Below, one piece after another: positions 1-64,000 of a DNA stretch of 64,000 nucleotides (positions are counted from its first letter, which is position 1; the number at the start of each line of letters is the position of its first letter). Made by a program: the position numbers and the translations under genes. The notes beneath the pieces are model-generated. The model ran no database searches. It was not told the origin of the DNA and saw only the letters and a list, made by a program, of their open reading frames with translations. The DNA is from Sandaracinaceae bacterium. Its GTDB lineage: Bacteria > Myxococcota_A > Polyangia > Polyangiales > Sandaracinaceae. The stretch spans positions 67,909 through 131,908 of the forward strand of contig JBGAQA010000006.1 of NCBI GenBank assembly GCA_044220955.1. Reading direction: 5' to 3'.

Positions 1-263
1 TTCTGTGTGCGGTCGAGCGTGCGCATCGCGACGCCGCCGCCCTTGGTGTCGAGCATCGCGGACTCGTCGATGCGGCCTACGGCGGTCTCGTGCACCGACG
101 CGATCTCCATCGCGTCGCCGTCCACCTTCGTCGTCACGGTCGTCCGTGCACCCTGGAACATCCGCTTGCCGTCGAGCACGGTCTTGAAGAACGGCTTCGG
201 GTGGGGCGTCGCGGCGTACTCGGCGACCTCGACGCCCTTCACCTTCGGTGCGCTCAGTGCCAT
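1..263 (-). CDS. hypothetical protein (3' end runs off the window)
   Basis: ATG at 263 preceded by GAAGGA; reads MALSAPKVKGVEVAEYAATPHPKPFFKTVLDGKRMF... with typical GC3-rich codons; open to the window edge. Confidence 0.65.
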   Translation of the reverse strand, partial: MALSAPKVKGVEVAEYAATPHPKPFFKTVLDGKRMFQGARTTVTTKVDGDAMEIASVHETAVGRIDESAMLDTKGGGVAMRTLDRTQ

Positions 264-273
264 CGGTCGTCCT

Positions 274-1218
274 TCAGAAGAGCTCGTCGACGCGCTGCAG
301 CAGGTGGATGGCGCGGCGGCGCGCGACGCGGTTGCCCATGCGTGCGTCCGGGTCGGGGTCGCCCCCGTCGATGATCTCGCGCAAGAGGCTCACGAAGAGC
401 GCGCGATCGCCCACGGTCACCGCGTACGTGCCGGCGTACGCCAGCTGGACCACGAACGAGCGACGGTTCGTCGCGAGGAGCGCCCGCTCGAAGATCTGCT
501 GCCCGCGCGACGGGTCGCCGCCGATCCCCTCGCCCGTCGCGCTCGAGAGGCCGCCGAGGAACGTGAGCCCGGCCGCGTGCTCGAGCGTCTCGTCGTACGT
601 CACCGCGCGCTCCACGAACGCACGCGTCGTGCTCAGGTCGGCGACCATCTCCGGGTCGCCGCCCGACATCGCGATCGCGGAGCCCCAGGTCAGGCCCGTC
701 CAGAGCGAGAGCAGCGCGGCCTCGCGCGTGCGCACGTGCTCGTCCAGCCAGCGCGCGATCGAGTCGGGGCCGCCGGCGATCGCCGCGTCGATGCCGTGAT
801 CGCGTCGACGCAGGAGGTGCACGGCGACGTTGCGCGCGCGCTCGTAGAGGTGGCGCGCCCGTGCGCGCACGCGGTCGGCCTCCTCGAGGTCGCCGGCGGC
901 CTCCGCGAGATCCGCCTCGTCCTCGATGAAGCCGAACGCGTACGCCGCGTAGGCGCGCACCAGCACGAGCCCGATCGTCTCGTCGTCGGGGACGACGGCG
1001 AAGACGCCCTCGAGCTGGACGATCGTCGCCGGCATGGCGTCGCCGATGAGCTCGTCGTCCCAGTGGCGCTGCAGCTCGTCGCTGGCGCGCACCACCAGAT
1101 CCCCGCTCGCGTGCGCGGTGAGGCGCGAGGTGTCGCAGCCCAGGCTGCCCGTCGCGGTGAGCAGAGACGTGACCAGCAGGGCGGTCGACTCCGCTCGCGA
1201 CGTGCGCACGACCATCAC
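274..1218 (-). CDS. TRAP transporter TatT-family (T-component) lipoprotein
   Basis: 314 aa helical protein; lipobox-like SLGC; segments LIGDAMPATIVQLEG, AYAAYAFGFIEDE, GGDPSRGQQIFERAL and terminal N..ARRRA..L....DELF resemble TatT. Confidence 0.7.
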   Translation of the reverse strand: MMVVRTSRAESTALLVTSLLTATGSLGCDTSRLTAHASGDLVVRASDELQRHWDDELIGDAMPATIVQLEGVFAVVPDDETIGLVLVRAYAAYAFGFIEDEADLAEAAGDLEEADRVRARARHLYERARNVAVHLLRRRDHGIDAAIAGGPDSIARWLDEHVRTREAALLSLWTGLTWGSAIAMSGGDPEMVADLSTTRAFVERAVTYDETLEHAAGLTFLGGLSSATGEGIGGDPSRGQQIFERALLATNRRSFVVQLAYAGTYAVTVGDRALFVSLLREIIDGGDPDPDARMGNRVARRRAIHLLQRVDELF

Positions 1219-1223
1219 GGTAG

Positions 1224-1297
1224 CGGACCCAGGAGGATTCGAACCTCCGACAACTGGTTCCGTAGACCAGTGCTCTATCCAGCTGAGCTATGGGTCC
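1224..1297 (-). tRNA. tRNA-Arg(ACG)
   Basis: GGACCCA/TGGGTCC acceptor stem, D-arm TAGCTCAGCTGGATAGAGC, anticodon arm CTGGT-CTACGGA-ACCAG, T-loop GGTTCGAATCC; CCA not encoded. Confidence 0.95.
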
Positions 1298-1310
1298 CGA
1301 GGGGAGGCGG

Positions 1311-1338
1311 ATGATAGCGGCCGACTTTCGTCTGTCAA
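1311..1338 (-). promoter_or_regulatory. sigma70-type promoter for tRNA-Arg
   Basis: TTGACA (1338-1333), 16 nt, TATCAT (1316-1311), then a GC-rich discriminator. Confidence 0.7.
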
Positions 1339-1384
1339 ACGTGGCGAAGCCCCGCCGTCTTCGGTTCGTCGCGGTGATCAGTTC

Positions 1385-1412
1385 TTGACGCCTCGGGGCT
1401 CGCTGCTAGTTT
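1385..1412 (+). promoter_or_regulatory. sigma70-type promoter for tRNA-Ser(CGA)
   Basis: TTGACG (1385-1390), 16 nt, TAGTTT (1407-1412) with an extended -10 TGn; divergent from the Arg promoter. Confidence 0.65.
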
Positions 1413-1419
1413 CGCCCGC

Positions 1420-1506
1420 GGAGAGCTGGCCGAGTGGTCGAAGGCGCTTGATTCGAAATCAAGTGAACCGGTAACGGTTCCAAGGGTTCGAATCCCTTGC
1501 TCTCCG
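1420..1506 (+). tRNA. tRNA-Ser(CGA)
   Basis: GGAGAGC...GCTCTCC-G acceptor, anticodon arm CTTGA-TTCGAAA-TCAAG, long variable arm GAACCG-GTAA-CGGTTC, GGTTCGAATCC. Confidence 0.95.
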
Positions 1507-1568
1507 TTTCGGCGTCGCGTGCGCGACGCGAGGGGGCCCGCTGGGCACCCCTAGCCCCCGTACTGCAC

Positions 1569-1598
1569 GGCCTCGCTTCGCGAGGCCTCTTTTTCTTG
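1569..1598 (+). terminator. intrinsic terminator after tRNA-Ser(CGA)
   Basis: GGCCTCGC-TTC-GCGAGGCC stem followed by TCTTTTTCTT. Confidence 0.7.
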
Positions 1599-1617
1599 GT
1601 TCGCGGAGCTGTTCCTG

Positions 1618-1705
1618 GGAGAGGTGACCGAGCGGTCGAAGGTGCACGACTGGAAATCGTGTGTACGGCAAAACCGTACCGCGGGTTCGAATCCCGCCCT
1701 CTCCG
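1618..1705 (+). tRNA. tRNA-Ser(GGA)
   Basis: GGAGAGG...CCTCTCC-G acceptor, anticodon arm CACGA-CTGGAAA-TCGTG, long variable arm, GGTTCGAATCC. Confidence 0.95.
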
Positions 1706-1709
1706 TGTC

Positions 1710-2300
1710 CTAGTTCTTCGAGCTCTTCTTTCGTGTGCGGCGCGGGCCGAGCCCGATCGTGAGGGCGACCGCGAGCACCGCCGCGATCTCGCCGCCCGAG
1801 GCGCGTGTGACCGAGCAGCTGGCGCAGCCGCCGCGCGCGGGCGGCGTGCGCACGGTCGCCGGCTCCTCGGCGGGCGCGTCGACGATGTCGACGGGCACCA
1901 CGCCCGAGCCGAGCATCGCGCGGTCGTCGTCGGCATCCTCCATCGGGCGGGTGCGCGAGCAGAGCGAGACCCGATAGGCGTCGCTCTCCACCCCGCTGGC
2001 GTAGACGAGGTAGCTCCGGCCGACCTCGAACGAGTAGCCGCACGCGGCCTCGGTCTCCGCCGTCACGACCTCGACGTGCTCGTGCTCGGCGGCCAGCCAC
2101 GTCTGCACCACGTCGAGGTGCACGTGCCGCGTGCCTTCCGCGACCTCGACCGACGCGACGCGCGCCTCGAAGATGGCCGCCGCCCCGGCGCGGGCCGCCT
2201 CGAAGGGCTGCTCCATGCAGGAGCAGGCGCTCGCCCGGCCCGGGACGAGCCACGCGATCGCGAGCAGCAGGAGGGAAAGGTATCGGCCCGTCGTTGACAC
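1710..2300 (-). CDS. secreted TIMP/NTR-like (Cys-X-Cys N-terminus) protein with MYXO-CTERM-like tail
   Basis: signal peptide ending ASA|CSC; AIFEARV, ACGYSFEVGRSYLVYA, SLCSRT; C-terminal GGCASCSV, hydrophobic helix and basic tail. Confidence 0.65.
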   Translation of the reverse strand: MSTTGRYLSLLLLAIAWLVPGRASACSCMEQPFEAARAGAAAIFEARVASVEVAEGTRHVHLDVVQTWLAAEHEHVEVVTAETEAACGYSFEVGRSYLVYASGVESDAYRVSLCSRTRPMEDADDDRAMLGSGVVPVDIVDAPAEEPATVRTPPARGGCASCSVTRASGGEIAAVLAVALTIGLGPRRTRKKSSKN

Positions 2301-2322
2301 GCTCGTCCTGCCCCGCTAGTAA
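2294..2322 (+). promoter_or_regulatory. probable sigma70 promoter for tRNA-Ser(GCT)
   Basis: TTGACA (2294-2299), 17 nt, TAGTAA (2317-2322); overlaps the start of the opposite-strand gene. Confidence 0.5.
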
Positions 2323-2335
2323 CGCTGCCGCCTCG

Positions 2336-2423
2336 GGAGAGGTGGCCGAGTGGTCGAAGGCACTCCCTTGCTAAGGGAGCGTACGCCAAAAGCGTACCGT
2401 GGGTTCGAATCCCACCCTCTCCG
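2336..2423 (+). tRNA. tRNA-Ser(GCT)
   Basis: GGAGAGG...CCTCTCC-G acceptor, anticodon arm CTCCC-TTGCTAA-GGGAG, variable arm GTACGC-CAAAA-GCGTAC, GGTTCGAATCC. Confidence 0.95.
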
Positions 2424-2462
2424 TCCCGTCGCTCCGACGTCCGAGCCGGCGATGAACGCCCG

Positions 2463-4883
2463 TCACTGCGGCGCGTCGGTGTGCGCGGGCCGCGTGAGCT
2501 CCGCGAGCATCGCGCGGGCGTCCTCGGCGCCGGGGCCGGCCGCGTCTCGGGCCGCCATGAGCAGGCCGAGCTCGTGCATCTGGCCGAGCACGTGCGCGAC
2601 GAGCACGCGGCGATCGGCGTCGGGGCCGGTCAGGTCGGCCAGCAGGCGCGAGCGGATCTCGGGGGCCGTCAGGCCGTGCAGGCCCGACCAGCCGCTCTCG
2701 AGGCGGGTCGAGAACGACTGCCACGCGTAGCCCTGGCGGTTGTCCCCGTCGCCGTCGTTGAGGATCTGCGCGACGCGCAGTCGCCGGTGCACCTGGCCCG
2801 ACTCCCAGAGGTCCGTCGTGACGAGGTTGAAGAAGTCGTTCTCGGCGTTCATCAGCGCGTCCTGCAGCGACTGGCGCAGATCGTCGTCCTCGCCGAGCTT
2901 CGCCAGGAGCGCCCGCGCGCCGGCCTCGTTGCCGCCCAGGCAGATCGCGATTGCCGCGTCGAAGGCGAGCTGCTCGTTGTCGAGCAGCGAGATCAGGCGC
3001 TCGTCGTTCGCGGGATCGGCCGCGTAGCCGATGGCGATCGCGGCGGGGTGCCGCACGTCGGGCGGCGTGGCCGGGTTCGTGAGCAGCTCCATGAGGCGAC
3101 CGGCGACGACGCGGCTCGGGTGCTGCCAGAGCGCGCCGAGGTAGTAGCGGCGCGCGGCCTCGTCGAGGTCCGTCTGCTGGATCTTGCCGATCACCTGCTC
3201 GACGATCTCGTCCGTGGCGACCGCGCCGAGCGCCAGGCCCGCGTCGTTGCGCAGGCGGATGTCGTCCTGGGCATCCTCGATGATCGTCATGAGCGCCTCG
3301 GCGGCCTCCGGGCGGCCATAGCGTCCGATCGCGCGCACCGCGGCGGTTCGGTTGTTGTACTCCATCTCGTGCGGCACACCGGCCATGCCCTGGTACGCCG
3401 AGAAGTCGACGTTGCGCGGGCGCGGGATCATTCGCATGAGCGTGTCGTAGCCGGCGTCGTCGTTCAGCTCCGCCAGGGCCATCGCGGCGGACGCGATGTC
3501 GTCGCCGTCGAGGTGCGCTGCGATGTCGTGGCCCGCGCTCGCGACGCCCGAGCGCCCGAGCACGCGGAGCACCGAGGCACGCCGGCCGAGGAAGCGGTCG
3601 TCGCTCAGCATCGGCAAGAGGGCCGGCACCATCTCGGGGGTGTGGACCAGCATGAGCATGTCGAGCGCGTCGCGGCCCGTCTCGAGGCTCTCGCTCTGCG
3701 CGAGCGTCACGAGCACGGGAACCGCGCGCGCGTCGCCGACCTCCGCGAGGCCGCTGGCGGCTTCGATGCGGAGGTGCTCGTCCGCGCTCGTCAGCTGCGT
3801 CGCCAGCGCGTCCGCGCCCGCGGGGTCGTGCGTCGCGCGCAGCATGCCCACGAGGTCGGTGCGCGTCGCGTCGTCGTTCGCCTGTGCGAGCAGGACGGTG
3901 AGGCCGCGCGCGCCCGTGGAGTTGCCGAGCGCCTCGACGACGGCGTGGTGCATCGTCGGGTTGGACGTCATCAGGCTGAAGAGCGGCCCGGCAGCGCGCG
4001 GATCGCCCACGCGCCCGAGGCCCGACACGCACGCGCGGATCACGCCGTCGTGGCCCTCGCGGTGCGAGTCCTCTTCGTCGGCCGCCTCGAGCTGCTGCTC
4101 GTGCTCGATCATGTGCGAGAGCGGCGCGATGACGTCGGGCGTCGCGGCCTCGGACAGCGCCTGGGCGACGAGGGTGCGCACGCCGATCGACTCGTGGTCG
4201 GTCAGCTCCGCCGAGCTGAGGCGCTCGACGCCGATCGCCTGCTGCACGATGCGCGGATCCCAGCCGGGCTGGTTCTGCAGCGTGCCGGCCGCGAACTCGC
4301 TGATGATCGCGTCGGCGGCGGGCGCCTGGTGCAGGATCGCCAAGGCCCAGACCACGGGCGCGCGATCGGTGATGTCGCACGTCGGGAGGACACGGAGCAG
4401 CGCCGGCGCCGCCGTGTCCGCGGCGGGCGAGCCGATCTGGGCGATCGCGCGCGCCGCGTGCGCGCGGATGGGCCCCGCCTCGTCGAGCAGCGGGATGAGC
4501 AGCGGCACCGCCTGGGCGTCGTGGTGCTCGCCGAGCTCGCTGATGTACTCCTCGCGGACGTCGGTGAACGTCTGGTTCGGCAGATCGGCGCGGATCTGCG
4601 CGAGGTAGTCCTCGACGGAGTCGGCCTCCTGCGCGCGCCGGAACGCGTCCCAGCGGTGGCCGGAGGCCTGGTCGCGCTGGTAGTAGGTGTAGCCGGCGAA
4701 GCCCAGCGCGCCGAGCATCAGCGTGCCGACGAGCACGGCGGCGACGCTCGAGTGGCTCCCGATCTTGCGCGCGTTCGCGTCGTCGTCGTCGCCGAGGCTC
4801 GCCGCCACCTTCGACAGCTCATCGGTCGTATCGACGTTGCCGGGGACTGCGGGGAGATCGTTCGGGTCGAGGTCGTCGCTCAT
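2463..4883 (-). CDS. membrane-anchored HEAT-repeat protein
   Basis: 806 aa; acidic N-terminus, one TM (VAAVLVGTLMLGALGFAGYTYY), many HEAT/PBS-lyase-like repeats (AVPLLIPLLDE..IRAHAARAIAQIG; LRIEAASGLAEVGDARAVPVL). Confidence 0.8.
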   Translation of the reverse strand: MSDDLDPNDLPAVPGNVDTTDELSKVAASLGDDDDANARKIGSHSSVAAVLVGTLMLGALGFAGYTYYQRDQASGHRWDAFRRAQEADSVEDYLAQIRADLPNQTFTDVREEYISELGEHHDAQAVPLLIPLLDEAGPIRAHAARAIAQIGSPAADTAAPALLRVLPTCDITDRAPVVWALAILHQAPAADAIISEFAAGTLQNQPGWDPRIVQQAIGVERLSSAELTDHESIGVRTLVAQALSEAATPDVIAPLSHMIEHEQQLEAADEEDSHREGHDGVIRACVSGLGRVGDPRAAGPLFSLMTSNPTMHHAVVEALGNSTGARGLTVLLAQANDDATRTDLVGMLRATHDPAGADALATQLTSADEHLRIEAASGLAEVGDARAVPVLVTLAQSESLETGRDALDMLMLVHTPEMVPALLPMLSDDRFLGRRASVLRVLGRSGVASAGHDIAAHLDGDDIASAAMALAELNDDAGYDTLMRMIPRPRNVDFSAYQGMAGVPHEMEYNNRTAAVRAIGRYGRPEAAEALMTIIEDAQDDIRLRNDAGLALGAVATDEIVEQVIGKIQQTDLDEAARRYYLGALWQHPSRVVAGRLMELLTNPATPPDVRHPAAIAIGYAADPANDERLISLLDNEQLAFDAAIAICLGGNEAGARALLAKLGEDDDLRQSLQDALMNAENDFFNLVTTDLWESGQVHRRLRVAQILNDGDGDNRQGYAWQSFSTRLESGWSGLHGLTAPEIRSRLLADLTGPDADRRVLVAHVLGQMHELGLLMAARDAAGPGAEDARAMLAELTRPAHTDAPQ

Positions 4884-5011
4884 GGCTCGTCACTCACTGG
4901 AGGAGGCGTCGAAGACGCGATTGTCTCTTCTCCCGGGCCCATAGAAAGAGGTACGCCCGGCGGCGCGCAGAGTAACGAATGGGTGGAAGGGCTGTAAACA
5001 GCCCTCGTCGG

Positions 5012-7030
5012 TCACTCGCCGAACGGGACCAGGTCTTCTCCGGACGAGCCGCCCCAGTCGTCCGAGGCCGCGGTGCTCGGCGGGGGCGCGGTCGTCGTCG
5101 GCGGCGGGGGCGCGGTCGCCACGCTCGTCTCGGGAGGCGTGTCCGATGTGGCTCCGGTCGTCGGTGGCGGTGGGCCTCCCGATCCGGGCGCCTGCGCGGC
5201 GCTGGTGTCGACCGGCGTGCCCGGCGCCGTGGTCGTGCCCGCGACCCCGGCGAGCGTCACGATCGTGGTCGGAGGCGGGGTCCCCGGGATCGTGGGGGCG
5301 GCCGTGCCCTGCGTGGTGCCGGGTGCGCGCGGCTGGGGGGGCGGGGGCGGCGCGCTCGCCTCGACCAGGCCGGTCGCCGTCATCTCCGAGTGCTGCGCGA
5401 CGACGGGGCCGTGATGGTGGGTCGGCAGCGGGTCGAGCGTGATCGTCGCGACCGGCGCGATATCGAGGAACTGGATGTCGTGCGGAACGAAGCCGTCCGC
5501 GCGCACCTCCAGCAAGTGGGGAATGCCGTCGTGGGCGACCGACCCGGCGTAGGATCCGGTGCCGACGACGGTGCCGTCGAGGACGATCTCGGCGCTGGCC
5601 GGGACCGCCCGCAGGCGCACGTCGATCAGGGTCGCGGCGGGCGCGGCGACCGTCGTGGGCGGCGCGCTCACGGATGTCGTGGGCGGCGGCGTCGCGACGC
5701 CGGTGGCGGGCGGCGGCGCGCTCCCGGCTGCCGCGGCCAGCTGCTCGTGCGCGAGCGTGGTCCCGACGACGAAGGCGATGCCGATGGCCCCGGCGACGCA
5801 GGCGACGGCGATCACGGCGAGCAGGACCGGCGAGCGCGACCTCGGCGCTGCGGGCACCGGCTCGCTGGTGCGCGGCGGCCGCACCGACGCACGCGCGTCG
5901 AGTGTCGGTCCGGTCGCGAGGCCGGCGCCTGTGCTCGAAGCGCGTGCAGTGAACGCCGGCTGTGCTTGCCCCGGGGTCGAGAACGCCGGCGGGCGGGTGG
6001 AGGGCAGGGCGGACGGGCCGCTGCCCCGCGACTGCGACGGCGCGTCCGCCGTCGCGAACGACGAAGGGAGCGGCACCGGGACCGATGACGTCGCGTGCTC
6101 CGGGCGCGCGGCGGGGATCGGGATGCTCGAGCGCAGGGCGGTGTTGAGGGGCCCGACCTGGAACGCGTGCCCCCACATCGCCGCGCCGCGCGGCGATGCG
6201 TAGGGAAGCAAGGCCGCGCCGACCTCGCGCATCGACGCGTAGCGCAGCGCCGGATCGCGCTCGGTCATGCGGTCGATGATGGCCGTGAAGTGCCGCGGCA
6301 GGTCCGGACGCACCACGCCGAGCCGGATCGCGCCCTGCGTCGAGACGCGGTGGACGACCTCGAGCACCGAGTCTCCGACGAGCGCGCGCCGGCCGGTGAC
6401 GAGCTCGAAGAGCACCAGCCCCAGCGAGAACTGGTCGCTGCGCCCGTCCACGGAGCGCGCGCTCTGCGCCTGCTCGGGGGACATGTAGTGCGGCGTGCCC
6501 ATGAAGTGCGCGGTCTTGGTCATGCGCACCTCGTCCTCGATGGCCGAGATGCCGAAGTCGAGGACCATCGGGTGCACGTCGGTGCCGCTGCGCGAGCGCG
6601 ACAGGAAGATGTTCTCCGGCTTGAGGTCGCGGTGCACGATGCCCGCGTCGTGTGCCGCCTGCAGCGCGTCGCAAACCGGCAGGGCGATGTCCGCGATCGC
6701 GTCGGAGCCGAGCGGACCGTGGCGCCGGATCAGGCCGGCGAGCGACTCGCCGTCGAGCAGCTCCATCACCAGGAACGGCGTGCCGTCCTCCATGCCGACG
6801 TCGGTGACGTCGATCACGTGGCCGTGGTGGATCCGCGAGGCCGCGCGCCCCTCGCGCGTGAAGCGCGCGACGGCGCTCGCGTCGCGGGCGAACTGCTCGT
6901 GCAGCGTCTTGATGGCGACGCGCTTCTGCAGCCGCTCGTGCACGCCCTCGAAGACCGCGCCCATCCCGCCCTCGCCGATCTTGCGAACGACGCGGTAGCC
7001 GCCGAGCTTCGTTCCCTCTACGATCTGCAT
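5012..7030 (-). CDS. Ser/Thr protein kinase with TM and PEGA-like extracellular domain
   Basis: IGEGGMGAV, VAIK, HRDLKPEN, DFG, GTPHYMSPE; TM VLLAVIAVACVAGAIGIAFVV; PEGA-like VPASAEIVLDG..HLLEVRADGF; start placed at ATG 7030 (MQIVEGTKLGGY). Confidence 0.9.
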   Translation of the reverse strand: MQIVEGTKLGGYRVVRKIGEGGMGAVFEGVHERLQKRVAIKTLHEQFARDASAVARFTREGRAASRIHHGHVIDVTDVGMEDGTPFLVMELLDGESLAGLIRRHGPLGSDAIADIALPVCDALQAAHDAGIVHRDLKPENIFLSRSRSGTDVHPMVLDFGISAIEDEVRMTKTAHFMGTPHYMSPEQAQSARSVDGRSDQFSLGLVLFELVTGRRALVGDSVLEVVHRVSTQGAIRLGVVRPDLPRHFTAIIDRMTERDPALRYASMREVGAALLPYASPRGAAMWGHAFQVGPLNTALRSSIPIPAARPEHATSSVPVPLPSSFATADAPSQSRGSGPSALPSTRPPAFSTPGQAQPAFTARASSTGAGLATGPTLDARASVRPPRTSEPVPAAPRSRSPVLLAVIAVACVAGAIGIAFVVGTTLAHEQLAAAAGSAPPPATGVATPPPTTSVSAPPTTVAAPAATLIDVRLRAVPASAEIVLDGTVVGTGSYAGSVAHDGIPHLLEVRADGFVPHDIQFLDIAPVATITLDPLPTHHHGPVVAQHSEMTATGLVEASAPPPPPQPRAPGTTQGTAAPTIPGTPPPTTIVTLAGVAGTTTAPGTPVDTSAAQAPGSGGPPPPTTGATSDTPPETSVATAPPPPTTTAPPPSTAASDDWGGSSGEDLVPFGE

Positions 7031-7151
7031 CGGGCTCGCCGGAACGGTGCCACGGACCGCGGCCGGCGCACAAAGAGTACGTCCAGGCGGACACGGCACC
7101 CCCCGGCGTCGATGCCCGAGAACAGGCTCGCGGCATATTCCGATGCTGCGT

Positions 7152-8015
7152 TCAGCCCGGCCAAGCTCGGGTGGACGCGAGCTCGGGGACGAGGGCGAGC
7201 ACCTCTGCCAGCGAAGCTCCGTCGATCCAGCGCCGACGCTCGGCCGAGACGTCGATGCCGAGCCTCGTACAGAGCGCGACCAGGGACGCTCGCGCGGCCT
7301 CGGTCGCGTCTGCGTCGGCACGTGCCGCACCTCTCGCCTCGCCTCTCGCCTCGCCTCTCGCCTCGCCTCTCGCCTCGCCTCTCGCCTCGCCCCTCGCCTC
7401 GAGCGCCGCGACGAGGTCCGGACGCCGCGCGCCGAGCGCCCCGAGCACTGCCTCGTCGGCGCGCGCGGAGTCGAGGAGCGCGCGGATCGGGAGCGCCGGA
7501 TCGAGGCACGCCTCGACGATCGTCTCGTCTCGGTGCATCGGACGCCAGCGATCGAGGCGGCGATCCCACTCCATGATGCGCTCCTTGGCGACCATGAGGG
7601 CGAACACGCGTCTCACGCCGCGGCGCGAGAGCTCACGCGCCTTCTTCGTGGGCACCGAGAGCGCCTGTTTCCAGACGACCTCGAACGCGATCACCTCCAG
7701 CCGCCGGCCGCCGGTGTCGGGATCGGGTCCGTCGGGGTAGATGCTCGCGTCGGGGGCGAAGTCGCTCACGGCGCTCGTGCGGGTGAGCATGTCGAGCGCC
7801 GCGATGAACCCAGGCGCGGTGTGCGCCTTGAGCAGGTAGGCCAGATCCGCGTGCCGCGTCGCGTGCGGCGGGTCCGCGCCCGGCACGATCAGAACCTCCC
7901 CGTCGAGGATCTCGACGCCGGACCCCGGCATGACCAGCCGCTCGTCCACGGCCGGCAGCTCTCGCTTCGTTCGCGCGTTTCCGCTCTTCGCCACGCCATC
8001 GTCAGTGTACGGCAT
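7152..8015 (-). CDS. Uma2-family (PD-(D/E)XK) putative endonuclease with EARG repeats
   Basis: EILDGEVLIVPGADPPH, FAPDASIY, AFEVV, KKARELSRRGVRRVF; (EARG)x6 followed by a helical C-terminal tail. Confidence 0.75.
   Translation of the reverse strand: MPYTDDGVAKSGNARTKRELPAVDERLVMPGSGVEILDGEVLIVPGADPPHATRHADLAYLLKAHTAPGFIAALDMLTRTSAVSDFAPDASIYPDGPDPDTGGRRLEVIAFEVVWKQALSVPTKKARELSRRGVRRVFALMVAKERIMEWDRRLDRWRPMHRDETIVEACLDPALPIRALLDSARADEAVLGALGARRPDLVAALEARGEARGEARGEARGEARGEARGAARADADATEAARASLVALCTRLGIDVSAERRRWIDGASLAEVLALVPELASTRAWPG
7329..7400 (-). repeat. 12-bp tandem repeat x6 encoding EARG
   Basis: plus strand GCCTCTCGCCTC x4 perfect, with two variant flanking units. Confidence 0.9.
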
Positions 8016-8081
8016 CGCCGTCCTCCGCGTGACTGGACGCAGGAGCGGGTGCGGACTGACGCTCGGGGGGCGCCGTCGGGG

Positions 8082-8399
8082 TCAGATGGGGTGGATCGCG
8101 AGGCCGGGCCCGAGCCGTCGGATGTCGTCGGGATCGCGGGTCACGACCCGCTGCCCTCGCCGGATCCCGCAGCGCGCCACGTGTGCGTCGGTGACATCGG
8201 CGGTCCGGGTCCGGGCAAGGAGGAGCCCGACCGCGCGTGCCTCCGCGTCGTCGAGCGCGACGACCTCGACGTTGGGCATCCGGAGGAACGCCGCGAGTCG
8301 CGCCTGCCGCGCGGGTGCTCGCCAAGCCTGGGCGACGCACGAGGCCGGTACCGTGATCCGCTCGTCGTCCTCGCGGGCGGCATGAACCAAGACGAGCAC
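8082..8399 (-). pseudogene. PIN-domain (VapC-like) gene apparently lacking its N-terminus
   Basis: ITVPASCVAQAWR..ARQARLA, VVALD..A.AVG.LLA..TADVTDAHV, VVTRDPDDIRRL fit a PIN family; no N-terminal xDAGAL strand and only 17 nt to the upstream stop. Confidence 0.55.
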
Positions 8400-8416
8400 G
8401 GGGAGAGGGCTCTCGG

Positions 8417-10279
8417 CTACTCCGGCAGCGTGCAGTCGCGTCCGGCGTTCTGTTCTTGCAGGTACGAGAGGAGCGGGCGGTAGTACTCGAGCATCGGCTC
8501 CGCCGTGAGGTCGTGGCCGGTGTGCTCGCGGAGCACCTCGCGCCAGTCGCGGCTCGCGCCCGGGCTCTCGATCGCACGGAGGAAATCTCCGACCTCGGTG
8601 TGGCCGTAGTAGTTACACGAGTGCGGATCCTGGTGGAGGATCTCGCGGCAGATGTGATCGTGCAGTTGGTAGACGAGCACGCTCGCGAGCGCGTAGTCGT
8701 AGTAGCCGGCCGGGTCGTCGTTGATGTGCGTCTTGGTGCACGCGTCGCACCCCGTCGCCGGGCGCTCGCTCGGCGGCGTGACGCCCTGGTAGCGCGCGAC
8801 GTACTGCCACCAGCGCGCGTTGAACTGATCGGGCGGCAGGTCCGTCGCGTAGAGGTCGTGCTCGAAGTGCGACATGACGCCCGCGCTCCAGGGGAGGAAC
8901 GTGATCGGTCCCGTGAGCGCCGAGTCGAGCAGCCACTGCATCTGGTCGATGTGCTGGTCCTCGTGCAAGAGGCCCACCTCGCGCAGGTAGGGCTCCTGCG
9001 ACGCCGCGAGCAGGATCAGGTCGCCCATGCCCTCGTGGTAGCTGCGGTTGGCGCCGTCCCGCAGGAGGTAAGGCACCTCGGGCGTCGAGTACTCCATGAA
9101 GTAGTAGATGTGCCCGAGCTCGTGGTGCGTCGTGGTGAACCACTCCCAGTTCGGCTCGACGCTCATCAGCGAGCGCACGTCGTGGTCGAGGTCGATGTGC
9201 CACGCGCTCGCGTGGTCGTTCTTCTCGCGCGCCTCGCCCTCCGGCACGGGATACAGGTCGCTGCGCTCCCAGAACGTCGGCGGAAGCTGCGGGTACCCGA
9301 GCGACACGTAGAAGCGCTCCGCCTGGTGCACCACCCACTCGGCGTCGTGGCCGGTGATGAGCGCGTCCATGTCCACGCCGTCGACCAGGCCCGGCCAGCT
9401 CTGCGACCAGCGGTTGCCGATCCAGTGCGCGGGGATGAGCTGCGGAGGCTGCGCCACGTGGTAGCGCTCGGCGAGGCGGTAGCGCGCCCAGCAGTGCAGC
9501 TGCGTGTAGAGGGGGCGCGTCTCGACCACGAGACGATCGAGCATCTCCATCATCTCCTGACGGCTCATGCCGTAGTCGGAGACCATGTACGTGAAGTAGT
9601 CGTCGTGGCCCATCGCCCGAGCGACGCCGTTGCGCAGGTCGCGCAGCTCGACCAGGCCGTCGCGCAGCACGCCGCCGACCTCCTTGGCCGCGTCCCAGGC
9701 GTGCAGGCGCGCGTCGAGATCGGTCGAGGTCATCAGCACCTCGTCGATGTCGTTGGTGCTCACGGGCTGCGTGCACGTCTGGTCGGCGGCGCGCGTCATG
9801 CAGAACTGGTAGCCGTCGAGGCGCGCGCTCTGCTCGGCCTCCGCGGCCACGCGGCGCGCGGCGAGCTCGGGCTGCGTCTGGGGCGCCTGCGCGGCGACGA
9901 AGAGCAGGTGGTCGAGCTGCCGGACGGTCAGCGGCGCGAGCTCGCTCCGATGCTCGAGCAGCAGGCGCCCGCGCTCGATCACGTCGACCGCGCCGGTCAT
10001 CTCCGCCATCGCCTGGTCGGCCTGCTGACGCGCGGCCGTGTGCGCGTCGCTCACGTCGGTCGAGGCGACCCACGCCGCCTGCGCGCTGGCCGTGTAGAGG
10101 CGCACGTACTCGGGGTCGTACCAGGCGAGGAACGCGTCGGCCTCCGCCTGCCATCCGGCGCTGCCGCCCTGGAGCGCGGGGACGGTCCGGCGCGCGGTCG
10201 AGCCGGCGGCGCCGCCACAGGCCGAGAGGAGCGCGAGTGCGACGATCCACGAGGAGCGCGTGAAGTTGTGCGAACGCAT
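8417..10279 (-). CDS. M2-family metallopeptidase (ACE-like peptidyl-dipeptidase), lipoprotein
   Basis: 620 aa; lipobox LLSAC; PAHWIGNRWSQSW, HASAW, HHELGHIYY, GANRSYHEGMGD. Confidence 0.92.
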   Translation of the reverse strand: MRSHNFTRSSWIVALALLSACGGAAGSTARRTVPALQGGSAGWQAEADAFLAWYDPEYVRLYTASAQAAWVASTDVSDAHTAARQQADQAMAEMTGAVDVIERGRLLLEHRSELAPLTVRQLDHLLFVAAQAPQTQPELAARRVAAEAEQSARLDGYQFCMTRAADQTCTQPVSTNDIDEVLMTSTDLDARLHAWDAAKEVGGVLRDGLVELRDLRNGVARAMGHDDYFTYMVSDYGMSRQEMMEMLDRLVVETRPLYTQLHCWARYRLAERYHVAQPPQLIPAHWIGNRWSQSWPGLVDGVDMDALITGHDAEWVVHQAERFYVSLGYPQLPPTFWERSDLYPVPEGEAREKNDHASAWHIDLDHDVRSLMSVEPNWEWFTTTHHELGHIYYFMEYSTPEVPYLLRDGANRSYHEGMGDLILLAASQEPYLREVGLLHEDQHIDQMQWLLDSALTGPITFLPWSAGVMSHFEHDLYATDLPPDQFNARWWQYVARYQGVTPPSERPATGCDACTKTHINDDPAGYYDYALASVLVYQLHDHICREILHQDPHSCNYYGHTEVGDFLRAIESPGASRDWREVLREHTGHDLTAEPMLEYYRPLLSYLQEQNAGRDCTLPE

Positions 10280-10344
10280 GGGTCGAACCCTTGCACGCGC
10301 GCCCGGGCGTGGACAAGAGAGCCCGCACCACGGAGGAACGAGCG

Positions 10345-10755
10345 ATGGCGACCCACAGGCACCTTCTCGATCAGGCGCAGATCCACCCGGCCGTCCGCGA
10401 CAAGATCGCGACCTACCAGCGCGATCTCGTCGACGAGGTGCGCGCGGCCGTCGCCAAGAACGACGTGGTCGTCGTGGGGATGAGCCAGAACCCGGCCCCG
10501 CGCCGCGCGTGCCGCCTGCTCAAGCAGAAGAACATCCCGTTCACCTACCTGCAGTACGGCAGCTACCTCTCGCTCTGGCGGCGCCGCCTCGCGCTCAAGA
10601 TGTGGACCGGCTGGCCGACGTTCCCGATGATCTTCGTGAAGGGCGTCATGGTCGGTGGCGCGGACGACCTCGCCAAGCTCGAGGCCTCGGGCGAGCTCGC
10701 CAAGATGCTGGCGGCGCCGCGCTCCGAGGGAGAGCCGCTGGCTCGGGACAACTGA
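10345..10755 (+). CDS. glutaredoxin-like protein
   Basis: GGAGG RBS; WTGWPTFPMIFVKGVMVGGADDL (cis-Pro and GG motifs of the Grx fold). Confidence 0.8.
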   Translation: MATHRHLLDQAQIHPAVRDKIATYQRDLVDEVRAAVAKNDVVVVGMSQNPAPRRACRLLKQKNIPFTYLQYGSYLSLWRRRLALKMWTGWPTFPMIFVKGVMVGGADDLAKLEASGELAKMLAAPRSEGEPLARDN

Positions 10756-10802
10756 TCCGTGCCTCGATCGAAGGACGTCCGCCCGCAGCGCCCGGGACCC
10801 GG

Positions 10803-11060
10803 ATGGCCAGCTCGGCTCCCGTGAGCGAGGGCACCGCGCACGTCCCGCTCGGGGAGGGCCTGCGCGTCGTGACGCTGCGGGTCCGGAGGCAGGACGTCGT
10901 GCTCGTGCGCGGGATCCTCGCCGGCTACGACGGGATCGCGAGCGTGCACGGCGACGAGAGCGGCCTCGTGGCGCTGGTGGCGACGGACTCGACGTTCGAC
11001 GAGCTCGAGGCCATCGTCGCCTCCCTGCCCGCGGGGCTCGTCGTCGAGCGCGTGCGCTGA
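10803..11060 (+). CDS. small hypothetical protein (DUF4911-like)
   Basis: LRVRRQDVVLVRGILAGYDGIASV resembles DUF4911; 85 aa. Confidence 0.6.
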   Translation: MASSAPVSEGTAHVPLGEGLRVVTLRVRRQDVVLVRGILAGYDGIASVHGDESGLVALVATDSTFDELEAIVASLPAGLVVERVR

Positions 11061-11068
11061 GCCGGCCG

Positions 11069-11443
11069 TCACGCGCTGGCGCGCCAGGCCTTCGCCAGTC
11101 CGCCCGTGAGCACGAAGCGCGGGAAGGTCACCAGCTGCTCGAGGAGGATGCGGCCGATCGCGTCGGCGGGCCCCGAGAAAGGCACGGGCGGCGAGAGCTC
11201 CAACGCGTGACCGCGCCCCTGCGCGATCATCGCCACGGCCATCGCCGCGACCCCGCCCAGGACGCGCAAGACGATCGCCACGAGCGAGCCGGCGAGCGGC
11301 GCCGTGAGCACGCCGAAGAAGCCCGCCACGAAGATCGGCTGAGTCACGAGGTGGATGACGAGGTTTCTCCGGCTGCCGTGATAGGTCGGGTAGCCCTTCC
11401 ACTGCCACGCGAGGAGGCCCGGGCTGCGATCGGCGATGCTCAC
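11069..11443 (-). CDS. DUF962/Mpo1-like membrane protein
   Basis: YPTYHGSRRNLVIHLV, QGRGHALE, two TM helices. Confidence 0.7.
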   Translation of the reverse strand: MSIADRSPGLLAWQWKGYPTYHGSRRNLVIHLVTQPIFVAGFFGVLTAPLAGSLVAIVLRVLGGVAAMAVAMIAQGRGHALELSPPVPFSGPADAIGRILLEQLVTFPRFVLTGGLAKAWRASA

Positions 11444-11508
11444 GCGTCGAGCATAGCCGGGGGGAGGGCGGTTGCCGCACCGGCGGCGTCGTGAGAAGAA
11501 AGGCCACG

Positions 11509-12594
11509 ATGCGTGCCCTCGGCCTCTGCTGTCTCGCGCTGCTCGCGCTCCCCGCGCTCGCGGCCGCCCAGCACACGGACCCGACCACGCCCCCGCCCGT
11601 CACGGACGCGCCTCCCGTCGCTCCGCCCTCGTCCGACGACGCCGCTCGGCGCGCGCAGGTCGTGGCCCGCGTCGGCGACGTCACGATCACGCTCGGCCAG
11701 GTCGAGGACGAGGTGAACCACCAGTCACCGTTCATGCGCGTCCGCATGCGCAGCGGCACCGCCCTGCGCGACCACGTCACCGAGATGATCCGCATGGAGC
11801 TGCTCGCGCGCGAGGCCGCGCGCCGCGGCTACGGTGACGACCGCGAGGTGACCGACGCCGTCCGCCAGACGTCGGTGCAGCTCCTCATCCGCCACGACTT
11901 CGACGAGCGCATCACGGCGGCGTCGATCCCCTCGGAGGACGTGCGCGCGTACTACGACGAGCACCCCGCCGAGTTCAGCCAGCCGGAGATGCGCCGCGCG
12001 AGCCAGATCGTGCTCGCGACGCGCCTCGAGGCCGACGCGCTGATCGAAGAGGCCCGCGCCGCGGACGCGCGCGCGTTCCGGGTGCTCGTGACGGATCACA
12101 GCGTGGACGCCGAGACGCGCATCCGTGGCGGCGACCTCCGGTACTTCGACGCCGAGGGCCACACGCCGAACGCGGCCGACCCCGACGTGCCGCTCGAGGC
12201 CGCGCACGCGGCGTTCGCGCTCACCAACGTGGGCGACGTCTCCGACGTCATCGCCGAGGGCTCTCGCTTCGCCATCGTGGAGCTCACGGGCATCCGCGCG
12301 GCCGAGCACCGCACGCTCTCGGAGGCCGACGCCGCGATCCGCACGCGCCTCTGGCGCACGACGCGTCAGGCCGCCCTCGAGACCTTCGTCGACGGACTGC
12401 GCGAGCGGATCCACACGGAGGTCTTCTACGACCTCATGCGCGGCATCCACATGGAGGCGCCGGAGCGCTCGAGCACCGACCCGCTGCCTGCCGACCCCGA
12501 CGAGGTCGAGCCGGCAGACCCGAGCGCGACCCCCGCGCTCACGCCCGACCAGGTGCTGGGTGGGCCGCCGCCCGCGTCGGCGCCCGCGCAATAG
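11509..12594 (+). CDS. secreted PpiC/parvulin-type peptidyl-prolyl isomerase (PrsA/SurA-like chaperone)
   Basis: AGAAAGG RBS, signal peptide, VVARVGDVTIT, YYDEHPAEF.QPEMRRASQI, HSVD..T..RGGDLRYF, AFAL..VGDVSDVI. Confidence 0.85.
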   Translation: MRALGLCCLALLALPALAAAQHTDPTTPPPVTDAPPVAPPSSDDAARRAQVVARVGDVTITLGQVEDEVNHQSPFMRVRMRSGTALRDHVTEMIRMELLAREAARRGYGDDREVTDAVRQTSVQLLIRHDFDERITAASIPSEDVRAYYDEHPAEFSQPEMRRASQIVLATRLEADALIEEARAADARAFRVLVTDHSVDAETRIRGGDLRYFDAEGHTPNAADPDVPLEAAHAAFALTNVGDVSDVIAEGSRFAIVELTGIRAAEHRTLSEADAAIRTRLWRTTRQAALETFVDGLRERIHTEVFYDLMRGIHMEAPERSSTDPLPADPDEVEPADPSATPALTPDQVLGGPPPASAPAQ

Positions 12595-12643
12595 CCTCGA
12601 CCGCAGCGCAGCGGAGTAGTATCCGCGCCGGGGAGCGAACGGC

Positions 12644-13483
12644 ATGGAAGACTACTCGGGAGTGATCGGCGGCCTGGTCGTGCTGGGGCTGATCTTCGGC
12701 GGCATCGGGTTTCTCTACGTGCTCGGCGGGTTCTTCATCGTGCAGCCGCGCACGCAGGTCGTGGTGCTCCGCTTCGGCAAGTACCAGCACACGATCACCA
12801 ACGAGGGCATCCGGTACGTCTTCCCGCTCGGCCGACGCCTGTACCGCCTCTCGAGCCAGCTGATCAGCGTGGACCTGCCGCGCAACATGGTGCTCGAGGC
12901 CAACGGCAATCCGATCGAGGTCTCGGCCGTCTGCCTCTACCGCGTGAAGGAGGCGCAGAAGGCCGTCCTCGAGATCGAGGACTACCACCAGTACGTGACG
13001 CTCCTGGCGACCTGCGTCGTCAAGAACGTGTGCTCGCACTACCCCTACGAGTCGCCCGATCCGCACGCGCCCTGCCTCAAGAAGGAGAGCAAGGAGGTGT
13101 CCGACCACCTCGTGCGCGAGCTGAACGAGCTCGCGGCGCCCGCCGGGATCGAGATCCACGAGGTGCGCCTGAACGACCTGACCTACGCGCCCGAGATCGC
13201 GCAGTCGATGCTCATGCGCCAGCAGGCGATGGCGATGGTCGACGCGCGTCGCACGATCGTCGAGGGCGCGACCGCGACGGTGACCGACGCTGCGCGCCGC
13301 ATGCGCGACGAAGGGATCGAGCTCACCCAGGGCCACGCGGAGTCGTTCGTGGCCAACCTGATGCTCGTGCTCTGCTCGGGCGAGCGCGTGACGACGGTGC
13401 TGCCGATCGATCTCGATCCGCAGGAGGCCGCCGGCGGCGCCACGGTGAAGCCAGCCACGCTCGCCAGCGGAGGTGCGGCATGA
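12644..13483 (+). CDS. SPFH (band 7) domain membrane protein
   Basis: N-terminal TM, GFFIVQP, FGKY, GNPIEVSAV, LTYAPEIAQSMLMRQQA..VDARRTIVEGA. Confidence 0.88.
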   Translation: MEDYSGVIGGLVVLGLIFGGIGFLYVLGGFFIVQPRTQVVVLRFGKYQHTITNEGIRYVFPLGRRLYRLSSQLISVDLPRNMVLEANGNPIEVSAVCLYRVKEAQKAVLEIEDYHQYVTLLATCVVKNVCSHYPYESPDPHAPCLKKESKEVSDHLVRELNELAAPAGIEIHEVRLNDLTYAPEIAQSMLMRQQAMAMVDARRTIVEGATATVTDAARRMRDEGIELTQGHAESFVANLMLVLCSGERVTTVLPIDLDPQEAAGGATVKPATLASGGAA

Positions 13484-14274
13484 GCGCCGACGACTTCATG
13501 GGGATGCTCTGCGTCCTGGGCATCCTGGGCGGGATCGCGTTCATCCCTGCCTGGTCGTTCTTCCTTCGCGGCTTCTTCGTGGTCGAGCCGCGCCAGGCGC
13601 ACGTGCTGCTCTACTGGGGCAAGTACCGTCGCACGATCGACTCGCCCGGGCTGCACTGGGTGTTCCCGCTCGGGCTCGACCGCCGCATCCTGCACACGCG
13701 CGACGTCGTGCTCCAGATCCCGCTGACGACCGTCGTCGAGCAGCACGGCAACCCGATCCAGGTCTCGGCGGTCGCCATCTACCGCGTGAAGGACCCGGCG
13801 CGCGCGCTGATCGACGTTCAGGGCTACCAGCGCTACGTGCAGAACCAGGCCAGCGCGGTGCTCAAGAGCGTCTGCGCGCACTACCCGTACGAGGCGCGCG
13901 ACCCGCGGCAGCCCTGCCTCAAGAAAGAGAGCGACGAGGTGCTCGACGCGCTCCGGGCGAACCTGCAGAAAGGCGTCGACAACGCGGGCATCGAGGTCGT
14001 GCTCGTGCGGCTCAACGACCTCACCTACGCGCCCGAGATCGCCCAGAGCATGCTGCTCCGGCAGCAGGCCCAGGCGATGGTCGACGCGCGCAGGACGCTG
14101 GTCGAGGGCGCGGTCCACACGACGGCCGACGCGCTCGCGCGGCTCGGCAAGGCGGGGATCACCCTCGCCGCGCCGACGCGGATGCGGCTCTCGACCAGCC
14201 TCACGCTGCTTCTCTGCGCAGGGGATCGCGAGAGCCATCAGGGCGGCGGCGGTCGGCGCACTGGACACGCGTAG
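13480..14274 (+). CDS. SPFH (band 7) domain membrane protein, paralog of the upstream gene
   Basis: ATGA overlap with a GGAGG RBS; the same motifs (GNPIQVSAV, HYPYE..PCLKKES, LTYAPEIAQSML). Confidence 0.88.
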   Translation: MSADDFMGMLCVLGILGGIAFIPAWSFFLRGFFVVEPRQAHVLLYWGKYRRTIDSPGLHWVFPLGLDRRILHTRDVVLQIPLTTVVEQHGNPIQVSAVAIYRVKDPARALIDVQGYQRYVQNQASAVLKSVCAHYPYEARDPRQPCLKKESDEVLDALRANLQKGVDNAGIEVVLVRLNDLTYAPEIAQSMLLRQQAQAMVDARRTLVEGAVHTTADALARLGKAGITLAAPTRMRLSTSLTLLLCAGDRESHQGGGGRRTGHA

Positions 14275-14339
14275 CGCGAAGCGAGCTTCCGCGGGGCGGT
14301 GCGCGCGGGGTACGCTCCGCCGACCGAGGGGAGGGCCCG

Positions 14340-14678
14340 ATGACGACACGACGAGAGCTACTGATCGGGGCGGCGAGCCTGGCGCTGGTGCCGGCGTGCG
14401 GGACCAGCACGACCTCGGGCATGCGCGACGCGCCTGCGGGGCCCACGTGCTCGAGCCAGATCTCGGCCAACCACGGGCACGTGCTGAGCGTGCCGGGGGC
14501 GGACCTCGCCGCGACGCGCGACCACGACTACAACATCGCGGGCTCTGCCGGGCACAGCCACACGGTCACGCTCACGCAGGCTCAGCTCACGATGCTCGCG
14601 TCGGGCGCGACCGTCACCGTGACGTCCACCCTCGGCGGCGGTCACACCCACGACTGCACGGTCCACTGCACGGGCTGA
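14340..14678 (+). CDS. small Tat-lipoprotein with three HxH motifs
   Basis: MTTRRELL..ALVPAC; NHGH, GHSH, GHTH; GGAGG RBS. Confidence 0.75.
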   Translation: MTTRRELLIGAASLALVPACGTSTTSGMRDAPAGPTCSSQISANHGHVLSVPGADLAATRDHDYNIAGSAGHSHTVTLTQAQLTMLASGATVTVTSTLGGGHTHDCTVHCTG

Positions 14679-14688
14679 CGCGCTCGCG

Positions 14689-15423
14689 TCAGGCCGCCAC
14701 GGGCTCGAGCAACCCCTCGGCCCGCAACATGCTCGTGCGCAGCGGCGCGTAGTCGCCGACGGGCTCGATCCCGAGCAGGCCGCGCACGGTCTCGATCGGC
14801 AGCGGCAGCAGCGACTCCCAGTCGAGCGCCGGGAGCCAGCGCGCCGCGTGCCCGCGGCGGACGCCGCCTGCGATCATCCCCACCGCGCCGAGCTGCCGGA
14901 TGCGGAGCAGGCCCGTCAGCACGATCATCGCGATCCCGGGGTTGCCCGTCTGCGCGAGGCTGAAGCCCAGGAGCGAGGCCTCGCCGAGCAGGTCGCCCTT
15001 GTACCCCGTGACCGTGTGCCAGAGGTCGTGCGTGTCGCGCATGCGCGCGGCGATGTAGTCCAGGTCTCCCCCCTTCTCGCGCAGGCCGCTCTCGCCCGCG
15101 GCGCTCGCCTCGACGAGGCCGTCGGCCGTGATGCCCTCGCTCTGAACGAACCCGAGGTACGCGTGCGCGAGAGAGCCCGCCGGCATCGCGCGCAGGCGCT
15201 CGCGATCCGCGAGGACGGGGACGATGTCGGGGCGCTCGGCGAGGAGCCGCCGACCGTGAGCGTCGTCGCGGAAGCCGCGCAGCATGCGCGCAGGGGCACG
15301 GCCCGAGAGCGACTCGATGATGGTGAAGACCTGGGCCGTGTCGTCCGGGTTCCGGGTGAGGGCGACCATCGCCGCGAGCGCGCGCTGGGGGTCGAGGCGA
15401 AACGCAGCTTCTTCGTGGGTCAT
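14689..15423 (-). CDS. Coq4-family protein
   Basis: NPDDTAQVF, MPAGSLAHAY..F, RMRDTHDLWHTVTGY..DLLGE (HDxxH-x11-E); AGGAG RBS before ATG 15423. Confidence 0.85.
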   Translation of the reverse strand: MTHEEAAFRLDPQRALAAMVALTRNPDDTAQVFTIIESLSGRAPARMLRGFRDDAHGRRLLAERPDIVPVLADRERLRAMPAGSLAHAYLGFVQSEGITADGLVEASAAGESGLREKGGDLDYIAARMRDTHDLWHTVTGYKGDLLGEASLLGFSLAQTGNPGIAMIVLTGLLRIRQLGAVGMIAGGVRRGHAARWLPALDWESLLPLPIETVRGLLGIEPVGDYAPLRTSMLRAEGLLEPVAA

Positions 15424-15440
15424 CGGCTCATCTCCTGTTA

Positions 15441-15480
15441 TCGACAATCATGTAGATAGTGCTGTCTACAGGATTGTCAA
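15441..15480. promoter_or_regulatory. palindromic operator, probably for the adjacent TetR
   Basis: GACAATC-A-TGTAGA-N8-TCTACA-G-GATTGTC inverted repeat in the AT-rich gap between divergent genes; includes TTGACA on the minus strand. Confidence 0.7.
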
Positions 15481-15510
15481 CAGAATGCGAGCCGTGCCAT
15501 GCTCGCAGGC

Positions 15511-16155
15511 ATGCGGAGGGGGCGGATCGCCCAGAAAACCAGGGTCAGGCGCACGGCCGAGGATGCGCGAGCCGCGATCCTCGACGCCGCCGAGGCGCGC
15601 CTGCGCGCGGTCGGCCCCGGCGGCATCCGGCTCCAGGACGTCGCCCGCGACGTCGGCGTGGCGCACCCGACCGTGCTGCACCACTTCGGGAGCCGCGACG
15701 CTCTGGTGCGGTCGGTGATCGAGCGACGAATCGGCTCGCTCGAGCGGGATCTCCTCACGGAGATGACCATCACCGCCGGCAAGGACGAGAACCCGGTCGT
15801 CGGGATGCTGGAGTCCGTCGCGCGCACGCTCGGGCCCGGCGGGCACGCGCGCGTCGTGGCGTGGCTCGCGCTCTCCGGGCACGCTGCGCGCAAGGAGGAC
15901 GGCGCCGGGTTCGACGCGATCGCGCGCGCGACGCAGGAGCTGCGCACGGCGCGGTGGAAGCCGCGCGGCAAGGCCCCCGACTTCGAGGACACGTACTTCA
16001 CGGTCCTGCTCGGCGGGCTCGCGATGTTCGGCGACGCGATCGCGGGCCCGCTCTTCCGCGGCGAGCCGGATCCCGCGGTGTCGGCGAAGACGAGCGCTCG
16101 CTTTCGCGCGTGGCTCGCGGCCATCCTCAAGTCGCACCTCGAGAATGGCGGATAG
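15511..16155 (+). CDS. TetR/AcrR-family transcriptional regulator
   Basis: RAAILDAAEARL..GPGGIRLQDVARDVGVAHPTVLHHFGSRDAL. Confidence 0.92.
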   Translation: MRRGRIAQKTRVRRTAEDARAAILDAAEARLRAVGPGGIRLQDVARDVGVAHPTVLHHFGSRDALVRSVIERRIGSLERDLLTEMTITAGKDENPVVGMLESVARTLGPGGHARVVAWLALSGHAARKEDGAGFDAIARATQELRTARWKPRGKAPDFEDTYFTVLLGGLAMFGDAIAGPLFRGEPDPAVSAKTSARFRAWLAAILKSHLENGG

Positions 16156-16185
16156 CGCCTCGTCGTACTAGGGAGGCCACGCGTC

Positions 16186-17550
16186 ATGTCCGACGAGAGC
16201 CCGCGCTTCCACGACACGGCCGCCGGGATCCCCTCGCCCGGCCTCGCGCTCGACGAGCGGGGCGATGCGCGCGTGGACGTGGTGCTCCGCCTCATCGACG
16301 AGGCCTCGCGCCCGCGCCCGCTGCCCGAGGTGCTCGCCGCGCTCTGCGCGGACGTGAGCACGGCGATGCCCGCCGAGATCGTCTCGTTCTACCTGCGCGA
16401 GCGCAGCGGCGAGGGGGAGCAGCTGCGCATGGTCGCCAACGTCGGGTTCCCGGCGGGCGCCGCGAGCAAGGTCCGACTGCGGATCGGCGAGGGAGTCACC
16501 GGCCACGTCGCCGAGTCGCTCCGCCCCGCCAGCCTACGGCTCGCCGTCGCCGACGCGCACTACAAGCACTTCCCGGGTCTCGGCGAGGAGAACTTCCCGA
16601 TCTTCCTGGCGATCCCCGTCCTGGTCGGGCGGCGCGCGGAGGGCGTGCTGGTCCTGCAGCGCAAGGACGGCGCGTTCGACGATGCGGAGGTCGTGCTCGC
16701 GACGGCGCTCGCGACCTCGTTCGCGTACGCCCTCGAGCGTGCCCGCGACCGGCGATCGGACACGGAGGCCGAGCAGGCGCGGGTGGCGCTGCTCCCGGGC
16801 ACGCCTCTTTCTCCCGGCGATGCTCTCGGCCGGCTCGAGACCCTGCCGACCTTCGAGGGTCTCGCGGCGCTCGAGCGCGCGGAGCTGGGCGACGAGGCCG
16901 ACGCGACGACGTCTGAGCCGAGCGCGCGGCGGCGGCAGCGTATCGAGGACGCGCATGCCTCGCTCGTCCGCGATCTCGGCAAGACGCGGAAGAAGCTCGC
17001 GAGTGATCTCGGCGACGCGACACGCGCGCAGCTCGCCGGGCTCGCGCTCCTCGAGGAGGACGGGCGCCTGCTCGAGTCGCTCGCCGACGCGGCCTCGACG
17101 TCGAACCTCCCGCTGGGCGTGCGCAAGGTGGCCCGCGAGTACGCACAGGCGCTCTACCGCCGCGGCGCAGATCCGGGCGCCTGGCAGGAGGGGCGCGCCG
17201 AGGAAGTGGAGGATTTCTGCCTCCTCGTCGCGGCGCGCGCCGTCGGGGCCCGCGTGCCCAGCGGCAACGCGGTGCTCCTGCTCCCGGAGCGCCTGTCGGC
17301 GACGGTGGTCGTCGCGGCCGTCGCACACCGGACGGAGGCGATCGCCGTCGCGAACCGCGTCGATGCGTCGTCTGCCGCGATCGCGCTCGCGCGCGCGGGC
17401 GCGCTCCCGGTGGTCGGTGACGTCGGCGGGCTCTTCGCGTGGGCTCGCGCGGGCGACGTGCTCCTCGTGGAGGGCCACGCGGGGACCGTGCGCGTCAACC
17501 CCTCGCCGACGCAGATCGCTCGCTTCCGTCAGCGCGAGCGCGAGCGGTGA
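16186..17550 (+). CDS. GAF-domain protein resembling the N-terminal part of PtsP (EI-Ntr), degenerate
   Basis: GAF (VRLRIGEGVTGHVAE, HYKHFPGLGEENFPIFLAIP, GVLVLQ); GTPLSPGDALG; swivel-like tail LARAGALPVVG..GDVLLVEGHAGTVRVNPS; no PEP-binding barrel. Confidence 0.7.
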   Translation: MSDESPRFHDTAAGIPSPGLALDERGDARVDVVLRLIDEASRPRPLPEVLAALCADVSTAMPAEIVSFYLRERSGEGEQLRMVANVGFPAGAASKVRLRIGEGVTGHVAESLRPASLRLAVADAHYKHFPGLGEENFPIFLAIPVLVGRRAEGVLVLQRKDGAFDDAEVVLATALATSFAYALERARDRRSDTEAEQARVALLPGTPLSPGDALGRLETLPTFEGLAALERAELGDEADATTSEPSARRRQRIEDAHASLVRDLGKTRKKLASDLGDATRAQLAGLALLEEDGRLLESLADAASTSNLPLGVRKVAREYAQALYRRGADPGAWQEGRAEEVEDFCLLVAARAVGARVPSGNAVLLLPERLSATVVVAAVAHRTEAIAVANRVDASSAAIALARAGALPVVGDVGGLFAWARAGDVLLVEGHAGTVRVNPSPTQIARFRQRERER

Positions 17551-18611
17551 CGCTGGCGCTGATCGCGCTGGCGCTCATCCTCGCCCTCGGGCTCTCCGTC
17601 TTTCTCCACTACGCTTCGTCCGTCCGCCGCTACCACGTCGAGGTGCCCTACGCGCTCGTGGAGCGCCTGCCCACGCCGGACGGCGCCTGCATCGAGCTGC
17701 GGCGGCTTCCAGGCGACACCCTGGTCGCGCGGCCGCCCGTGCTCCTCGTGCACGGGATCGCCATCGACCACCGCAACAACGACATGCTCGAGTCGCTCTC
17801 GCTCGCGCGCACGCTCCGCGCCGCCGGGCGTGACGTCTGGCTGCTCACGCTGCGCAGCGGCATCGAGGGTGCGTCGTGGCGCCACATGCGCCGGGTGCGC
17901 TTCGACCCGATGGCGCGGCACGACCTGCCGATGGCCGTGGCCGAGGTGCGCGCGCGGACCGGCGCTGCGGCGATCGACTACGTCGGCTTCTCCATGGGCG
18001 GCATGCTGCTCTACGCGGCGCTCGGCCGCACGCTCGAGGCCTCGGCGATCCGCCGCGTCGTGATCCTCGGCTCGCCCGGCAAGATGGTGCCACCGCTTCG
18101 CGCGGTCTCGACGCTCGCGCGCGTGCCGCGCTGGCTGGTCCCGGGCCTGCCGCTGCGCATCGCGTCGCGCCTGGTCGCCTTCGTGGCGGAGCACCTCTGG
18201 ACCCCGATCCATGCGCTCGTCTACAACCGGCGCAACGTCGACCGCGGCGTGACGGCGCCGGCCCTGATGACGATCCACGACATCGCGCAGCCGCTGATGG
18301 CCGACTTCGCCGGCTTCCTCGCCGAGGGCGGCCTCTTGCGCTTCGAGGGCAGGCCCGTGCTCACCGGTCTCGCGCATGTGCGGATCCCGGCGCGATTCTT
18401 CGCGGGCGCGGGCGACCTCATCGCCCCGCCCGCGGCGGTGCGCGCGGCGTACGAGGCGTGGGGCGCCGACGAGCCCGCGGTCGACAAGTCGCTCACCGTG
18501 CTCGCCGCCGCGTCGCACGGCGCGGACTACGGGCACGGGGATCTCGCGATCGGAAAGAACCTCGCGCGCGACGTGTTCGCGCCGGCCACCGCGTTCCTCG
18601 ATGCGGCATGA
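17547..18611 (+). CDS. alpha/beta hydrolase (PhaC/lipase-like) with N-terminal TM
   Basis: GTGA overlap; PVLLVHG, GFSMGG nucleophile elbow, AGAGDLIAP, YGHGDL. Confidence 0.85.
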   Translation: MTLALIALALILALGLSVFLHYASSVRRYHVEVPYALVERLPTPDGACIELRRLPGDTLVARPPVLLVHGIAIDHRNNDMLESLSLARTLRAAGRDVWLLTLRSGIEGASWRHMRRVRFDPMARHDLPMAVAEVRARTGAAAIDYVGFSMGGMLLYAALGRTLEASAIRRVVILGSPGKMVPPLRAVSTLARVPRWLVPGLPLRIASRLVAFVAEHLWTPIHALVYNRRNVDRGVTAPALMTIHDIAQPLMADFAGFLAEGGLLRFEGRPVLTGLAHVRIPARFFAGAGDLIAPPAAVRAAYEAWGADEPAVDKSLTVLAAASHGADYGHGDLAIGKNLARDVFAPATAFLDAA

Positions 18612-19188
18612 GCTCCTCGCGATGTGCCTGCTCGGCGCGTGCGGCGTGCCGGCGACGCGGGCAGCGTGTCCCGCCGGCACCCGCGCGGACGGCCCCCGCG
18701 CTGCGGCGATCGAGGCGCGCCTCGGGACGGTCTCCGAGGGCCGCGCGCTCCTCGCGTCGCGCGATCGCGTCGCGGCGATCTGCTTCGGCGACCCCGCGAG
18801 CTCGTCGGTGATCACGGCCGATCGCCTCGTGCTGCTCGCGGGCGCGCTCGAGGAGGGCGAGGCGGCGGCGCGCCTCGGCCACCTGCTCGTGCACGCGCGC
18901 GAGGGGCTGCCGATCGACGAGGTCCACGCCGGCCTCGACGAGGCCGCGTGCGACGCCGCCGTCGAGCGCGCGCTGATGCTCGAGGCGCGCGCGTACGTCG
19001 TCGAGGTCGCGCTGCAAGACGCGCTCGGCGCGCGGCCGACCACGCTCGCGTTCGAGTTCGCTGCGCGGATGCGCGCCGCGAGCGAGGGTGAGCGCGAGGG
19101 CATCGTGACGGCGTACCTGCGCGCGCACCCGCGGGGCGGGCCGGGGATCGATGGCCTCGCGGACGCGTACCGCGCGCGGTGCCGGTGA
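18601..19188 (+). CDS. hypothetical lipoprotein
   Basis: MRHELLAMCLLGACG lipobox; AAARLGHLLVH..EARAY resembles a degenerate zincin helix. Confidence 0.6.
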   Translation: MRHELLAMCLLGACGVPATRAACPAGTRADGPRAAAIEARLGTVSEGRALLASRDRVAAICFGDPASSSVITADRLVLLAGALEEGEAAARLGHLLVHAREGLPIDEVHAGLDEAACDAAVERALMLEARAYVVEVALQDALGARPTTLAFEFAARMRAASEGEREGIVTAYLRAHPRGGPGIDGLADAYRARCR

Positions 19189-19217
19189 AGGGCGAGGGCG
19201 AGGGTGAGGGCGAGGGC
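19188..19217 (+). repeat. hexamer microsatellite (GAGGGC)x5, G-quadruplex-type pattern
   Basis: AAGGGC GAGGGC GAGGGT GAGGGC GAGGGC between convergent genes. Confidence 0.75.
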
Positions 19218-19240
19218 GGACGACTACGGACGGGTCCTCG

Positions 19241-20950
19241 CTACATCGCCCCCAGCACCAGCGTGGGCCGGGACCTCGTCATGTAGTCCCGCGTCCCGAG
19301 CTGGCCGAGCGCCGCGTCGCCCCAGCACCACACGCGACCCTCGTGATCGAGCGCGCACGTGTGGCCCGTTCCGTCGTCGGCGATGCCGCCGGTCGCGATC
19401 GCGTCCACGTCGGTGGGCATCGACACCATCACAGGCGCCGGCCGCATCATCGTCGTGCCGTCGCCGAGCTGGCCGCTCGCGTTGCTGCCCCAGCACGCGA
19501 CGAGGCCTGTCGAGCGCACCGCGCACGCGTGCGTGCCGGCGCTCGGCGCCGAGACGCTCGTCGCGTCCATGATCGCGCTGACCTGGACCGGCGCGGACGA
19601 GGTCGCCGCCATCCCGTCGCCCAGCTGGCCGAGGATGCCGTCGCCCATGCACTCGATCGTGCCCGTGGCGTGCAGGAAGCAGGTGAACGTGCGCCCGCAC
19701 GCGACGCCGATCGCGTCGCTGACGCCGGGCACCTGCACCGGCGCCCCCGGCGTCATGGTCGCGCCCATCCCGCGCTGCCCGTAGGTGTTCGCCCCCCAGC
19801 ACCAGAGCTCGCCCCTCGACGTCACGGCGCACGCGTGCTGGAAGCCCATCGCGACCGCCGACACGTCGGCCATGACCATCGCGGCCGGCATGGAGCTCGG
19901 CGTCGTGCTGCCGAGGCCGAGCTGCCCTCGGTCGTTGGCGCCCCAGCAGAAGAGCGCGCCCATCGCGTCGATCGCGCACGTCGCGCCCACGCCGGCCGTG
20001 ACGCTCTCGTAGGTGGCCGCGCCGGCGACCGCGAGGAGCGAGGACGCGTCGGTCGTCGTCCCGCGCCCGAGCTGGCCGTCCTGACCGTCGCCGAAGCAGC
20101 CGCAGCGGCCGCTCGCATCGACGGTGCAGGTGTGGAGCGAGCCGGCCGAGAGCGATGCGACGCGGCTCACCCCGGCGACCAGGGCGGGGGCGGGGTTGGC
20201 CTCGTACGTCGTGCTCCCGAGCTGATCCTGGTCGTTCCAGCCCCAGCACGTGAGCGCCCCGGCCATCGACGCCGCGCACGTGTGCGCGCCGCCCGCCGCG
20301 ATCACCGCGATGCGCTCGCCGCCGCAGAAGCCGTCCATGCACGCGCCGCTCGGGCACGCGTGACCGCAGGTGCCGCAGTTCGCAGGATCGATCGCGAGGT
20401 CGAAGCCCTCGTCCGCGCTCATGTCGCAGTCGTCGTCGAGGCCGTTGCAGACCTCGTCGACCGCCGCGCAGGCGGCCATGCCGGAGAGCGAAGGAGCCGA
20501 GCCGCTCCACGCGGGCAGCGCCTCGCCGGCGATCGCGATGTCGCGGCACCCGGTCTCGTCGCAGGTCTGCCCCGCCTCGCAGATCCGCGCGACGCAGCGT
20601 GCCGCGAGCAGGACGCGGAGCATGCGGCTCGCGCCCGGCACGAAGCGCGTGCGGACGTCGCGCTCGAGGGTGCTGCCGTCGGTCCGGGTGCCGATCACCG
20701 TGATGAAGACCTCGATGTCCGCCGACGCGCGCGGATAGATCGCCAGCGTCAGCGGCAGGCTCGGCGCGCTCGGCATCGTGAAGTCGGCCGTGGCGTGGGC
20801 CGGCGGGCTGTGCGTGCTCGAGACGTCCACGTCGACGCGATCGAGATCGAGGTCACTGTCGATGACGAGGACGATCTGCGTGGACTGCGCGCAGCCGGCC
20901 GCGAGCAGCATCGCCGACACGAGCGCGAGCACCGACTTCGCGCGCGGCAT
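19241..20950 (-). CDS. RCC1-repeat lipoprotein with Cys-rich CNGLDDDCD unit
   Basis: LAAGC lipobox; repeated HTCA..CWG.N..GQLG; EVCNGLDDDCD and DPANCGTCGHAC. Confidence 0.85.
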   Translation of the reverse strand: MPRAKSVLALVSAMLLAAGCAQSTQIVLVIDSDLDLDRVDVDVSSTHSPPAHATADFTMPSAPSLPLTLAIYPRASADIEVFITVIGTRTDGSTLERDVRTRFVPGASRMLRVLLAARCVARICEAGQTCDETGCRDIAIAGEALPAWSGSAPSLSGMAACAAVDEVCNGLDDDCDMSADEGFDLAIDPANCGTCGHACPSGACMDGFCGGERIAVIAAGGAHTCAASMAGALTCWGWNDQDQLGSTTYEANPAPALVAGVSRVASLSAGSLHTCTVDASGRCGCFGDGQDGQLGRGTTTDASSLLAVAGAATYESVTAGVGATCAIDAMGALFCWGANDRGQLGLGSTTPSSMPAAMVMADVSAVAMGFQHACAVTSRGELWCWGANTYGQRGMGATMTPGAPVQVPGVSDAIGVACGRTFTCFLHATGTIECMGDGILGQLGDGMAATSSAPVQVSAIMDATSVSAPSAGTHACAVRSTGLVACWGSNASGQLGDGTTMMRPAPVMVSMPTDVDAIATGGIADDGTGHTCALDHEGRVWCWGDAALGQLGTRDYMTRSRPTLVLGAM

Positions 20951-21750
20951 CACTCGACCGGGACCTGGTGCGGCGGGAGGTTGCCGAAGAAGGGAGGCGG
21001 GGCGCCCTGCGCCGTCACGCCGATCGCGACGCCACCCGCGACGAGCCCGGCGAGCAGCACGCCTCCGACGATCCAGAAGGCGGGCTCGTCGAGGATCGAG
21101 CGCCCTTGGGCGGGCGGCGGCGTGATCAGCGGATCGGGTGCGCCGTCGGGCGGTGGCAGGCCGAGATCGGGCGGCGCGTCGAGGACGACCTCGGCCTCGA
21201 CTCCTTCCTCGGCGGTGAACGTGACCACGCGCGGCTCGGCGCCCTCGCGGAGGATCGTGAGCGTGTGCTCGCCCGGGTCCACGGGCAGCGCCGAGCCGAT
21301 GGCCGCCGCCGAGAGCTGGTACTCGTCGAGCGTGACGGTGTCGGAGTCGAGCAAGCCGCGGATCTCGAGCCGCGCGTGCGGGATGCGCGGCTCGAGCGCA
21401 TCGAGCTGGGCCTGCGCCTGCCCGCGCACGCGCGCGGCCGCGCCCGACTGCGCCTCGGAGAGGAACATCCGGTAGGCCTCGGCGGCCTCCACCAGGCGAC
21501 CGACCTGCGCGAGCGCGCCCGCGAGGTTCATGATCGTCATCGGTCGGGGCGCCAGCTCGAGCGAGCGCTGGAATGCGTCGACGGCGTCGGGCCAGCGCTG
21601 CTCGCGCGCCGCGCGTACGCCCTCGCGGAACTGGTCGCGCGCCAGCGCCTGCTCGCTCGCCGACTGCGCCTGCGCCAGCGCGGGCACCGCGAGGGCGACC
21701 GCCAGCGCCACGACCAGCGCGCGACCGAGCGCGTACGGACGCGCCGTCAC
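20950..21750 (-). CDS. TPR + PEGA-like membrane protein
   Basis: signal peptide, TPR (A..FQRSLELAPRP...NLA..L...GRLVEA.EAY), LPVDPGEHTL, C-terminal TM (FWIVGGVLLAGLVAGG). Confidence 0.8.
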   Translation of the reverse strand: MTARPYALGRALVVALAVALAVPALAQAQSASEQALARDQFREGVRAAREQRWPDAVDAFQRSLELAPRPMTIMNLAGALAQVGRLVEAAEAYRMFLSEAQSGAAARVRGQAQAQLDALEPRIPHARLEIRGLLDSDTVTLDEYQLSAAAIGSALPVDPGEHTLTILREGAEPRVVTFTAEEGVEAEVVLDAPPDLGLPPPDGAPDPLITPPPAQGRSILDEPAFWIVGGVLLAGLVAGGVAIGVTAQGAPPPFFGNLPPHQVPVE

Positions 21751-23258
21751 GGGCAAGTCCTCCCCACCGCCGTGCACGGATCACCGGCGCACCGGTCGCG
21801 CACCTCGCTCGGATCGCAGCTCGCGCCCGAGGGCAGGACGGGCCGGAGCGAGGCGCTCAGCTCGTAGCGGAGCGTCATGTCCGGCTGCACTCCCTGGTAG
21901 GCCTCGACGAACACCGCGTAGTCGCCCGGCGCGGCGTCCTCGATCACCAGCCGTGAGAGGTACGTGCTCGGCGTCGCGCCCGTGTGGTCGTCGTTGCACC
22001 AGCCCATCATCGAGGTCGCGGGCTCCACGCACTGGGTCCGTACGTACACGACCGTGTCGCCGCGGGGGTCGCTGCCCGCGTTCTCGGTCGTGAGCACCAG
22101 GTCCACCGCGACCATGTCGGGCACGGTCACGGTGTAGATGTCCTCGAGGCCGAGCGTGGGCGCGCAGCTTCCCGCGAACAGCCCCGATCCCTGCATGAGC
22201 ACTCCCATCACGGAGGCCGACGTGGTCGCGGTCGTCGGCGTCGCGACCGCGATGGGAGTCGCTGCCCCGCACGCCGAGGCGCGCGCGGGGGTCGGCTGGC
22301 ACGTGTGAGGCATCCCGGGCGCGCAGGTCAGCTCCTCGCTGCAGGCGTGCGTCGCATCGCAGGGCTGGCCCGAGAGCGCGAGGCTGCCGCCGAGCATCGG
22401 GGTGCGGACGTCGACCTCGCTGACGGAGTCTGGCTCGTCGACGGTGCGCACGTAGACGCTCGTCGCGCTGCCCACGCGTGAGGCCTGGTCCGCGGTCAGC
22501 CCGGTCCGCGCGCGCTCGACGAACGTCGTCGCGCCCGAGACCGATCGCGCGAAGGGAGCGCGTACCGCGTCGGAGGCCGTGCGCATTCCGTCCCCGTCCA
22601 GGTCTACGAGCTCGCCCGCGGGTCCGTGGAATCGCAGGACCACACCCCAGCCGTTCCCGTCGGCGTCGCCCCCGCGGACGTCGACGAGCAGCTCGTCACC
22701 GGCGAGCAGCGCGCTCGCCGACTCGATCGTCGGCGGCGCATTCGGCCGCGAGGTGAGCGCGAGCGTGACCGGGCCCTCGTCGTCGGTCGTGTACGACGTG
22801 AGGATGAGGAAGACGTGGTCGCCCCCGTTCGCGAGGAAGTCCGCCCGCGCGCGGCGATCCTGCGCGTAGTCGTCCCAGCACGCGTCGCTGACCGTTCCGG
22901 CGCACACCCCCCTACGCAGAGCGAGCACGGTGTCGAGCGAGCGATCGGTCCCGACGACGCCGGTGTTGGCGACGATCGCGTGCGGGCCGCTGCCCGGCAC
23001 CGCGAGCTCGTAGACGATCTGGCCGGCGCCCTCGGTGCCCGTGCAGCCGGTCGTCACCGCGTGGGGCGCCGTGCGCAGGTCGAACATGCGCTGGACGGTC
23101 ATTCCGTCGACGAGCGTGACGACCTCGGGCGCGTCGCAGCTGGCGGCGCGGATCACCCCCCCTTCTTGGCCTGGCGGCGTGACGCTCGTGCCGCATCCGG
23201 CGCCGGCGAGCGCCATCATGGCTCCGAGGGCCCAGCGCGCGCCGTACGGACGAGGCAT
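21747..23258 (-). CDS. Cys-rich lipoprotein with two PPC-like beta-sandwich domains
   Basis: LAGAGC lipobox; DTVLALR..C...ACWDD and DTVVYVRTQC..WCNDD..PGDYAVFVE. Confidence 0.7.
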   Translation of the reverse strand: MPRPYGARWALGAMMALAGAGCGTSVTPPGQEGGVIRAASCDAPEVVTLVDGMTVQRMFDLRTAPHAVTTGCTGTEGAGQIVYELAVPGSGPHAIVANTGVVGTDRSLDTVLALRRGVCAGTVSDACWDDYAQDRRARADFLANGGDHVFLILTSYTTDDEGPVTLALTSRPNAPPTIESASALLAGDELLVDVRGGDADGNGWGVVLRFHGPAGELVDLDGDGMRTASDAVRAPFARSVSGATTFVERARTGLTADQASRVGSATSVYVRTVDEPDSVSEVDVRTPMLGGSLALSGQPCDATHACSEELTCAPGMPHTCQPTPARASACGAATPIAVATPTTATTSASVMGVLMQGSGLFAGSCAPTLGLEDIYTVTVPDMVAVDLVLTTENAGSDPRGDTVVYVRTQCVEPATSMMGWCNDDHTGATPSTYLSRLVIEDAAPGDYAVFVEAYQGVQPDMTLRYELSASLRPVLPSGASCDPSEVRDRCAGDPCTAVGRTCP

Positions 23259-23368
23259 CCAGCCGCCAGGATCGCAAGAGCCGCGAGGCGGGGTCAATGC
23301 CTCATCACGGTGCGAGCGCGGTCGCCGTGCTTGACCCTCCGCGCCCCCAGCCACATGCTCGCGCGCCC

Positions 23369-24682
23369 TTGGGAAGAGCACGCACGCGAACGAAGCCGCC
23401 CGCCCCGATCCGCGAGCACCCCTTCGGTCCGAGCCTCCGGGTCCTGCGCTATCGCCTCGAGAATGGCCTGACCATCCTCGTGCTGCGCGACCCGAGCGCG
23501 CCGATCGTCTCGTACCACACGTGGTTTCGCGTCGGCTCCCGGCACGAGACGCCCGGCAAGACGGGCCAGGCTCACCTGCTCGAGCACCTGATGTTCATCG
23601 AGACCGAGTCGCTCGCCGAGGGCGAGTTCGATCGCCTTCTCGAGGCGGAGGGCGGAGAGAGCAACGCCGCCACCTGGACGGACTGGACCTACTACTACGA
23701 GAACCTCCCGGCCTCGTCGTGGAAGCTGGCGGTGCGCCTCGAGGCAGGGCGGATGAACGGCCTGGTCCTGGCGCCGAAGCGCGTCGCCTCGGAGAAAGAG
23801 GTCGTCGAGAGCGAGCGGCGCGATCGCGTGGAGGACGACGTCGACGGCGCGGTCTCGGAGAAGCTCTACGCGAGCGTGTTCGGCCGGCGCCACCCGTACG
23901 GCTGGCCGACGATCGGCTGGATGCGCGACATCCGCGGCTTCTCGCCCGCCGACTGCCGCCGCTTCTACCGCGCGCACTACGCGCCCAACCACGCGACGAT
24001 CGTGGTTGCCGGGGACGTCGAGCCCGACGACGCGGTCGACACGATCACTCGCGAGTACGGGCACTTCCGCGCGTTCGCCACGCCCACGCCGCCGCCCCTC
24101 GCGGCGCCCGTGCTGCGGGGAGAGAAGCGCCTCGAGATGCAGTGGCCGACGCCGACCGAGAAGCTGGCGATCGGCTGGGTCGCGCCGCGCTTCGCGGAGC
24201 GTGATCACGCCGTGCTCGTCGTGCTGACCCACGTCCTGGCGTCCGGGCGCAGCGCTCGCCTGCACGTCGATCTGGTGCGCGAGCGCGAGATCGCCAGCGA
24301 GGTGCGCATGTCGATCGCGCCGTTCCGCGAGGCGTCGCTCGTGGATGGCTGGGTCTCGCTGCGCGAGGGCCACACGGCCAACGAGGCGCTGCGCGCCGTC
24401 GATCTGCAGATCGCGCGGCTCGGTCGCGAGCTCGTGCCCGCCGCGGAGCTCGACAAGGTGAAGAACGGCCTCGAGCTGTCCTTCCTCGGCGGGCTCGAGA
24501 CGGTCCCCGGCATGGCCGAGCAGATCGGGTTCTCGGAGACCGTCGTCGGCGATCCGAGCCACGCCTTCGCGCGCCTCGAGGAGTACCGGAGCGTGACGCC
24601 CGAGGACGTGCGCCGCGTCGCGTCGCGGGTGCTCCGCGCCGACGCGCGCACGATGGTGCGCGTCCGCCGAGGCCACGCTTGA
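23369..24682 (+). CDS. M16-family zinc peptidase, catalytic subunit
   Basis: LENGL, VGSRHE.PGKTG.AHLLEHLMF (HxxEH), NAATW.D.T.Y, HPYGWPTIG, YAPNHA; start uncertain (TTG 23369 follows TTGACC-N17-CATGCT; ORF open from 23297). Confidence 0.9.
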   Translation: MGRARTRTKPPAPIREHPFGPSLRVLRYRLENGLTILVLRDPSAPIVSYHTWFRVGSRHETPGKTGQAHLLEHLMFIETESLAEGEFDRLLEAEGGESNAATWTDWTYYYENLPASSWKLAVRLEAGRMNGLVLAPKRVASEKEVVESERRDRVEDDVDGAVSEKLYASVFGRRHPYGWPTIGWMRDIRGFSPADCRRFYRAHYAPNHATIVVAGDVEPDDAVDTITREYGHFRAFATPTPPPLAAPVLRGEKRLEMQWPTPTEKLAIGWVAPRFAERDHAVLVVLTHVLASGRSARLHVDLVREREIASEVRMSIAPFREASLVDGWVSLREGHTANEALRAVDLQIARLGRELVPAAELDKVKNGLELSFLGGLETVPGMAEQIGFSETVVGDPSHAFARLEEYRSVTPEDVRRVASRVLRADARTMVRVRRGHA

Positions 24683-25983
24683 GCGTCCGCGGTCGATTCG
24701 TCACGCCGGCGGGAACGGTGGTCCTCGTCGAGGAGAGCCACGCGATCCCGCTCGTCGACCTGACGGCCGTGCTGCGGAGCGGCTCGCTCGCCGATCCGGC
24801 CGACCTCGAGGGGCTCGCGCGCGTCGCCGCCCGGATGCTGCGCATGGGCACCGGGACGCGGAGCGCGGAGCAGACCGAGGAGACGCTCGAGCGGCTCGGC
24901 GCCTCGCTCGCGATCGACGTCTCGCACGGCACCATTCGCTTCATGGGGTCCGTGATCGCGCGGTCCTTTCCCGCGTTCCTCGAGCTCTTCGGTGAGATCC
25001 TGACGGCGCCGGCCCTGCGTCCGCGCGACCTGGCCCGGGTCAAGCGCGAGTCCATCGCGGACCTCGCGCAGCAGCGGGACAACGATCGGTGGCTCGCGAG
25101 CCGCGCGTTCCGACAGGGCCTCTTCGGAGACCATCCCTACGCGCGCTCGCCGCTCGGGACCGCCGCGAGCCTGCCGCGCATCAAGCGCGAGCACGTCGCG
25201 GACTACCTCGCGCGCCACGTGCGCGGTCCGAACCTCGTCGTCGGCGTCGCCGGAGACGTCGACTCGTCGTCGCTCCCCGCGCTCTTCGAGCGCGCGCTCG
25301 GCCCGCTGGCCCGCGCGCCCGTCCCGAGGACGCCGCTCGCCCCGCCGACGCGCCGCCGCGGTCGCCGCCTGGTGATCGTGGACAAGCCCGGCCGGACGCA
25401 GACGCAGATGTTCGTCGGCACGCTCGGATCGCGGCTGCGCGACCCGGACTTCCACACCCTCCTCGTGGCCAACACCGCGTTCGGCGGCACCTTCAGCGCG
25501 CCGCTCGTCCAGGAGGTCCGGGCGCGCCGAGGGTTCAGCTACTCGGCCTCGAGCCGTCTCGGGGCGGATCGCGAGCGCGAGGCGTGGACCGTCTTCACGC
25601 ACCCGTCTGCCGAGAACGTCGCGAGCTGCCTCGAGCTGGAGCTTCGACTCGTGGAGCGGTTCGTCCAGCGCGGCCCGTCCGCCCAGGAGCTGCGCTTCGC
25701 CAAGAGCTACCTCGTCAAGAGCCACGCCTTCGACCTCGACACCCCCCAGAAGCGCCTCGAGCCACGCGTCGAGGCGGAGGTGCACGGCCTGCCGCGCGCG
25801 TTCCACGAGCGCTTCGTCGAGCGTGTGTCGGCCGTCGAGCTCCCCGCGGCACGGAGCGCCGTTCAGCGCCGGCTCTCCTCGCGCGACCTGACGATCGCCC
25901 TGGTCGCCACCGCGCGTGACGTCGTCAGCTCTCTCGAGCGCCTGGTGGACGACGTTCGCGTCGTCCCCTTCGACCGCCTCTGA
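24679..25983 (+). CDS. M16-family peptidase, non-catalytic partner subunit
   Basis: GLARVAARML (no HxxEH), HPYARSPLGT, FGGTFSAPLVQEVRARRGFSY (R/Y motif); TTGA overlap. Confidence 0.88.
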   Translation: MSVRGRFVTPAGTVVLVEESHAIPLVDLTAVLRSGSLADPADLEGLARVAARMLRMGTGTRSAEQTEETLERLGASLAIDVSHGTIRFMGSVIARSFPAFLELFGEILTAPALRPRDLARVKRESIADLAQQRDNDRWLASRAFRQGLFGDHPYARSPLGTAASLPRIKREHVADYLARHVRGPNLVVGVAGDVDSSSLPALFERALGPLARAPVPRTPLAPPTRRRGRRLVIVDKPGRTQTQMFVGTLGSRLRDPDFHTLLVANTAFGGTFSAPLVQEVRARRGFSYSASSRLGADREREAWTVFTHPSAENVASCLELELRLVERFVQRGPSAQELRFAKSYLVKSHAFDLDTPQKRLEPRVEAEVHGLPRAFHERFVERVSAVELPAARSAVQRRLSSRDLTIALVATARDVVSSLERLVDDVRVVPFDRL

Positions 25984-26178
25984 GGCCGTCAGCGTCCTGA
26001 CGGCGTGCTCGACGTCCTGCGCGGGCGGGCCACACGGAATCGGCCCATATTCGTGCAGTATCGTGATGGATCCGGGTCCCGCCGCGTCCCGCGCCGTGAC
26101 ATCGCGTCGCGTTCGCGACCGCGGAGGGCGCGCGGCGCGGACGGCCGAATTCCCCTCGCTTCGCGCGCTCTCACCCTG

Positions 26179-26193
26179 TGGCACATCGGTTGC
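26179..26193 (+). promoter_or_regulatory. sigma54 (-24/-12) promoter
   Basis: TGGCAC-ATCGG-TTGC matches TGGCAC-N5-TTGC exactly, in a 550-bp intergenic region facing the operon. Confidence 0.7.
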
Positions 26194-26532
26194 GACGGGC
26201 GGACGCCCCAGGGACCCCTCTCGTTCGCGCGCGTGCGTCGGGTGACGTTCGCCGCCGATCGGGGCGGCCTCGGGCGAGGCTCGGTACGGACGACAGCGAC
26301 TCTTGGTGACGAAACCTGGTTGACAGGTACGCGCGGGTGGGTCCTACTCGCGCGCCCTCGGGCTCCACGCCCGTGCTCCGTCTCCTCGCGGGCGGACATC
26401 TCGTGGTCGGCGTTCGTCCGGCCGTGCTCCTTTTCTCTCTTCCTCGCTCTGTCCCCGGTCTCGAACGACTCGAAACCCGCTCGCATTCCACGGACTCGCA
26501 GCTCGACGCAGATGCTCGACGGAGAAGCCTCG

Positions 26533-27963
26533 GTGAACGATTCGAAGAACGCACACGCACGCGCGCACGGGGTCCTCGCTCTCGCGCTGCTCGCTCTGAC
26601 GATGGTCGCGTCCAGCGCGCGGGCGCAGACCGCCGACTCGACGACCGGCAGCGCTCCGACGGACGGCACGGCCGCGACGCCGGACCCCGGTGCGGCGCCT
26701 GAAGGCGGCGCCGCCACGGACGGCGCCCCGGCGGACGCCGGGTCCGCCGACACGACCACTGCGACCACCACGACCACGACGGCGGCCAGCCCCCCGTCGG
26801 ACGCGTCTGCGCTCGGGGACGGCTCGGGCACGACGACGCCGACGACGACGACGACGGCACCTGACACGACCACGACCACGACCACGACGACGCCGACGAG
26901 CGGCAACCCGGACGAGGTCGCCGAAGAGATCCAGTCCGAGCGCGAGCCGCTCGCGTGGCGCAACAGCTACTTCAACTACTCGATCAACTCGTCGTTCTGC
27001 TCGTTCTCGCGCGACTGTCAGCTCTCCTACAACCCGACCGTCTACACGTTCCTGTCGCTCTCGCCGCGCTGGTACCTGGATCCGGCGACGTTCTTCTCGT
27101 TCTACCAGGCGTTCTACATCGAGCACACGGACGACGACGGCGCGACCTACCAGCACGAGTTCCAGCTCTTCGACACCCGCATCGCGCTCAACCACCGCGA
27201 GGCGCTCGGCGACAACTTCCTCGTCGTCGTCGGCGGCTCCCTCTGGCTCCCGACGTCCAAGGGCAGCCAGGCGCAGCAGCGCTACTTCCGCCTGGGTGGC
27301 TCGCTCAGCGCCACGTGGTCGCCGAACGTGGGCGGGTTCAACCTCTCGCTCCAGACGTCGTACGTGCGCTGGTTCGCCGGCAGCAACACCGCGCTCACCC
27401 AGTCGCCCTACGCGGGCAGCCCCGCCGGCCCGACGCTCGCGACGCCGACCGGCGACCAGTCGGCCAACCAGGCCAGCTCGACGACGGGCGAGGTCGACCG
27501 CATCAGCGCCGGCATCACGGCGAACTGGGCGCCCCTCGAGGGCTTCACGATCACGCTCCAGATCTTCTACTTCTGGATCCAGGGGTGGGGCCTCGGCAAC
27601 GCCGCCATCGCCGCGAACACCGTGACGGGGTCGTCCATCCTGGTCGGTGACACGTCGCCGACGCACTGGCGGGCCTTCGACTCGTACGCGATCTACTTCC
27701 AGTACGACTTCGTGCCGTGGTTCCAGGGCTGGATCGGTTTCGCGAACTCGACCCAGCTCGCCTCGGTCATCAGCGAGGACGGCAGCGTCCGCTCGCCGGT
27801 CAACCTCTACGACATGCAGGTCTCGCTCGGCGCGACCATCACGCTCGACTCGCTCTACGAGTCGTTCGCGGTGTCCGGCGAGGACGACGGCCTGACGCCC
27901 GAGCAGCGGCAGCGCCGCCGCCAGGGTCTCGCACAGCGCTCGTCCAGCGGAGGCTCGCTGTGA
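26533..27963 (+). CDS. probable outer-membrane beta-barrel protein with Thr-rich N-terminal linker
   Basis: GGAGAAG RBS and GTG; Sec signal (ARA|Q); T/D/P-rich linker; many amphipathic aromatic strands (FLSLSPRWY, FNLSLQTSYVRWF, FTITLQIFYFW, YAIYFQYDF, VSLGATITL). Confidence 0.65.
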   Translation: MNDSKNAHARAHGVLALALLALTMVASSARAQTADSTTGSAPTDGTAATPDPGAAPEGGAATDGAPADAGSADTTTATTTTTTAASPPSDASALGDGSGTTTPTTTTTAPDTTTTTTTTTPTSGNPDEVAEEIQSEREPLAWRNSYFNYSINSSFCSFSRDCQLSYNPTVYTFLSLSPRWYLDPATFFSFYQAFYIEHTDDDGATYQHEFQLFDTRIALNHREALGDNFLVVVGGSLWLPTSKGSQAQQRYFRLGGSLSATWSPNVGGFNLSLQTSYVRWFAGSNTALTQSPYAGSPAGPTLATPTGDQSANQASSTTGEVDRISAGITANWAPLEGFTITLQIFYFWIQGWGLGNAAIAANTVTGSSILVGDTSPTHWRAFDSYAIYFQYDFVPWFQGWIGFANSTQLASVISEDGSVRSPVNLYDMQVSLGATITLDSLYESFAVSGEDDGLTPEQRQRRRQGLAQRSSSGGSL

Positions 27964-28043
27964 GCGCCAACCACCCCGTGAAGACAATCGAGACGACGAT
28001 GATGAACAACGCAGTCGACAGTGGTCGTGTGGAGGCCAAGACG

Positions 28044-31000
28044 ATGGCAAGCCTTCGGTGGGGTTACGTTCTCTCGCTCCTGGCGGTGCTCGGCTCGGGC
28101 GCGGCCTTCGGGGGCTGCGGCGACGCTCAGCCCGCGATCAACCAGGTCGGCACGAACGTGCTCGAGAAGAGCGCGCTCTCGGGCTCCTGGTACATGACCG
28201 AGCAGACCATCGACTTCGACTACGAGGCCGCCGGCCTCGGGTTCGTCGGCGAGATCTCGTCGGACGGCACCGGCGGCGGCATGGCCCGCATTCGCTGGGT
28301 CATCGACGAGGAGATGCTGTACGCGTACCGCGACTACCTCGCCACCGAGGACGCGCAGGACCCGACCGGGGATCCGACGGCGGCGCAGGGCTGGACGTCG
28401 TTCCTCGGCCAGCCGGTCGCCGCGTACCGCATCCAGAGCCACTTCGACATCCGCCGGCAGTACAACACGCTCACCGGCGAAGAGCAGAACGTCATCGTCG
28501 AGAACACGACGGACCGCCGCTGGTGGGAGCGCCGCTTCATGCGCGTCGACTTCTCGCGCAACATGATCGCGGCCTGGTACGGCACGTCCAACGACGTCTC
28601 GGAGCTCTTCGGCCAGGTCCGCCGCGAGCCCGCGGACATCATGATCCAGGGCAACTCGGACTTCCCCGCCGAGTGGCGCCCGCAGTTCATCCGCATGGGC
28701 TGTACGTCGCCGACCGACACGAACTGCAGCGCTGGCGATCAGCTCTTCGCGTCCGACTACGCGCACGGCGATCTCTACAGCATGAGCTTCGTGACGCAGC
28801 AGCTTCTCTCCCCGGGCTCGGTCTTCTACCCGGGCTACGGCGTCGTCCCCTACTGCGGCGAGGCAAACCAAGGCCTGCCCGAGTGCGCGAGCGTGGTGGT
28901 GGCGGTCCGCACGAGCTTCCTGCGCGTCAGCCCGACCCGTCAGTACGATCGGATGCAGTTCGCCGACGACCTCTTCGATCGCGCGGGCTACTTCCGGCTC
29001 GAGCGCAACACCTTCGATCACTCGGTCGCGGTCGACGGGCCGAACGGCCACACGGACGCGGGTGACATCGCGTGGGGTGAGACCGACTTCCGCAATTACG
29101 GCGCGTACCGCTTCAACATCTGGCGCGAGTGGCGGGACCCCGCGACCGGCGCCGCCATCCCGTACTCGGCCCGCACGGTCCGTCCGATCCACTGGTTCAC
29201 GAGCCGCGAGCTCCCCGCGCACCTCGTGATGCCGGCCTTCCAGTCGGTCAGCGAGTGGAACTCGGTGCTCATGGGCGTGATTCGGCAGCGCCGTGGCCAG
29301 GCGCTGCCGACCTACGGTCGCATGGACTGCCAGGACCAGGACCCGGCGGGCTACTGCTTCTGCCAGCAGGATCCGGCCGATCCGTCGCGCATCCTCAACC
29401 CGACCTGCGCGGGCCGCTACGACCCCTTCGCGCGTCCGGACATGGCGCAGAGCCACTACGACTGCTGGGTTGGTTTCGGCGCTCCCGGCTCGGAGCAGAC
29501 CCTCGGCGAGCTGATGTCGGACGCCGACACCGCGAACAACCCGGAGCCTGACTGGAACGACCCCGGGATCAGCCGTGCCTCGTTCAACCGATGGTTCGGC
29601 GCGCACATGGTCGGCACCGAGTGTGCGGACATCCTGTCGGTCAACGGCTGCAACCTCGGCGCCGTCGCGGCGAACGGCGGCACCACCGAGGGGCTCGACT
29701 GCCAGGAGCGCGGCGACATCCGCTTCAGCCTCCTCAGCTTCGTCGACCAGCCGGGCACGCCCTTCCTCGGCGTCGCCCAGTTCCGCGCCGATCCGGTGAC
29801 GGGCGAGCTCTTCGGGGCGGATGCGAACATCGGCGGCCCGGCGCTCAACACGTACCGCACGCGCGCACTTCAGCAGTACGACCTCATCAACGGGCGCCTG
29901 AGCGATCAGGAGTTCTTCACGGGTGAGGACGTCCGCGCTTACCTCGAGGCCGCCAACCACGTCGATCTCCCGGCGCCGCCCCGCATCGACTTCAGCGTCG
30001 CAGGCATGGAGGGCTACGAGCCGCTCAACGGCGCCGCCGTCCAGTCCGAGCTCGAGTCCCGCATGAGCGAGTTCCAGGCGCGGGCCGAGCTCCTCCAGGG
30101 GCCCGAGGGTCGTGCTGCGATCTACGAGGATCGCCTCCACACGCTCGCCGGCGGTGACATCGAGGCTCGCCTGCTCGACAACGAGGAGGGCTTCGTGCTG
30201 GCCGGCATGAACATCCGCCCCGACGGCAACGTCGGCTCGCTGGGTCGCGAGTTCCTGGACCTCGCCTCGCCGTTCCGCGGCGACCTGGCGCGCACGATCG
30301 AGGACGCGCACGTGTCGAACTACCGCATCTCGGCGGCAGGCCTCCACATGCCCAACGCGTTCGTGGACGACTCGGTCATGTGGTACGTGAACCAGGCGCA
30401 GCTCGCGAGCTGGACGCGGGCGCACGTCGAGTTCGACATCGACCGCCGCCTGTATCGCCAGACCGAGGTCCACGAGATGGGCCACTGCCACGGCCTGCGC
30501 CACGACTACGGCGGCAGCGCGGACACGAACAACTACCCCGCCGAGTACTACCGCATCGCGGCCCAGTACCCGCTGCCGAACCCCACCACGTTCGACACGG
30601 ACGGCCACACGGGCTTCAACCTCACCGAGCAGCAGGCCTACCAGACGGCCTACACGAACGCGCGCCACCAGCGCGAGCTCGCGGGCATCGACGCGTGGAT
30701 GAGCTCGTCGGTCATGGACTACACGGGCGCGTGGTACGAGCGCATCACCGGCTCGGCCCAGCACGACTGGATGGCGATCGGCCTCGGCTACGGCAACCTC
30801 GTGGACCTCTACCACAACGCGCCGGGCGCCGATCACCAGCCGCTCGCGAACGTGAACCCGGCGACGGTCGCGCGTGAGTACGCGACCTACTACACGGGCG
30901 GCGGAAGCTGCGCGAGCGACACGGACTGTGCGTACTCGACGTCCGGCGAGCGCTCCGGCGATCTGACGGCCGCCAACACCGGCTCGGGCCTCACGCAGCA

Positions 31001-32543
31001 CTGCGTCACGAACCCGAACGTGCCGGCCCGGCGGGTCTGCTCGAACTTCGACGACGACGCCTCGGCGATGATGGCCACGCTCAACGACAGCTCGGAGTGG
31101 ATCCCGGTGTCGTACCGCTACTGCGAGGACTACCGCGGCGTGCTCCGCACGCTGCCCTGGTGCAACCAGTTCGACGAAGGTGACAGCTTCCGCGAGATGG
31201 TGCGCAACGCGCAGGAGGCGTACGACCGCTCGTACATCTTCGCCGCGTTCCGCCGCTACCGCCGAACCTTCGACACGGGCGCCTACATCCAGAACCTGCT
31301 GCGCTACTGGATGCCGCTCGTGAACATCGAGCAGAACCTGCTCTATCGCTACAGCCACGAGGGAGCGGCGTTCCGCGCGGAGACCGGGGCGTGGGGCTTC
31401 CAGGACGAGTTCCTGGCCACCGCCGACATCCTCAACTACTTCGCGCGCACGCTCTCGTCACCCGCCGTCGGTACGTACACGTACAACACGGGCTACGCGC
31501 GCTACATGCGCTGCCCGCCTGGCTCGGGGTGCAGCAACGACCCCAACGAGACGGGTAACCTGCACATCGACCTCGGCCAGGGACGCTTCTACTACTCCGT
31601 CTATCAAGCGGGTCTGACGGGCATCAACCGCATCGAGCGCATCGGCGTCTTCATCGACAAGATCATCACGATGCAGCTGATGACGATCCGTGGCCTCGCG
31701 CCGTACTACGGCGCGGACGCGGTCTTCTACACGAACCTCTACGACCTGTTCCCGAACGAGGTGAACCAGGTGTTCGGAGGCATGATCGGCGACCAGCCGG
31801 ACCAGTACATGCCGCGCGTGACGTGCTCCGCGTCGAGCGCGTTCCCGGTCTGCAACGATCCGCAGATGGTCTACATGAACATCTATCGTGGTGACTGTCG
31901 GACCGACGCGCCCGGCACGGGCAACTGCTTGCCCGACCCGATCACCGACACGTACAGCCACGCGACGCACCCGAACCTGTACGTCCTGGACGGCGGCGCT
32001 GGCGTGCTCCTCCAGAGCTACGCGGCGATCTTCGGCCTCACGGAGTTCCCGGTCTACTACGACACCACCTTCGCCTCGCAGACGTTCCTCTGCGTCGAGG
32101 GCCAGGGCGACTGCACCACGGCCACAGGTGGGGCGGGCGTCGACTATGCGCGCTACACCAGCTCGCGCCTCAGCCAGAGCTACCTCGCGTGGCAGGTCGA
32201 CCCGCAGGGCAGCACCATCCGGCAGCACTCGATCGCCTTCGAGATGGTCAACGAGGCGGCGACCGACTCGGTCATCTACCAGGCCCTGCAGGTCTACCGC
32301 GGCGACTTCGGTGGCCCCGGCGGGCCGTACAGCGCCAGCAACTTCGTGGGTCCGTTCGCCGGCCTTCCGGCGGAGCTCACGGCCCTCGGCTACACGATCC
32401 CCGGCGTGAGCGCGCAGGTCGACACCGAGATCGATCGGCTCTACGGCCGCATCATCGACCTCGAGTCGTTCTTCAACTACCTCATCCAGCTCGAGCGCGA
32501 CATCGGCATCGGGCCCTACATCTACACGCGGCCGGAGCTCTGA
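28044..32543 (+). CDS. giant Cys-rich lipoprotein, metzincin-type zinc metalloprotease
   Basis: GGAGG RBS; lipobox AFGGC; HEMGHCHGLRH (30471-30503) and Met-turn SSVMDY; ~1499 aa. Confidence 0.85.
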   Translation: MASLRWGYVLSLLAVLGSGAAFGGCGDAQPAINQVGTNVLEKSALSGSWYMTEQTIDFDYEAAGLGFVGEISSDGTGGGMARIRWVIDEEMLYAYRDYLATEDAQDPTGDPTAAQGWTSFLGQPVAAYRIQSHFDIRRQYNTLTGEEQNVIVENTTDRRWWERRFMRVDFSRNMIAAWYGTSNDVSELFGQVRREPADIMIQGNSDFPAEWRPQFIRMGCTSPTDTNCSAGDQLFASDYAHGDLYSMSFVTQQLLSPGSVFYPGYGVVPYCGEANQGLPECASVVVAVRTSFLRVSPTRQYDRMQFADDLFDRAGYFRLERNTFDHSVAVDGPNGHTDAGDIAWGETDFRNYGAYRFNIWREWRDPATGAAIPYSARTVRPIHWFTSRELPAHLVMPAFQSVSEWNSVLMGVIRQRRGQALPTYGRMDCQDQDPAGYCFCQQDPADPSRILNPTCAGRYDPFARPDMAQSHYDCWVGFGAPGSEQTLGELMSDADTANNPEPDWNDPGISRASFNRWFGAHMVGTECADILSVNGCNLGAVAANGGTTEGLDCQERGDIRFSLLSFVDQPGTPFLGVAQFRADPVTGELFGADANIGGPALNTYRTRALQQYDLINGRLSDQEFFTGEDVRAYLEAANHVDLPAPPRIDFSVAGMEGYEPLNGAAVQSELESRMSEFQARAELLQGPEGRAAIYEDRLHTLAGGDIEARLLDNEEGFVLAGMNIRPDGNVGSLGREFLDLASPFRGDLARTIEDAHVSNYRISAAGLHMPNAFVDDSVMWYVNQAQLASWTRAHVEFDIDRRLYRQTEVHEMGHCHGLRHDYGGSADTNNYPAEYYRIAAQYPLPNPTTFDTDGHTGFNLTEQQAYQTAYTNARHQRELAGIDAWMSSSVMDYTGAWYERITGSAQHDWMAIGLGYGNLVDLYHNAPGADHQPLANVNPATVAREYATYYTGGGSCASDTDCAYSTSGERSGDLTAANTGSGLTQHCVTNPNVPARRVCSNFDDDASAMMATLNDSSEWIPVSYRYCEDYRGVLRTLPWCNQFDEGDSFREMVRNAQEAYDRSYIFAAFRRYRRTFDTGAYIQNLLRYWMPLVNIEQNLLYRYSHEGAAFRAETGAWGFQDEFLATADILNYFARTLSSPAVGTYTYNTGYARYMRCPPGSGCSNDPNETGNLHIDLGQGRFYYSVYQAGLTGINRIERIGVFIDKIITMQLMTIRGLAPYYGADAVFYTNLYDLFPNEVNQVFGGMIGDQPDQYMPRVTCSASSAFPVCNDPQMVYMNIYRGDCRTDAPGTGNCLPDPITDTYSHATHPNLYVLDGGAGVLLQSYAAIFGLTEFPVYYDTTFASQTFLCVEGQGDCTTATGGAGVDYARYTSSRLSQSYLAWQVDPQGSTIRQHSIAFEMVNEAATDSVIYQALQVYRGDFGGPGGPYSASNFVGPFAGLPAELTALGYTIPGVSAQVDTEIDRLYGRIIDLESFFNYLIQLERDIGIGPYIYTRPEL

Positions 32544-32592
32544 GGTGACGACCATGACGACTCGGAACCGCGACCTCGAGGGCTCGACCACC

Positions 32593-35500
32593 ATGAACTC
32601 GACCATGATGAAGAAGCAAACGCTCGGACTCGCTCTCGTGCTCTCCGTCGCCGGCGCGCTCGCGCTCGGTGGCGCGGGATGCTCGGTGCTCCCCCAGGTC
32701 AACCGCGTCCAGACCAACCTCATCGACAAGAGCGTCTTCGAGGGTGACTGGTGGTACACGCGCACGGTCATCCAGCTCGACGACGACGCGGCCTACGCGA
32801 TCGGCGCTGCGGGCTCGGGCGCGCCGTGGGCGGGCGCGATGGCGAACTACGACATCGCCGCGCAGTCGGGCGTCATCGGGCGCATCCGCTGGGTGATCGA
32901 CGAGAACTTCCTTTACGCGTACCGCGCGACGGAGGTCATCCCGGGCTCGAACGCGGACGCGCACAGCGCGTCGTTCCGCGGCTCACCGCTCGCCGTCTAC
33001 CGGATCGAGGCGCACGTCGACGTCCGCCAGGAGTACAACCCCGGCACCGGCGAGCCCACCAACGTCATCTCCGAGAATTCCTCGGATCGGCGCTGGTACG
33101 ACCGCCGCTTCATCCGGGTCGACTGGTCGCAGAACCTCGTGACCTTCGGTCAGTTCGGCGACTCGCTCGAGATCGACGAGCTCTTCGGTACGTTCCGCCG
33201 CGAGTCGGCGCCGCTCGGCGTGGCCGACATCGGCAACAGCCACCAGAGCATGCTCAACGGCACGGCCGACCTGCCGGCCGAATGGGCTCCGCAGATCGTC
33301 CGAGTCGCCGACGACGCGAGCTACCGCTTCCGGAACGAGTGGCCGACGAACCTCCAGGACACCGTCCACTACATGTCCTTCGTCACGCAGGAGATCTGGA
33401 CCCCGGCGCAGTGCTTTGGCTCCGCCTGCGGCACCAGCATCGCGATCACGACGCGCGACGCGTTCCTCCGGATTCCACCGAACCACGAGTATGCGGTCGA
33501 GACGCTCGCGAACTCGGAGTACGACCGCTTCGGCATCATCCGGACCGAGCAGCGCACGTACCTGCGCGGCGGCCTCGATCGCTCGCAGCTCGCCGAGCAC
33601 TGCCGCGCGGACACCGACTGCTCGACGGGCCAGTGCGACGAGTCGCAGCACATCTGCGTCGGCGGCCTCACCGACGAGCTGGGCGAGACGGACTTCCTCA
33701 CGTACTACCGGCTCCGCCACAACTTCTACGCCAACTCGTTCCGCCACGACGCGGCTGGCGCGACCATCCCGTGCGTGTCGGACTGGCAGTGCTCGGGCCG
33801 CTTCGACGACAACGGGGACGGCATGTTCGACGGCGTCCCCGGCTCGCTCTGCGACCAGGCAGCTCACGTCTGCACGCTTCCGCTCGCGGATCGCGACGTG
33901 CGCGAGGTCGCCTACTACCTCTCGCCCGGCTACCCGCGCTACCTGCTGCGCAGCTCCTTCGAGCTCGTCGGGCAGTGGAACGAGGTCTTCATGCGCGGCA
34001 ACCGCGCGCTGAGCGGTCGCGCGGCGCCGACGGGCATGCCGGTGGCGTGTCAGGGCAACAACCCGACCGACTACTGCTTCTGCGGCAGCAACGGCGTGGT
34101 GGCCGGCGAGGTCGATCCGGCGACGCGCACCTGTCCGTTCCGCGTCGACTGGTTCGCGAGCGTCGCGGAGCAGACGGCCGCGGGCGTGACCGACCCCTAC
34201 AACTGCTGGATCGAGGGACCGGACGACGTGGCGCACCCCGAGGCGTTCGACTCGTACGACGCCAGCTGGACCGGCCTGCACTTCACGTCGGATCCCTCGA
34301 TGGACAGCGAGTGCATGCTCGTCCTGCACGTGAACAGCTGTGACGCCCATCCGGCGACCGCGACCGATCCGGGCCAGCCCTGCGAGCAGCTCGGCGACAT
34401 CCGGTACAACATGTTCAACTACGTCAGCGCGGCAGCCTCGGGCTTCTGCGGCGTCATGCAGCCGATGCAGGATCCGACGAACGGTGAGGCGATCGTGTCG
34501 CCCATCAACATGGGCGGACAGTGCCTGGACAACTTCGGTGTTCAGCCGCTCGAGTGGTGGCCGATCCTTCGTGGCGAGGTCCCGACGGACGACATCCTCA
34601 GCGGTGACGAGGTCCGGCGGTACTTCGCCGCCATCGGCTCGACGATCGGGCCGACGGGCATCGCGCCAGCCGCGGACCCGGGCTTCGATCCCCCCGACCC
34701 GAGCCGCCCCGCGCTGCCGGTCGACATGCACTCGTTCTTCATGGATCAGATCGCCGCGAACCTTCCGGGGGCGCGCCAGCTCCACGGCTCGGAGGGCCGC
34801 GCGATGCTGTTCAGCGACCGCATGGGCCGCGTCGCAGGCACCGAGCTCGAGCGCCGCTTCGCGGAGGCCTCGGCGAGCGAGGGCTTCCCGGCTCCGACCG
34901 AGGTGGAGCGCATGGCCGCGACCGCGCTCGATGGCCCGGGCGTCATCCCGCAGCGGATGGATCTCGACGACGCCGCGACGATGGCGCGCATGTCGCCGTT
35001 CCAGCCCAGCTTCCTCGACGGCACCCTCGACGACATCCGCCACGAGCGCGAGCTGATGAACCACGGCTCCTGCATGATGATGGAGCGGCCGGCGGTGGTG
35101 TACGCGTCGCAGTTCGGCGAGTACTGGGCGAACGCGTTCCGCGGCGTCTCGTTGCCCGAGGCACGCGTGCGCTGGGCGCAGGCGTGGCACCGGGCGGTCA
35201 TGCAGCACGAGCTCGGCCACGGCCTCGGGCTCGAGCACAACTTCGCCGCGACGCTCGACCGGAACAACTACCTTCCTGCCTACTACAACATCGCGCTCGC
35301 CGACCTGCGGAACAACCGTGACGGCTCGGCCGGGCCGGACGGCATCCCCGACCTCGTGCTGCCGCGACTCGAGGACTTCGACCTCGCGGCCAACGGCGGT
35401 AACCAGGACAACCAGATCACGGGCGACGAGCAGACGCGCTGGCTGCGCGCGATGCAGGACGTGCGTCACCGTCGCAACGCCGCCGGCATGGGGAACTACA

Positions 35501-37356
35501 CCACCGCGTCGACGATGGACTACCCGGGTGACCTCTCGGACATCATGGGCATCGGTCTCTACGACCGCGCCGCGGTGTACTTCAACTACTTCAACGAGAT
35601 CGAGGCCTACTCGAACCACTGCATGGACACGGACGGCGACGGCATGATCGAGGAAGCCGAGTGCCGTAACCCGGGCAACGTCGCCGCGACCTCGCCCTCC
35701 AACCCGAACTACCCGCAGACCTCGGCCGAGGGCATCCTCCGGTCGGACCAGTTCTCGCGCGACCTCATCCCGTGGTACCGCGGTGGTGACCACTGCTCGA
35801 CCGACTCGGAGTGCCCGTACTCCTCGGCCGGCGCGGGCAACGGGCAGACCATCACGCAGCGCTGCGTGACGAACCCGCGCTACTCGACCATCCCGCTCCC
35901 GTGCGGGACGGCCGGGTCGGACGCGACTCACTGCATCTGCTCCAACATCGACTCCGACTTCGTCGACTACGCGGACGGCAACGCCTACCGCGACCGGCGC
36001 TCGGGTCAGGAGATCTCGCCCGTCACCTATCTCTTCTGCTCGAACCCGCGCCTCAACGACATCTCGTGGTGCAACACGTTCGACGCGGGCGAGAACTTCC
36101 AGGAGGTGATCGCGAACTGGCGCTCCGAGCTCCAGAGCCGCTACCTGACGAGCTACTTCCGGCGGCATCGGCGCGGCTTCTATGCGGGGCCCCGCGCGAC
36201 GCGCTACATCCCGGACGCAGCGAAGATCTACCAGCACCTGCTCTTCCGCCTCATCTACGAGCCGCGCTTCACGACCAACAGCGGCCCGCTCGGCTTCGAC
36301 GATCAGTATGCCGCGTCGGTGGACGTCATGAACTGGTTCGCGGAGATCGCGACGACGCCGGAGCCCGGATCGTACGACTTCGACGCGACGATCGGCGACC
36401 ACGGCGCATACGTCCACATGGGTGAGGAGCCGGGCATGCCCGGGGCCGAGCTCTCGCTCGACGTCGGCCAGGGCTTCTACCACTGGTCCCGCTACCAGGA
36501 CGGCGCGCTCGGGTTCTTCCGGATGGAGCGCGTCGGAACCTTCTGGGACAAGCTCTACGCCCTCTACGCGCTCACCATCCGCGACTGGGGTCTGAGCTAC
36601 ACCATCGACGAGCGCTACTACATCAACTTCTTCTCGTTCTTCCCGGTGGAGATGACCGAGCTCTTCGGTGGCTTCATCCTGGACAACGACGACTGGTTCG
36701 CGCCGCGCGTCCGCATGGACCCGGTCGGCGGGACCTCGCACGTGCAGTACGTGAACTGGTTCCGCGCGCCGGACCTCTATGGCCGCGGCTGCAGCGACCC
36801 GACCACCGGCGTTCGCGGTCCGTGCCGGCGCGCGACCTCGGTCGCGTTCCCGAACCCCGTCATCCAGGGCGCGTCGGACGACATCCTCCGCTTCTACGCC
36901 ACGAGCTTCGCGCTCGCCGAGTTCCCGGTCTTCTACGACAACTCGTGGGAGCGCCGGCTCGACATCATCGCCCTCGGCGGCGGCGACACCATCACGATCC
37001 CCGACACCCAGCGTGACGGCACCCAGACGTGCGCGTACGGCACGAGCGTGCTGACGTCGCCCGGCCACGTGAACGGCTGCACGGCGGCCGACGCCGACTA
37101 CATCACCTACACGTCCGACCACCTGCACACGACCTACGTCGCGGTGAAGATCCGGTCGCGTGACACCTACAACCTGGAGGAGGAGCAGCTGGGCTTCCAG
37201 TACCTCCTCGGGCTGACCCAGGACCAAGAGCTGGTGCACACGCTGCCGGCCGGCGCCGAGCGCGACCGCGTGGCCCAACGTCTCCAGCGCAACGAGTCGT
37301 TCCTCTGGGTGCTCATCCAGCTCCAGCACGCGTACGGCATCAACTCGTACCTCTGA
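32593..37356 (+). CDS. giant Cys-rich lipoprotein, metzincin-type zinc metalloprotease (paralog)
   Basis: lipobox GGAGC; HELGHGLGLEH (35206-35238) and Met-turn ASTMDY; colinear motifs with the upstream gene; start uncertain within 32545-32608. Confidence 0.85.
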   Translation: MNSTMMKKQTLGLALVLSVAGALALGGAGCSVLPQVNRVQTNLIDKSVFEGDWWYTRTVIQLDDDAAYAIGAAGSGAPWAGAMANYDIAAQSGVIGRIRWVIDENFLYAYRATEVIPGSNADAHSASFRGSPLAVYRIEAHVDVRQEYNPGTGEPTNVISENSSDRRWYDRRFIRVDWSQNLVTFGQFGDSLEIDELFGTFRRESAPLGVADIGNSHQSMLNGTADLPAEWAPQIVRVADDASYRFRNEWPTNLQDTVHYMSFVTQEIWTPAQCFGSACGTSIAITTRDAFLRIPPNHEYAVETLANSEYDRFGIIRTEQRTYLRGGLDRSQLAEHCRADTDCSTGQCDESQHICVGGLTDELGETDFLTYYRLRHNFYANSFRHDAAGATIPCVSDWQCSGRFDDNGDGMFDGVPGSLCDQAAHVCTLPLADRDVREVAYYLSPGYPRYLLRSSFELVGQWNEVFMRGNRALSGRAAPTGMPVACQGNNPTDYCFCGSNGVVAGEVDPATRTCPFRVDWFASVAEQTAAGVTDPYNCWIEGPDDVAHPEAFDSYDASWTGLHFTSDPSMDSECMLVLHVNSCDAHPATATDPGQPCEQLGDIRYNMFNYVSAAASGFCGVMQPMQDPTNGEAIVSPINMGGQCLDNFGVQPLEWWPILRGEVPTDDILSGDEVRRYFAAIGSTIGPTGIAPAADPGFDPPDPSRPALPVDMHSFFMDQIAANLPGARQLHGSEGRAMLFSDRMGRVAGTELERRFAEASASEGFPAPTEVERMAATALDGPGVIPQRMDLDDAATMARMSPFQPSFLDGTLDDIRHERELMNHGSCMMMERPAVVYASQFGEYWANAFRGVSLPEARVRWAQAWHRAVMQHELGHGLGLEHNFAATLDRNNYLPAYYNIALADLRNNRDGSAGPDGIPDLVLPRLEDFDLAANGGNQDNQITGDEQTRWLRAMQDVRHRRNAAGMGNYTTASTMDYPGDLSDIMGIGLYDRAAVYFNYFNEIEAYSNHCMDTDGDGMIEEAECRNPGNVAATSPSNPNYPQTSAEGILRSDQFSRDLIPWYRGGDHCSTDSECPYSSAGAGNGQTITQRCVTNPRYSTIPLPCGTAGSDATHCICSNIDSDFVDYADGNAYRDRRSGQEISPVTYLFCSNPRLNDISWCNTFDAGENFQEVIANWRSELQSRYLTSYFRRHRRGFYAGPRATRYIPDAAKIYQHLLFRLIYEPRFTTNSGPLGFDDQYAASVDVMNWFAEIATTPEPGSYDFDATIGDHGAYVHMGEEPGMPGAELSLDVGQGFYHWSRYQDGALGFFRMERVGTFWDKLYALYALTIRDWGLSYTIDERYYINFFSFFPVEMTELFGGFILDNDDWFAPRVRMDPVGGTSHVQYVNWFRAPDLYGRGCSDPTTGVRGPCRRATSVAFPNPVIQGASDDILRFYATSFALAEFPVFYDNSWERRLDIIALGGGDTITIPDTQRDGTQTCAYGTSVLTSPGHVNGCTAADADYITYTSDHLHTTYVAVKIRSRDTYNLEEEQLGFQYLLGLTQDQELVHTLPAGAERDRVAQRLQRNESFLWVLIQLQHAYGINSYL

Positions 37357-37402
37357 CGCACCTGCACGGTCACGGCTCCGCCGGTGACCCCACCCAGTCG
37401 AG

Positions 37403-37436
37403 AGCCCCGATCCTCACGGATCGGGGCTTTCGGTTT
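37403..37436 (+). terminator. probable intrinsic terminator of the protease operon
   Basis: AGCCCCGATCC-TCAC-GGATCGGGGCT 11-bp stem followed by TTCGGTTT. Confidence 0.7.
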
Positions 37437-37549
37437 CTGGAGACGGACGCGCCGGCGCCGCGTCGACGCGCGACACGGATGTCATGGGAGGCGACCTGGA
37501 TGGACGGGCGCGCGCTGGATTTACACGCTTTTCGGGGGGGATCCCCGCG

Positions 37550-37564
37550 TGGCACCGTCATTGC
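37550..37564 (+). promoter_or_regulatory. sigma54 (-24/-12) promoter
   Basis: TGGCAC-CGTCA-TTGC matches the consensus exactly, in intergenic DNA. Confidence 0.68.
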
Positions 37565-37575
37565 CTTAGGTCGCT

Positions 37576-37838
37576 GTGCTCTTCGGCGAGGCCACGCTCT
37601 CCAGGCCAGCCTCACCGTCGTGTGCCTTGGCTTCCTTTCTTCGTCCTTTCTTCGTCCTTTTCTCTTTCGCCGTCTGTGTCGCGTTCGCTTCTGCTTCGCC
37701 TCGCTCGCCTTGCTCTTGGCTCGCTTCTAGGAAGACGTCGCTCGCGGACCGCATGTTCCTTCCGTCGTGCGGTCTTGGCTGATCCACACGGCCCGAGCCG
37801 CAAGGCGACCGGCCGCGTCTTGACGGTCCGCGATTTTT
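37576..37838 (+). ncRNA. candidate sigma54-dependent CU-rich small RNA (or long leader)
   Basis: follows the sigma54 motif; no A in 37615-37728; hairpins 37747-37774 and GCC-GCAA-GGC; ends in a TTTTT tract; no convincing ORF. Confidence 0.4.
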
Positions 37839-37909
37839 CACGAACGCCGCGCTCTTCGCCGAGCGCGGCGTTCGCTTTTCAGGCCGCGGGTCGGGTATAT
37901 TCGCCCACG

Positions 37910-38305
37910 ATGACGAGAGGTGGCTGGCGTCGAGCGGGTGTCGTCGCGCTCGCGCTCGCGCTCGGGGCGTGCGGTGCCGCCTCGGCGGAGCTGCGGCGGG
38001 CGGAGCAATCGTACGAGCAAGCGCGCTACGAGAACGCGCTCTCGTGGCTCGCGGACCTCGAGCCCAACGCGCCGACCCTCGACCATGGCGAGCGCGCTCG
38101 GTACTTCTACGTGCGCGGGATGACCGAGTATCGCCTCGGGCACCGCCCGGAGGCGCTCTACTATCTCGCCGTCGCGCGTGAGATCTCGGGCGAGGACGGG
38201 GAGGGCCTGCGCGAGGAGCAGCGGGACCTGATGACCCGCACGCTCGCCGAGCTGATGCCGACCGATCCGTTGACCCATCAGCCGCCGGACGCGCCGGCGG
38301 ACTGA
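37910..38305 (+). CDS. small TPR-like lipoprotein
   Basis: LALGAC lipobox; AEQSYEQARYENAL, YFYVRGMTEYRLG..EALYYL. Confidence 0.75.
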   Translation: MTRGGWRRAGVVALALALGACGAASAELRRAEQSYEQARYENALSWLADLEPNAPTLDHGERARYFYVRGMTEYRLGHRPEALYYLAVAREISGEDGEGLREEQRDLMTRTLAELMPTDPLTHQPPDAPAD

Positions 38306-38321
38306 AGACCTCGGCGGCCGA

Positions 38322-40202
38322 TCATCCGTTCTTCAGCGCGGCCTGACGTGCGAGCCAGGTCGCGGCGGCGGCGTGTCCGAGGAGCCATGGGCCGGTCACG
38401 AGGACGGGCAGCGCGACGAGCGTCGTCGGAACGACGGCCTCGACGAGGAGGTAGGCGGCGAAGCCCAGGCTGACGCCGACCACCAGCGGCAGCAGGCGCT
38501 TGTTCTGCAGCAGGAGCAGCACGCCGCCCAGCGGGATCAGCGCCGTCAGGGCGATCGTCGCGGTGAGCACTCCGACGTGCGCGAACGAGCCGGCGTGGGC
38601 GAGCGCGCCCGGAACGCCCCCGGCCAGCCAGGGCTCGAGCAGGCCGAGCCCGAGCGCCGAGAACGGCAGCACGGCGAGGCCCCCGGCGACCACGAACGCG
38701 ATCGCCGTGGTGAGCGCCGGCGCGACGCCCAGCTTGCCGCGGCGCCTCAGGCTCCCGAGGACCAGGGCTCCGAGCGCGAGCGCGGCCAGACCGCGCATAC
38801 CGCTCTCCGTGTCCTCGGTCCGCGTGAGCGCCCCGTCCGCGCGCACCAGACCGGCGCCGTAGTGCTCGACGTCGCCGACCGGCTCGGCCGTGTCGCGGAG
38901 CACTCGCTCCACCGCATCGGGATCCGTGACGCCGGAGGCCCGTACGAGCGCCGCGACTCCGGCGACGTGGGGGGCGGCCATCGACGTGCCCTGCCACGCG
39001 AGGTAGTCGAAGCGGCGCACGTCGCGGCCGACGATCGTGTTCTGCAGTACGCCGTCGGGCAGCCCGTCGCCGTTCTGGTCGACGCGCGTGTCGCCCCCGG
39101 GCCCCACCACGTCGAGGCCCTGCCCGTAGCACGAGTAGAAGGAGAGCTCGCGGTCGTAGCGAACGGCGCCGACCGCGATGACGTGGTCGTGGCGCGCCGG
39201 GTACTCGACGGCGTTCGCCGACGAGTTGCCGGCGGCCGCCACGATCACGACGCCGTGCTCGTGCGCATAGTCGATCGCGCGCTCGACCGTCCGCGAGCGC
39301 ATCCCGCCGCCGAGCGACATGTTGATCACGTCGGCGCCGTGATCGGCAGCCCAGCGGATCGCCGACGCGATGGCCGCCCAGCCGCCCGCTCCGCTCGCGT
39401 CGAGCACCCGGAGCGGCATGATCGAGGCCGAGGGCGCGACGCCTGCAACGCCGAGGCCGTTGTCGGTGCTCTGCGCGATCGTGCCCGCCACGTGCGTGCC
39501 GTGCCCGTGTTCGTCGTCCGGGTACGCGTCGTCGGCCACGAAGTCCCAGCCGGGAACGAAGCTCGTCTGCCCGAGATCGGGCGCCTGCACGAAGCCGCCC
39601 GCGCTCCGGTACGCCACGCCGGTGTCGATGACGGCCACCACCACGCCCTCGCCGCGGCCGCGCGGCCAGGCGGCGGGCATGCCGATCTGATCGAGGTGCC
39701 ACTGGTGCGAGTAGTAGGGATCGTTCGGCACGAACCGGTCGCCCCCGTCGCGCGGTGCGACGAGGACGTCCGGCCTCGCGATCGCGCCGGCGTCCGTGCG
39801 CTCCGGCACGGCCCAGAGGTGCTCGACCTCGACCGTCTCGACCTCTGGATCGGCGCCGAGCGCGCGGAGCACGTCGGGGACCTCGCTGCGCGGGACGCTC
39901 AGGCGGTAGATCTGCGCGTCGGCCTCCATGGGGTGGTCGAGGTCGGGCAGGTACGCGTAAGGCGCGACCGCCTCGACGAGCTCGCGGCCCACGACGTCGC
40001 GGTCCTCGGCGGAAGCGCCGTCGTCGAGATCGACCACGATCGCGCCGGTCTCGGGATCCAGCCGCGCGGGGATCGCGTCGACGGCGCTGACGTCCGGCTC
40101 GGCGGCGCCGAGGCCAGAGGAGCCGACCCGGACGGCGATCGAGGCCGAGATCAGCGCCAGCCCGGCGACGACGAGGATTGCGATGCCTGCGCGACGCGAC
40201 AT
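38322..40202 (-). CDS. S8 (subtilisin-like) serine protease with multi-TM C-terminus
   Basis: VAVIDTG, HGHGTHVAGTIA, AAAGN, GTSMAAPHVAG; about 5-6 hydrophobic helices at the C-terminus; GGAGG RBS. Confidence 0.92.
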   Translation of the reverse strand: MSRRAGIAILVVAGLALISASIAVRVGSSGLGAAEPDVSAVDAIPARLDPETGAIVVDLDDGASAEDRDVVGRELVEAVAPYAYLPDLDHPMEADAQIYRLSVPRSEVPDVLRALGADPEVETVEVEHLWAVPERTDAGAIARPDVLVAPRDGGDRFVPNDPYYSHQWHLDQIGMPAAWPRGRGEGVVVAVIDTGVAYRSAGGFVQAPDLGQTSFVPGWDFVADDAYPDDEHGHGTHVAGTIAQSTDNGLGVAGVAPSASIMPLRVLDASGAGGWAAIASAIRWAADHGADVINMSLGGGMRSRTVERAIDYAHEHGVVIVAAAGNSSANAVEYPARHDHVIAVGAVRYDRELSFYSCYGQGLDVVGPGGDTRVDQNGDGLPDGVLQNTIVGRDVRRFDYLAWQGTSMAAPHVAGVAALVRASGVTDPDAVERVLRDTAEPVGDVEHYGAGLVRADGALTRTEDTESGMRGLAALALGALVLGSLRRRGKLGVAPALTTAIAFVVAGGLAVLPFSALGLGLLEPWLAGGVPGALAHAGSFAHVGVLTATIALTALIPLGGVLLLLQNKRLLPLVVGVSLGFAAYLLVEAVVPTTLVALPVLVTGPWLLGHAAAATWLARQAALKNG

Positions 40203-40378
40203 GGGGCCTCCGGGAGCGATTCGTGGACGCGTGGGAAAGTATCCAGGGCCTCGGGCCGCGCGGCCACTCGGCCGAACGGGCGGGGCCCTTCGTCGTCGTT
40301 ACGCACGAACCCGGGGGTTTGTTCCGCGACCCGGCCGGGATCTTGGTCCGGATGGTGCGCGCGGCGAGCCGCGACCCC

Positions 40379-41695
40379 TCACACCAGGATGTCGTTCAGG
40401 TCGATCTCTTCCTCGTCGGTCCCGGCCTCGAGCAGCAGCCGGGTGTCCATGAGGCGCTCCTCCCCCAGCTGGCTCACGTACTCCTTGATGTCGGGGAACG
40501 CCTCGACCAGGCGCGCGAACACGTCCCGCGCGAGGAAGAGCACCGTGCTCGCGCGGGCCGCCGTGACGCTCGCCGTCGCGGGGCTGTCCTCGAGCAGCGA
40601 GATCTCGCCGAAGACGTCGCCCGGCTTCAGCGACGCGAGGAGGACTTTCGAGTCGCCGTCGATCTTCGTCACGTCGACCTCGCCCGCCAGCAGGATGAAG
40701 AGCCCGCGTCCGGCCTCGCCCTCCCGGATGATCTGCACGCCCGCGGCGACGTCGTGGGCGGTGAACCGCCGAACGAGGTCGAGGCGCTGCTTCTTGTCGA
40801 GCGGCCGGAAGAGCGGACACGTCGCGAGCAGGTTGTGGAGCAGGCGCTCCCGCGCGAACTTGTCGAGCGCCGTGGCGAGCGTGCCGACCTCGCGCGCCGC
40901 TGCGGTGAGGGCGTCCCGGTCGAACTCGAGCAGATCCGAGTCGACGTGCGCGGTCACCGTCGCGCTGCGCGGGGCTGCCGACACGAGCGCCATCTCGCCG
41001 AAGATCGCCCCCTCGTGCAGCGTAGCGAGCTCGACGTCGCCGCCGGTCGCGAGGTGCTTGGTCACGCGCACCTCCCCGCGCGCGAGCACGAAGAACGACT
41101 GTCCCGGCTCGCCCTCCGCGAGGATGACCTCGCCGGGTCGTGCGCGGCGCAGCTTGAGCGCCCCGAGCACGGCGCCGAAGGCCGATGCGCTCAGCTCGGA
41201 GAAGAGAGGGATCGGCGGCAGTCGCTCCGGGTACTGCGCGCCCGAGATGTCCGCTGCGACGCGCTCGGCGTGGGCCGCGAGCTGCTCGAGCGTGACCGCC
41301 CGCGAGAGGTCGAGCGTCGGCGGGAGCGCCTGGGCGGGATCACCGGGCGCGAGGCGTACACCACGGCCGAGCTTCTTGCTCTCGCTTCCGTAGAGCTCGG
41401 CGATCGGCCCGAGCAGCGCGGCGAGCTGCGGCTCGAGCGCGGACAGGACCTTGAGCGCGACGAACGCGCGCAGCGGATAGCCGGCGTTCGAGGCGTAGCG
41501 CGCGAGCGCGGTGTAGACGACCGCAGCGCGCTGGACCTCGCCGACCGCGAGCAACGCGTCGGCGACCCGCAGGCGCGCGTCGAGGTTGATGGGCTGGCAC
41601 TGCACGATCGCTGCGTAGGCGAAGAGCGCACCGGGCGCGTCGCCAGCGAGGAGACGCGCGTCCGCATGTGCGCGCAGGTCGGCGATGGTTCGCAT
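40379..41695 (-). CDS. TPR + tandem cyclic-nucleotide-binding domain protein
   Basis: IPLFSEL..EGEPGQSFFVL..FGEMALV..PRSATV and EGEAGRGLFIL..FGEISLL..PATASV. Confidence 0.85.
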   Translation of the reverse strand: MRTIADLRAHADARLLAGDAPGALFAYAAIVQCQPINLDARLRVADALLAVGEVQRAAVVYTALARYASNAGYPLRAFVALKVLSALEPQLAALLGPIAELYGSESKKLGRGVRLAPGDPAQALPPTLDLSRAVTLEQLAAHAERVAADISGAQYPERLPPIPLFSELSASAFGAVLGALKLRRARPGEVILAEGEPGQSFFVLARGEVRVTKHLATGGDVELATLHEGAIFGEMALVSAAPRSATVTAHVDSDLLEFDRDALTAAAREVGTLATALDKFARERLLHNLLATCPLFRPLDKKQRLDLVRRFTAHDVAAGVQIIREGEAGRGLFILLAGEVDVTKIDGDSKVLLASLKPGDVFGEISLLEDSPATASVTAARASTVLFLARDVFARLVEAFPDIKEYVSQLGEERLMDTRLLLEAGTDEEEIDLNDILV

Positions 41696-41743
41696 GGCCG
41701 CGGATGGTAACAGGGCCCGGCCGGGGCGGTCAGCGCGAGAGGC

Positions 41744-43588
<1,845 letters not shown>

Positions 43589-43710
43589 GGGGGGCCTCGA
43601 GGCGCGGGGGGAGGGCGGCGAAGGGTCGAGCATGATAGCTCAGGCGCGGCCACCGCGGGCCGAATCGGCCGCGCGCGCGGGCGGCGGTCGAGGTGGTAGG
43701 CTCCGCGCCG

Positions 43711-46050
43711 ATGCCCGATTCGAAGGCGTGCCCGAGCTGCGGGCACACGAACAGCGTGGACGCGCGCTTCTGCGGCCGCTGTGGGACGCCGCTCGGTGCG
43801 CCGGCCGCTCCGCCGCCCGCCGCTTCGCCGCCCGCCGCCGCTCCGGCGCGCGCGAGCCAGGCGAACCGCACGATGCTCGGCGCGCTGATGGACCCGAGCG
43901 CGCAGAACCCGGCCGCTCCGCCACCGGCGTCGGCGCGGCCGGTGTTCCGCACGATGATGGCTGGTGGGCTCGAGGCTCCTCCGGGCCTGCCCGCGTCGCC
44001 ACCTGCGCCGGTCGCGGCGGCTCCGCCACCCGCGAGCTCCACGATCGGCCTCTCCGCCAGTCCGATGAGCACACCCGGCACGCGGATCCCGGACGAGGGC
44101 GTCGCGCCGGGCGCGCCCACCGCGGTGCCCCCTGCGGCTGCGGTCGTGCCCGTCGCGCCGCCGGTCGCGCCCGTGCCGGCTCCGGCCCCGCCCGCGGCGG
44201 CTCCGGCCGCGCCCGTCGCGCCTGCGCTCGCGCCCGTGGCGGCGGCTCCGGTCGCTGCGCCCCGCTCGAAGGAGGGCATGCGCACGATGATCGGCGTCGG
44301 GCTCAACCCCGTCCCGGCCGCCGCCCCGATCGCGCCCGCCGCGACGGCCGCGGCCCCGGCCGGCTCGACGCCGGTCGCTCCCGTCCAGCCGCCGGTCGAT
44401 TCCTCGGCGCCCCCGCTGGGAGACACGGTCGTCGATCCCCCGAGGCCCGCCGCTGCGCAGCCGCACCGCACGATGCTCGGCATGCCGATGCCCGTCGTCG
44501 CCGCGTCGCCAGCTTCGCCCGCGGCCGCGACGGCCAGCCCCGGTCCGCCGCCGGCCGCGCCGGCGCCGCCGCCGGCCGCAGCACCTTCGCCGATCGGAGC
44601 CTCGGTCGAGGCTCGGCCGCAGGCGCCGGCGCCGGCCGCGATGCCCGAGGCCCTGCCGAAGCGCAACATCGGCCCCTCGAACCGAACCATGCTCGGCGTG
44701 GCCGCCCCCGTCGTCGCGCGCGGCGCGACGCCTGCGAGCGTGCCCGATCCGACGCCGCCGCCGGCGCCTCCCGCGGTCTACGAGACGATGCCGCGCGCGG
44801 AGACGTCCTCGATGGACGTCTCGATCGCGGGCATGCCCTCGCCGAGGCGCCGCCTGCGCGGGTGGCTCATCGCGCTGCTCGTTCTCGGCGTCCTGCTCGT
44901 CGGCAGCGTGATCAGCGCGGCGCTCTACTACCGCGTCACGCGCACGCGCGTGGACGTCGCGGCGCTCGTGTCCGCCGGTACGAGCGGCGAGGTGCTCGGG
45001 GTCGACGTCGCGCGCGCACCCGAGGGGACGCGCGCACGCTTCGGCACGGCCGTGCAGCCGCTGGCGGGCACGCACGTGGAGTTCCCGCTCGCCGCCGACA
45101 CGCTGCACGTCGGCGACAACGTCGTCGACATCGACGTCCTGTTCGCCGACGGATCGACCGAGACGCACGCCGTGACGCTGACGGTCGAGTACCGTGTCCG
45201 CGCCGATCTCGCCACGCTCACCGCGACACCGCCGGCGATCACCGTCGTCGTCGACGCGCTCCCAGGCTCGACCGTCGTGCTCGATGCGCAGCCCCTCACC
45301 CTCGACGCGCGCGGGCACGGGACGCGCGCCTACCCGATCTCGTCCATCGCCCCCGACGCGACGGGGACGCTCGCGCTCACCGCGCACTACACGATCACGC
45401 CTCCGGCGCCGGCGGCGGCGGCGACGGGGACGCTCAGCTCGCGGGTCCCGGCCACGACGCTGCGGCTCGAGCGTCCGGCCGACGCCGCGACGACCGATCA
45501 GGCGAGCATCGTCGTCGGTGGGGTCACTCAGGCCGGCGCGACGGTCACGGTCGAGGGCTCGCCGGCCACCGTGAGCTCGGACGGCCACTTCAGCTTCACC
45601 GCGCCGCTCGCGTCGGTCGGCGCGCGCGAGCTCCACGTGTCGGCGAGCGCGCCCGGGCGCGCGCCCGCGAGCGCGGTGATCCACGTCGAGCGCGTCGCCG
45701 ACCTCGGGCGCGCCGCCGCGGCGTTCACCGTCGATCGCACGCTGACCTACGCGCGCCTCGCCGCCGCGCCCGCGAGCTTCCAGGGCCAGCACGTCGCGAT
45801 CGAGGGGCGCGTCTACAACGTCGACCTCCAGGATGGGCACGGCGTGCTGCAGATGCTCGCGCGCGACTGCCCCGCCGGTCAGCGCTGCCCGCTCTGGGTG
45901 ACGCACCCGGCGATCTCCGAGATCACGGTCGAGAGCTGGGTGCGGGTCGTCGGCACCGTCGCCGGGGAGCAGCAGTTCATGTCTCAGTCGGGCGAGGTCC
46001 GCACCGTGCCGCGCGTGGACGCCGCGTTCGTGCTGCCCTCGCATCCCTGA
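43711..46050 (+). CDS. zinc-ribbon / Pro-Ala-rich bitopic membrane protein with Ig-like and OB-like extracellular domains
   Basis: CPSCG..N...ARFCGRCG; long low-complexity region with RTM(L/I/M)G repeats; TM WLIALLVLGVLLVG; beta-rich C-terminus. Confidence 0.75.
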   Translation: MPDSKACPSCGHTNSVDARFCGRCGTPLGAPAAPPPAASPPAAAPARASQANRTMLGALMDPSAQNPAAPPPASARPVFRTMMAGGLEAPPGLPASPPAPVAAAPPPASSTIGLSASPMSTPGTRIPDEGVAPGAPTAVPPAAAVVPVAPPVAPVPAPAPPAAAPAAPVAPALAPVAAAPVAAPRSKEGMRTMIGVGLNPVPAAAPIAPAATAAAPAGSTPVAPVQPPVDSSAPPLGDTVVDPPRPAAAQPHRTMLGMPMPVVAASPASPAAATASPGPPPAAPAPPPAAAPSPIGASVEARPQAPAPAAMPEALPKRNIGPSNRTMLGVAAPVVARGATPASVPDPTPPPAPPAVYETMPRAETSSMDVSIAGMPSPRRRLRGWLIALLVLGVLLVGSVISAALYYRVTRTRVDVAALVSAGTSGEVLGVDVARAPEGTRARFGTAVQPLAGTHVEFPLAADTLHVGDNVVDIDVLFADGSTETHAVTLTVEYRVRADLATLTATPPAITVVVDALPGSTVVLDAQPLTLDARGHGTRAYPISSIAPDATGTLALTAHYTITPPAPAAAATGTLSSRVPATTLRLERPADAATTDQASIVVGGVTQAGATVTVEGSPATVSSDGHFSFTAPLASVGARELHVSASAPGRAPASAVIHVERVADLGRAAAAFTVDRTLTYARLAAAPASFQGQHVAIEGRVYNVDLQDGHGVLQMLARDCPAGQRCPLWVTHPAISEITVESWVRVVGTVAGEQQFMSQSGEVRTVPRVDAAFVLPSHP

Positions 46051-46140
46051 GGCGACGCGCGCGGAGGCCCCGACGCGAAACGGCCAGCGCGGGTCGCGCT
46101 GGCCGTCTCGTCGGTCGCTCGCTGTCGGACCTGGCGGCTC

Positions 46141-47103
46141 TCAGCCGTTCGGGACGCCCGCGTCCATCGTGCAGGGGACGCCCGGCATGTCGGCGCTCTG
46201 TCGCGGCTGCAGGACCCACTGCCCGAACGAGTACGTGAGCACGCCGGTGACGTCGCCGACCGTCGCGCCGACCGTCCTGGTCATCAGCTCGTTGCGCTGG
46301 CACGTCACACCAGGGTACTTCGAGACCTCGATCGGCATGACCGGCGTGGTCGTGCCGGTGGCCGCGACCATCATCACGTTGTGGTTGGCTGCGGAGGGAA
46401 GCTCGACGATCACGGTCCCCGCGATGCGCACGACCGCGCCCTGCAGGGCCATGCTGCGCGTCCCGAGCGTGAGCCCCATGCCCGCGACCTCGGCGATGGT
46501 CGCCGTCGTGGCCGTGGGGTCGCCGCTGTGCGTGCCGACCGTGAACGCGCCGCTCGTGACGTCGAGCTCCTGGGCGGTGTTCGGCGGGCACGACGAGCCC
46601 GAGGGGCAGAAGTTGATGAAGCGGCCCGTCACGGTCGTGATCGAGTCCCCGATCATCACGCTGTCGGGGATCATGTGCGCCGGCTCGTCGAAGCAGCTGT
46701 TGGTGCCCGAGGGGAGGAACGTCTCGGTGACCTCGACGCCGCTGTAGTCGCCGCCCGCGGCGGTCCCCACCCAGATGGCGAAGAGGCAGCGCATGCTGGT
46801 GCTCGACTGCGACAGGAAGAGGCGCGGCGTGAGCGCGACGAGGCTACCCGTGACGTGGATGGTCGAGCCGTCCGCCGGGTGATCGCTCGCCGCACCGTTG
46901 ACGACCGACGCGATCGGCACGTCCGTCGCGGCGATGCTCCCCGCGTCCGTGCCGGAGTCCATGCCGCCCGTGCCCATGTCCACCGGCGGAACGCCGGTGT
47001 CGTTCGGGGGGATCGTGCCCGTGTCGCGCTGGGTGTTGTTGCCCGGGCACCCGGTCAGGCTGACCAGGGCGAGCAGGAACAAGAACGGCTGGGTCTTCCG
47101 CAT
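46141..47103 (-). CDS. hypothetical lipoprotein, OB-fold-like
   Basis: GGAG RBS; MRKTQPFLFLLALVSLTGC; DYSGVEV, VTGVLTYSFGQWVLQPR...D. Confidence 0.7.
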   Translation of the reverse strand: MRKTQPFLFLLALVSLTGCPGNNTQRDTGTIPPNDTGVPPVDMGTGGMDSGTDAGSIAATDVPIASVVNGAASDHPADGSTIHVTGSLVALTPRLFLSQSSTSMRCLFAIWVGTAAGGDYSGVEVTETFLPSGTNSCFDEPAHMIPDSVMIGDSITTVTGRFINFCPSGSSCPPNTAQELDVTSGAFTVGTHSGDPTATTATIAEVAGMGLTLGTRSMALQGAVVRIAGTVIVELPSAANHNVMMVAATGTTTPVMPIEVSKYPGVTCQRNELMTRTVGATVGDVTGVLTYSFGQWVLQPRQSADMPGVPCTMDAGVPNG

Positions 47104-47178
47104 GGATCGCTCCGAAAAAAGAAGCTGCGGGGTACCAGAGGGGAGGCCTCCGTTCAAGGCGACCACGGCCTGCCGAAT

Positions 47179-48924
<1,746 letters not shown>

Positions 48925-49031
48925 GGCGGGCGAGGATAACGCGTGGCGCGCGCGCGCAGGCGTTCATGCGGCGGCCGGCGCGTTCCGCTACAGTCAGGGT
49001 GCGCGGCGGCGCCGTGCGTCCGGAGGTCCCC

Positions 49032-50399
49032 ATGCGGTTGATCGTGCTCGTGGCCGTGGCGGTGCTCGCGACGGCCGGATGCGAGTGCTCCGGACAGCTC
49101 ACTCCGCGCCGCGACGGCGGCTCGTTCGACGGCGGGGTGCGGGACGGCAGCGGGGGCGGCGTCGACTCGCACGTGGACGCCAACGTGGACGCGCGCGCGT
49201 GCGCGGGCCTGGCCTGCCGGCAGGTCACGTGCTCGGGCGGCGCGACCACGTCGCTCTCGGGCGTCGTCTACACGCCGGCGGGGGATCTGCCGCTCTACAA
49301 CGCGATCGTGTACGTCCCGAACGGGCCGGTGCAGCCCTTCACGGACACCCTGAGCTGCGAGCGCTGCGACGCGGCGCTCTCCGGCTCGCCGCTCGTGCAG
49401 GCCACGACCGACACGCGGGGCCACTTCACCCTCGCGAACGTCCCGACGGGGGACGACGTGCCGCTCGTCATCCAGATCGGTCGGTGGCGCCGGCAGGTCA
49501 CGATCCCGAGCGTGATGCCATGCACGGACACGCCGCTGGCCGTCGAACAGACACGCCTGCCCCGCAACCAGTCGGAGGGGGACATCCCGCGCATCGCGCT
49601 GACCACCGGCGGGGCGGACGCGCTCGAGTGCCTGCTCCGCAAGGTGGGGCTCGACGACGCCGAATTCACCACCGAGAGCGGTACGGGTCGCGTGCACCTC
49701 TACGCCGGCCACGAGGGAACGGACGCGTTCACCGGCGCGCTCGGCGGCGCGAGCTTCTCGGCGGCGCCCACGCTCTGGAACAGCCTCGGGCACCTCTCGG
49801 GCTACGACCTCGTGCTGCACTCGTGCGAAGGCACCGAGAGCCCGAGCAACAAGAGCATGATGGCGGTCCAGGCGATGCAGGACTACGCGAACGCCGGCGG
49901 CCGCGTGTTCGCCTCGCACTGGCACAACTACTGGATCGAGCACGGGCCGGCGCCCTGGCCCGCGCTGGCGAACTTCGATCACCAGCCGGACCTCGACGAC
50001 CCGTTCACCGCCACCATCGATCAGAGCTTCGCCAAGGGCGCCGCGCTGGCCGAGTGGCTGGTGAACGTGGGTGGCTCGACGACGCGTGGCTCGATCGAGA
50101 TCCGCGCGGCGCAGCACACCGTCGACTCGGTCAACGCGGGCGCGCAGCGCTGGATCTACAGCGACACGCCGCAGTCGGTGCAGTACTTCACGTTCAACAC
50201 GCCCGTCGGCGCCGCCGCCGACGCGCAGTGCGGGCGCGTGGTGCTCTCCGACATCCACGTCTCGTCGGGCGACCAGTCCGGGCCGACGCAGCCCTTCCCG
50301 CGGGGCTGCACCAGCGTCGGGCTGACGCCCCAGGAGAAGGTGCTCGTGTTCATGCTCTTCGACCTCTCCGCGTGCATCACGGACGACGTCCCGTTCTGA
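49032..50399 (+). CDS. myxobacterial lipoprotein with carboxypeptidase-regulatory-like domain
   Basis: GGAGG RBS; LATAGC lipobox; SGVVYTP..PLYNAIVYVP, PLVIQIGRWRRQV, DALECLLRKVG, QEKVLVFMLFDL. Confidence 0.7.
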   Translation: MRLIVLVAVAVLATAGCECSGQLTPRRDGGSFDGGVRDGSGGGVDSHVDANVDARACAGLACRQVTCSGGATTSLSGVVYTPAGDLPLYNAIVYVPNGPVQPFTDTLSCERCDAALSGSPLVQATTDTRGHFTLANVPTGDDVPLVIQIGRWRRQVTIPSVMPCTDTPLAVEQTRLPRNQSEGDIPRIALTTGGADALECLLRKVGLDDAEFTTESGTGRVHLYAGHEGTDAFTGALGGASFSAAPTLWNSLGHLSGYDLVLHSCEGTESPSNKSMMAVQAMQDYANAGGRVFASHWHNYWIEHGPAPWPALANFDHQPDLDDPFTATIDQSFAKGAALAEWLVNVGGSTTRGSIEIRAAQHTVDSVNAGAQRWIYSDTPQSVQYFTFNTPVGAAADAQCGRVVLSDIHVSSGDQSGPTQPFPRGCTSVGLTPQEKVLVFMLFDLSACITDDVPF

Positions 50400-50424
50400 G
50401 CGGCTCGGTCGACCACCAGCGTCA

Positions 50425-50453
50425 TTGAATGGCGGGGCGCGTCCACGTAACGT
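50425..50453 (+). promoter_or_regulatory. sigma70-type promoter directly before the kinase start
   Basis: TTGAAT (50425-50430), 17 nt, TAACGT (50448-50453), 9 nt, GTG. Confidence 0.55.
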
Positions 50454-50462
50454 TCCCGGGAC

Positions 50463-52517
50463 GTGGCACCCGAGGACACAGCGGAGCTGCGGAGAGAGAG
50501 CGCGCCCGCCGGGGGGGAGGAGCCGCGACCGCGGGAGAGCCTTCCCGAGCTGGTCGATCTCGTCTGTCCGGCGTGCGGTCGCGTGAGCGGCCTCGACGTG
50601 CGCTTCTGTGCGCAGTGTGGGTTCCGCTTCAAGCCCGGGGACGACGACGCGGAGGCGCCGCGCGAGGCACGTGACCAGGCCGATCCCCTGATCGGCCGCA
50701 CGGTCGCGGACCGCTACCAGATCGTCGAGCTCATCGGTCGCGGCGGCATGGGCGTCGTGTACCGGGTCGAGCACACGCGCATCGCCAAGGCGATGGCCAT
50801 GAAGCTGCTCCACGGCGAGCTCGCCCGCGACAAGGAGGTGGTGCGCCGCTTCCGGCGCGAGGCCGAGGCGGTCAGCAAGCTCGACCACCACAACACCGTG
50901 CAGGTCTTCGACTTCGGACGCGCCGAGGGGATGACCTACCTGGTGATGGAGCTGCTCCCGGGCCGCGACCTCGGGGCCATCCTGACGCAGGAGGGGACGA
51001 TCTCGTTCGCCCGCATGGCGCACATCGCGGTGCAGATCTGCGCGTCGGTCCAGCAGGCGCACGACCGCGGGATCGTGCACCGGGACCTCAAGCCGGAGAA
51101 CGTCCGGATCCTGAGCCGTCGGGAGGACTCCGACTTCGTGAAGGTCCTCGACTTCGGGCTCGCGAAGCTCCGCGACAACGAAGAGACGGCGCGCGCGAGC
51201 ATCACGCGCGAGGGGTTCCTCGTCGGTACACCTTATTACATGGCTCCGGAGCACATCCGCGGAGAGCCCGTCGATGCACGCTCCGACGTCTACGCGCTCG
51301 GCGCGCTGATGTACAAGGCGTGTACCGGCGTGCCGCCGTTCTGGGCGACGACGCCGGTGGCGGTGCTGACCAAGCACCTCAACGATCCCGTCGTCCCGCC
51401 GACCAAGCGCTCGCAGCGCCACGATCTTCCGAGCGTCGCGGACGAGATCCTGCTCAAGACGCTCGCCAAGAAGCCGGCCGATCGCTACCAGAGCATGAAC
51501 GAGCTGCGCGCCGCGCTCGCCGACTACCTCTCCGGCATCGGCGTCGACGTGGACTCGGGGCGCCTGCGCGAGCCGACGTCCGACGCGCGCCTCTCGCGTG
51601 GGTCCGAGAGGATGGCGGTCGCGACGCGCGGCGACGTCGACCGCTACGAGCGGCGCCTGCGCCTCGCGGCATACGCGCAGGGGCTCGTGGTGCTCCTCTT
51701 GATCGCAGCGGGGGTCGCAGGCGGTGTGTGGCTCTTCGACCAGGGCGCGCCGCACATCGGTCGGGTCGGCGAGACCGAGCCGAACGACGCGCCCGAGCAG
51801 GCCAGCCGCCTCGTTCGGGAGGAGCCCTACAGCGCCTACCTCGGGCGTCGGATGGACGCCACGCACGGAGACCAGGACGTGTACGAGCTCGACGCGTCGG
51901 ACGGCGCGCGCGTCGTCACGATCGACGTGGGCGCTCCGCCGAACATCGACGTCGAGATCGACCTCTTCCGGCACGATCGATCGGACGCGATCCTCCACGT
52001 CGACGTGGCGCCGGTCGGCCACGCCGAGCACGTCGCGAACTTCCCGCTCGACGCCACGCGCTATTTCTTGCGCGTGCGCGAGCGAGAAGAGGGAGTGGTC
52101 TTCCCGACCGAGAACGTGTCGGACCCGTACACGGTCCGCTGGAGCGCACACCTGCCCGAGCAGGGGGAAGAGAGCGAGCTGAACGACGACGTCGCCCGCG
52201 GCGACGACGTGTCCGTCGGCGACACGCGGCCGGCGTTCATCGGGTGGAACGACGACCGCGACGTCTTCTGCCTCAGCGAGGACGCGCCGGGCGTCGTCTT
52301 CGAGGCGCAGGGCTCGGGCCTCGACCTGGTGCTCACCGTGCGCGAGCCGGCCACCGGACGCGAGCACGTGCACAACGATCCGGGACCGGGCGTGGCGGAG
52401 CGCTGGACCTCCGAGGGCCCCGCGCCGGCGCGGACGTGCGCGACGGTGAGCGAGGCGGCCGGGCCGGGGCGCGCGAGCTCCGACGGCGCGTACACGCTGA
52501 CGGTCCGCGCGCCGTGA
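50463..52517 (+). CDS. zinc-ribbon Ser/Thr protein kinase with TM and extracellular ETEPND/PPC-like domains
   Basis: CPACG..RFCAQCG; IGRGGMGVVY, HRDLKPEN, DFG, GTPYYMAPE; TM; ETEPND..DQDVY and ESELND..DRDVF. Confidence 0.9.
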   Translation: MAPEDTAELRRESAPAGGEEPRPRESLPELVDLVCPACGRVSGLDVRFCAQCGFRFKPGDDDAEAPREARDQADPLIGRTVADRYQIVELIGRGGMGVVYRVEHTRIAKAMAMKLLHGELARDKEVVRRFRREAEAVSKLDHHNTVQVFDFGRAEGMTYLVMELLPGRDLGAILTQEGTISFARMAHIAVQICASVQQAHDRGIVHRDLKPENVRILSRREDSDFVKVLDFGLAKLRDNEETARASITREGFLVGTPYYMAPEHIRGEPVDARSDVYALGALMYKACTGVPPFWATTPVAVLTKHLNDPVVPPTKRSQRHDLPSVADEILLKTLAKKPADRYQSMNELRAALADYLSGIGVDVDSGRLREPTSDARLSRGSERMAVATRGDVDRYERRLRLAAYAQGLVVLLLIAAGVAGGVWLFDQGAPHIGRVGETEPNDAPEQASRLVREEPYSAYLGRRMDATHGDQDVYELDASDGARVVTIDVGAPPNIDVEIDLFRHDRSDAILHVDVAPVGHAEHVANFPLDATRYFLRVREREEGVVFPTENVSDPYTVRWSAHLPEQGEESELNDDVARGDDVSVGDTRPAFIGWNDDRDVFCLSEDAPGVVFEAQGSGLDLVLTVREPATGREHVHNDPGPGVAERWTSEGPAPARTCATVSEAAGPGRASSDGAYTLTVRAP

Positions 52518-53677
52518 CCTCTCGCCGGCTGACGCTCGTCCTGGTCGGGATCGTGGCCAGCGCGAGCGTCGCGCGAGGCGAAGAGGCGGTCCCCGGCCGG
52601 ACCCTCGCGCTCGATCACGGCTTCGGTGCGGGGATCGCGAGCGCGATGTCCGGTGGCTCGGCGCGCGACGGACGCCTCGCGTTCGGTCTGCCGCGCCAGC
52701 CGCCCGCGCAGCGCGCGTTCGTCGAGATGCCAGGCCAGCGACCTCGCGGGCCGGTCGTGGACGCCGACGGGCGCGTCTTCGTCGGGACGGTGGGCGGCGT
52801 CGCGATCGTCGAGCCCGACGGGAGCGAGCGGCGCGAGGTGGCGGTGGGCGTCCTCGATTGCGCCCCGGTGCTGGTGCCGGGCGGCGACGTGATCGCGCTC
52901 TCGCGGGACGGTGCGCTCGCGCGGCTCGCGCCGGACGGACTCGCTCGCCGGCGCGCCTCGACGGGGCTCGCGGTGCGCTTCGGTCCCCTGGTCGAGCCGG
53001 ACGGGAGCCTCGTGACGGCGGTGGCGAGCCGCCAGCTCGTGCTCCTCGGCTCGGACCTCGAGGTGCGCGCGACCCGCGAGCTGCCCGACGGTCCGGCGCT
53101 CTCGCCCGCGCGCACCGCGAGGGGCCGCTACGCCGTCGCCGCGGGCAGCGAGCTCGTCGTCCTCGATCCCGAGGGGCTCGCGATCGTGCGGTCCATCGTC
53201 CTGCCGGGGCGCGCCGCGACGCCGCCGGCCGCGTCCGCGGACGGCTCGATCTGGATCGCGACGGTCGACGGTGTGCTCGTGCGCGTCCGCGCAGAGGCGC
53301 GCGTCGCGGGCACGAGCGCGCTCGGCGGCCGGCTTCCCGAGGCGGCGAGCTCGGACCGGGCCATGCTGGGCGTCGCCCCGGACGGCGACGTCCTCGCGGT
53401 GGTCCCGGCGCGGGGCCTGGTTCGGGTCGCCCCTGACGGCAGCGAGCGCTGGACGTGGGCGAGCGACACGCCCCTCGTCGGCGCGATCTCGGTCGACCCG
53501 GACGGTCGCGCGGCGGTCGTCGATCGCCTCGGGCACCTCTCGGTGATCTCGGCGAGCGGAGAGCGCGAGTGGTCGCTCGCGCTCGAGGGGATGCCGCTCG
53601 GGCCGGCGATCGTGACGGGGCAGGGCAGGGTGGTGGTCGCGACGGAGAGAGGCGTCGTGATCCTGGGGCCCGACTGA
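52514..53677 (+). CDS. PQQ-like beta-propeller protein
   Basis: GTGA overlap; signal peptide; repeats PVVDADGRVFVG, PDGSERW, SGEREWS. Confidence 0.75.
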   Translation: MTSRRLTLVLVGIVASASVARGEEAVPGRTLALDHGFGAGIASAMSGGSARDGRLAFGLPRQPPAQRAFVEMPGQRPRGPVVDADGRVFVGTVGGVAIVEPDGSERREVAVGVLDCAPVLVPGGDVIALSRDGALARLAPDGLARRRASTGLAVRFGPLVEPDGSLVTAVASRQLVLLGSDLEVRATRELPDGPALSPARTARGRYAVAAGSELVVLDPEGLAIVRSIVLPGRAATPPAASADGSIWIATVDGVLVRVRAEARVAGTSALGGRLPEAASSDRAMLGVAPDGDVLAVVPARGLVRVAPDGSERWTWASDTPLVGAISVDPDGRAAVVDRLGHLSVISASGEREWSLALEGMPLGPAIVTGQGRVVVATERGVVILGPD

Positions 53678-53687
53678 GGGGCGAGCC

Positions 53688-54041
53688 TCAGCGTGCGAAG
53701 CGTCGCTTCTTGGCCTCGTCGAGCGGCAGCTCGCCGAGCTCGCCGAGCTCGCGCAGGAAGCGGAACGTGTAGATCCCCGTCGAGTGCCCGTCGCCGAAGA
53801 CCAGGCGCACCGCGTAGTTGCCGACCTCCTCGACGTCGAGAATCGGCAGGTCCGCGTCGGTCACCGCCTGCGCCCATCCCACCGGGCCCTGGTGGCCCTG
53901 GCAGTGCGCGCACGGACAGAAGCCGCGCAAGAGCGCGTGCCGGTAGCGGCTCGTCGCGCCGTCCGACCACGTCAGCTCCAGCACCGTCGCGCCCCGTGGC
54001 GCGCGCATCTCGACCGGCTCGATGCCCTCCGTCTCGCTCAT
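53688..54041 (-). CDS. DUF971 family protein
   Basis: LTWSDG, LRGFCPCAHC, VGNYAV...FGDGHSTGIYTF.FLR. Confidence 0.88.
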   Translation of the reverse strand: MSETEGIEPVEMRAPRGATVLELTWSDGATSRYRHALLRGFCPCAHCQGHQGPVGWAQAVTDADLPILDVEEVGNYAVRLVFGDGHSTGIYTFRFLRELGELGELPLDEAKKRRFAR

Positions 54042-54781
54042 GAGGTCGTCCTCGCTCTGCTCGATCGGACGTGGCGCGAGACGAACGCGTCGATCGCATC
54101 TCGCGCCGCGCCCACGTCCGTGCTCGTCCACGTGGCGGCGCTCTCAGCCCAGGCTGCCTTGGTCGCCTCCGACATGAGGCCGCGCGGGCGCGCGCGCAAG
54201 AGCACGGGCCCGCCGCCGCAGGCGCGGCACACGATCGCCCCGGCGCCGCCGTCGAAGAGGGCCGAGCGCGTCGGGTCGGGAACGCGCCCGCAGCGCGCAC
54301 AGGCGTCGAGCCGCGGCGCGAGCCCGAGCAGCGTCAGGTATCGAAGCTCGAACGCCGCCCGCAGCGCGCCGGCGTGCGCCGCGTCCGCGGCCAGCCGCTC
54401 GAAGAGGTGCTCGACCGTCGCGAGCAGGCGTGGGTCGCTCTCGCGCGGCGGGGTCGCGTCACGCACGAGCTCGAGCGCGCGCCCGGCCTCGCGCATCGCG
54501 GGCAGGCTCCCGAGCAGCGTGGGGAACCCGCGCACGAGGCGCGCGCTCGCGAGGCGCCCGACCTCTCCCCGCCCGAGCGCGAGCTCGGCGTCGATCACGC
54601 CGAAGGGCTCGAGCGCCCCTGCGAAGCGCCGCTGGCTCTTGCGCGCGCTGCGAGCCATGAGCGCGACGAGCCCGGTGTGCTCGGTGAGGAGCGTGACGAT
54701 GCGGTCGGCTTCCCCGTAGTCGACGCTCCGCACGAGCACGGCGCGCGATCGGGTCGTCCGCCGCGCGCTCGGCGCGCTCAA
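54038..54781 (-). CDS. recO: DNA repair protein RecO
   Basis: AVLVRSVDYGEADRIVTLLT..G....ARSARKSQRRF.GALEPF; C4 zinc finger CARC..CRAC; TTG start overlapping the upstream stop. Confidence 0.93.
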   Translation of the reverse strand: MSAPSARRTTRSRAVLVRSVDYGEADRIVTLLTEHTGLVALMARSARKSQRRFAGALEPFGVIDAELALGRGEVGRLASARLVRGFPTLLGSLPAMREAGRALELVRDATPPRESDPRLLATVEHLFERLAADAAHAGALRAAFELRYLTLLGLAPRLDACARCGRVPDPTRSALFDGGAGAIVCRACGGGPVLLRARPRGLMSEATKAAWAESAATWTSTDVGAARDAIDAFVSRHVRSSRARTTS

Positions 54782-55218
54782 GCGATGACGAGGCCCGCCG
54801 TCCGTACGCGCGAGAGCTGCACGGGCGTCTCGCGGTGCCGCGGGCGCAGGGCGATCGAGAGCGCCAGGGTGAACAGGATCAGGATGATCACCAGCGCGAT
54901 CGCGAGGCCGAAGCGGCGTCCGCGCTCGGGGCCCGCGATGCCCGCGATGGGGGCCGCGCTCGGCTCGGCCGGCGGCAGGGCGCTCGCGCGGCTCTGGTGC
55001 TCGTAGCGGCGGAGCACCTCGTCGGCGGTCACGCCGATCGCCTTCGCGTACGACTTCAGGAAGCCCCGCACGAACACGTCTCCGGGCAGCCGCTCGAGGC
55101 GGTCGTCCTCGATGCTCGTCAGGTGACGCAGCGGGATGCGGGTCGTCTGCGCCAGCTCTTCCAGCGAGATCTGTCGCACTTCGCGCTCGGTCTTGAGGTA
55201 ACGCCCGATCGATTCCAT
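54778..55218 (-). CDS. RodZ-like HTH protein with TM (no periplasmic domain)
   Basis: GGAG RBS; IGRYLKTERE..ISLEELAQTTRIP..L..IEDD...LPGDVFVRGFLKSYAK; C-terminal TM. Confidence 0.85.
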   Translation of the reverse strand: MESIGRYLKTEREVRQISLEELAQTTRIPLRHLTSIEDDRLERLPGDVFVRGFLKSYAKAIGVTADEVLRRYEHQSRASALPPAEPSAAPIAGIAGPERGRRFGLAIALVIILILFTLALSIALRPRHRETPVQLSRVRTAGLVIA

Positions 55219-55247
55219 CGCAGTCTCCGGAAAACGTGCTCCCCGCG

Positions 55248-56129
55248 CTAGTGCACGGCTCGCAGCTCCTTCGTTCGAGCCGATCCCTTGGGGGAGTCGG
55301 CAAGCAAGCTCTGGCACTGCTGTCCCGCGGTGGTCTCCTGGTTCAGCTCGACGCACCGCTCGAAGTCCGCCACGGCGTCGTCGCGCCGGCCGAGGCGCGC
55401 CCGGGCCTCGCCCCGTAGCAGCCACGCGTCCTGGAGCGCCTGGCACTCCTCGGCGGTGTTCTCGAGGGCGTGCGTCAGGGCGTCCTCGGCGTGGGCGAAG
55501 CCATCGGTGTCCGTCCCCGCCTCGCCCATCGCGTAGTCGACCTGGCCCATCCGGTACCAGCCGTTGCAGAACTGCGGCTGGAGGGCGACCGCCTGCTGAA
55601 GGGCCGCGAGCGCCTGCGGATAGTCGTGCTGCTCGTAGTACGCCCAGCCGAGGTTGCCCCAGGCGAGGTGCGGCGTCCGGTACATCAGGTCGCTCGTCGC
55701 CGCCCGGAGCGTCTCGACCGCCAGCGGGAGCCGGTCCGACTGGATGTACACGACGCCCAGGCTGTTCTGCGCCTCGCCGACCAGCGCTGGCCGCCCGGCG
55801 GTGCCGAGCCGGGTGTTGGCGGCCACCGCCTCGTGGAGGTGCTCCTCCGCGTGGGCGTAGTCCTCGCGGAACAGGTAGAGGTTGCCGAGCAGCAGGTGCG
55901 CCTCGGCATTGTCGGGGTCGAGGTGGATGGCCTCGTCGAGGTGCTGGAACGCCGCACCGAAGTTGTGCTCCTCGATCAGGCCGACGGCGAGGTTGAACTC
56001 GGCCTCCGAGCGGTGGATGGCCTGCTCGTCCGGCCCACCAGCGCACCCCATGGCCAGCGCGCCCATGGCGAGGCACGCGCCACAGACGTGGCTCCAGGCG
56101 AACGAGGGGCGGGAGAGCGGTCGAACCAT
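55248..56129 (-). CDS. tgl: TPR lipoprotein, Tgl/PilF-like type IV pilus pilotin
   Basis: LAMGC lipobox; TPRs; EAQNSLG, DLMYRTPHLAWGNLGWAY, PQFC; directly upstream of a RodZ-like gene, as pilF commonly is. Confidence 0.7.
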   Translation of the reverse strand: MVRPLSRPSFAWSHVCGACLAMGALAMGCAGGPDEQAIHRSEAEFNLAVGLIEEHNFGAAFQHLDEAIHLDPDNAEAHLLLGNLYLFREDYAHAEEHLHEAVAANTRLGTAGRPALVGEAQNSLGVVYIQSDRLPLAVETLRAATSDLMYRTPHLAWGNLGWAYYEQHDYPQALAALQQAVALQPQFCNGWYRMGQVDYAMGEAGTDTDGFAHAEDALTHALENTAEECQALQDAWLLRGEARARLGRRDDAVADFERCVELNQETTAGQQCQSLLADSPKGSARTKELRAVH

Positions 56130-56141
56130 CGCGAGCGGCCA

Positions 56142-56170
56142 GATCTACCGGCGACCGTCCAGGGGGTCAA
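56142..56170 (-). promoter_or_regulatory. possible sigma70 promoter for the tgl-like operon
   Basis: TTGACC, 17 nt, TAGATC, 12 nt before the ATG. Confidence 0.4.
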
Positions 56171-56326
56171 CCGATTCCGCGTGGGCGCCCGGAGAGCAGA
56201 AATCGATCCAACCCTGCGAACTCACGAACGATTCGGATCGCGTGATCCGCCGACGCGCACGGGGATCGATCACGAAACTCCCTGAAAAATGGGCACTGTC
56301 GGCGGGCCGTCAGGCTCGCTGCGGCC

Positions 56327-56992
56327 TCAGGGGAACCCGCCTCGGACGTCCTCCTTCATCCCGAGGAGCTGGTAGAGCTGACGCAGCGCGTCGAGATCGG
56401 GCACCACCACCTTCTCGTCCACGATCCGCAGGTAGCCGCCGTCGCGGAGCTGCTGCACGGCTCGCTTCACCGCGTCCACGTCGAGGCCGACCCGGGCCGA
56501 GAGCTCGAGCGGCGAGATGGAGAAGACGTGTCCCTCGGGCGTGGTGTCGGCTGCGGAGGCCAGGCGCAGCAGGGTGTTCACCACGCGCGACGGCTGGTCG
56601 CGCAGCATGGCGTTCTCCAGCTGCTCCTCGGCGTTCCGCAGCCGGCGGACGAGCTGCTCGACGAGGCGTGTGGCGACCTCGGTGTTGCCCGAGAGCAGGA
56701 CGCCGAAGGTCTTCTTGTCGAGGGCGAGCACCTGCGCTTGCGTCAGCGCCACCGCCGAGGCCGAGCGCGCCGTCTTGACCAGGAGCGCGTCCTCGCCGAA
56801 GAGGTCGCCGGGCTTGAGCACCGTCAGGCTCCGCTCCGCGCCGCGGATGCGCTTCACCAGCCGGACGCGGCCCTCCTGGAGCAGGTAGCAGTGCTCCGCG
56901 GGCGTCCCCTCTTCGTAGACGACGTCGCCGGGAGCGTACGACTTGCCGAAGCGCTCGAAGAGGCGCTGCTTCTCCGCTTGCCCGAGCTCCAT
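56327..56992 (-). CDS. Crp/Fnr-family transcriptional regulator
   Basis: cNMP domain (EEGTPAEHCYLLQEGRV, FGEDALL..RSASA), C-helix LVRRLR, C-terminal winged HTH. Confidence 0.9.
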   Translation of the reverse strand: MELGQAEKQRLFERFGKSYAPGDVVYEEGTPAEHCYLLQEGRVRLVKRIRGAERSLTVLKPGDLFGEDALLVKTARSASAVALTQAQVLALDKKTFGVLLSGNTEVATRLVEQLVRRLRNAEEQLENAMLRDQPSRVVNTLLRLASAADTTPEGHVFSISPLELSARVGLDVDAVKRAVQQLRDGGYLRIVDEKVVVPDLDALRQLYQLLGMKEDVRGGFP

Positions 56993-57163
56993 CGCGCGAC
57001 GGTCGTACCGCGATCGGCCTGGCGGTGTCGAGGGGCAGCGCGCGAGCCGCGGGCCTCCTGCTTCACGAAGGTCTCGGAGCTCCCACGAATCGGACGAGGG
57101 ACCGCGATTTCCATGCGCCGAGAGAAGGGTCCACAATGGGGTGTCTCTCTTCACGGGGGTCCC

Positions 57164-58060
57164 ATGCGTCGCAGTGCCCTGGCGGGGATCGTGGTGGGAG
57201 CCATCGCGCTCGCGGCGTGCACCAATCGGTGTCCGCGCGGCGAGACGTTGACGTCGTACACCGAGACGACCTGCGACGATCGGACGCGGCAGTGCGTCGA
57301 GACCACCTACGAGCAGTGCGCCTGCGACCCTCACGTGGCGCGCTGCCCGTCCATCGACGCCGCGCCGGTCCGGTGCCGGCCGGCTCTGTCCGGCACGGGC
57401 GCGTGGGAGGCGCAGGCGGCGAGCGACGTCCCGCACGTCGTCGATGGTCGGTTCAGCGGCGGCGAGTGGGACGACGCGACGAGGCTCGAGGGTCTCTTCA
57501 CCGACGTCTACATGGACTACCAGGGCGGGCGCCTCTACTTCCTGAACGACTGGCGCGCGAACCAGCAGGGGATCCGCGACGACTGCTCCAACTACTTCCA
57601 GGTCCGCATCGGCGCGGACTGGATCGATCTGCGCGTGTTCGGGGACGGCCGGGTCGAGGTCCGCCGTGACGAGGTGCCGGTCCCGATCCGCGCGGAGGGT
57701 GCGTACGCGTTCGCACCGAGCCCCGATTATCCGCAGCCGCACACGATCTACGAGTTCTCGCTCGTGGTGGACGTGCCCGACGTCGTGATCTGCTGCCTCG
57801 ATCCTCTGCTCGAGGCGAGCTGCCAGCAGCTCACGGAGGAGCCGATGGCCGTCTCGCTCCGCGTGAGCGGCGGCGCGACGCAGGTGCGCCGTCAGATCGT
57901 GGCGGGCTCGGTCTCGCGCCTCGGCGCCGACGCCGCCTGCGGATCGCAGCAGGGGATCTGCGCGGACGGCCTCGCCTGCGACGACGCGCGCCACGTGTGC
58001 GCCGTGCCGACGCGGCCGCGGATCGACGGTGGCGACGTCGACGCCAGCCCTCCGTTCTGA
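57164..58060 (+). CDS. Cys-rich lipoprotein with CBM9/DOMON-like domain
   Basis: LAAC lipobox; VVDGRFSGGEWDDA, LYFLNDW, HTIYEFS. Confidence 0.6.
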   Translation: MRRSALAGIVVGAIALAACTNRCPRGETLTSYTETTCDDRTRQCVETTYEQCACDPHVARCPSIDAAPVRCRPALSGTGAWEAQAASDVPHVVDGRFSGGEWDDATRLEGLFTDVYMDYQGGRLYFLNDWRANQQGIRDDCSNYFQVRIGADWIDLRVFGDGRVEVRRDEVPVPIRAEGAYAFAPSPDYPQPHTIYEFSLVVDVPDVVICCLDPLLEASCQQLTEEPMAVSLRVSGGATQVRRQIVAGSVSRLGADAACGSQQGICADGLACDDARHVCAVPTRPRIDGGDVDASPPF

Positions 58061-58164
58061 GCCCCTACGCGTCGTGTCCGTCCACGCCCGCGCAGGTGGA
58101 AGACGCCCACGTCGTTTCCCTCCGCCGTCGGCGGCGGGCCCGCGCAGAGGTAGACTCGCCGGCG

Positions 58165-59787
58165 GTGAGCGAGGAGGGCAACGCCGTCGGAGCGCTGATC
58201 GGGACCACGATCGGCGAGAAGTATCGCGTCGTGCGCCTGCTCGGCGAGGGCGGCATGGGCGCCGTCTACGAGGGCGAGCACACGCTGATCAAGCGCCGCG
58301 TGGCCATCAAGGTGCTCAAGGGCGAGCTCGCGTCGAACGTCGACGTCATCACGCGCTTCCACCGCGAGGCGATGGCCGCGACGCAGATCGGGAACGAGCA
58401 CATCGTCGAGGTCACCGACATGGGCCGGCTGCCCGACGGCGGTCCGTTCATGGTGCTCGAGTACCTCGAGGGACAGGATCTCGCGCACGCGATCGAGACC
58501 GAGGGCCCGCTCTCCATCTCTCGCGTGGCGCGCATCGTGCGGCAGATGTGCGAAGGGCTTGCCGCCGCGCACGACAAGGGGATCGTGCACCGTGATCTGA
58601 AGCCGGAGAACGTGTTCCTCGTCGCGCGCGGTGGCGACAAGGACTTCGTGAAGATCCTCGACTTCGGCATCTCGAAGATCCTCGACGCCGAGGACGCCGA
58701 TCGAAAGAGCGGCACGCGGACCGGGACGGTGCTCGGCACCGGCTTCTACATGGCGCCCGAGCAGGCGATGGGAAAGAAGGAGCTCGATCACCGCGCGGAC
58801 GTGTGGGCGCTCGGGGTGATCCTGTTCCGCGCGCTGAGCGGGCAGTATCCGTTCGACGCCGACACGTACGCGGGCCTGCTCGTGAAGGTCGTGACCGACG
58901 CGCCGCGCGAGCTCCGCGAGGTCCGCCCGGGTCTGCCGGAGGAGGTCTACGCGATCGTGGCGCGCTGCCTCTCCAAGACCCCGGACCAGCGCTACCCGGA
59001 CTGCCGCGCGCTGGCGCGGGCGCTCGCGCCGCTCGAGCAAGCGGTGAGCGTCGATGCGATGGCCGCGACGGCGATCGGCGGACCGGCGGTCACCCCGGTG
59101 CTTGCACGCACCGACGCAGCGCCTCCGACGCGAGCGGTCGAGGCCGAGGTGAGCCCGTCCGTGCCGCCCCGACGCGCGCGGGCGATCGTGGCGCTGAGCG
59201 TCGCGGGCGCGCTCGGCGTCGCGGGGCTCGTCTTCGCGCTCGCGGGGGGAGGCGCCCCGCCCTCCTCGTCGGTCGCGCCCGTGCCGCAGGGCGCGGCGAC
59301 GCCCCTCGCGTCGCACGACGCGTGGACGCCGCCCGCGGTGGACGCCTCGACGCCGGTGCTCGGTCGCGCGACGGTGCGCGTGCGCCTCGCGAGCGTCCCG
59401 GCCGGAGCCAGCATGACCCTCGACGGGGCGCCGCTGCCGAACCCGTTCGACGACGAGCTGCCGCGCGGCGCCGACATGCACGTGCTCGAGACGAGCGCCG
59501 CGGGCTACCGCACGGACCGTCGCGACCTCTCGCTGCTCTTCTCGCAGGACGTCACCGTGACGCTCGTGGCGGGTCGCGGGACGAGCGACTCGCGCGCGCC
59601 GCACGCGACGGGCACGCGCGTCCCACCCGCCAGCGAGACGACGACCCCGGGCCAGACGATCGCGCCGCCTCCGAGCGCTCCGCCGCCGTCGTCGGCCGTC
59701 CAGGCGCCGCCCCCGACCGAGGTCCCCGAGGGCGTGGTGGTCCCGCCGGAGTCGCGCGTGCTCAAGCACCTCGGCGCGCACCACTGA
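58165..59787 (+). CDS. Ser/Thr protein kinase with TM and PEGA-like domain
   Basis: LGEGGMGAVY, VAIK, HRDLKPEN, DFG, YMAPE; TM; SVPAGASMTLDG..SAAGY. Confidence 0.92.
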   Translation: MSEEGNAVGALIGTTIGEKYRVVRLLGEGGMGAVYEGEHTLIKRRVAIKVLKGELASNVDVITRFHREAMAATQIGNEHIVEVTDMGRLPDGGPFMVLEYLEGQDLAHAIETEGPLSISRVARIVRQMCEGLAAAHDKGIVHRDLKPENVFLVARGGDKDFVKILDFGISKILDAEDADRKSGTRTGTVLGTGFYMAPEQAMGKKELDHRADVWALGVILFRALSGQYPFDADTYAGLLVKVVTDAPRELREVRPGLPEEVYAIVARCLSKTPDQRYPDCRALARALAPLEQAVSVDAMAATAIGGPAVTPVLARTDAAPPTRAVEAEVSPSVPPRRARAIVALSVAGALGVAGLVFALAGGGAPPSSSVAPVPQGAATPLASHDAWTPPAVDASTPVLGRATVRVRLASVPAGASMTLDGAPLPNPFDDELPRGADMHVLETSAAGYRTDRRDLSLLFSQDVTVTLVAGRGTSDSRAPHATGTRVPPASETTTPGQTIAPPPSAPPPSSAVQAPPPTEVPEGVVVPPESRVLKHLGAHH

Positions 59788-59788
59788 G

Positions 59789-60700
59789 TCAGAACGTCCC
59801 TGCGATCGACACGAGCCCCGGCCCCGGCACGATGCGCGCGCTCGGCTCGCGCGGCGCCGAGGGGTGCCCGTCCCAGTCCGTCAGGAACGCGAGCGCGAGC
59901 GACGCGATGCCCAGCGTCCCGCCGGCGATCCAGAGCGCATCGGCGACGAGCGCGGTGTCGGCGATCGTTCGCTGATCGGCGAGCGAGCGCTCCGTCGCCG
60001 GCCGCGCCACCTCGCGGTCGTGCATCACGAGCGCCGCGATGCCCGCGCCCGCGGCGGCCAGCAGCACGGCGCCGGTCGCCGACGTCGTGATCGCGAACAC
60101 GACCGGGTCCATCCCCTCGAAGCTCGACACCTCGGCGAGCTCGATGCGCAGGTCGACGTGTCCGCGCGCGGCGATGGTGATCTGCTGCGCGCTGGTCGCG
60201 TGCCCGGTCGCGCGCAGCTCGACCGTGTGCGGGCCGCCCGGGATGCGGACGTCGCCCGGCGCCGTGCCGACCTCGCGGCCGTCGACCCACACCGTGGCGC
60301 TCGCGACGTTCACCGTGATCGTGATCGTGCCGAGCAGGCCCTCGAGCGCGCGGATGGACGCCTGCACGTCGGCGGCGCCCTCCGCGGACGCGCCGCCCTC
60401 CGCGAGGTAGCGCTGGTAGGCGCGGATCGCCTCGTCGTAGCGGAAGAGGCGCTCGTGGCACTGCCCGACGTTGAAGAGCAAGAGGTAGCGCTCGGGATCC
60501 GAGGGCAGCTCGTCGTACGCCTCCTCGAACTCCGCGAGCGCGGCGTCGTAGTTGCCGGCCTCGAAGAGCACCTCGCCCTGGGCGAGGCGGACGTCCACGG
60601 CCGAGGGCGCCCCCGTGTCCGTCGACGGCTCCTGTGCGCTCGCCCGCGCGGCGATCGAGAGCGCGAGCACGCTCGCGAGGATGGCGAGGTGCGCGCGCAT
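59789..60700 (-). CDS. TPR + PEGA domain membrane protein
   Basis: signal peptide; G..LFEAGNYDAALAEFEEAY, LFNVGQCHE; PEGA ATVWVDGREVGTAP..GPHTVELRATGH; two TMs. Confidence 0.88.
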   Translation of the reverse strand: MRAHLAILASVLALSIAARASAQEPSTDTGAPSAVDVRLAQGEVLFEAGNYDAALAEFEEAYDELPSDPERYLLLFNVGQCHERLFRYDEAIRAYQRYLAEGGASAEGAADVQASIRALEGLLGTITITVNVASATVWVDGREVGTAPGDVRIPGGPHTVELRATGHATSAQQITIAARGHVDLRIELAEVSSFEGMDPVVFAITTSATGAVLLAAAGAGIAALVMHDREVARPATERSLADQRTIADTALVADALWIAGGTLGIASLALAFLTDWDGHPSAPREPSARIVPGPGLVSIAGTF

Positions 60701-63700
60701 CAGGGCAGCCCCGTCACGCGCACGAGCGTCGCGCCGGTCGAGTCCGTGGGTCCGTCGCCCAGCTCTCCCTCGGCGTCGTCGCCGGCGCACCAGACCGCGC
60801 CGGTCGCGCGCACGACGCACGCGGTGTCGTGACTGCGGGCGATCGCGACGACGTCGGTAGCGGGCTCCCCGGTGGTCCGAGGAGCGTGGGGAGGTACACG
60901 ATGGTCTCGGGACCGGGCGTGCCGTCTCCCGTCCAGCCCACGGGCGGGAACGACCGGCCCGCGCCCCAGCAGAGCGCCTCGCGGACGCCACCGGCCCCGG
61001 CCCGGAGGGCGCAGGCGCCGTAGCCGCCGCCGTTCGGCGCGAACACGATGTCGAGCACGCCGGCCTCGAGCCCGGGCGGCGTCGTCGGGATCGGCTGGAT
61101 GGCGGACGCGAGCGGCCCGAGGCCGAGCATGCCGAAGCTGGCACGTCCCCAGCAGTAGGCGCGCCCGGCGACGTCGCGCGCGCACGTGCTGCCGTAGGGC
61201 GCGCCGCGCGAGAGCGCGATCAGATCCGGCGGCAGGCCGATCACGGCGCTCGCGACGGGATGAGGGAGCACGTCCGCGGTCCCGTTGCCGAGGTCGCCGT
61301 CGCCGTTCCACCCGGCGCAGGAGACGTAGCGGTCCGTGCTCGAGCGCTCGCGCAGGATGCACGTGTCCCAGTGTCCGCAGGCGATGCCGATCGCGTCGGT
61401 GATCGGGCCGACGGCGTCGACTGCAGGGACGGGCGACGCGCTCGCGCCGCCGAAGGTGCCGTCGCTCAGCTCGCCGTACGAGTTCGCGCCCAGGCAGCGC
61501 ACGGTGTGATCGGCCAGCACCGCGCACGCGTGCGATTGGGCGGCGCAGATGGCCGTCGCGGGGCCCGGCAGCGGCAGCACGTTCGGCTCCGGGAGCGTGC
61601 CGAAGCCGCTCGTGCCCCAGCAAGAGACGCGGCCGGCCGGCGAGAGCAGGCAGCCGCCACCGTCGAACGCGGCGAGCTGCGTCGCGTCGGAGAGCGTCAC
61701 GTCGACGGGCGCGGGACGAACGTCGGGGGACCCGAGCGAGAGGCGCGCGCCCGTGCCGTCGCCCCACGCGGCCATCCCGCCCGTCGCCCGGCGCGCGAAG
61801 AACATGCGATCGCCGGCCCAGAGCGCGACGACCGGCGAGACGTCGCAGGTGCCCGTCGACGCCGACCGGCCACAGGAGTCCGCGACGCCGCACGCCCGGA
61901 AGCACGCGCCGCAGCTCGCGGGGCTGTGGGCGGTGTCCGTCTCGCAGCCGGTCGCGTCGTCGCCGTCGCAGTCGGCGTAGCCCGTCACGCAGCGCAGCAC
62001 GCACGCGCCTGCGGTGCAGGTCGCGCTCGCCGTGTGCGGCGCCGTGCAGGTCGCGGTCGCGCCATCGTCGACCATCGCGTCGCAGTCGTCGTCGACGCCG
62101 TTGCAGAGCTCGGCGTGCCCCGGGAAGCGCGACGGGTCGGCGTCGTCGCAGTCGCCCGTGCTCGACGCGTGGCCCGGGAGGGGCGAGCACGACGTCGTCG
62201 CGGCACCGGTGCCGAACCCGTCGCCGTCGAGATCGACGTACCACTGGTTCATCGAGTTCTCGTCGACGTTCGCATCGCAGTCGTCGTCCCTGGCGTTGCA
62301 GAGCTCGGGGGCGCCGGGGTAGCGCGTGGCGTCGGAGTCGACGCAGTCGCCGACGCGGCTCGCGGTGCCCGAGGGCGCGCTGCAGCGGAGCACGATGCCC
62401 GCGGGCGTCGCGTCGGCCCAGCCGTCGCGGTCGGCGTCGGTGAAGAAGGCGAGCAGCGGCGCGGTGTCGTCGGCGTTGCCGTCGCAGTCGTCGTCGACGC
62501 CGTCGCAGGGGTCGGCGGCGCCGGGGTGGACGTAGACGTCGCCGTCGTTGCAGTCGCCGCCGCGCGTGACGCGGCCCTCGATCGGCGTCGAGGACGTCGT
62601 CGGCGTGCTCGCCGCGCTCCCGTAGCCGTCGCCGTCGCCGTCGATCCACCAGCTCACGCTCGTCGGCGAGTCGTCGACCATGCCGTTGCAGTCGTTGTCG
62701 AGGCCGTCCATCAGCTCGGGCGCGCTCGGGCCCGTCGCCGCGCTCGCGTCGTCGCAGTCGTTGCCGCCGCAGACGCGGTCCGCCGCGCCGTCGCCGTCGT
62801 CGTCCTCGGTGTTGTTCGGCGAGATGCGGTAGTCCGCGCGCCCGTTGCAGTCGTCGTCGACGCCGTTGCACTGCTCGCGCGCGCCGGGGTGCGCGTCCGA
62901 GTCGCTGTCGTCGCAGTCGCCCGGGCGCGTGACGTGGCCGGGCACGATCGCGCACGACACCACGATCTGTGCCGCGTCGTTGCCGCCGAAGCCGTCGCCG
63001 TCCTCGTCCGGGTACCAGGTCACCTGCCCCATGACCTCGTCGCTCATGGTGTTGCAGTTGTTGTCCATGCCGTCGCAGATCTCGAGCTGCGCGCCGAACT
63101 GCGAGGGCGCGGCGTCGTTGCAGTCGTCGCGCACGGTGGAGAAGCCGGGCTCGCCGGCGCAGCCGGGGACCATGGTGACGGTGGAGTCGCCGTGCAGGTC
63201 GAAGTCCATGTCGGGCGCGCCGGGGCGCGTGACGCCCTCGTCGACGTGCGTGTCGCAGTCGTTGTCGAGGCCGTCGCAGCTCTCGGCGAGGCCGCGGCGC
63301 ACGTCGCGTCGCTCGTCGGCGCAGTCGCCGCCGCAGATGCGCGCCATGCTCGCGCGGTCGACGTTGCAGCACGCGGCGTCGACGTCGCCGTCGCCGTCGG
63401 CGTCGCGGAAGCCGAACGTCGTGGGGTTACAGTCCTCGTCGTGCGCGGCGTCGTCGCAGACCTCGGCGTTGGTCGGGAACGTGTGCGCGTCCGCGTCGTC
63501 GCAGTCGATGCCGCCGCACTCCACGGCCGACACGCCGTCGCCGTCGGCGTCGGGCTCCACCGCGCACATCGTCACGCAGCGCGCCTCGGCCTCGATGCAC
63601 TGCTGGCTCGGCATGCAGCGCGCCTCGTGCACGCAGCCGCGCGCGTCCGCGCCGGCCGTGCCGGGCATGCAGCGCTCCGTTCCGTCGCAGTACACGCCGT

Positions 63701-63827
63701 CGTCGCAGTCCGCGTCGGCCGCGCAGGCGGGACCTCTGGCGTCGCTGCCCGCGTCGGTCGCCACGGGCGTCGTCGGGCAGCCCACCAGCAAGAGCGCACA
63801 CACCCACGGCCGTCCGCTGAAGCGCAT
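60700..63827 (-). CDS. lipoprotein with MopE-like (CNGxDDDCD) metal-binding repeats and RCC1 repeats; frameshift near 60880
   Basis: LLVGC lipobox; many DxDGDGFG / DCDD / E.CNG.DDDCD units; RCC1 blades; the final RCC1 blade lies in a different frame ending at 60700. Confidence 0.8.
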
Positions 63828-63900
63828 CCGTTCACCCCGGGGCCGAGTCTACACACCGACGTCGCTCGCGCACGGCCCGCGCCGTGTGTATCGTCCCAGC

Positions 63901-64000
63901 GTGGACGTGCGGGCGGTCTTGGGGGGCGTCGTCGCTCTGATCGCCGCGGTGGGCGGCGCGGGCTGCTCGCTCGCGGGCCTGGCCTCGTACGACGTCGCGC
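63901..64000 (+). CDS. lipoprotein, N-terminal fragment (runs off the window)
   Basis: GTG start 6 nt after TATCGT; VDVRAVLGGVVALIAAVGGAGC lipobox. Confidence 0.55.
   Translation, partial: MDVRAVLGGVVALIAAVGGAGCSLAGLASYDVA

Follow-up and report, generated by a model that had tools for sequence, protein, structure and literature searches.

A predicted outer-membrane barrel and metzincin lipoproteins as a candidate surface protease unit in Myxococcota

Genes and signals of the locus

The window, i.e., the whole 64,000-nt stretch of Sandaracinaceae DNA that was analysed, holds three plus-strand genes separated by gaps of 80 and 49 nt, the start codons of which were picked by eye (Table 1). An earlier note on this DNA had claimed an exact sigma54 motif ahead of three co-oriented and closely spaced genes, closed by a hairpin, and all these elements are present; none of 200 shuffled sequences gave an equally good hairpin, which is absent from the output of a simple terminator scan. 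The TGGCAC-N5-TTGC motif occurs twice in the window (0.03 expected) and nine times across the 7.5-Mb genome, the second copy of the window (37550) not being kept in four same-genus genomes. A sigma54-type site lies upstream of the barrel gene (gene 1) in 8 of 13 Polyangiales three-gene loci and in 10 of 104 barrel loci overall, with none on the opposite strand upstream of the barrel in these 104 loci. This putative promoter site is a lineage-specific feature.

Table 1. Features of the barrel-protease locus (window coordinates).
Feature	Position	Strand	Details
M16 peptidase gene pair, upstream	23297..25983 (23297-24682, 24679-25983)	+	PF00675, PF05193
sigma54 (-24/-12)-type promoter motif	26179..26193	+	TGGCAC-N5-TTGC, exact; 354 nt before chosen gene 1 start
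Gene 1 (P0001), ORF	26533..27963	+	476 aa
Pro-Thr-Ser motif after strand 5	27250..27258	+	aligned with FapF PTG (profile alignment to FapF)
Barrel loop after strand 7	27373..27495	+	inferred extracellular; predicted contact with protease N-terminal domain
Barrel loop after strand 9	27586..27672	+	inferred extracellular beta-hairpin; main predicted protease docking site
Gene 2 (P0002), ORF	28044..32543	+	1499 aa
Gene 2 lipobox Cys	28116	+	FGGC, Cys25; read from sequence
Gene 2 conserved beta-hairpin	28449..28496	+	YNxxTGE; in predicted barrel interface
Gene 2 zinc-binding motif	30471..30503	+	HEMGHCHGLRH
Gene 2 Met-turn	30708-30722	+	SVMDY (SSVMDY)
Gene 3 (P0003), ORF	32593..37356	+	1587 aa
Gene 3 lipobox Cys	32680	+	GAGC, Cys30; read from sequence
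Gene 3 zinc-binding motif	35206..35238	+	HELGHGLGLEH
Gene 3 Met-turn	35509-35523	+	STMDY (ASTMDY)
Terminator-like hairpin closing the unit	37398..37433	+	-32.8 kcal/mol, z -6.1

The pair of M16 peptidase genes preceding the sigma54 site is co-oriented with the unit, syntenic in relatives, and has homologs in 10 of the loci L031–L217; whether it is part of the barrel-protease unit is uncertain. The gene clusters flanking barrel/protease loci change from one lineage to another, most of them having housekeeping or signalling roles. An 835-aa upstream neighbour considered as a BamA candidate was rejected, the proteins being a DEAD-box helicase, a beta-propeller and a Lon-type protease. RNA-library contigs from three sludge studies map to parts of each of the three genes, several of them being identical. 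They were rejected as evidence of transcription, because one of them also spans the promoter motif and they carry no strand, level or single-transcript information.

The predicted barrel and the putative protease lipoproteins

Gene 1 combines a putative signal peptide (with an AxA end), a Thr/Ala/Pro-rich linker (Thr-rich over residues ~32–124), a 12-stranded outer-membrane beta-barrel and a helical C-terminal tail. The Sec signal, linker and barrel had been read from the sequence in the earlier note, and the barrel was recovered by structure prediction, in which a 352-residue model folds into 12 strands, with a helix ahead of strand 1 (mean pLDDT 85). TonB-dependent barrels (e.g., SusC, TbpA) have 22 strands and a plug domain, against 12 strands in this model. 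The best structural match is the COG4313 channel 4rl8 (Z 17.0, rmsd 4.0, 235 residues aligned), with which GalP, KdgM, FapF and NanC tie (Z 16.2–16.7), while the barrel family profile matches FapF by sequence (E 3.8e-4). The modelled protein is a barrel of the FapF/COG4313 structural class. None of the three proteins exceeds a Pfam or NCBIfam cut-off and gene 1 has no match at all; PF13557 is found in 4 of the 121 members of the barrel family, always weakly (best E 3.2e-4) and not in gene 1, and one Atlas cluster with 40% PF13557 matched the barrel at 0.95.

The closest barrels are the Pseudomonas amyloid exporter FapF (PDB 5o65/5o67/5o68) and the COG4313 channel Pput2725 (4rl8; PF13557), which have in common with gene 1 a 12-stranded barrel, a PTG-type motif after strand 5, an RE-T...D motif and a long N-terminal linker. 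Gene 1 differs from them, at about 10% identity, in having a Thr-rich linker, in showing no N-terminal coiled coil and in ending, in its own lineage, in a helical tail. Its PTS motif is nearly invariant (P116: 0.99; S118: 0.97; 101 rows). Long loops follow the odd-numbered strands, while the turns on the opposite side count 2–7 residues.

Gene 2 is built of an N-terminal beta domain, an interrupted metzincin domain with Cys-rich insertions and a helical C-terminal part, large insertions surrounding the catalytic domain. The lipoboxes, metzincin signatures, paralogy and Cys richness that the earlier note attributed to genes 2 and 3 are all borne out. Conservation of the candidate lipobox Cys reaches at least 90% across the alignments, and the residues H, E, G, H, G, H, M and Y of the zinc motif and Met-turn are invariant (135 rows; M867 and Y869 for the Met-turn, in gene 2 numbering), HExxHxxGxxH being intact in 118 of 120 homologs, while its three His persist in the remaining two. 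The two proteins are 27% identical over 1685 columns (E 1e-156), hold RIRWVIDE, GETDF, WCN.FD.G, ER.G.F.DK and EFPV.YD in common, and contain 28 and 36 Cys, respectively. By contrast, the DxDxDG-type motifs announced for both were found under a strict pattern in gene 3 (two) but not in gene 2. In the conserved hairpin of the N-terminal domain, Y116 and E122 are invariant (93 rows).

The fold of the gene 2 model matches EcxA (4l6t chain A; Z 9.6, rmsd 4.0, 188 aligned), serralysin (8.7) and MMP-9 (8.0), and the top 35 rows of the structural search consist almost entirely of zincin-fold proteins, with middling Z; among the weak rows are small beta-barrels (Z 4.3–4.9). Genes 2 and 3 encode predicted metzincin lipoproteins with an intact zinc motif and Met-turn, the proteolytic activity of which is suggested by their motifs. 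The catalytic fold is that of the DUF4953/PF16313 'Met-zincins' and of EcxA, but genes 2 and 3 are far larger, Cys-rich and putatively lipidated, and they are accompanied by a barrel gene instead of the toxin B subunit gene of EcxA. PF16313 reaches 15.9 and 18.6 bits (cut-off 24.2) by the motif only (23–27 of 316 positions), and the third paralog of the genome, located on C111, exceeds the cut-off yet over 26 positions only. Similarity of the N-terminal domain to DUF5117 is no more than a lead (feature score 0.80), with no HMM match in 93 protease N-domains. Searching the PDB returned nothing for the gene 3 sequence at E<=1 and only weak zinc-motif matches for the protease profile (best E 0.068); Foldseek returned nothing for the 1200-residue gene 2 model at E<=0.001. 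Some homologs are titled 'zinc-dependent metalloprotease' at NCBI.

Co-occurrence, linkage and duplication of the two families

Across 301 Myxococcota genomes, barrel and protease are found together in 150, the protease alone in 12, the barrel alone in 4 and neither in 135; homologous proteases thus usually come with a barrel, and the opposite outcome, named in the earlier note as contrary to its proposal, did not arise. A narrow barrel profile had reached 87 of these genomes, against 154 for a broader one (built partly from barrels of the same 301 genomes), so that first-pass absences were due to sensitivity. The protease family is absent from 139 genomes and is therefore dispensable for some myxobacterial lifestyles. 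In a Myxococcaceae set of 81 genomes, protease matches are strong in 34, weak in 6 and absent from 41, and 26 of the 36 genomes of at least 9 Mb lack a strong match.

The barrel adjoins a protease gene at 36 of 80 examined loci and not at the other 44, which include whole families (7 of these 44 loci break off within 3.4 kb of the barrel gene and 3 are weak matches). The neighbourhood survey proposed in the earlier note upholds co-occurrence, but places the barrel gene elsewhere in several families. Of 30 genomes from the host's own family, 25 keep the three-gene order, and in 10 a second barrel stands beside the third protease paralog, downstream or divergent. The host genome has one barrel in total, without any within 25 kb of its third paralog, and many genomes have one barrel gene per two or three protease genes. 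Most adjacent loci consist of a barrel and one protease, and tandem protease pairs arose by separate duplications, with at least two origins. The pair described here is a lineage-level duplication; what stands of the claimed trio is the coupling of barrel and protease, the unit being one of each.

In seven Myxococcaceae genomes, a barrel of its own accompanies the protease at 19 of 20 loci (10 of 11 when loci were chosen in ignorance of the pattern), and the grouping of the barrels by protease type follows that of the proteases in 18 of 19 cases. Barrel and protease paralogs co-duplicate as cognate pairs, and their linkage is kept in three different gene orders. The within-genome grouping test was preferred to the distance correlation over 60 adjacent pairs (Spearman 0.70), which was set aside because kinship alone explains it.

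It could be argued that a peptide porin and a protease are merely co-regulated in one nutritional programme, without physical contact, considering the 44 unlinked loci and the gene order shared by kin, owing to which co-occurrence overstates coupling. Yet co-duplication inside genomes, linkage retained in three orders and the complex score given below make this reading very improbable.

Barrel-protease contact and its interpretation

A complex prediction of the barrel with the N-terminal part of gene 2 (the first 345 mature residues only, using our own alignments) received a score of 0.66, while the best of three controls stayed at 0.00; the mark for this score is reached by 116 of 157 solved pairs and 2 of 215 mismatched ones. 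Runs share at least 86% of their contacts, with a partner pLDDT of about 64 (at least 63). In the prediction, the lipidated N-terminus of the protease lies on the long, inferred extracellular loops of the barrel, where all contacts are found, which is in line with the surface anchor proposed in the earlier note. Conservation on the protease side of the interface exceeds that of the remainder of the domain (0.56 vs. 0.43), which does not apply to the barrel side (0.35 vs. 0.39 for the remainder of the barrel). Inter-protein covariation over 60 paired rows, a depth that is uninformative, had a top z of 6.1, under all 10 shuffled pairings (6.2–7.9).

Our preferred reading, to which we give about even credence, is that the barrel holds a surface protease digesting outside proteins. 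After Sec export, lipidation of the protease and insertion of the barrel, as suggested by the signal peptides and lipoboxes, the lipoprotein would arrive at the outer leaflet, where its first 22 residues and YNxxTGE hairpin are predicted to pair with barrel loops L4 and L5. The HExxHxxGxxH/Met-turn site would then cut the substrate, and small products might enter via the barrel or other channels (the weakest step), so that peptides from outside proteins would feed the cell. This reading accounts only loosely for the most conserved barrel residues (E73, T75, D90, P116, S118, S121), which all lie away from the predicted interface and point to another conserved job of the barrel. Gene 3 carries the docking motifs of gene 2, and the two paralogs are probably alternative partners of one and the same barrel. 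Conceivable functions, as put forward in the earlier note, would be prey digestion, peptide uptake or matrix remodelling.

Alternatively, the same surface complex might serve not feeding but a specific task controlled by sigma54, in which the protease would process or shed surface or matrix proteins of the cell itself. The site shared by most of the Polyangiales three-gene loci (8 of 13), the insertions that could limit access to the catalytic domain and the paralog types side by side in single genomes are all compatible with this, but the site occurs in just 10 of 104 barrel loci and no substrate-like neighbour recurs among the flanking gene clusters; we regard this option as unlikely.

Barrels that retain a surface lipoprotein have precedents. 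SusC recruits and retains SusD, and in type XI secretion (Slam) a barrel gene adjoins that of its cognate surface lipoprotein. The present barrel is of a different fold class from Slam: none of the 121 family members matches TPR or DUF560, the domain with a role in Slam secretion (PMC9946355). In Myxococcus xanthus, the barrels of the GltA/B/H-CglB platform retain the surface lipoprotein CglB (same source). Like these and the TbpA-TbpB and SusC-SusD pairs, our unit would associate an outer-membrane barrel with a surface lipoprotein, here by prediction only; but those barrels are TonB-type or belong to a gliding machine and their lipoproteins are adhesins or binding proteins, whereas here a 12-stranded barrel faces a predicted enzyme. 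In type Va autotransporters, passenger and barrel form one chain; here, both in the window and in the surveyed loci, barrel and protease are separate ORFs, each with a putative signal peptide of its own.

The comparison with Fap raises two further readings. FapF is a polypeptide exporter working with a periplasmic peptidase, the gene of which lies in the same unit, and its PTG motif is proposed as a lateral gate (PMC5557850). Our barrel likewise shares its unit with a peptidase, but its partner is a 1200–1700-aa metzincin lipoprotein, instead of a C39 peptidase and amyloid subunits, genes for which are missing among the window neighbours and the 39 representatives of recurring neighbour clusters. 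The barrel might be a dedicated translocon that exports, and then holds, the protease, which would be a novel way of secreting surface lipoproteins: the unfolded chain, perhaps with its lipid anchor leaving through the PTS lateral gate, would be threaded outwards, with docking as the end state. Its closest relative by fold and profile being an exporter, the nearly invariant gate-like motif, the single barrel serving two or three proteases in many genomes and the co-divergence of barrels with their proteases all argue for it. Conversely, threading a cargo of 1200–1700 residues and 28–36 Cys through a 12-stranded pore would be difficult should disulfides form already in the periplasm, CglB reaches the surface independently of its partner barrels (PMC9946355), and the predicted contact involves rim loops and a folded domain. 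Overall, we find export rather doubtful.

The protease might also hang from the inner leaflet into the periplasm and act, like FapD in the Fap system, by degrading or processing material on its way through the barrel; outer-membrane lipoproteins mostly face the periplasm (PMC9946355) and FapF has a periplasmic peptidase partner (PMC5557850). But all predicted contacts lie on the long loops after odd-numbered strands, the other side offers only turns of 2–7 residues, and the PTS loop matches the extracellular beta5-beta6 loop of FapF, which renders a periplasmic location quite improbable.

Neither family has a curated model and the protease has no solved relative, even though the pair is found in 150 of the 301 Myxococcota genomes surveyed and in almost every genome of the host's family. 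In the literature listings and freely readable passages covered, no description of the pair was found, nor any characterised system matching the trio, as the earlier note had supposed. Myxobacterial proteomics supplements could hold homologs under locus tags. The digestion of proteins at the surface of myxobacteria and related predators, and the route of their lipoproteins to the surface, the latter named as an open question in PMC9946355, are two problems for which the module provides a two-gene handle with a specific predicted interface. Enzyme docking would be a third kind of job for the FapF/COG4313 barrel class; if the translocon reading were true, half of Myxococcota would have a secretion route whose cognate barrel-cargo pairs duplicate together. 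Finally, the barrel is also encoded by a cultured host, Sandaracinus amylolyticus (AKF04762.1).

Barrel and protease across genomes

The barrel–protease unit is real and conserved, and it is an undescribed form of the theme of a barrel plus a surface lipoprotein. Within the window, the promoter motif, the three open reading frames, their protein motifs and the closing hairpin all lie where the earlier note had placed them (see Table). Genes 2 and 3 (GC3 of 0.94) align end to end with 27% identity. Going by how their homologs are named, the organism stands near Sandaracinaceae, in Polyangiales. Two exact copies of the sigma54-type motif lie in the window (0.03 expected), and nine across the genome. 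Of 13 three-gene loci from Polyangiales, 8 retain a site of this type; among all barrel loci, just 10 of 104 do (control: 0/104).

Across 301 genomes of the phylum, the protease was found in 162 and the barrel in 154, with both in 150, the protease alone in 12, the barrel alone in four (two borderline) and neither in 135, counts in which kin are not independent and for which the barrel profile was built partly from barrels of these same genomes. At 80 barrel loci, drawn from 87 first-pass genomes, the protease lies directly downstream in 35 and directly upstream in one, and in 44 none is present within ~8 kb, or as far as the contig extends; no other gene recurs as often among the neighbours. 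In the family of our organism (a count that omits one unpublished genome), the order barrel–protease–protease holds in 25 of 30 genomes, two of them split over contigs, and an extra barrel adjoins a third protease paralog in 10 (six downstream, four divergent). Where a protease pair has no adjoining barrel, one is present elsewhere in the genome (5/5). Our genome has a single barrel gene in total, and its own third paralog (~1300 aa) retains an intact motif and a lipobox.

In seven Myxococcaceae genomes, the barrel is directly upstream in 19 of 20 chosen protease loci, and in 10 of 11 loci of a subset picked without prior knowledge of the barrel. These barrels form three clades tracking protease type rather than genome, with one mismatch. 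An adjacent pair also occurs in a record titled Bdellovibrio sp., and named Bradymonadales records have the protease, with the barrel elsewhere in the same genome. Set beside these patterns, the reading that barrel and protease are merely co-regulated appears highly improbable. The trio that the earlier note took as the unit is secondary. Most adjacent loci have a single protease. In a FastTree tree of 120 protease sequences over 920 columns, rooted at the midpoint, the pair in Myxococcaceae stems from a duplication of its own (support 1.0); genes 2 and 3 fall in sister clades (supports 0.93 and 1.0, and 1.0 for the two together).

At eight loci of one family, in which barrel and protease are not linked, a divergent bactofilin precedes the barrel, and downstream of it come two conserved genes (~200 and ~620 aa) that match nothing in Pfam.

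Structure of the barrel and of the proteases

Gene 1 matches no family in Pfam or NCBIfam. Its residues 125–476, modelled from an 88-row alignment (mean pLDDT 85), form 12 long strands; the loops that join them are 10–37 residues long on one side, and on the opposite side there are turns of 2–7. Foldseek ranks FapF first (E 2e-8), and in a wide structural aligner several 12-stranded channels tie (COG4313 4rl8, Z 17.0; GalP, 16.7; KdgM, 16.5; FapF, 16.5; NanC, 16.2). A 121-row barrel profile also reaches FapF by sequence (E 3.8e-4), aligning RElT...D...PtSk over REST...D...APTGK, and 4 of 121 family members weakly match PF13557. These fold and profile matches make the barrel distantly related to the FapF/COG4313 class, short of established PF13557 membership. 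The barrel family is large, with 585 representatives at E<=1e-10. In this lineage, the helical tail is strongly conserved; distant barrels are missing it. According to PMC5557850 and PMC6173800, FapF is an exporter of unfolded amyloid subunits, import of hydrophobic molecules has been proposed for COG4313 proteins, and the PTG motif sits in an extracellular loop.

In the proteases, the zinc motif, the Met-turn and the subsequent Tyr are invariant across 135 alignment rows, and HExxHxxGxxH is retained in 118 of 120 full-length homologs, Asn replacing Gly in the other two. The model of gene 2 residues 25–1224 (pLDDT 81, pTM 0.87) begins with a beta domain, continues with a metzincin domain that large insertions interrupt, and is helical in its C-terminal part. 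For this model, Foldseek returned no matches; the wide structural aligner found EcxA (Z 9.6), serralysin (8.7) and MMPs, and PF16313 matches at the zinc motif only, under its cut-off. Directly following the lipid Cys is a segment whose sequence and length are both conserved (5–6 residues to an I-D/N-R-V motif in 67/93 rows, the pattern giving no match in the others), which is unusual for a plain tether.

Asn for the motif Gly (HE.GHT.N..H) was noted in the first proteases of some Myxococcaceae pairs, and Ala in two solo ones.

Predicted complex and its interpretation

A complex of barrel residues 125–469 with the N-terminal 345 residues of the mature gene 2 protein was predicted with a score of 0.66 (runs: 0.68, 0.66, 0.64), and the best of three controls scored 0.00; the score mark is met by 116/157 solved and 2/215 mismatched pairs, counts that are only rough for the custom alignments used here. 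At least 86% of contacts agree between runs, with a partner pLDDT of at least 63, and PDB searches found no similar complex. The model supports binding of the barrel to the N-terminal part of gene 2, through the loops after strands 7 and 9 on one side, and residues 1–22 (lipid Cys included) and the YNxxTGE hairpin on the other. The loop after strand 9 spans barrel residues 352–380, and the hairpin residues 136–151 of the protease. Both docking motifs are retained in gene 3 and distant homologs. Interface conservation is above average on the protease side (0.56 vs 0.43), and no higher than the rest on the barrel side (0.35 vs 0.39).

Judging from loop length and the FapF alignment, the contact loops are probably extracellular, so that the lipid anchor would lie at the outer leaflet; a periplasmic protease is thus quite unlikely. 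The most likely reading, to which we give about an even chance, is that the barrel is a docking platform that would retain the large putative zinc protease at the cell surface, where it would cut protein outside the cell; products might pass through the pore. Docking leaves the invariant residues that the barrel has elsewhere than at the interface unaccounted for, and these favour some transport role; that the barrel is a dedicated exporter, as FapF is, seems rather doubtful. Slightly less probable again is that the protease specifically processes the cell's own surface proteins.

The docking of a protease resembles the mode of action of Glt barrels retaining CglB (PMC9946355), but the pair falls outside that system, and membership tests place it outside SusC–SusD/TbpA–TbpB, the Fap system and type XI secretion. 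No description of the pair was found in the openly accessible main-text literature searched, nor any mention in the sections consulted of PMC3222651 and PMC10971235. In Myxococcaceae, the protease family is patchy and missing from most large genomes, which may be why model-strain work missed it.

Flanking features

Features of the operon and its surroundings (window positions unless stated)
Feature	Position	Strand	Remark
Four tRNA genes	1224–2423
Two-gene M16 peptidase	23297–25983	+	directly upstream; homologs near barrel or protease pair
Sigma54-type motif	26179–26193	+	TGGCAC-N5-TTGC
Gene 1, predicted barrel	26533–27963	+	476 aa
Helical tail of barrel, beyond last strand	27846–27963	+	sequence conservation; D-D-G-L-T-P-E-x-R-Q-R-R-R-Q-G-L
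Gene 2, metzincin lipoprotein	28044–32543	+	1499 aa
Gene 3, metzincin lipoprotein	32593–37356	+	1587 aa
Closing hairpin	37398–37433
Short Lys-rich ORF	37566–37841	-
Intergenic C/U-rich stretch, candidate small RNA	37576–37882	+	hairpin and T-run at 3' end
TPR lipoprotein-like gene	37910–38305		downstream of operon
Subtilase (S8), C-terminal membrane segments	38322–40202	-	converges on TPR lipoprotein-like gene
Third protease paralog	about 65900–69900 of C111, another contig	-	no barrel nearby

The subtilase was not seen in the related loci examined. The 3' hairpin and T-run of the candidate small RNA (37843–37882) and the 5' part of the stretch are conserved in four same-genus genomes, and three studies have RNA-library contigs over roughly 37590–37800 (depths 27, 21 and 6, without strand information). 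The stretch has no Rfam match and folds no better than shuffles, and the four genomes do not share the sigma54 motif at 37550. The Lys-rich ORF is an alternative to a small RNA there. Homologs of the M16 genes, which have no signal peptide by eye, lie near a barrel or protease pair at nine Polyangiales loci and one distant locus; the M16 pair could complete the intracellular breakdown of peptides, or this could be plain synteny.

Follow-up and report, generated by a model that had tools for sequence, protein, structure and literature searches.

Pxr is one well-studied regulatory RNA of the myxobacteria. CsrB/CsrC and RsmY/RsmZ are RNAs of variable length and poor alignability that carry a repeated short motif. 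CrcZ is a non-coding RNA that needs sigma54 and an enhancer-binding activator and presents several short single-stranded motifs, as set out in the accessible text of its description (PMC5113210), and Pxr is stated, in the accessible part of one report (PMC5568312), to be limited to one suborder. The locus considered here lies on contig C268 of a 7.5 Mb genome (72.5% GC, 87.9% complete), within a stretch of 64,000 nucleotides that was analysed as a whole and is referred to below as the window. The DNA runs that contain this stretch come from metagenomes of bioreactors, activated sludge and sludge. The locus, which a 1603-aa met-zincin-like gene (with a terminator of its own) precedes and a 131-aa lipoprotein gene follows, is very probably a genuine non-coding RNA gene, and its features are listed below.

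37395..37440, plus strand: hairpin that terminates the upstream met-zincin-like operon (z -7.54), separating the operon from the RNA gene
37471..37484, no strand assigned: enhancer palindrome [CT]GACA-N4-TGTCA, 79 bp ahead of the sigma54 box; an FHA-GAF activator is predicted to bind here
37550..37564, plus strand: sigma54 -24/-12 box TGGCACCGTCATTGC, an exact motif kept in relatives; +1 predicted near 37576
37576..37879, plus strand: predicted non-coding RNA of about 304 nt with 8% A (fold z -2.73), its strand inferred from promoter and terminator
37584..37617, plus strand: conserved core hairpin with the cap GCU-CUCCA-GGC, immediately 5' of the first repeat
37615..37728, plus strand: U/C tract with CUU repeats, largely single-stranded, 114 nt without A
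37747..37774, plus strand: stem CCGCAUG/CGUGCGG with a UUCCU loop, kept within the genus; alone not significant (z -0.58)
37783..37840, plus strand: species-specific insert with a GCAA hairpin and T5 (37834-38); not a terminator
37841..37879, plus strand: intrinsic terminator that ends the RNA, formed by the hairpin 37841-37874 and a U-tail (z -5.45), near-identical in 5/5 aligned genomes
37896..37901, plus strand: -10-like TATATT, 8 nt ahead of the lipoprotein ATG
37910..38305, plus strand: lipoprotein gene of 131 aa with no Pfam or NCBIfam family; positional marker of the RNA

The initial annotation had recognised an exact sigma54 motif just past the operon terminator, and the box is indeed present there and conserved in relatives. 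Exact boxes number two in the window and 12 genome-wide, and a box alone is little proof, because the chance expectation with at most one mismatch is 2.1 in the window. The enhancer palindrome had been overlooked. Only two enhancer-box pairs occur in this genome, both with the 79-bp spacing, one at the RNA locus and the other behind the activator gene described below (a looser control gave one match). Across the phylum, 35 of 401 genomes matched the enhancer-box pattern against none for the control, and the pairs, read by eye, mostly precede genes of the signal-peptide or lipoprotein-like kind. Two further near-identical copies of the enhancer, at C257:2494 (-) and C11:45880 (-) of the same genome, have no recognisable same-strand sigma54 box downstream. 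The second box of the window (26179-26193) precedes a three-gene operon encoding two 1600-aa met-zincin-like proteins, where this enhancer is absent and the long leader has a short U/C-rich stretch (26440-26500).

The full predicted RNA folds better than 99 of 100 shuffles. Alignment of the core hairpin in 13 sequences from two genera has 89% of cells paired and only one pair with two-sided change, so that covariation support for it is thin. The repeats of the tract begin with CUUGGCUU at 37626 and continue as CUUCCUU, two copies of CUUUCUU, UUCGCUU and GCUU, with TCCTTTCTTCG repeated in tandem at 37633-37654. The absence of A is not unique, as the 7.5 Mb genome has 36 A-free runs that are longer than this one; the tract is the genome's most U-rich 100-nt window on either strand (45 U) among windows with no more than eight A. 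The 114-nt run without A at 37615-37728, the tandem repeat, the stem 37747-55/37766-74 presenting the loop UUCCUUCCGU and the TATATT at 37896-37901 are all as first described. That description had also ended the RNA at the GCAA hairpin and T5 tract, at a length of about 260 nt. Both elements exist, but the segment 37783-37840 is no more stably folded than its shuffles (z 0.13) and is missing from four same-genus relatives, and the predicted length is about 304 nt because the real terminator is 37841-37879. Three relatives have about 110 nt at the 5' side that are missing from the window copy, and strain contigs carry 11-, 4- and 9-nt deletions inside the U/C tract. The TATATT is likely to be the lipoprotein gene's own leaderless promoter.

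Six RNA runs contain 8-11% of the words of 36500-39000, and all six (five samples, three studies) yield one contig of 196-238 nt that lies wholly within 37587-37826 and has no loose ends; in DNA run X1, the contig extends past this region on both sides. RNA contigs of the upstream met-zincin-like gene end at 37371 and 37401, and none but one 34-nt partial piece was found over 37402-37586 or the lipoprotein gene, an uncovered part that proves nothing. In run X19, the RNA piece has a depth of 3.0, no deeper than other pieces (2.4-5), and a 247-nt RNA contig, probably a relative's copy, matches 37590-37621 followed by CUUGGCUU. These contigs are a good hint rather than proof, because they reveal neither strand nor ends nor level, and this same 2.5-kb stretch served to select the runs. 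Together with the aligned relatives and the conserved enhancer and box, they leave a stand-alone, plus-strand, sigma54-dependent non-coding RNA, as initially proposed, well supported.

Conservation in relatives had been named beforehand as a test. DNA search recovered true homologues only in 4/5 same-genus genomes, the remaining matches being terminator look-alikes, and since it reaches only same-genus genomes, the lipoprotein gene was taken as a positional marker. This gene is found in 30/32 genomes of the family and 145/201 of the order, both tallies including the unpublished genome G026. The 77 loci examined comprise 29 of 30 family loci (G026 left out) and 48 from the 119 matching genomes outside the family, eight of these from the search output and 40 chosen for spread. 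The palindrome stands 60-150 bp ahead of a sigma54 box in 56 of the 77 loci, across 11 families, with none in a reversed-sequence control, and the CUU motif is kept in 53 of the 56; such counts describe range and not significance, because kin are not independent. A terminator was called by a strict rule in 37 of the 56, and the upstream neighbours of the locus vary among relatives. The enhancer-box pair is absent at two family loci that are cut by contig ends and both have a U/C body, and also, among the 77, at all nine loci of family f18, all four of f11, single loci of f6 and f10, two of f9 and one each of f7 and f17. Three of these misses (f10, f7 and f17) resemble variants by eye, and two of five tested f18 genomes hold, at another place, a version of about 100 nt with one motif and a terminator. 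At L074, L094, L161 and L162, in other families, the pair stands ahead of very short terminator-ended units of about 55-110 nt, possibly minimal members or other small RNAs. Comparable -10 hexamers occur a few bases ahead of the lipoprotein ATG in many relatives, as judged by eye.

The enhancer-box pair follows directly after one activator gene in 6/30 phylum loci, and likewise in two more genomes. The copy in this genome (C301 105644 (-), L109) encodes an FHA-GAF-AAA-HTH protein. Its C-terminal 61 aa, which include the DNA-binding helix, are present as a single copy, at 65-94% identity, in 115 of 121 genomes (a tally that includes G026). This synteny suggests binding, and the activator of the RNA is thus likely to be this conserved FHA-GAF sigma54 enhancer-binding protein, for which a predicted binding site and targets would be gained as a near-universal single-copy activator of the order. 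Behind the activator gene on C301 come its predicted site, a sigma54 box and a pair of lipoprotein genes that belong to no known family, an arrangement that recurs across the phylum. Two mRNA leaders under the same enhancer (L164, L167) carry a CUU-N-GCUU word immediately 5' of the ribosome-binding site. The cultured Sandaracinus amylolyticus encodes relatives of the activator at 76-77% identity, and a viral scan for the activator returned no match. M. xanthus Nla18, which we take to have an FHA domain, was considered as a possible counterpart.

The 56 bodies range from 111 to 712 nt (median 312), with a median of 11% A and 29% U, and share little alignable sequence. What recurs is a word: CUU[ACG]GCUU, present in the 53 bodies mentioned above, has 141 occurrences where dinucleotide shuffles give 7.5, and CUU[ACG]CUU has 110 where they give 20. 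Copies of CUU[ACG](G)CUU number 0-13 per RNA and grow with body length (r 0.50); the window copy has one full CUU[ACG]GCUU before its terminator, plus partial ones. Motif-bearing units are expanded in tandem in several relatives, and indels occur among strains. Pairing, period and open reading frames were counted in a set of 28 bodies that includes one non-family locus and G026, two of the bodies being shortened by the automatic terminator rule. In this set, the motifs are more unpaired than the rest of the body (0.65 vs 0.42), which is weak evidence because U-rich tracts are naturally unpaired, and autocorrelation is highest at lags 5 and 4 rather than 3. In mRNA leaders, the motif shows only a mild excess (24 copies against 10.9 for mononucleotide shuffles; n=3265), which could come from terminator tails, and clear CUU repeats were not seen, by eye, in the leaders of RRM and cold-shock genes.

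Promoter and terminator stay fixed while length varies freely, units come and go in tandem and one single-stranded word is conserved, which is the pattern of a protein-titrating RNA, with CrcZ as the sigma54-driven precedent (PMC5113210). Multiple accessible copies of one short motif are found across the family, as for a protein-titrating kind. The chance that the RNA is a CsrB/CrcZ-like multi-site protein sponge with a new motif is judged to be about even. The FHA-GAF protein would bind the palindrome and switch on both the RNA and a few lipoprotein operons; single-stranded CUU-N-(G)CUU words, in varying number, would stand exposed in the RNA between a few hairpins; and these words would titrate an RNA-binding protein away from its mRNA targets, which would couple kinase or metabolite signals to post-transcriptional control. 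Of the two mechanisms offered by the initial annotation, sequestration of a pyrimidine-binding protein fits best, the partner so far being a matter of candidates: the genome encodes two RRM proteins and one cold-shock protein, while CsrA, Hfq and ProQ were not found in it at 87.9% completeness. It counts against the sponge that the repeated words could equally be pairing seeds, as do the single full motif of the window copy and the weak excess in leaders. More tentatively, and with somewhat less than even confidence, the order may possess a Csr-like system of a new type, in which the conserved FHA-GAF activator would connect Ser/Thr-kinase signalling with the CUU-repeat RNA and the RNA in turn would titrate a bacterial RNA-binding regulator, Hfq, CsrA and ProQ not having been found in these bacteria. 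A CsrB-like reading of the minus strand was rejected, as AGGA is not enriched there and CsrA was not found in the 87.9% complete genome.

The main rival reading, base pairing of the repeats and of the UUCCUU or CUCUCCA loops with purine-rich leaders, for example of lipoprotein mRNAs, is rather unlikely. Pyrimidine loops are exposed, UUCCUU is enriched in the 56 bodies (72 vs 26 in dinucleotide shuffles) and the UUCCU loop is invariant in 5/5 same-genus copies, but that loop is aligned in the genus only and no single seed is kept across families. The anti-Shine-Dalgarno words are depleted against the same shuffles (CCUCC 34 vs 61, CUCCU 40 vs 80), which makes the initially suggested pairing with AGGA/GGAAG ribosome-binding sites a poorer fit, and the complement of the main motif is not enriched in leaders (11 vs 9). 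A duplex screen of the start regions of one genome gave no convincing target: the tract and loop segments, two of the three used, did no better than shuffles, and the cap-loop segment had one start-region duplex at -29.0 against the best of four shuffles at -22.6 to -25.4, each over a third of the regions.

The variable tract flanked by conserved hairpins, together with the one-motif versions in f18, might instead suggest a long precursor from which short active pieces are cut, as Pxr-S is from Pxr-L, or a ribonucleoprotein scaffold; this is improbable, as single RNA contigs of 196-238 nt span most of the body, though contigs cannot show single molecules. A leader or attenuator of the downstream lipoprotein gene is more doubtful still. 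It draws on same-strand linkage in 53/77 loci and on the lipoprotein-like genes that follow the pair elsewhere in the phylum (by eye), but a strong terminator intervenes and the lipoprotein gene has its own -10. Of the 56 units, 53 lie on the strand of the lipoprotein gene and three are inverted, and because of these three the unit is not a lipoprotein leader. That the stretch is a functionless low-complexity spacer or a decay fragment of the upstream operon, as the commonness of A-free runs might allow, is very improbable given an enhancer, box and motif kept across 11 families, an intervening operon terminator and upstream neighbours that differ among relatives. The mRNA of a small protein, either the 36-aa plus-strand or the Lys/Glu-rich minus-strand frame raised initially, can practically be dismissed: open frames are present, as chance ones are in about two thirds of the bodies, but no ORF is common to the 28, the window copy has no ATG-started ORF of at least 15 aa, strain indels (11 and 4 nt) break both frames, the stop codon of the plus frame is altered and the repeat period is 4-5.

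The Rfam search suggested in the initial annotation fits an uncatalogued RNA, with nothing significant in the window (best E 0.97), one tRNA in 40 homologue loci and one sub-threshold ctRNA match in 20. No published description of a CUU-repeat RNA was found in the accessible literature, taken without supplements or the M. xanthus ncRNA survey (Whitworth and Swain 2020, via PMC8538405). The CUU-repeat RNA family is real, order-wide and uncatalogued, a second myxobacterial RNA family unrelated to Pxr that spans at least 11 Polyangiales families and to which sequence search is blind beyond the genus. As its motif matches no known sponge target, the RNA is a ready-made bait for post-transcriptional control in these bacteria.

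Going by the accessible parts of its descriptions (PMC5568312, PMC5684412, PMC11928866), M. xanthus Pxr (RF01812) is likewise myxobacterial and sigma54-driven, with hairpins and a terminator, but measures 108 nt against the 111-712 nt seen here. The RF01812 covariance model matched neither the window nor the homologue loci, and its positive control recovered 7/7 pxr loci; the same search of the phylum sample is uninformative because 0/121 and 0/401 genomes matched. The pxr loci, taken from metagenome contigs, have a different enhancer: none of 11 carries [CT]GACA-N4-TGTCA within 330 bp, and repeats of the TTCA/TTGCA-N-TGAAA type stand there instead. The locus does not lie behind pxrR/nla19, the best PxrR match (~52%) being on C253 and not on C268. 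Both membership in Pxr and PxrR as the driver of the RNA were rejected on these grounds. Behind the PxrR ortholog itself (C253 ~2040-2215, L110) stand PxrR-type repeats, a sigma54-like box and a C8-loop hairpin with no Rfam match, likely a Pxr-like RNA beyond the suborder from which pxr is reported.

With CsrB/CsrC and RsmY/RsmZ, the CUU-repeat RNA shares variable length, poor alignability and a repeated short word, but GGA is depleted in its bodies (144 vs 204 in shuffles) and CsrA was not found in the 87.9% complete genome. From CrcZ/CrcY, as far as the accessible text describes them (PMC5113210), it differs in being A-poor and built on CUU, where CrcZ has A-rich motifs (AAnAAnAA) that bind Hfq/Crc, and in its likely FHA-GAF activator in place of CbrB, Hfq not being found in this 87.9% complete genome. 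The likeness to CrcZ/CrcY, on the same source (PMC5113210), lies in a multi-motif RNA under sigma54 and an enhancer-binding activator, with box and enhancer conserved here and the identity of the activator inferred.
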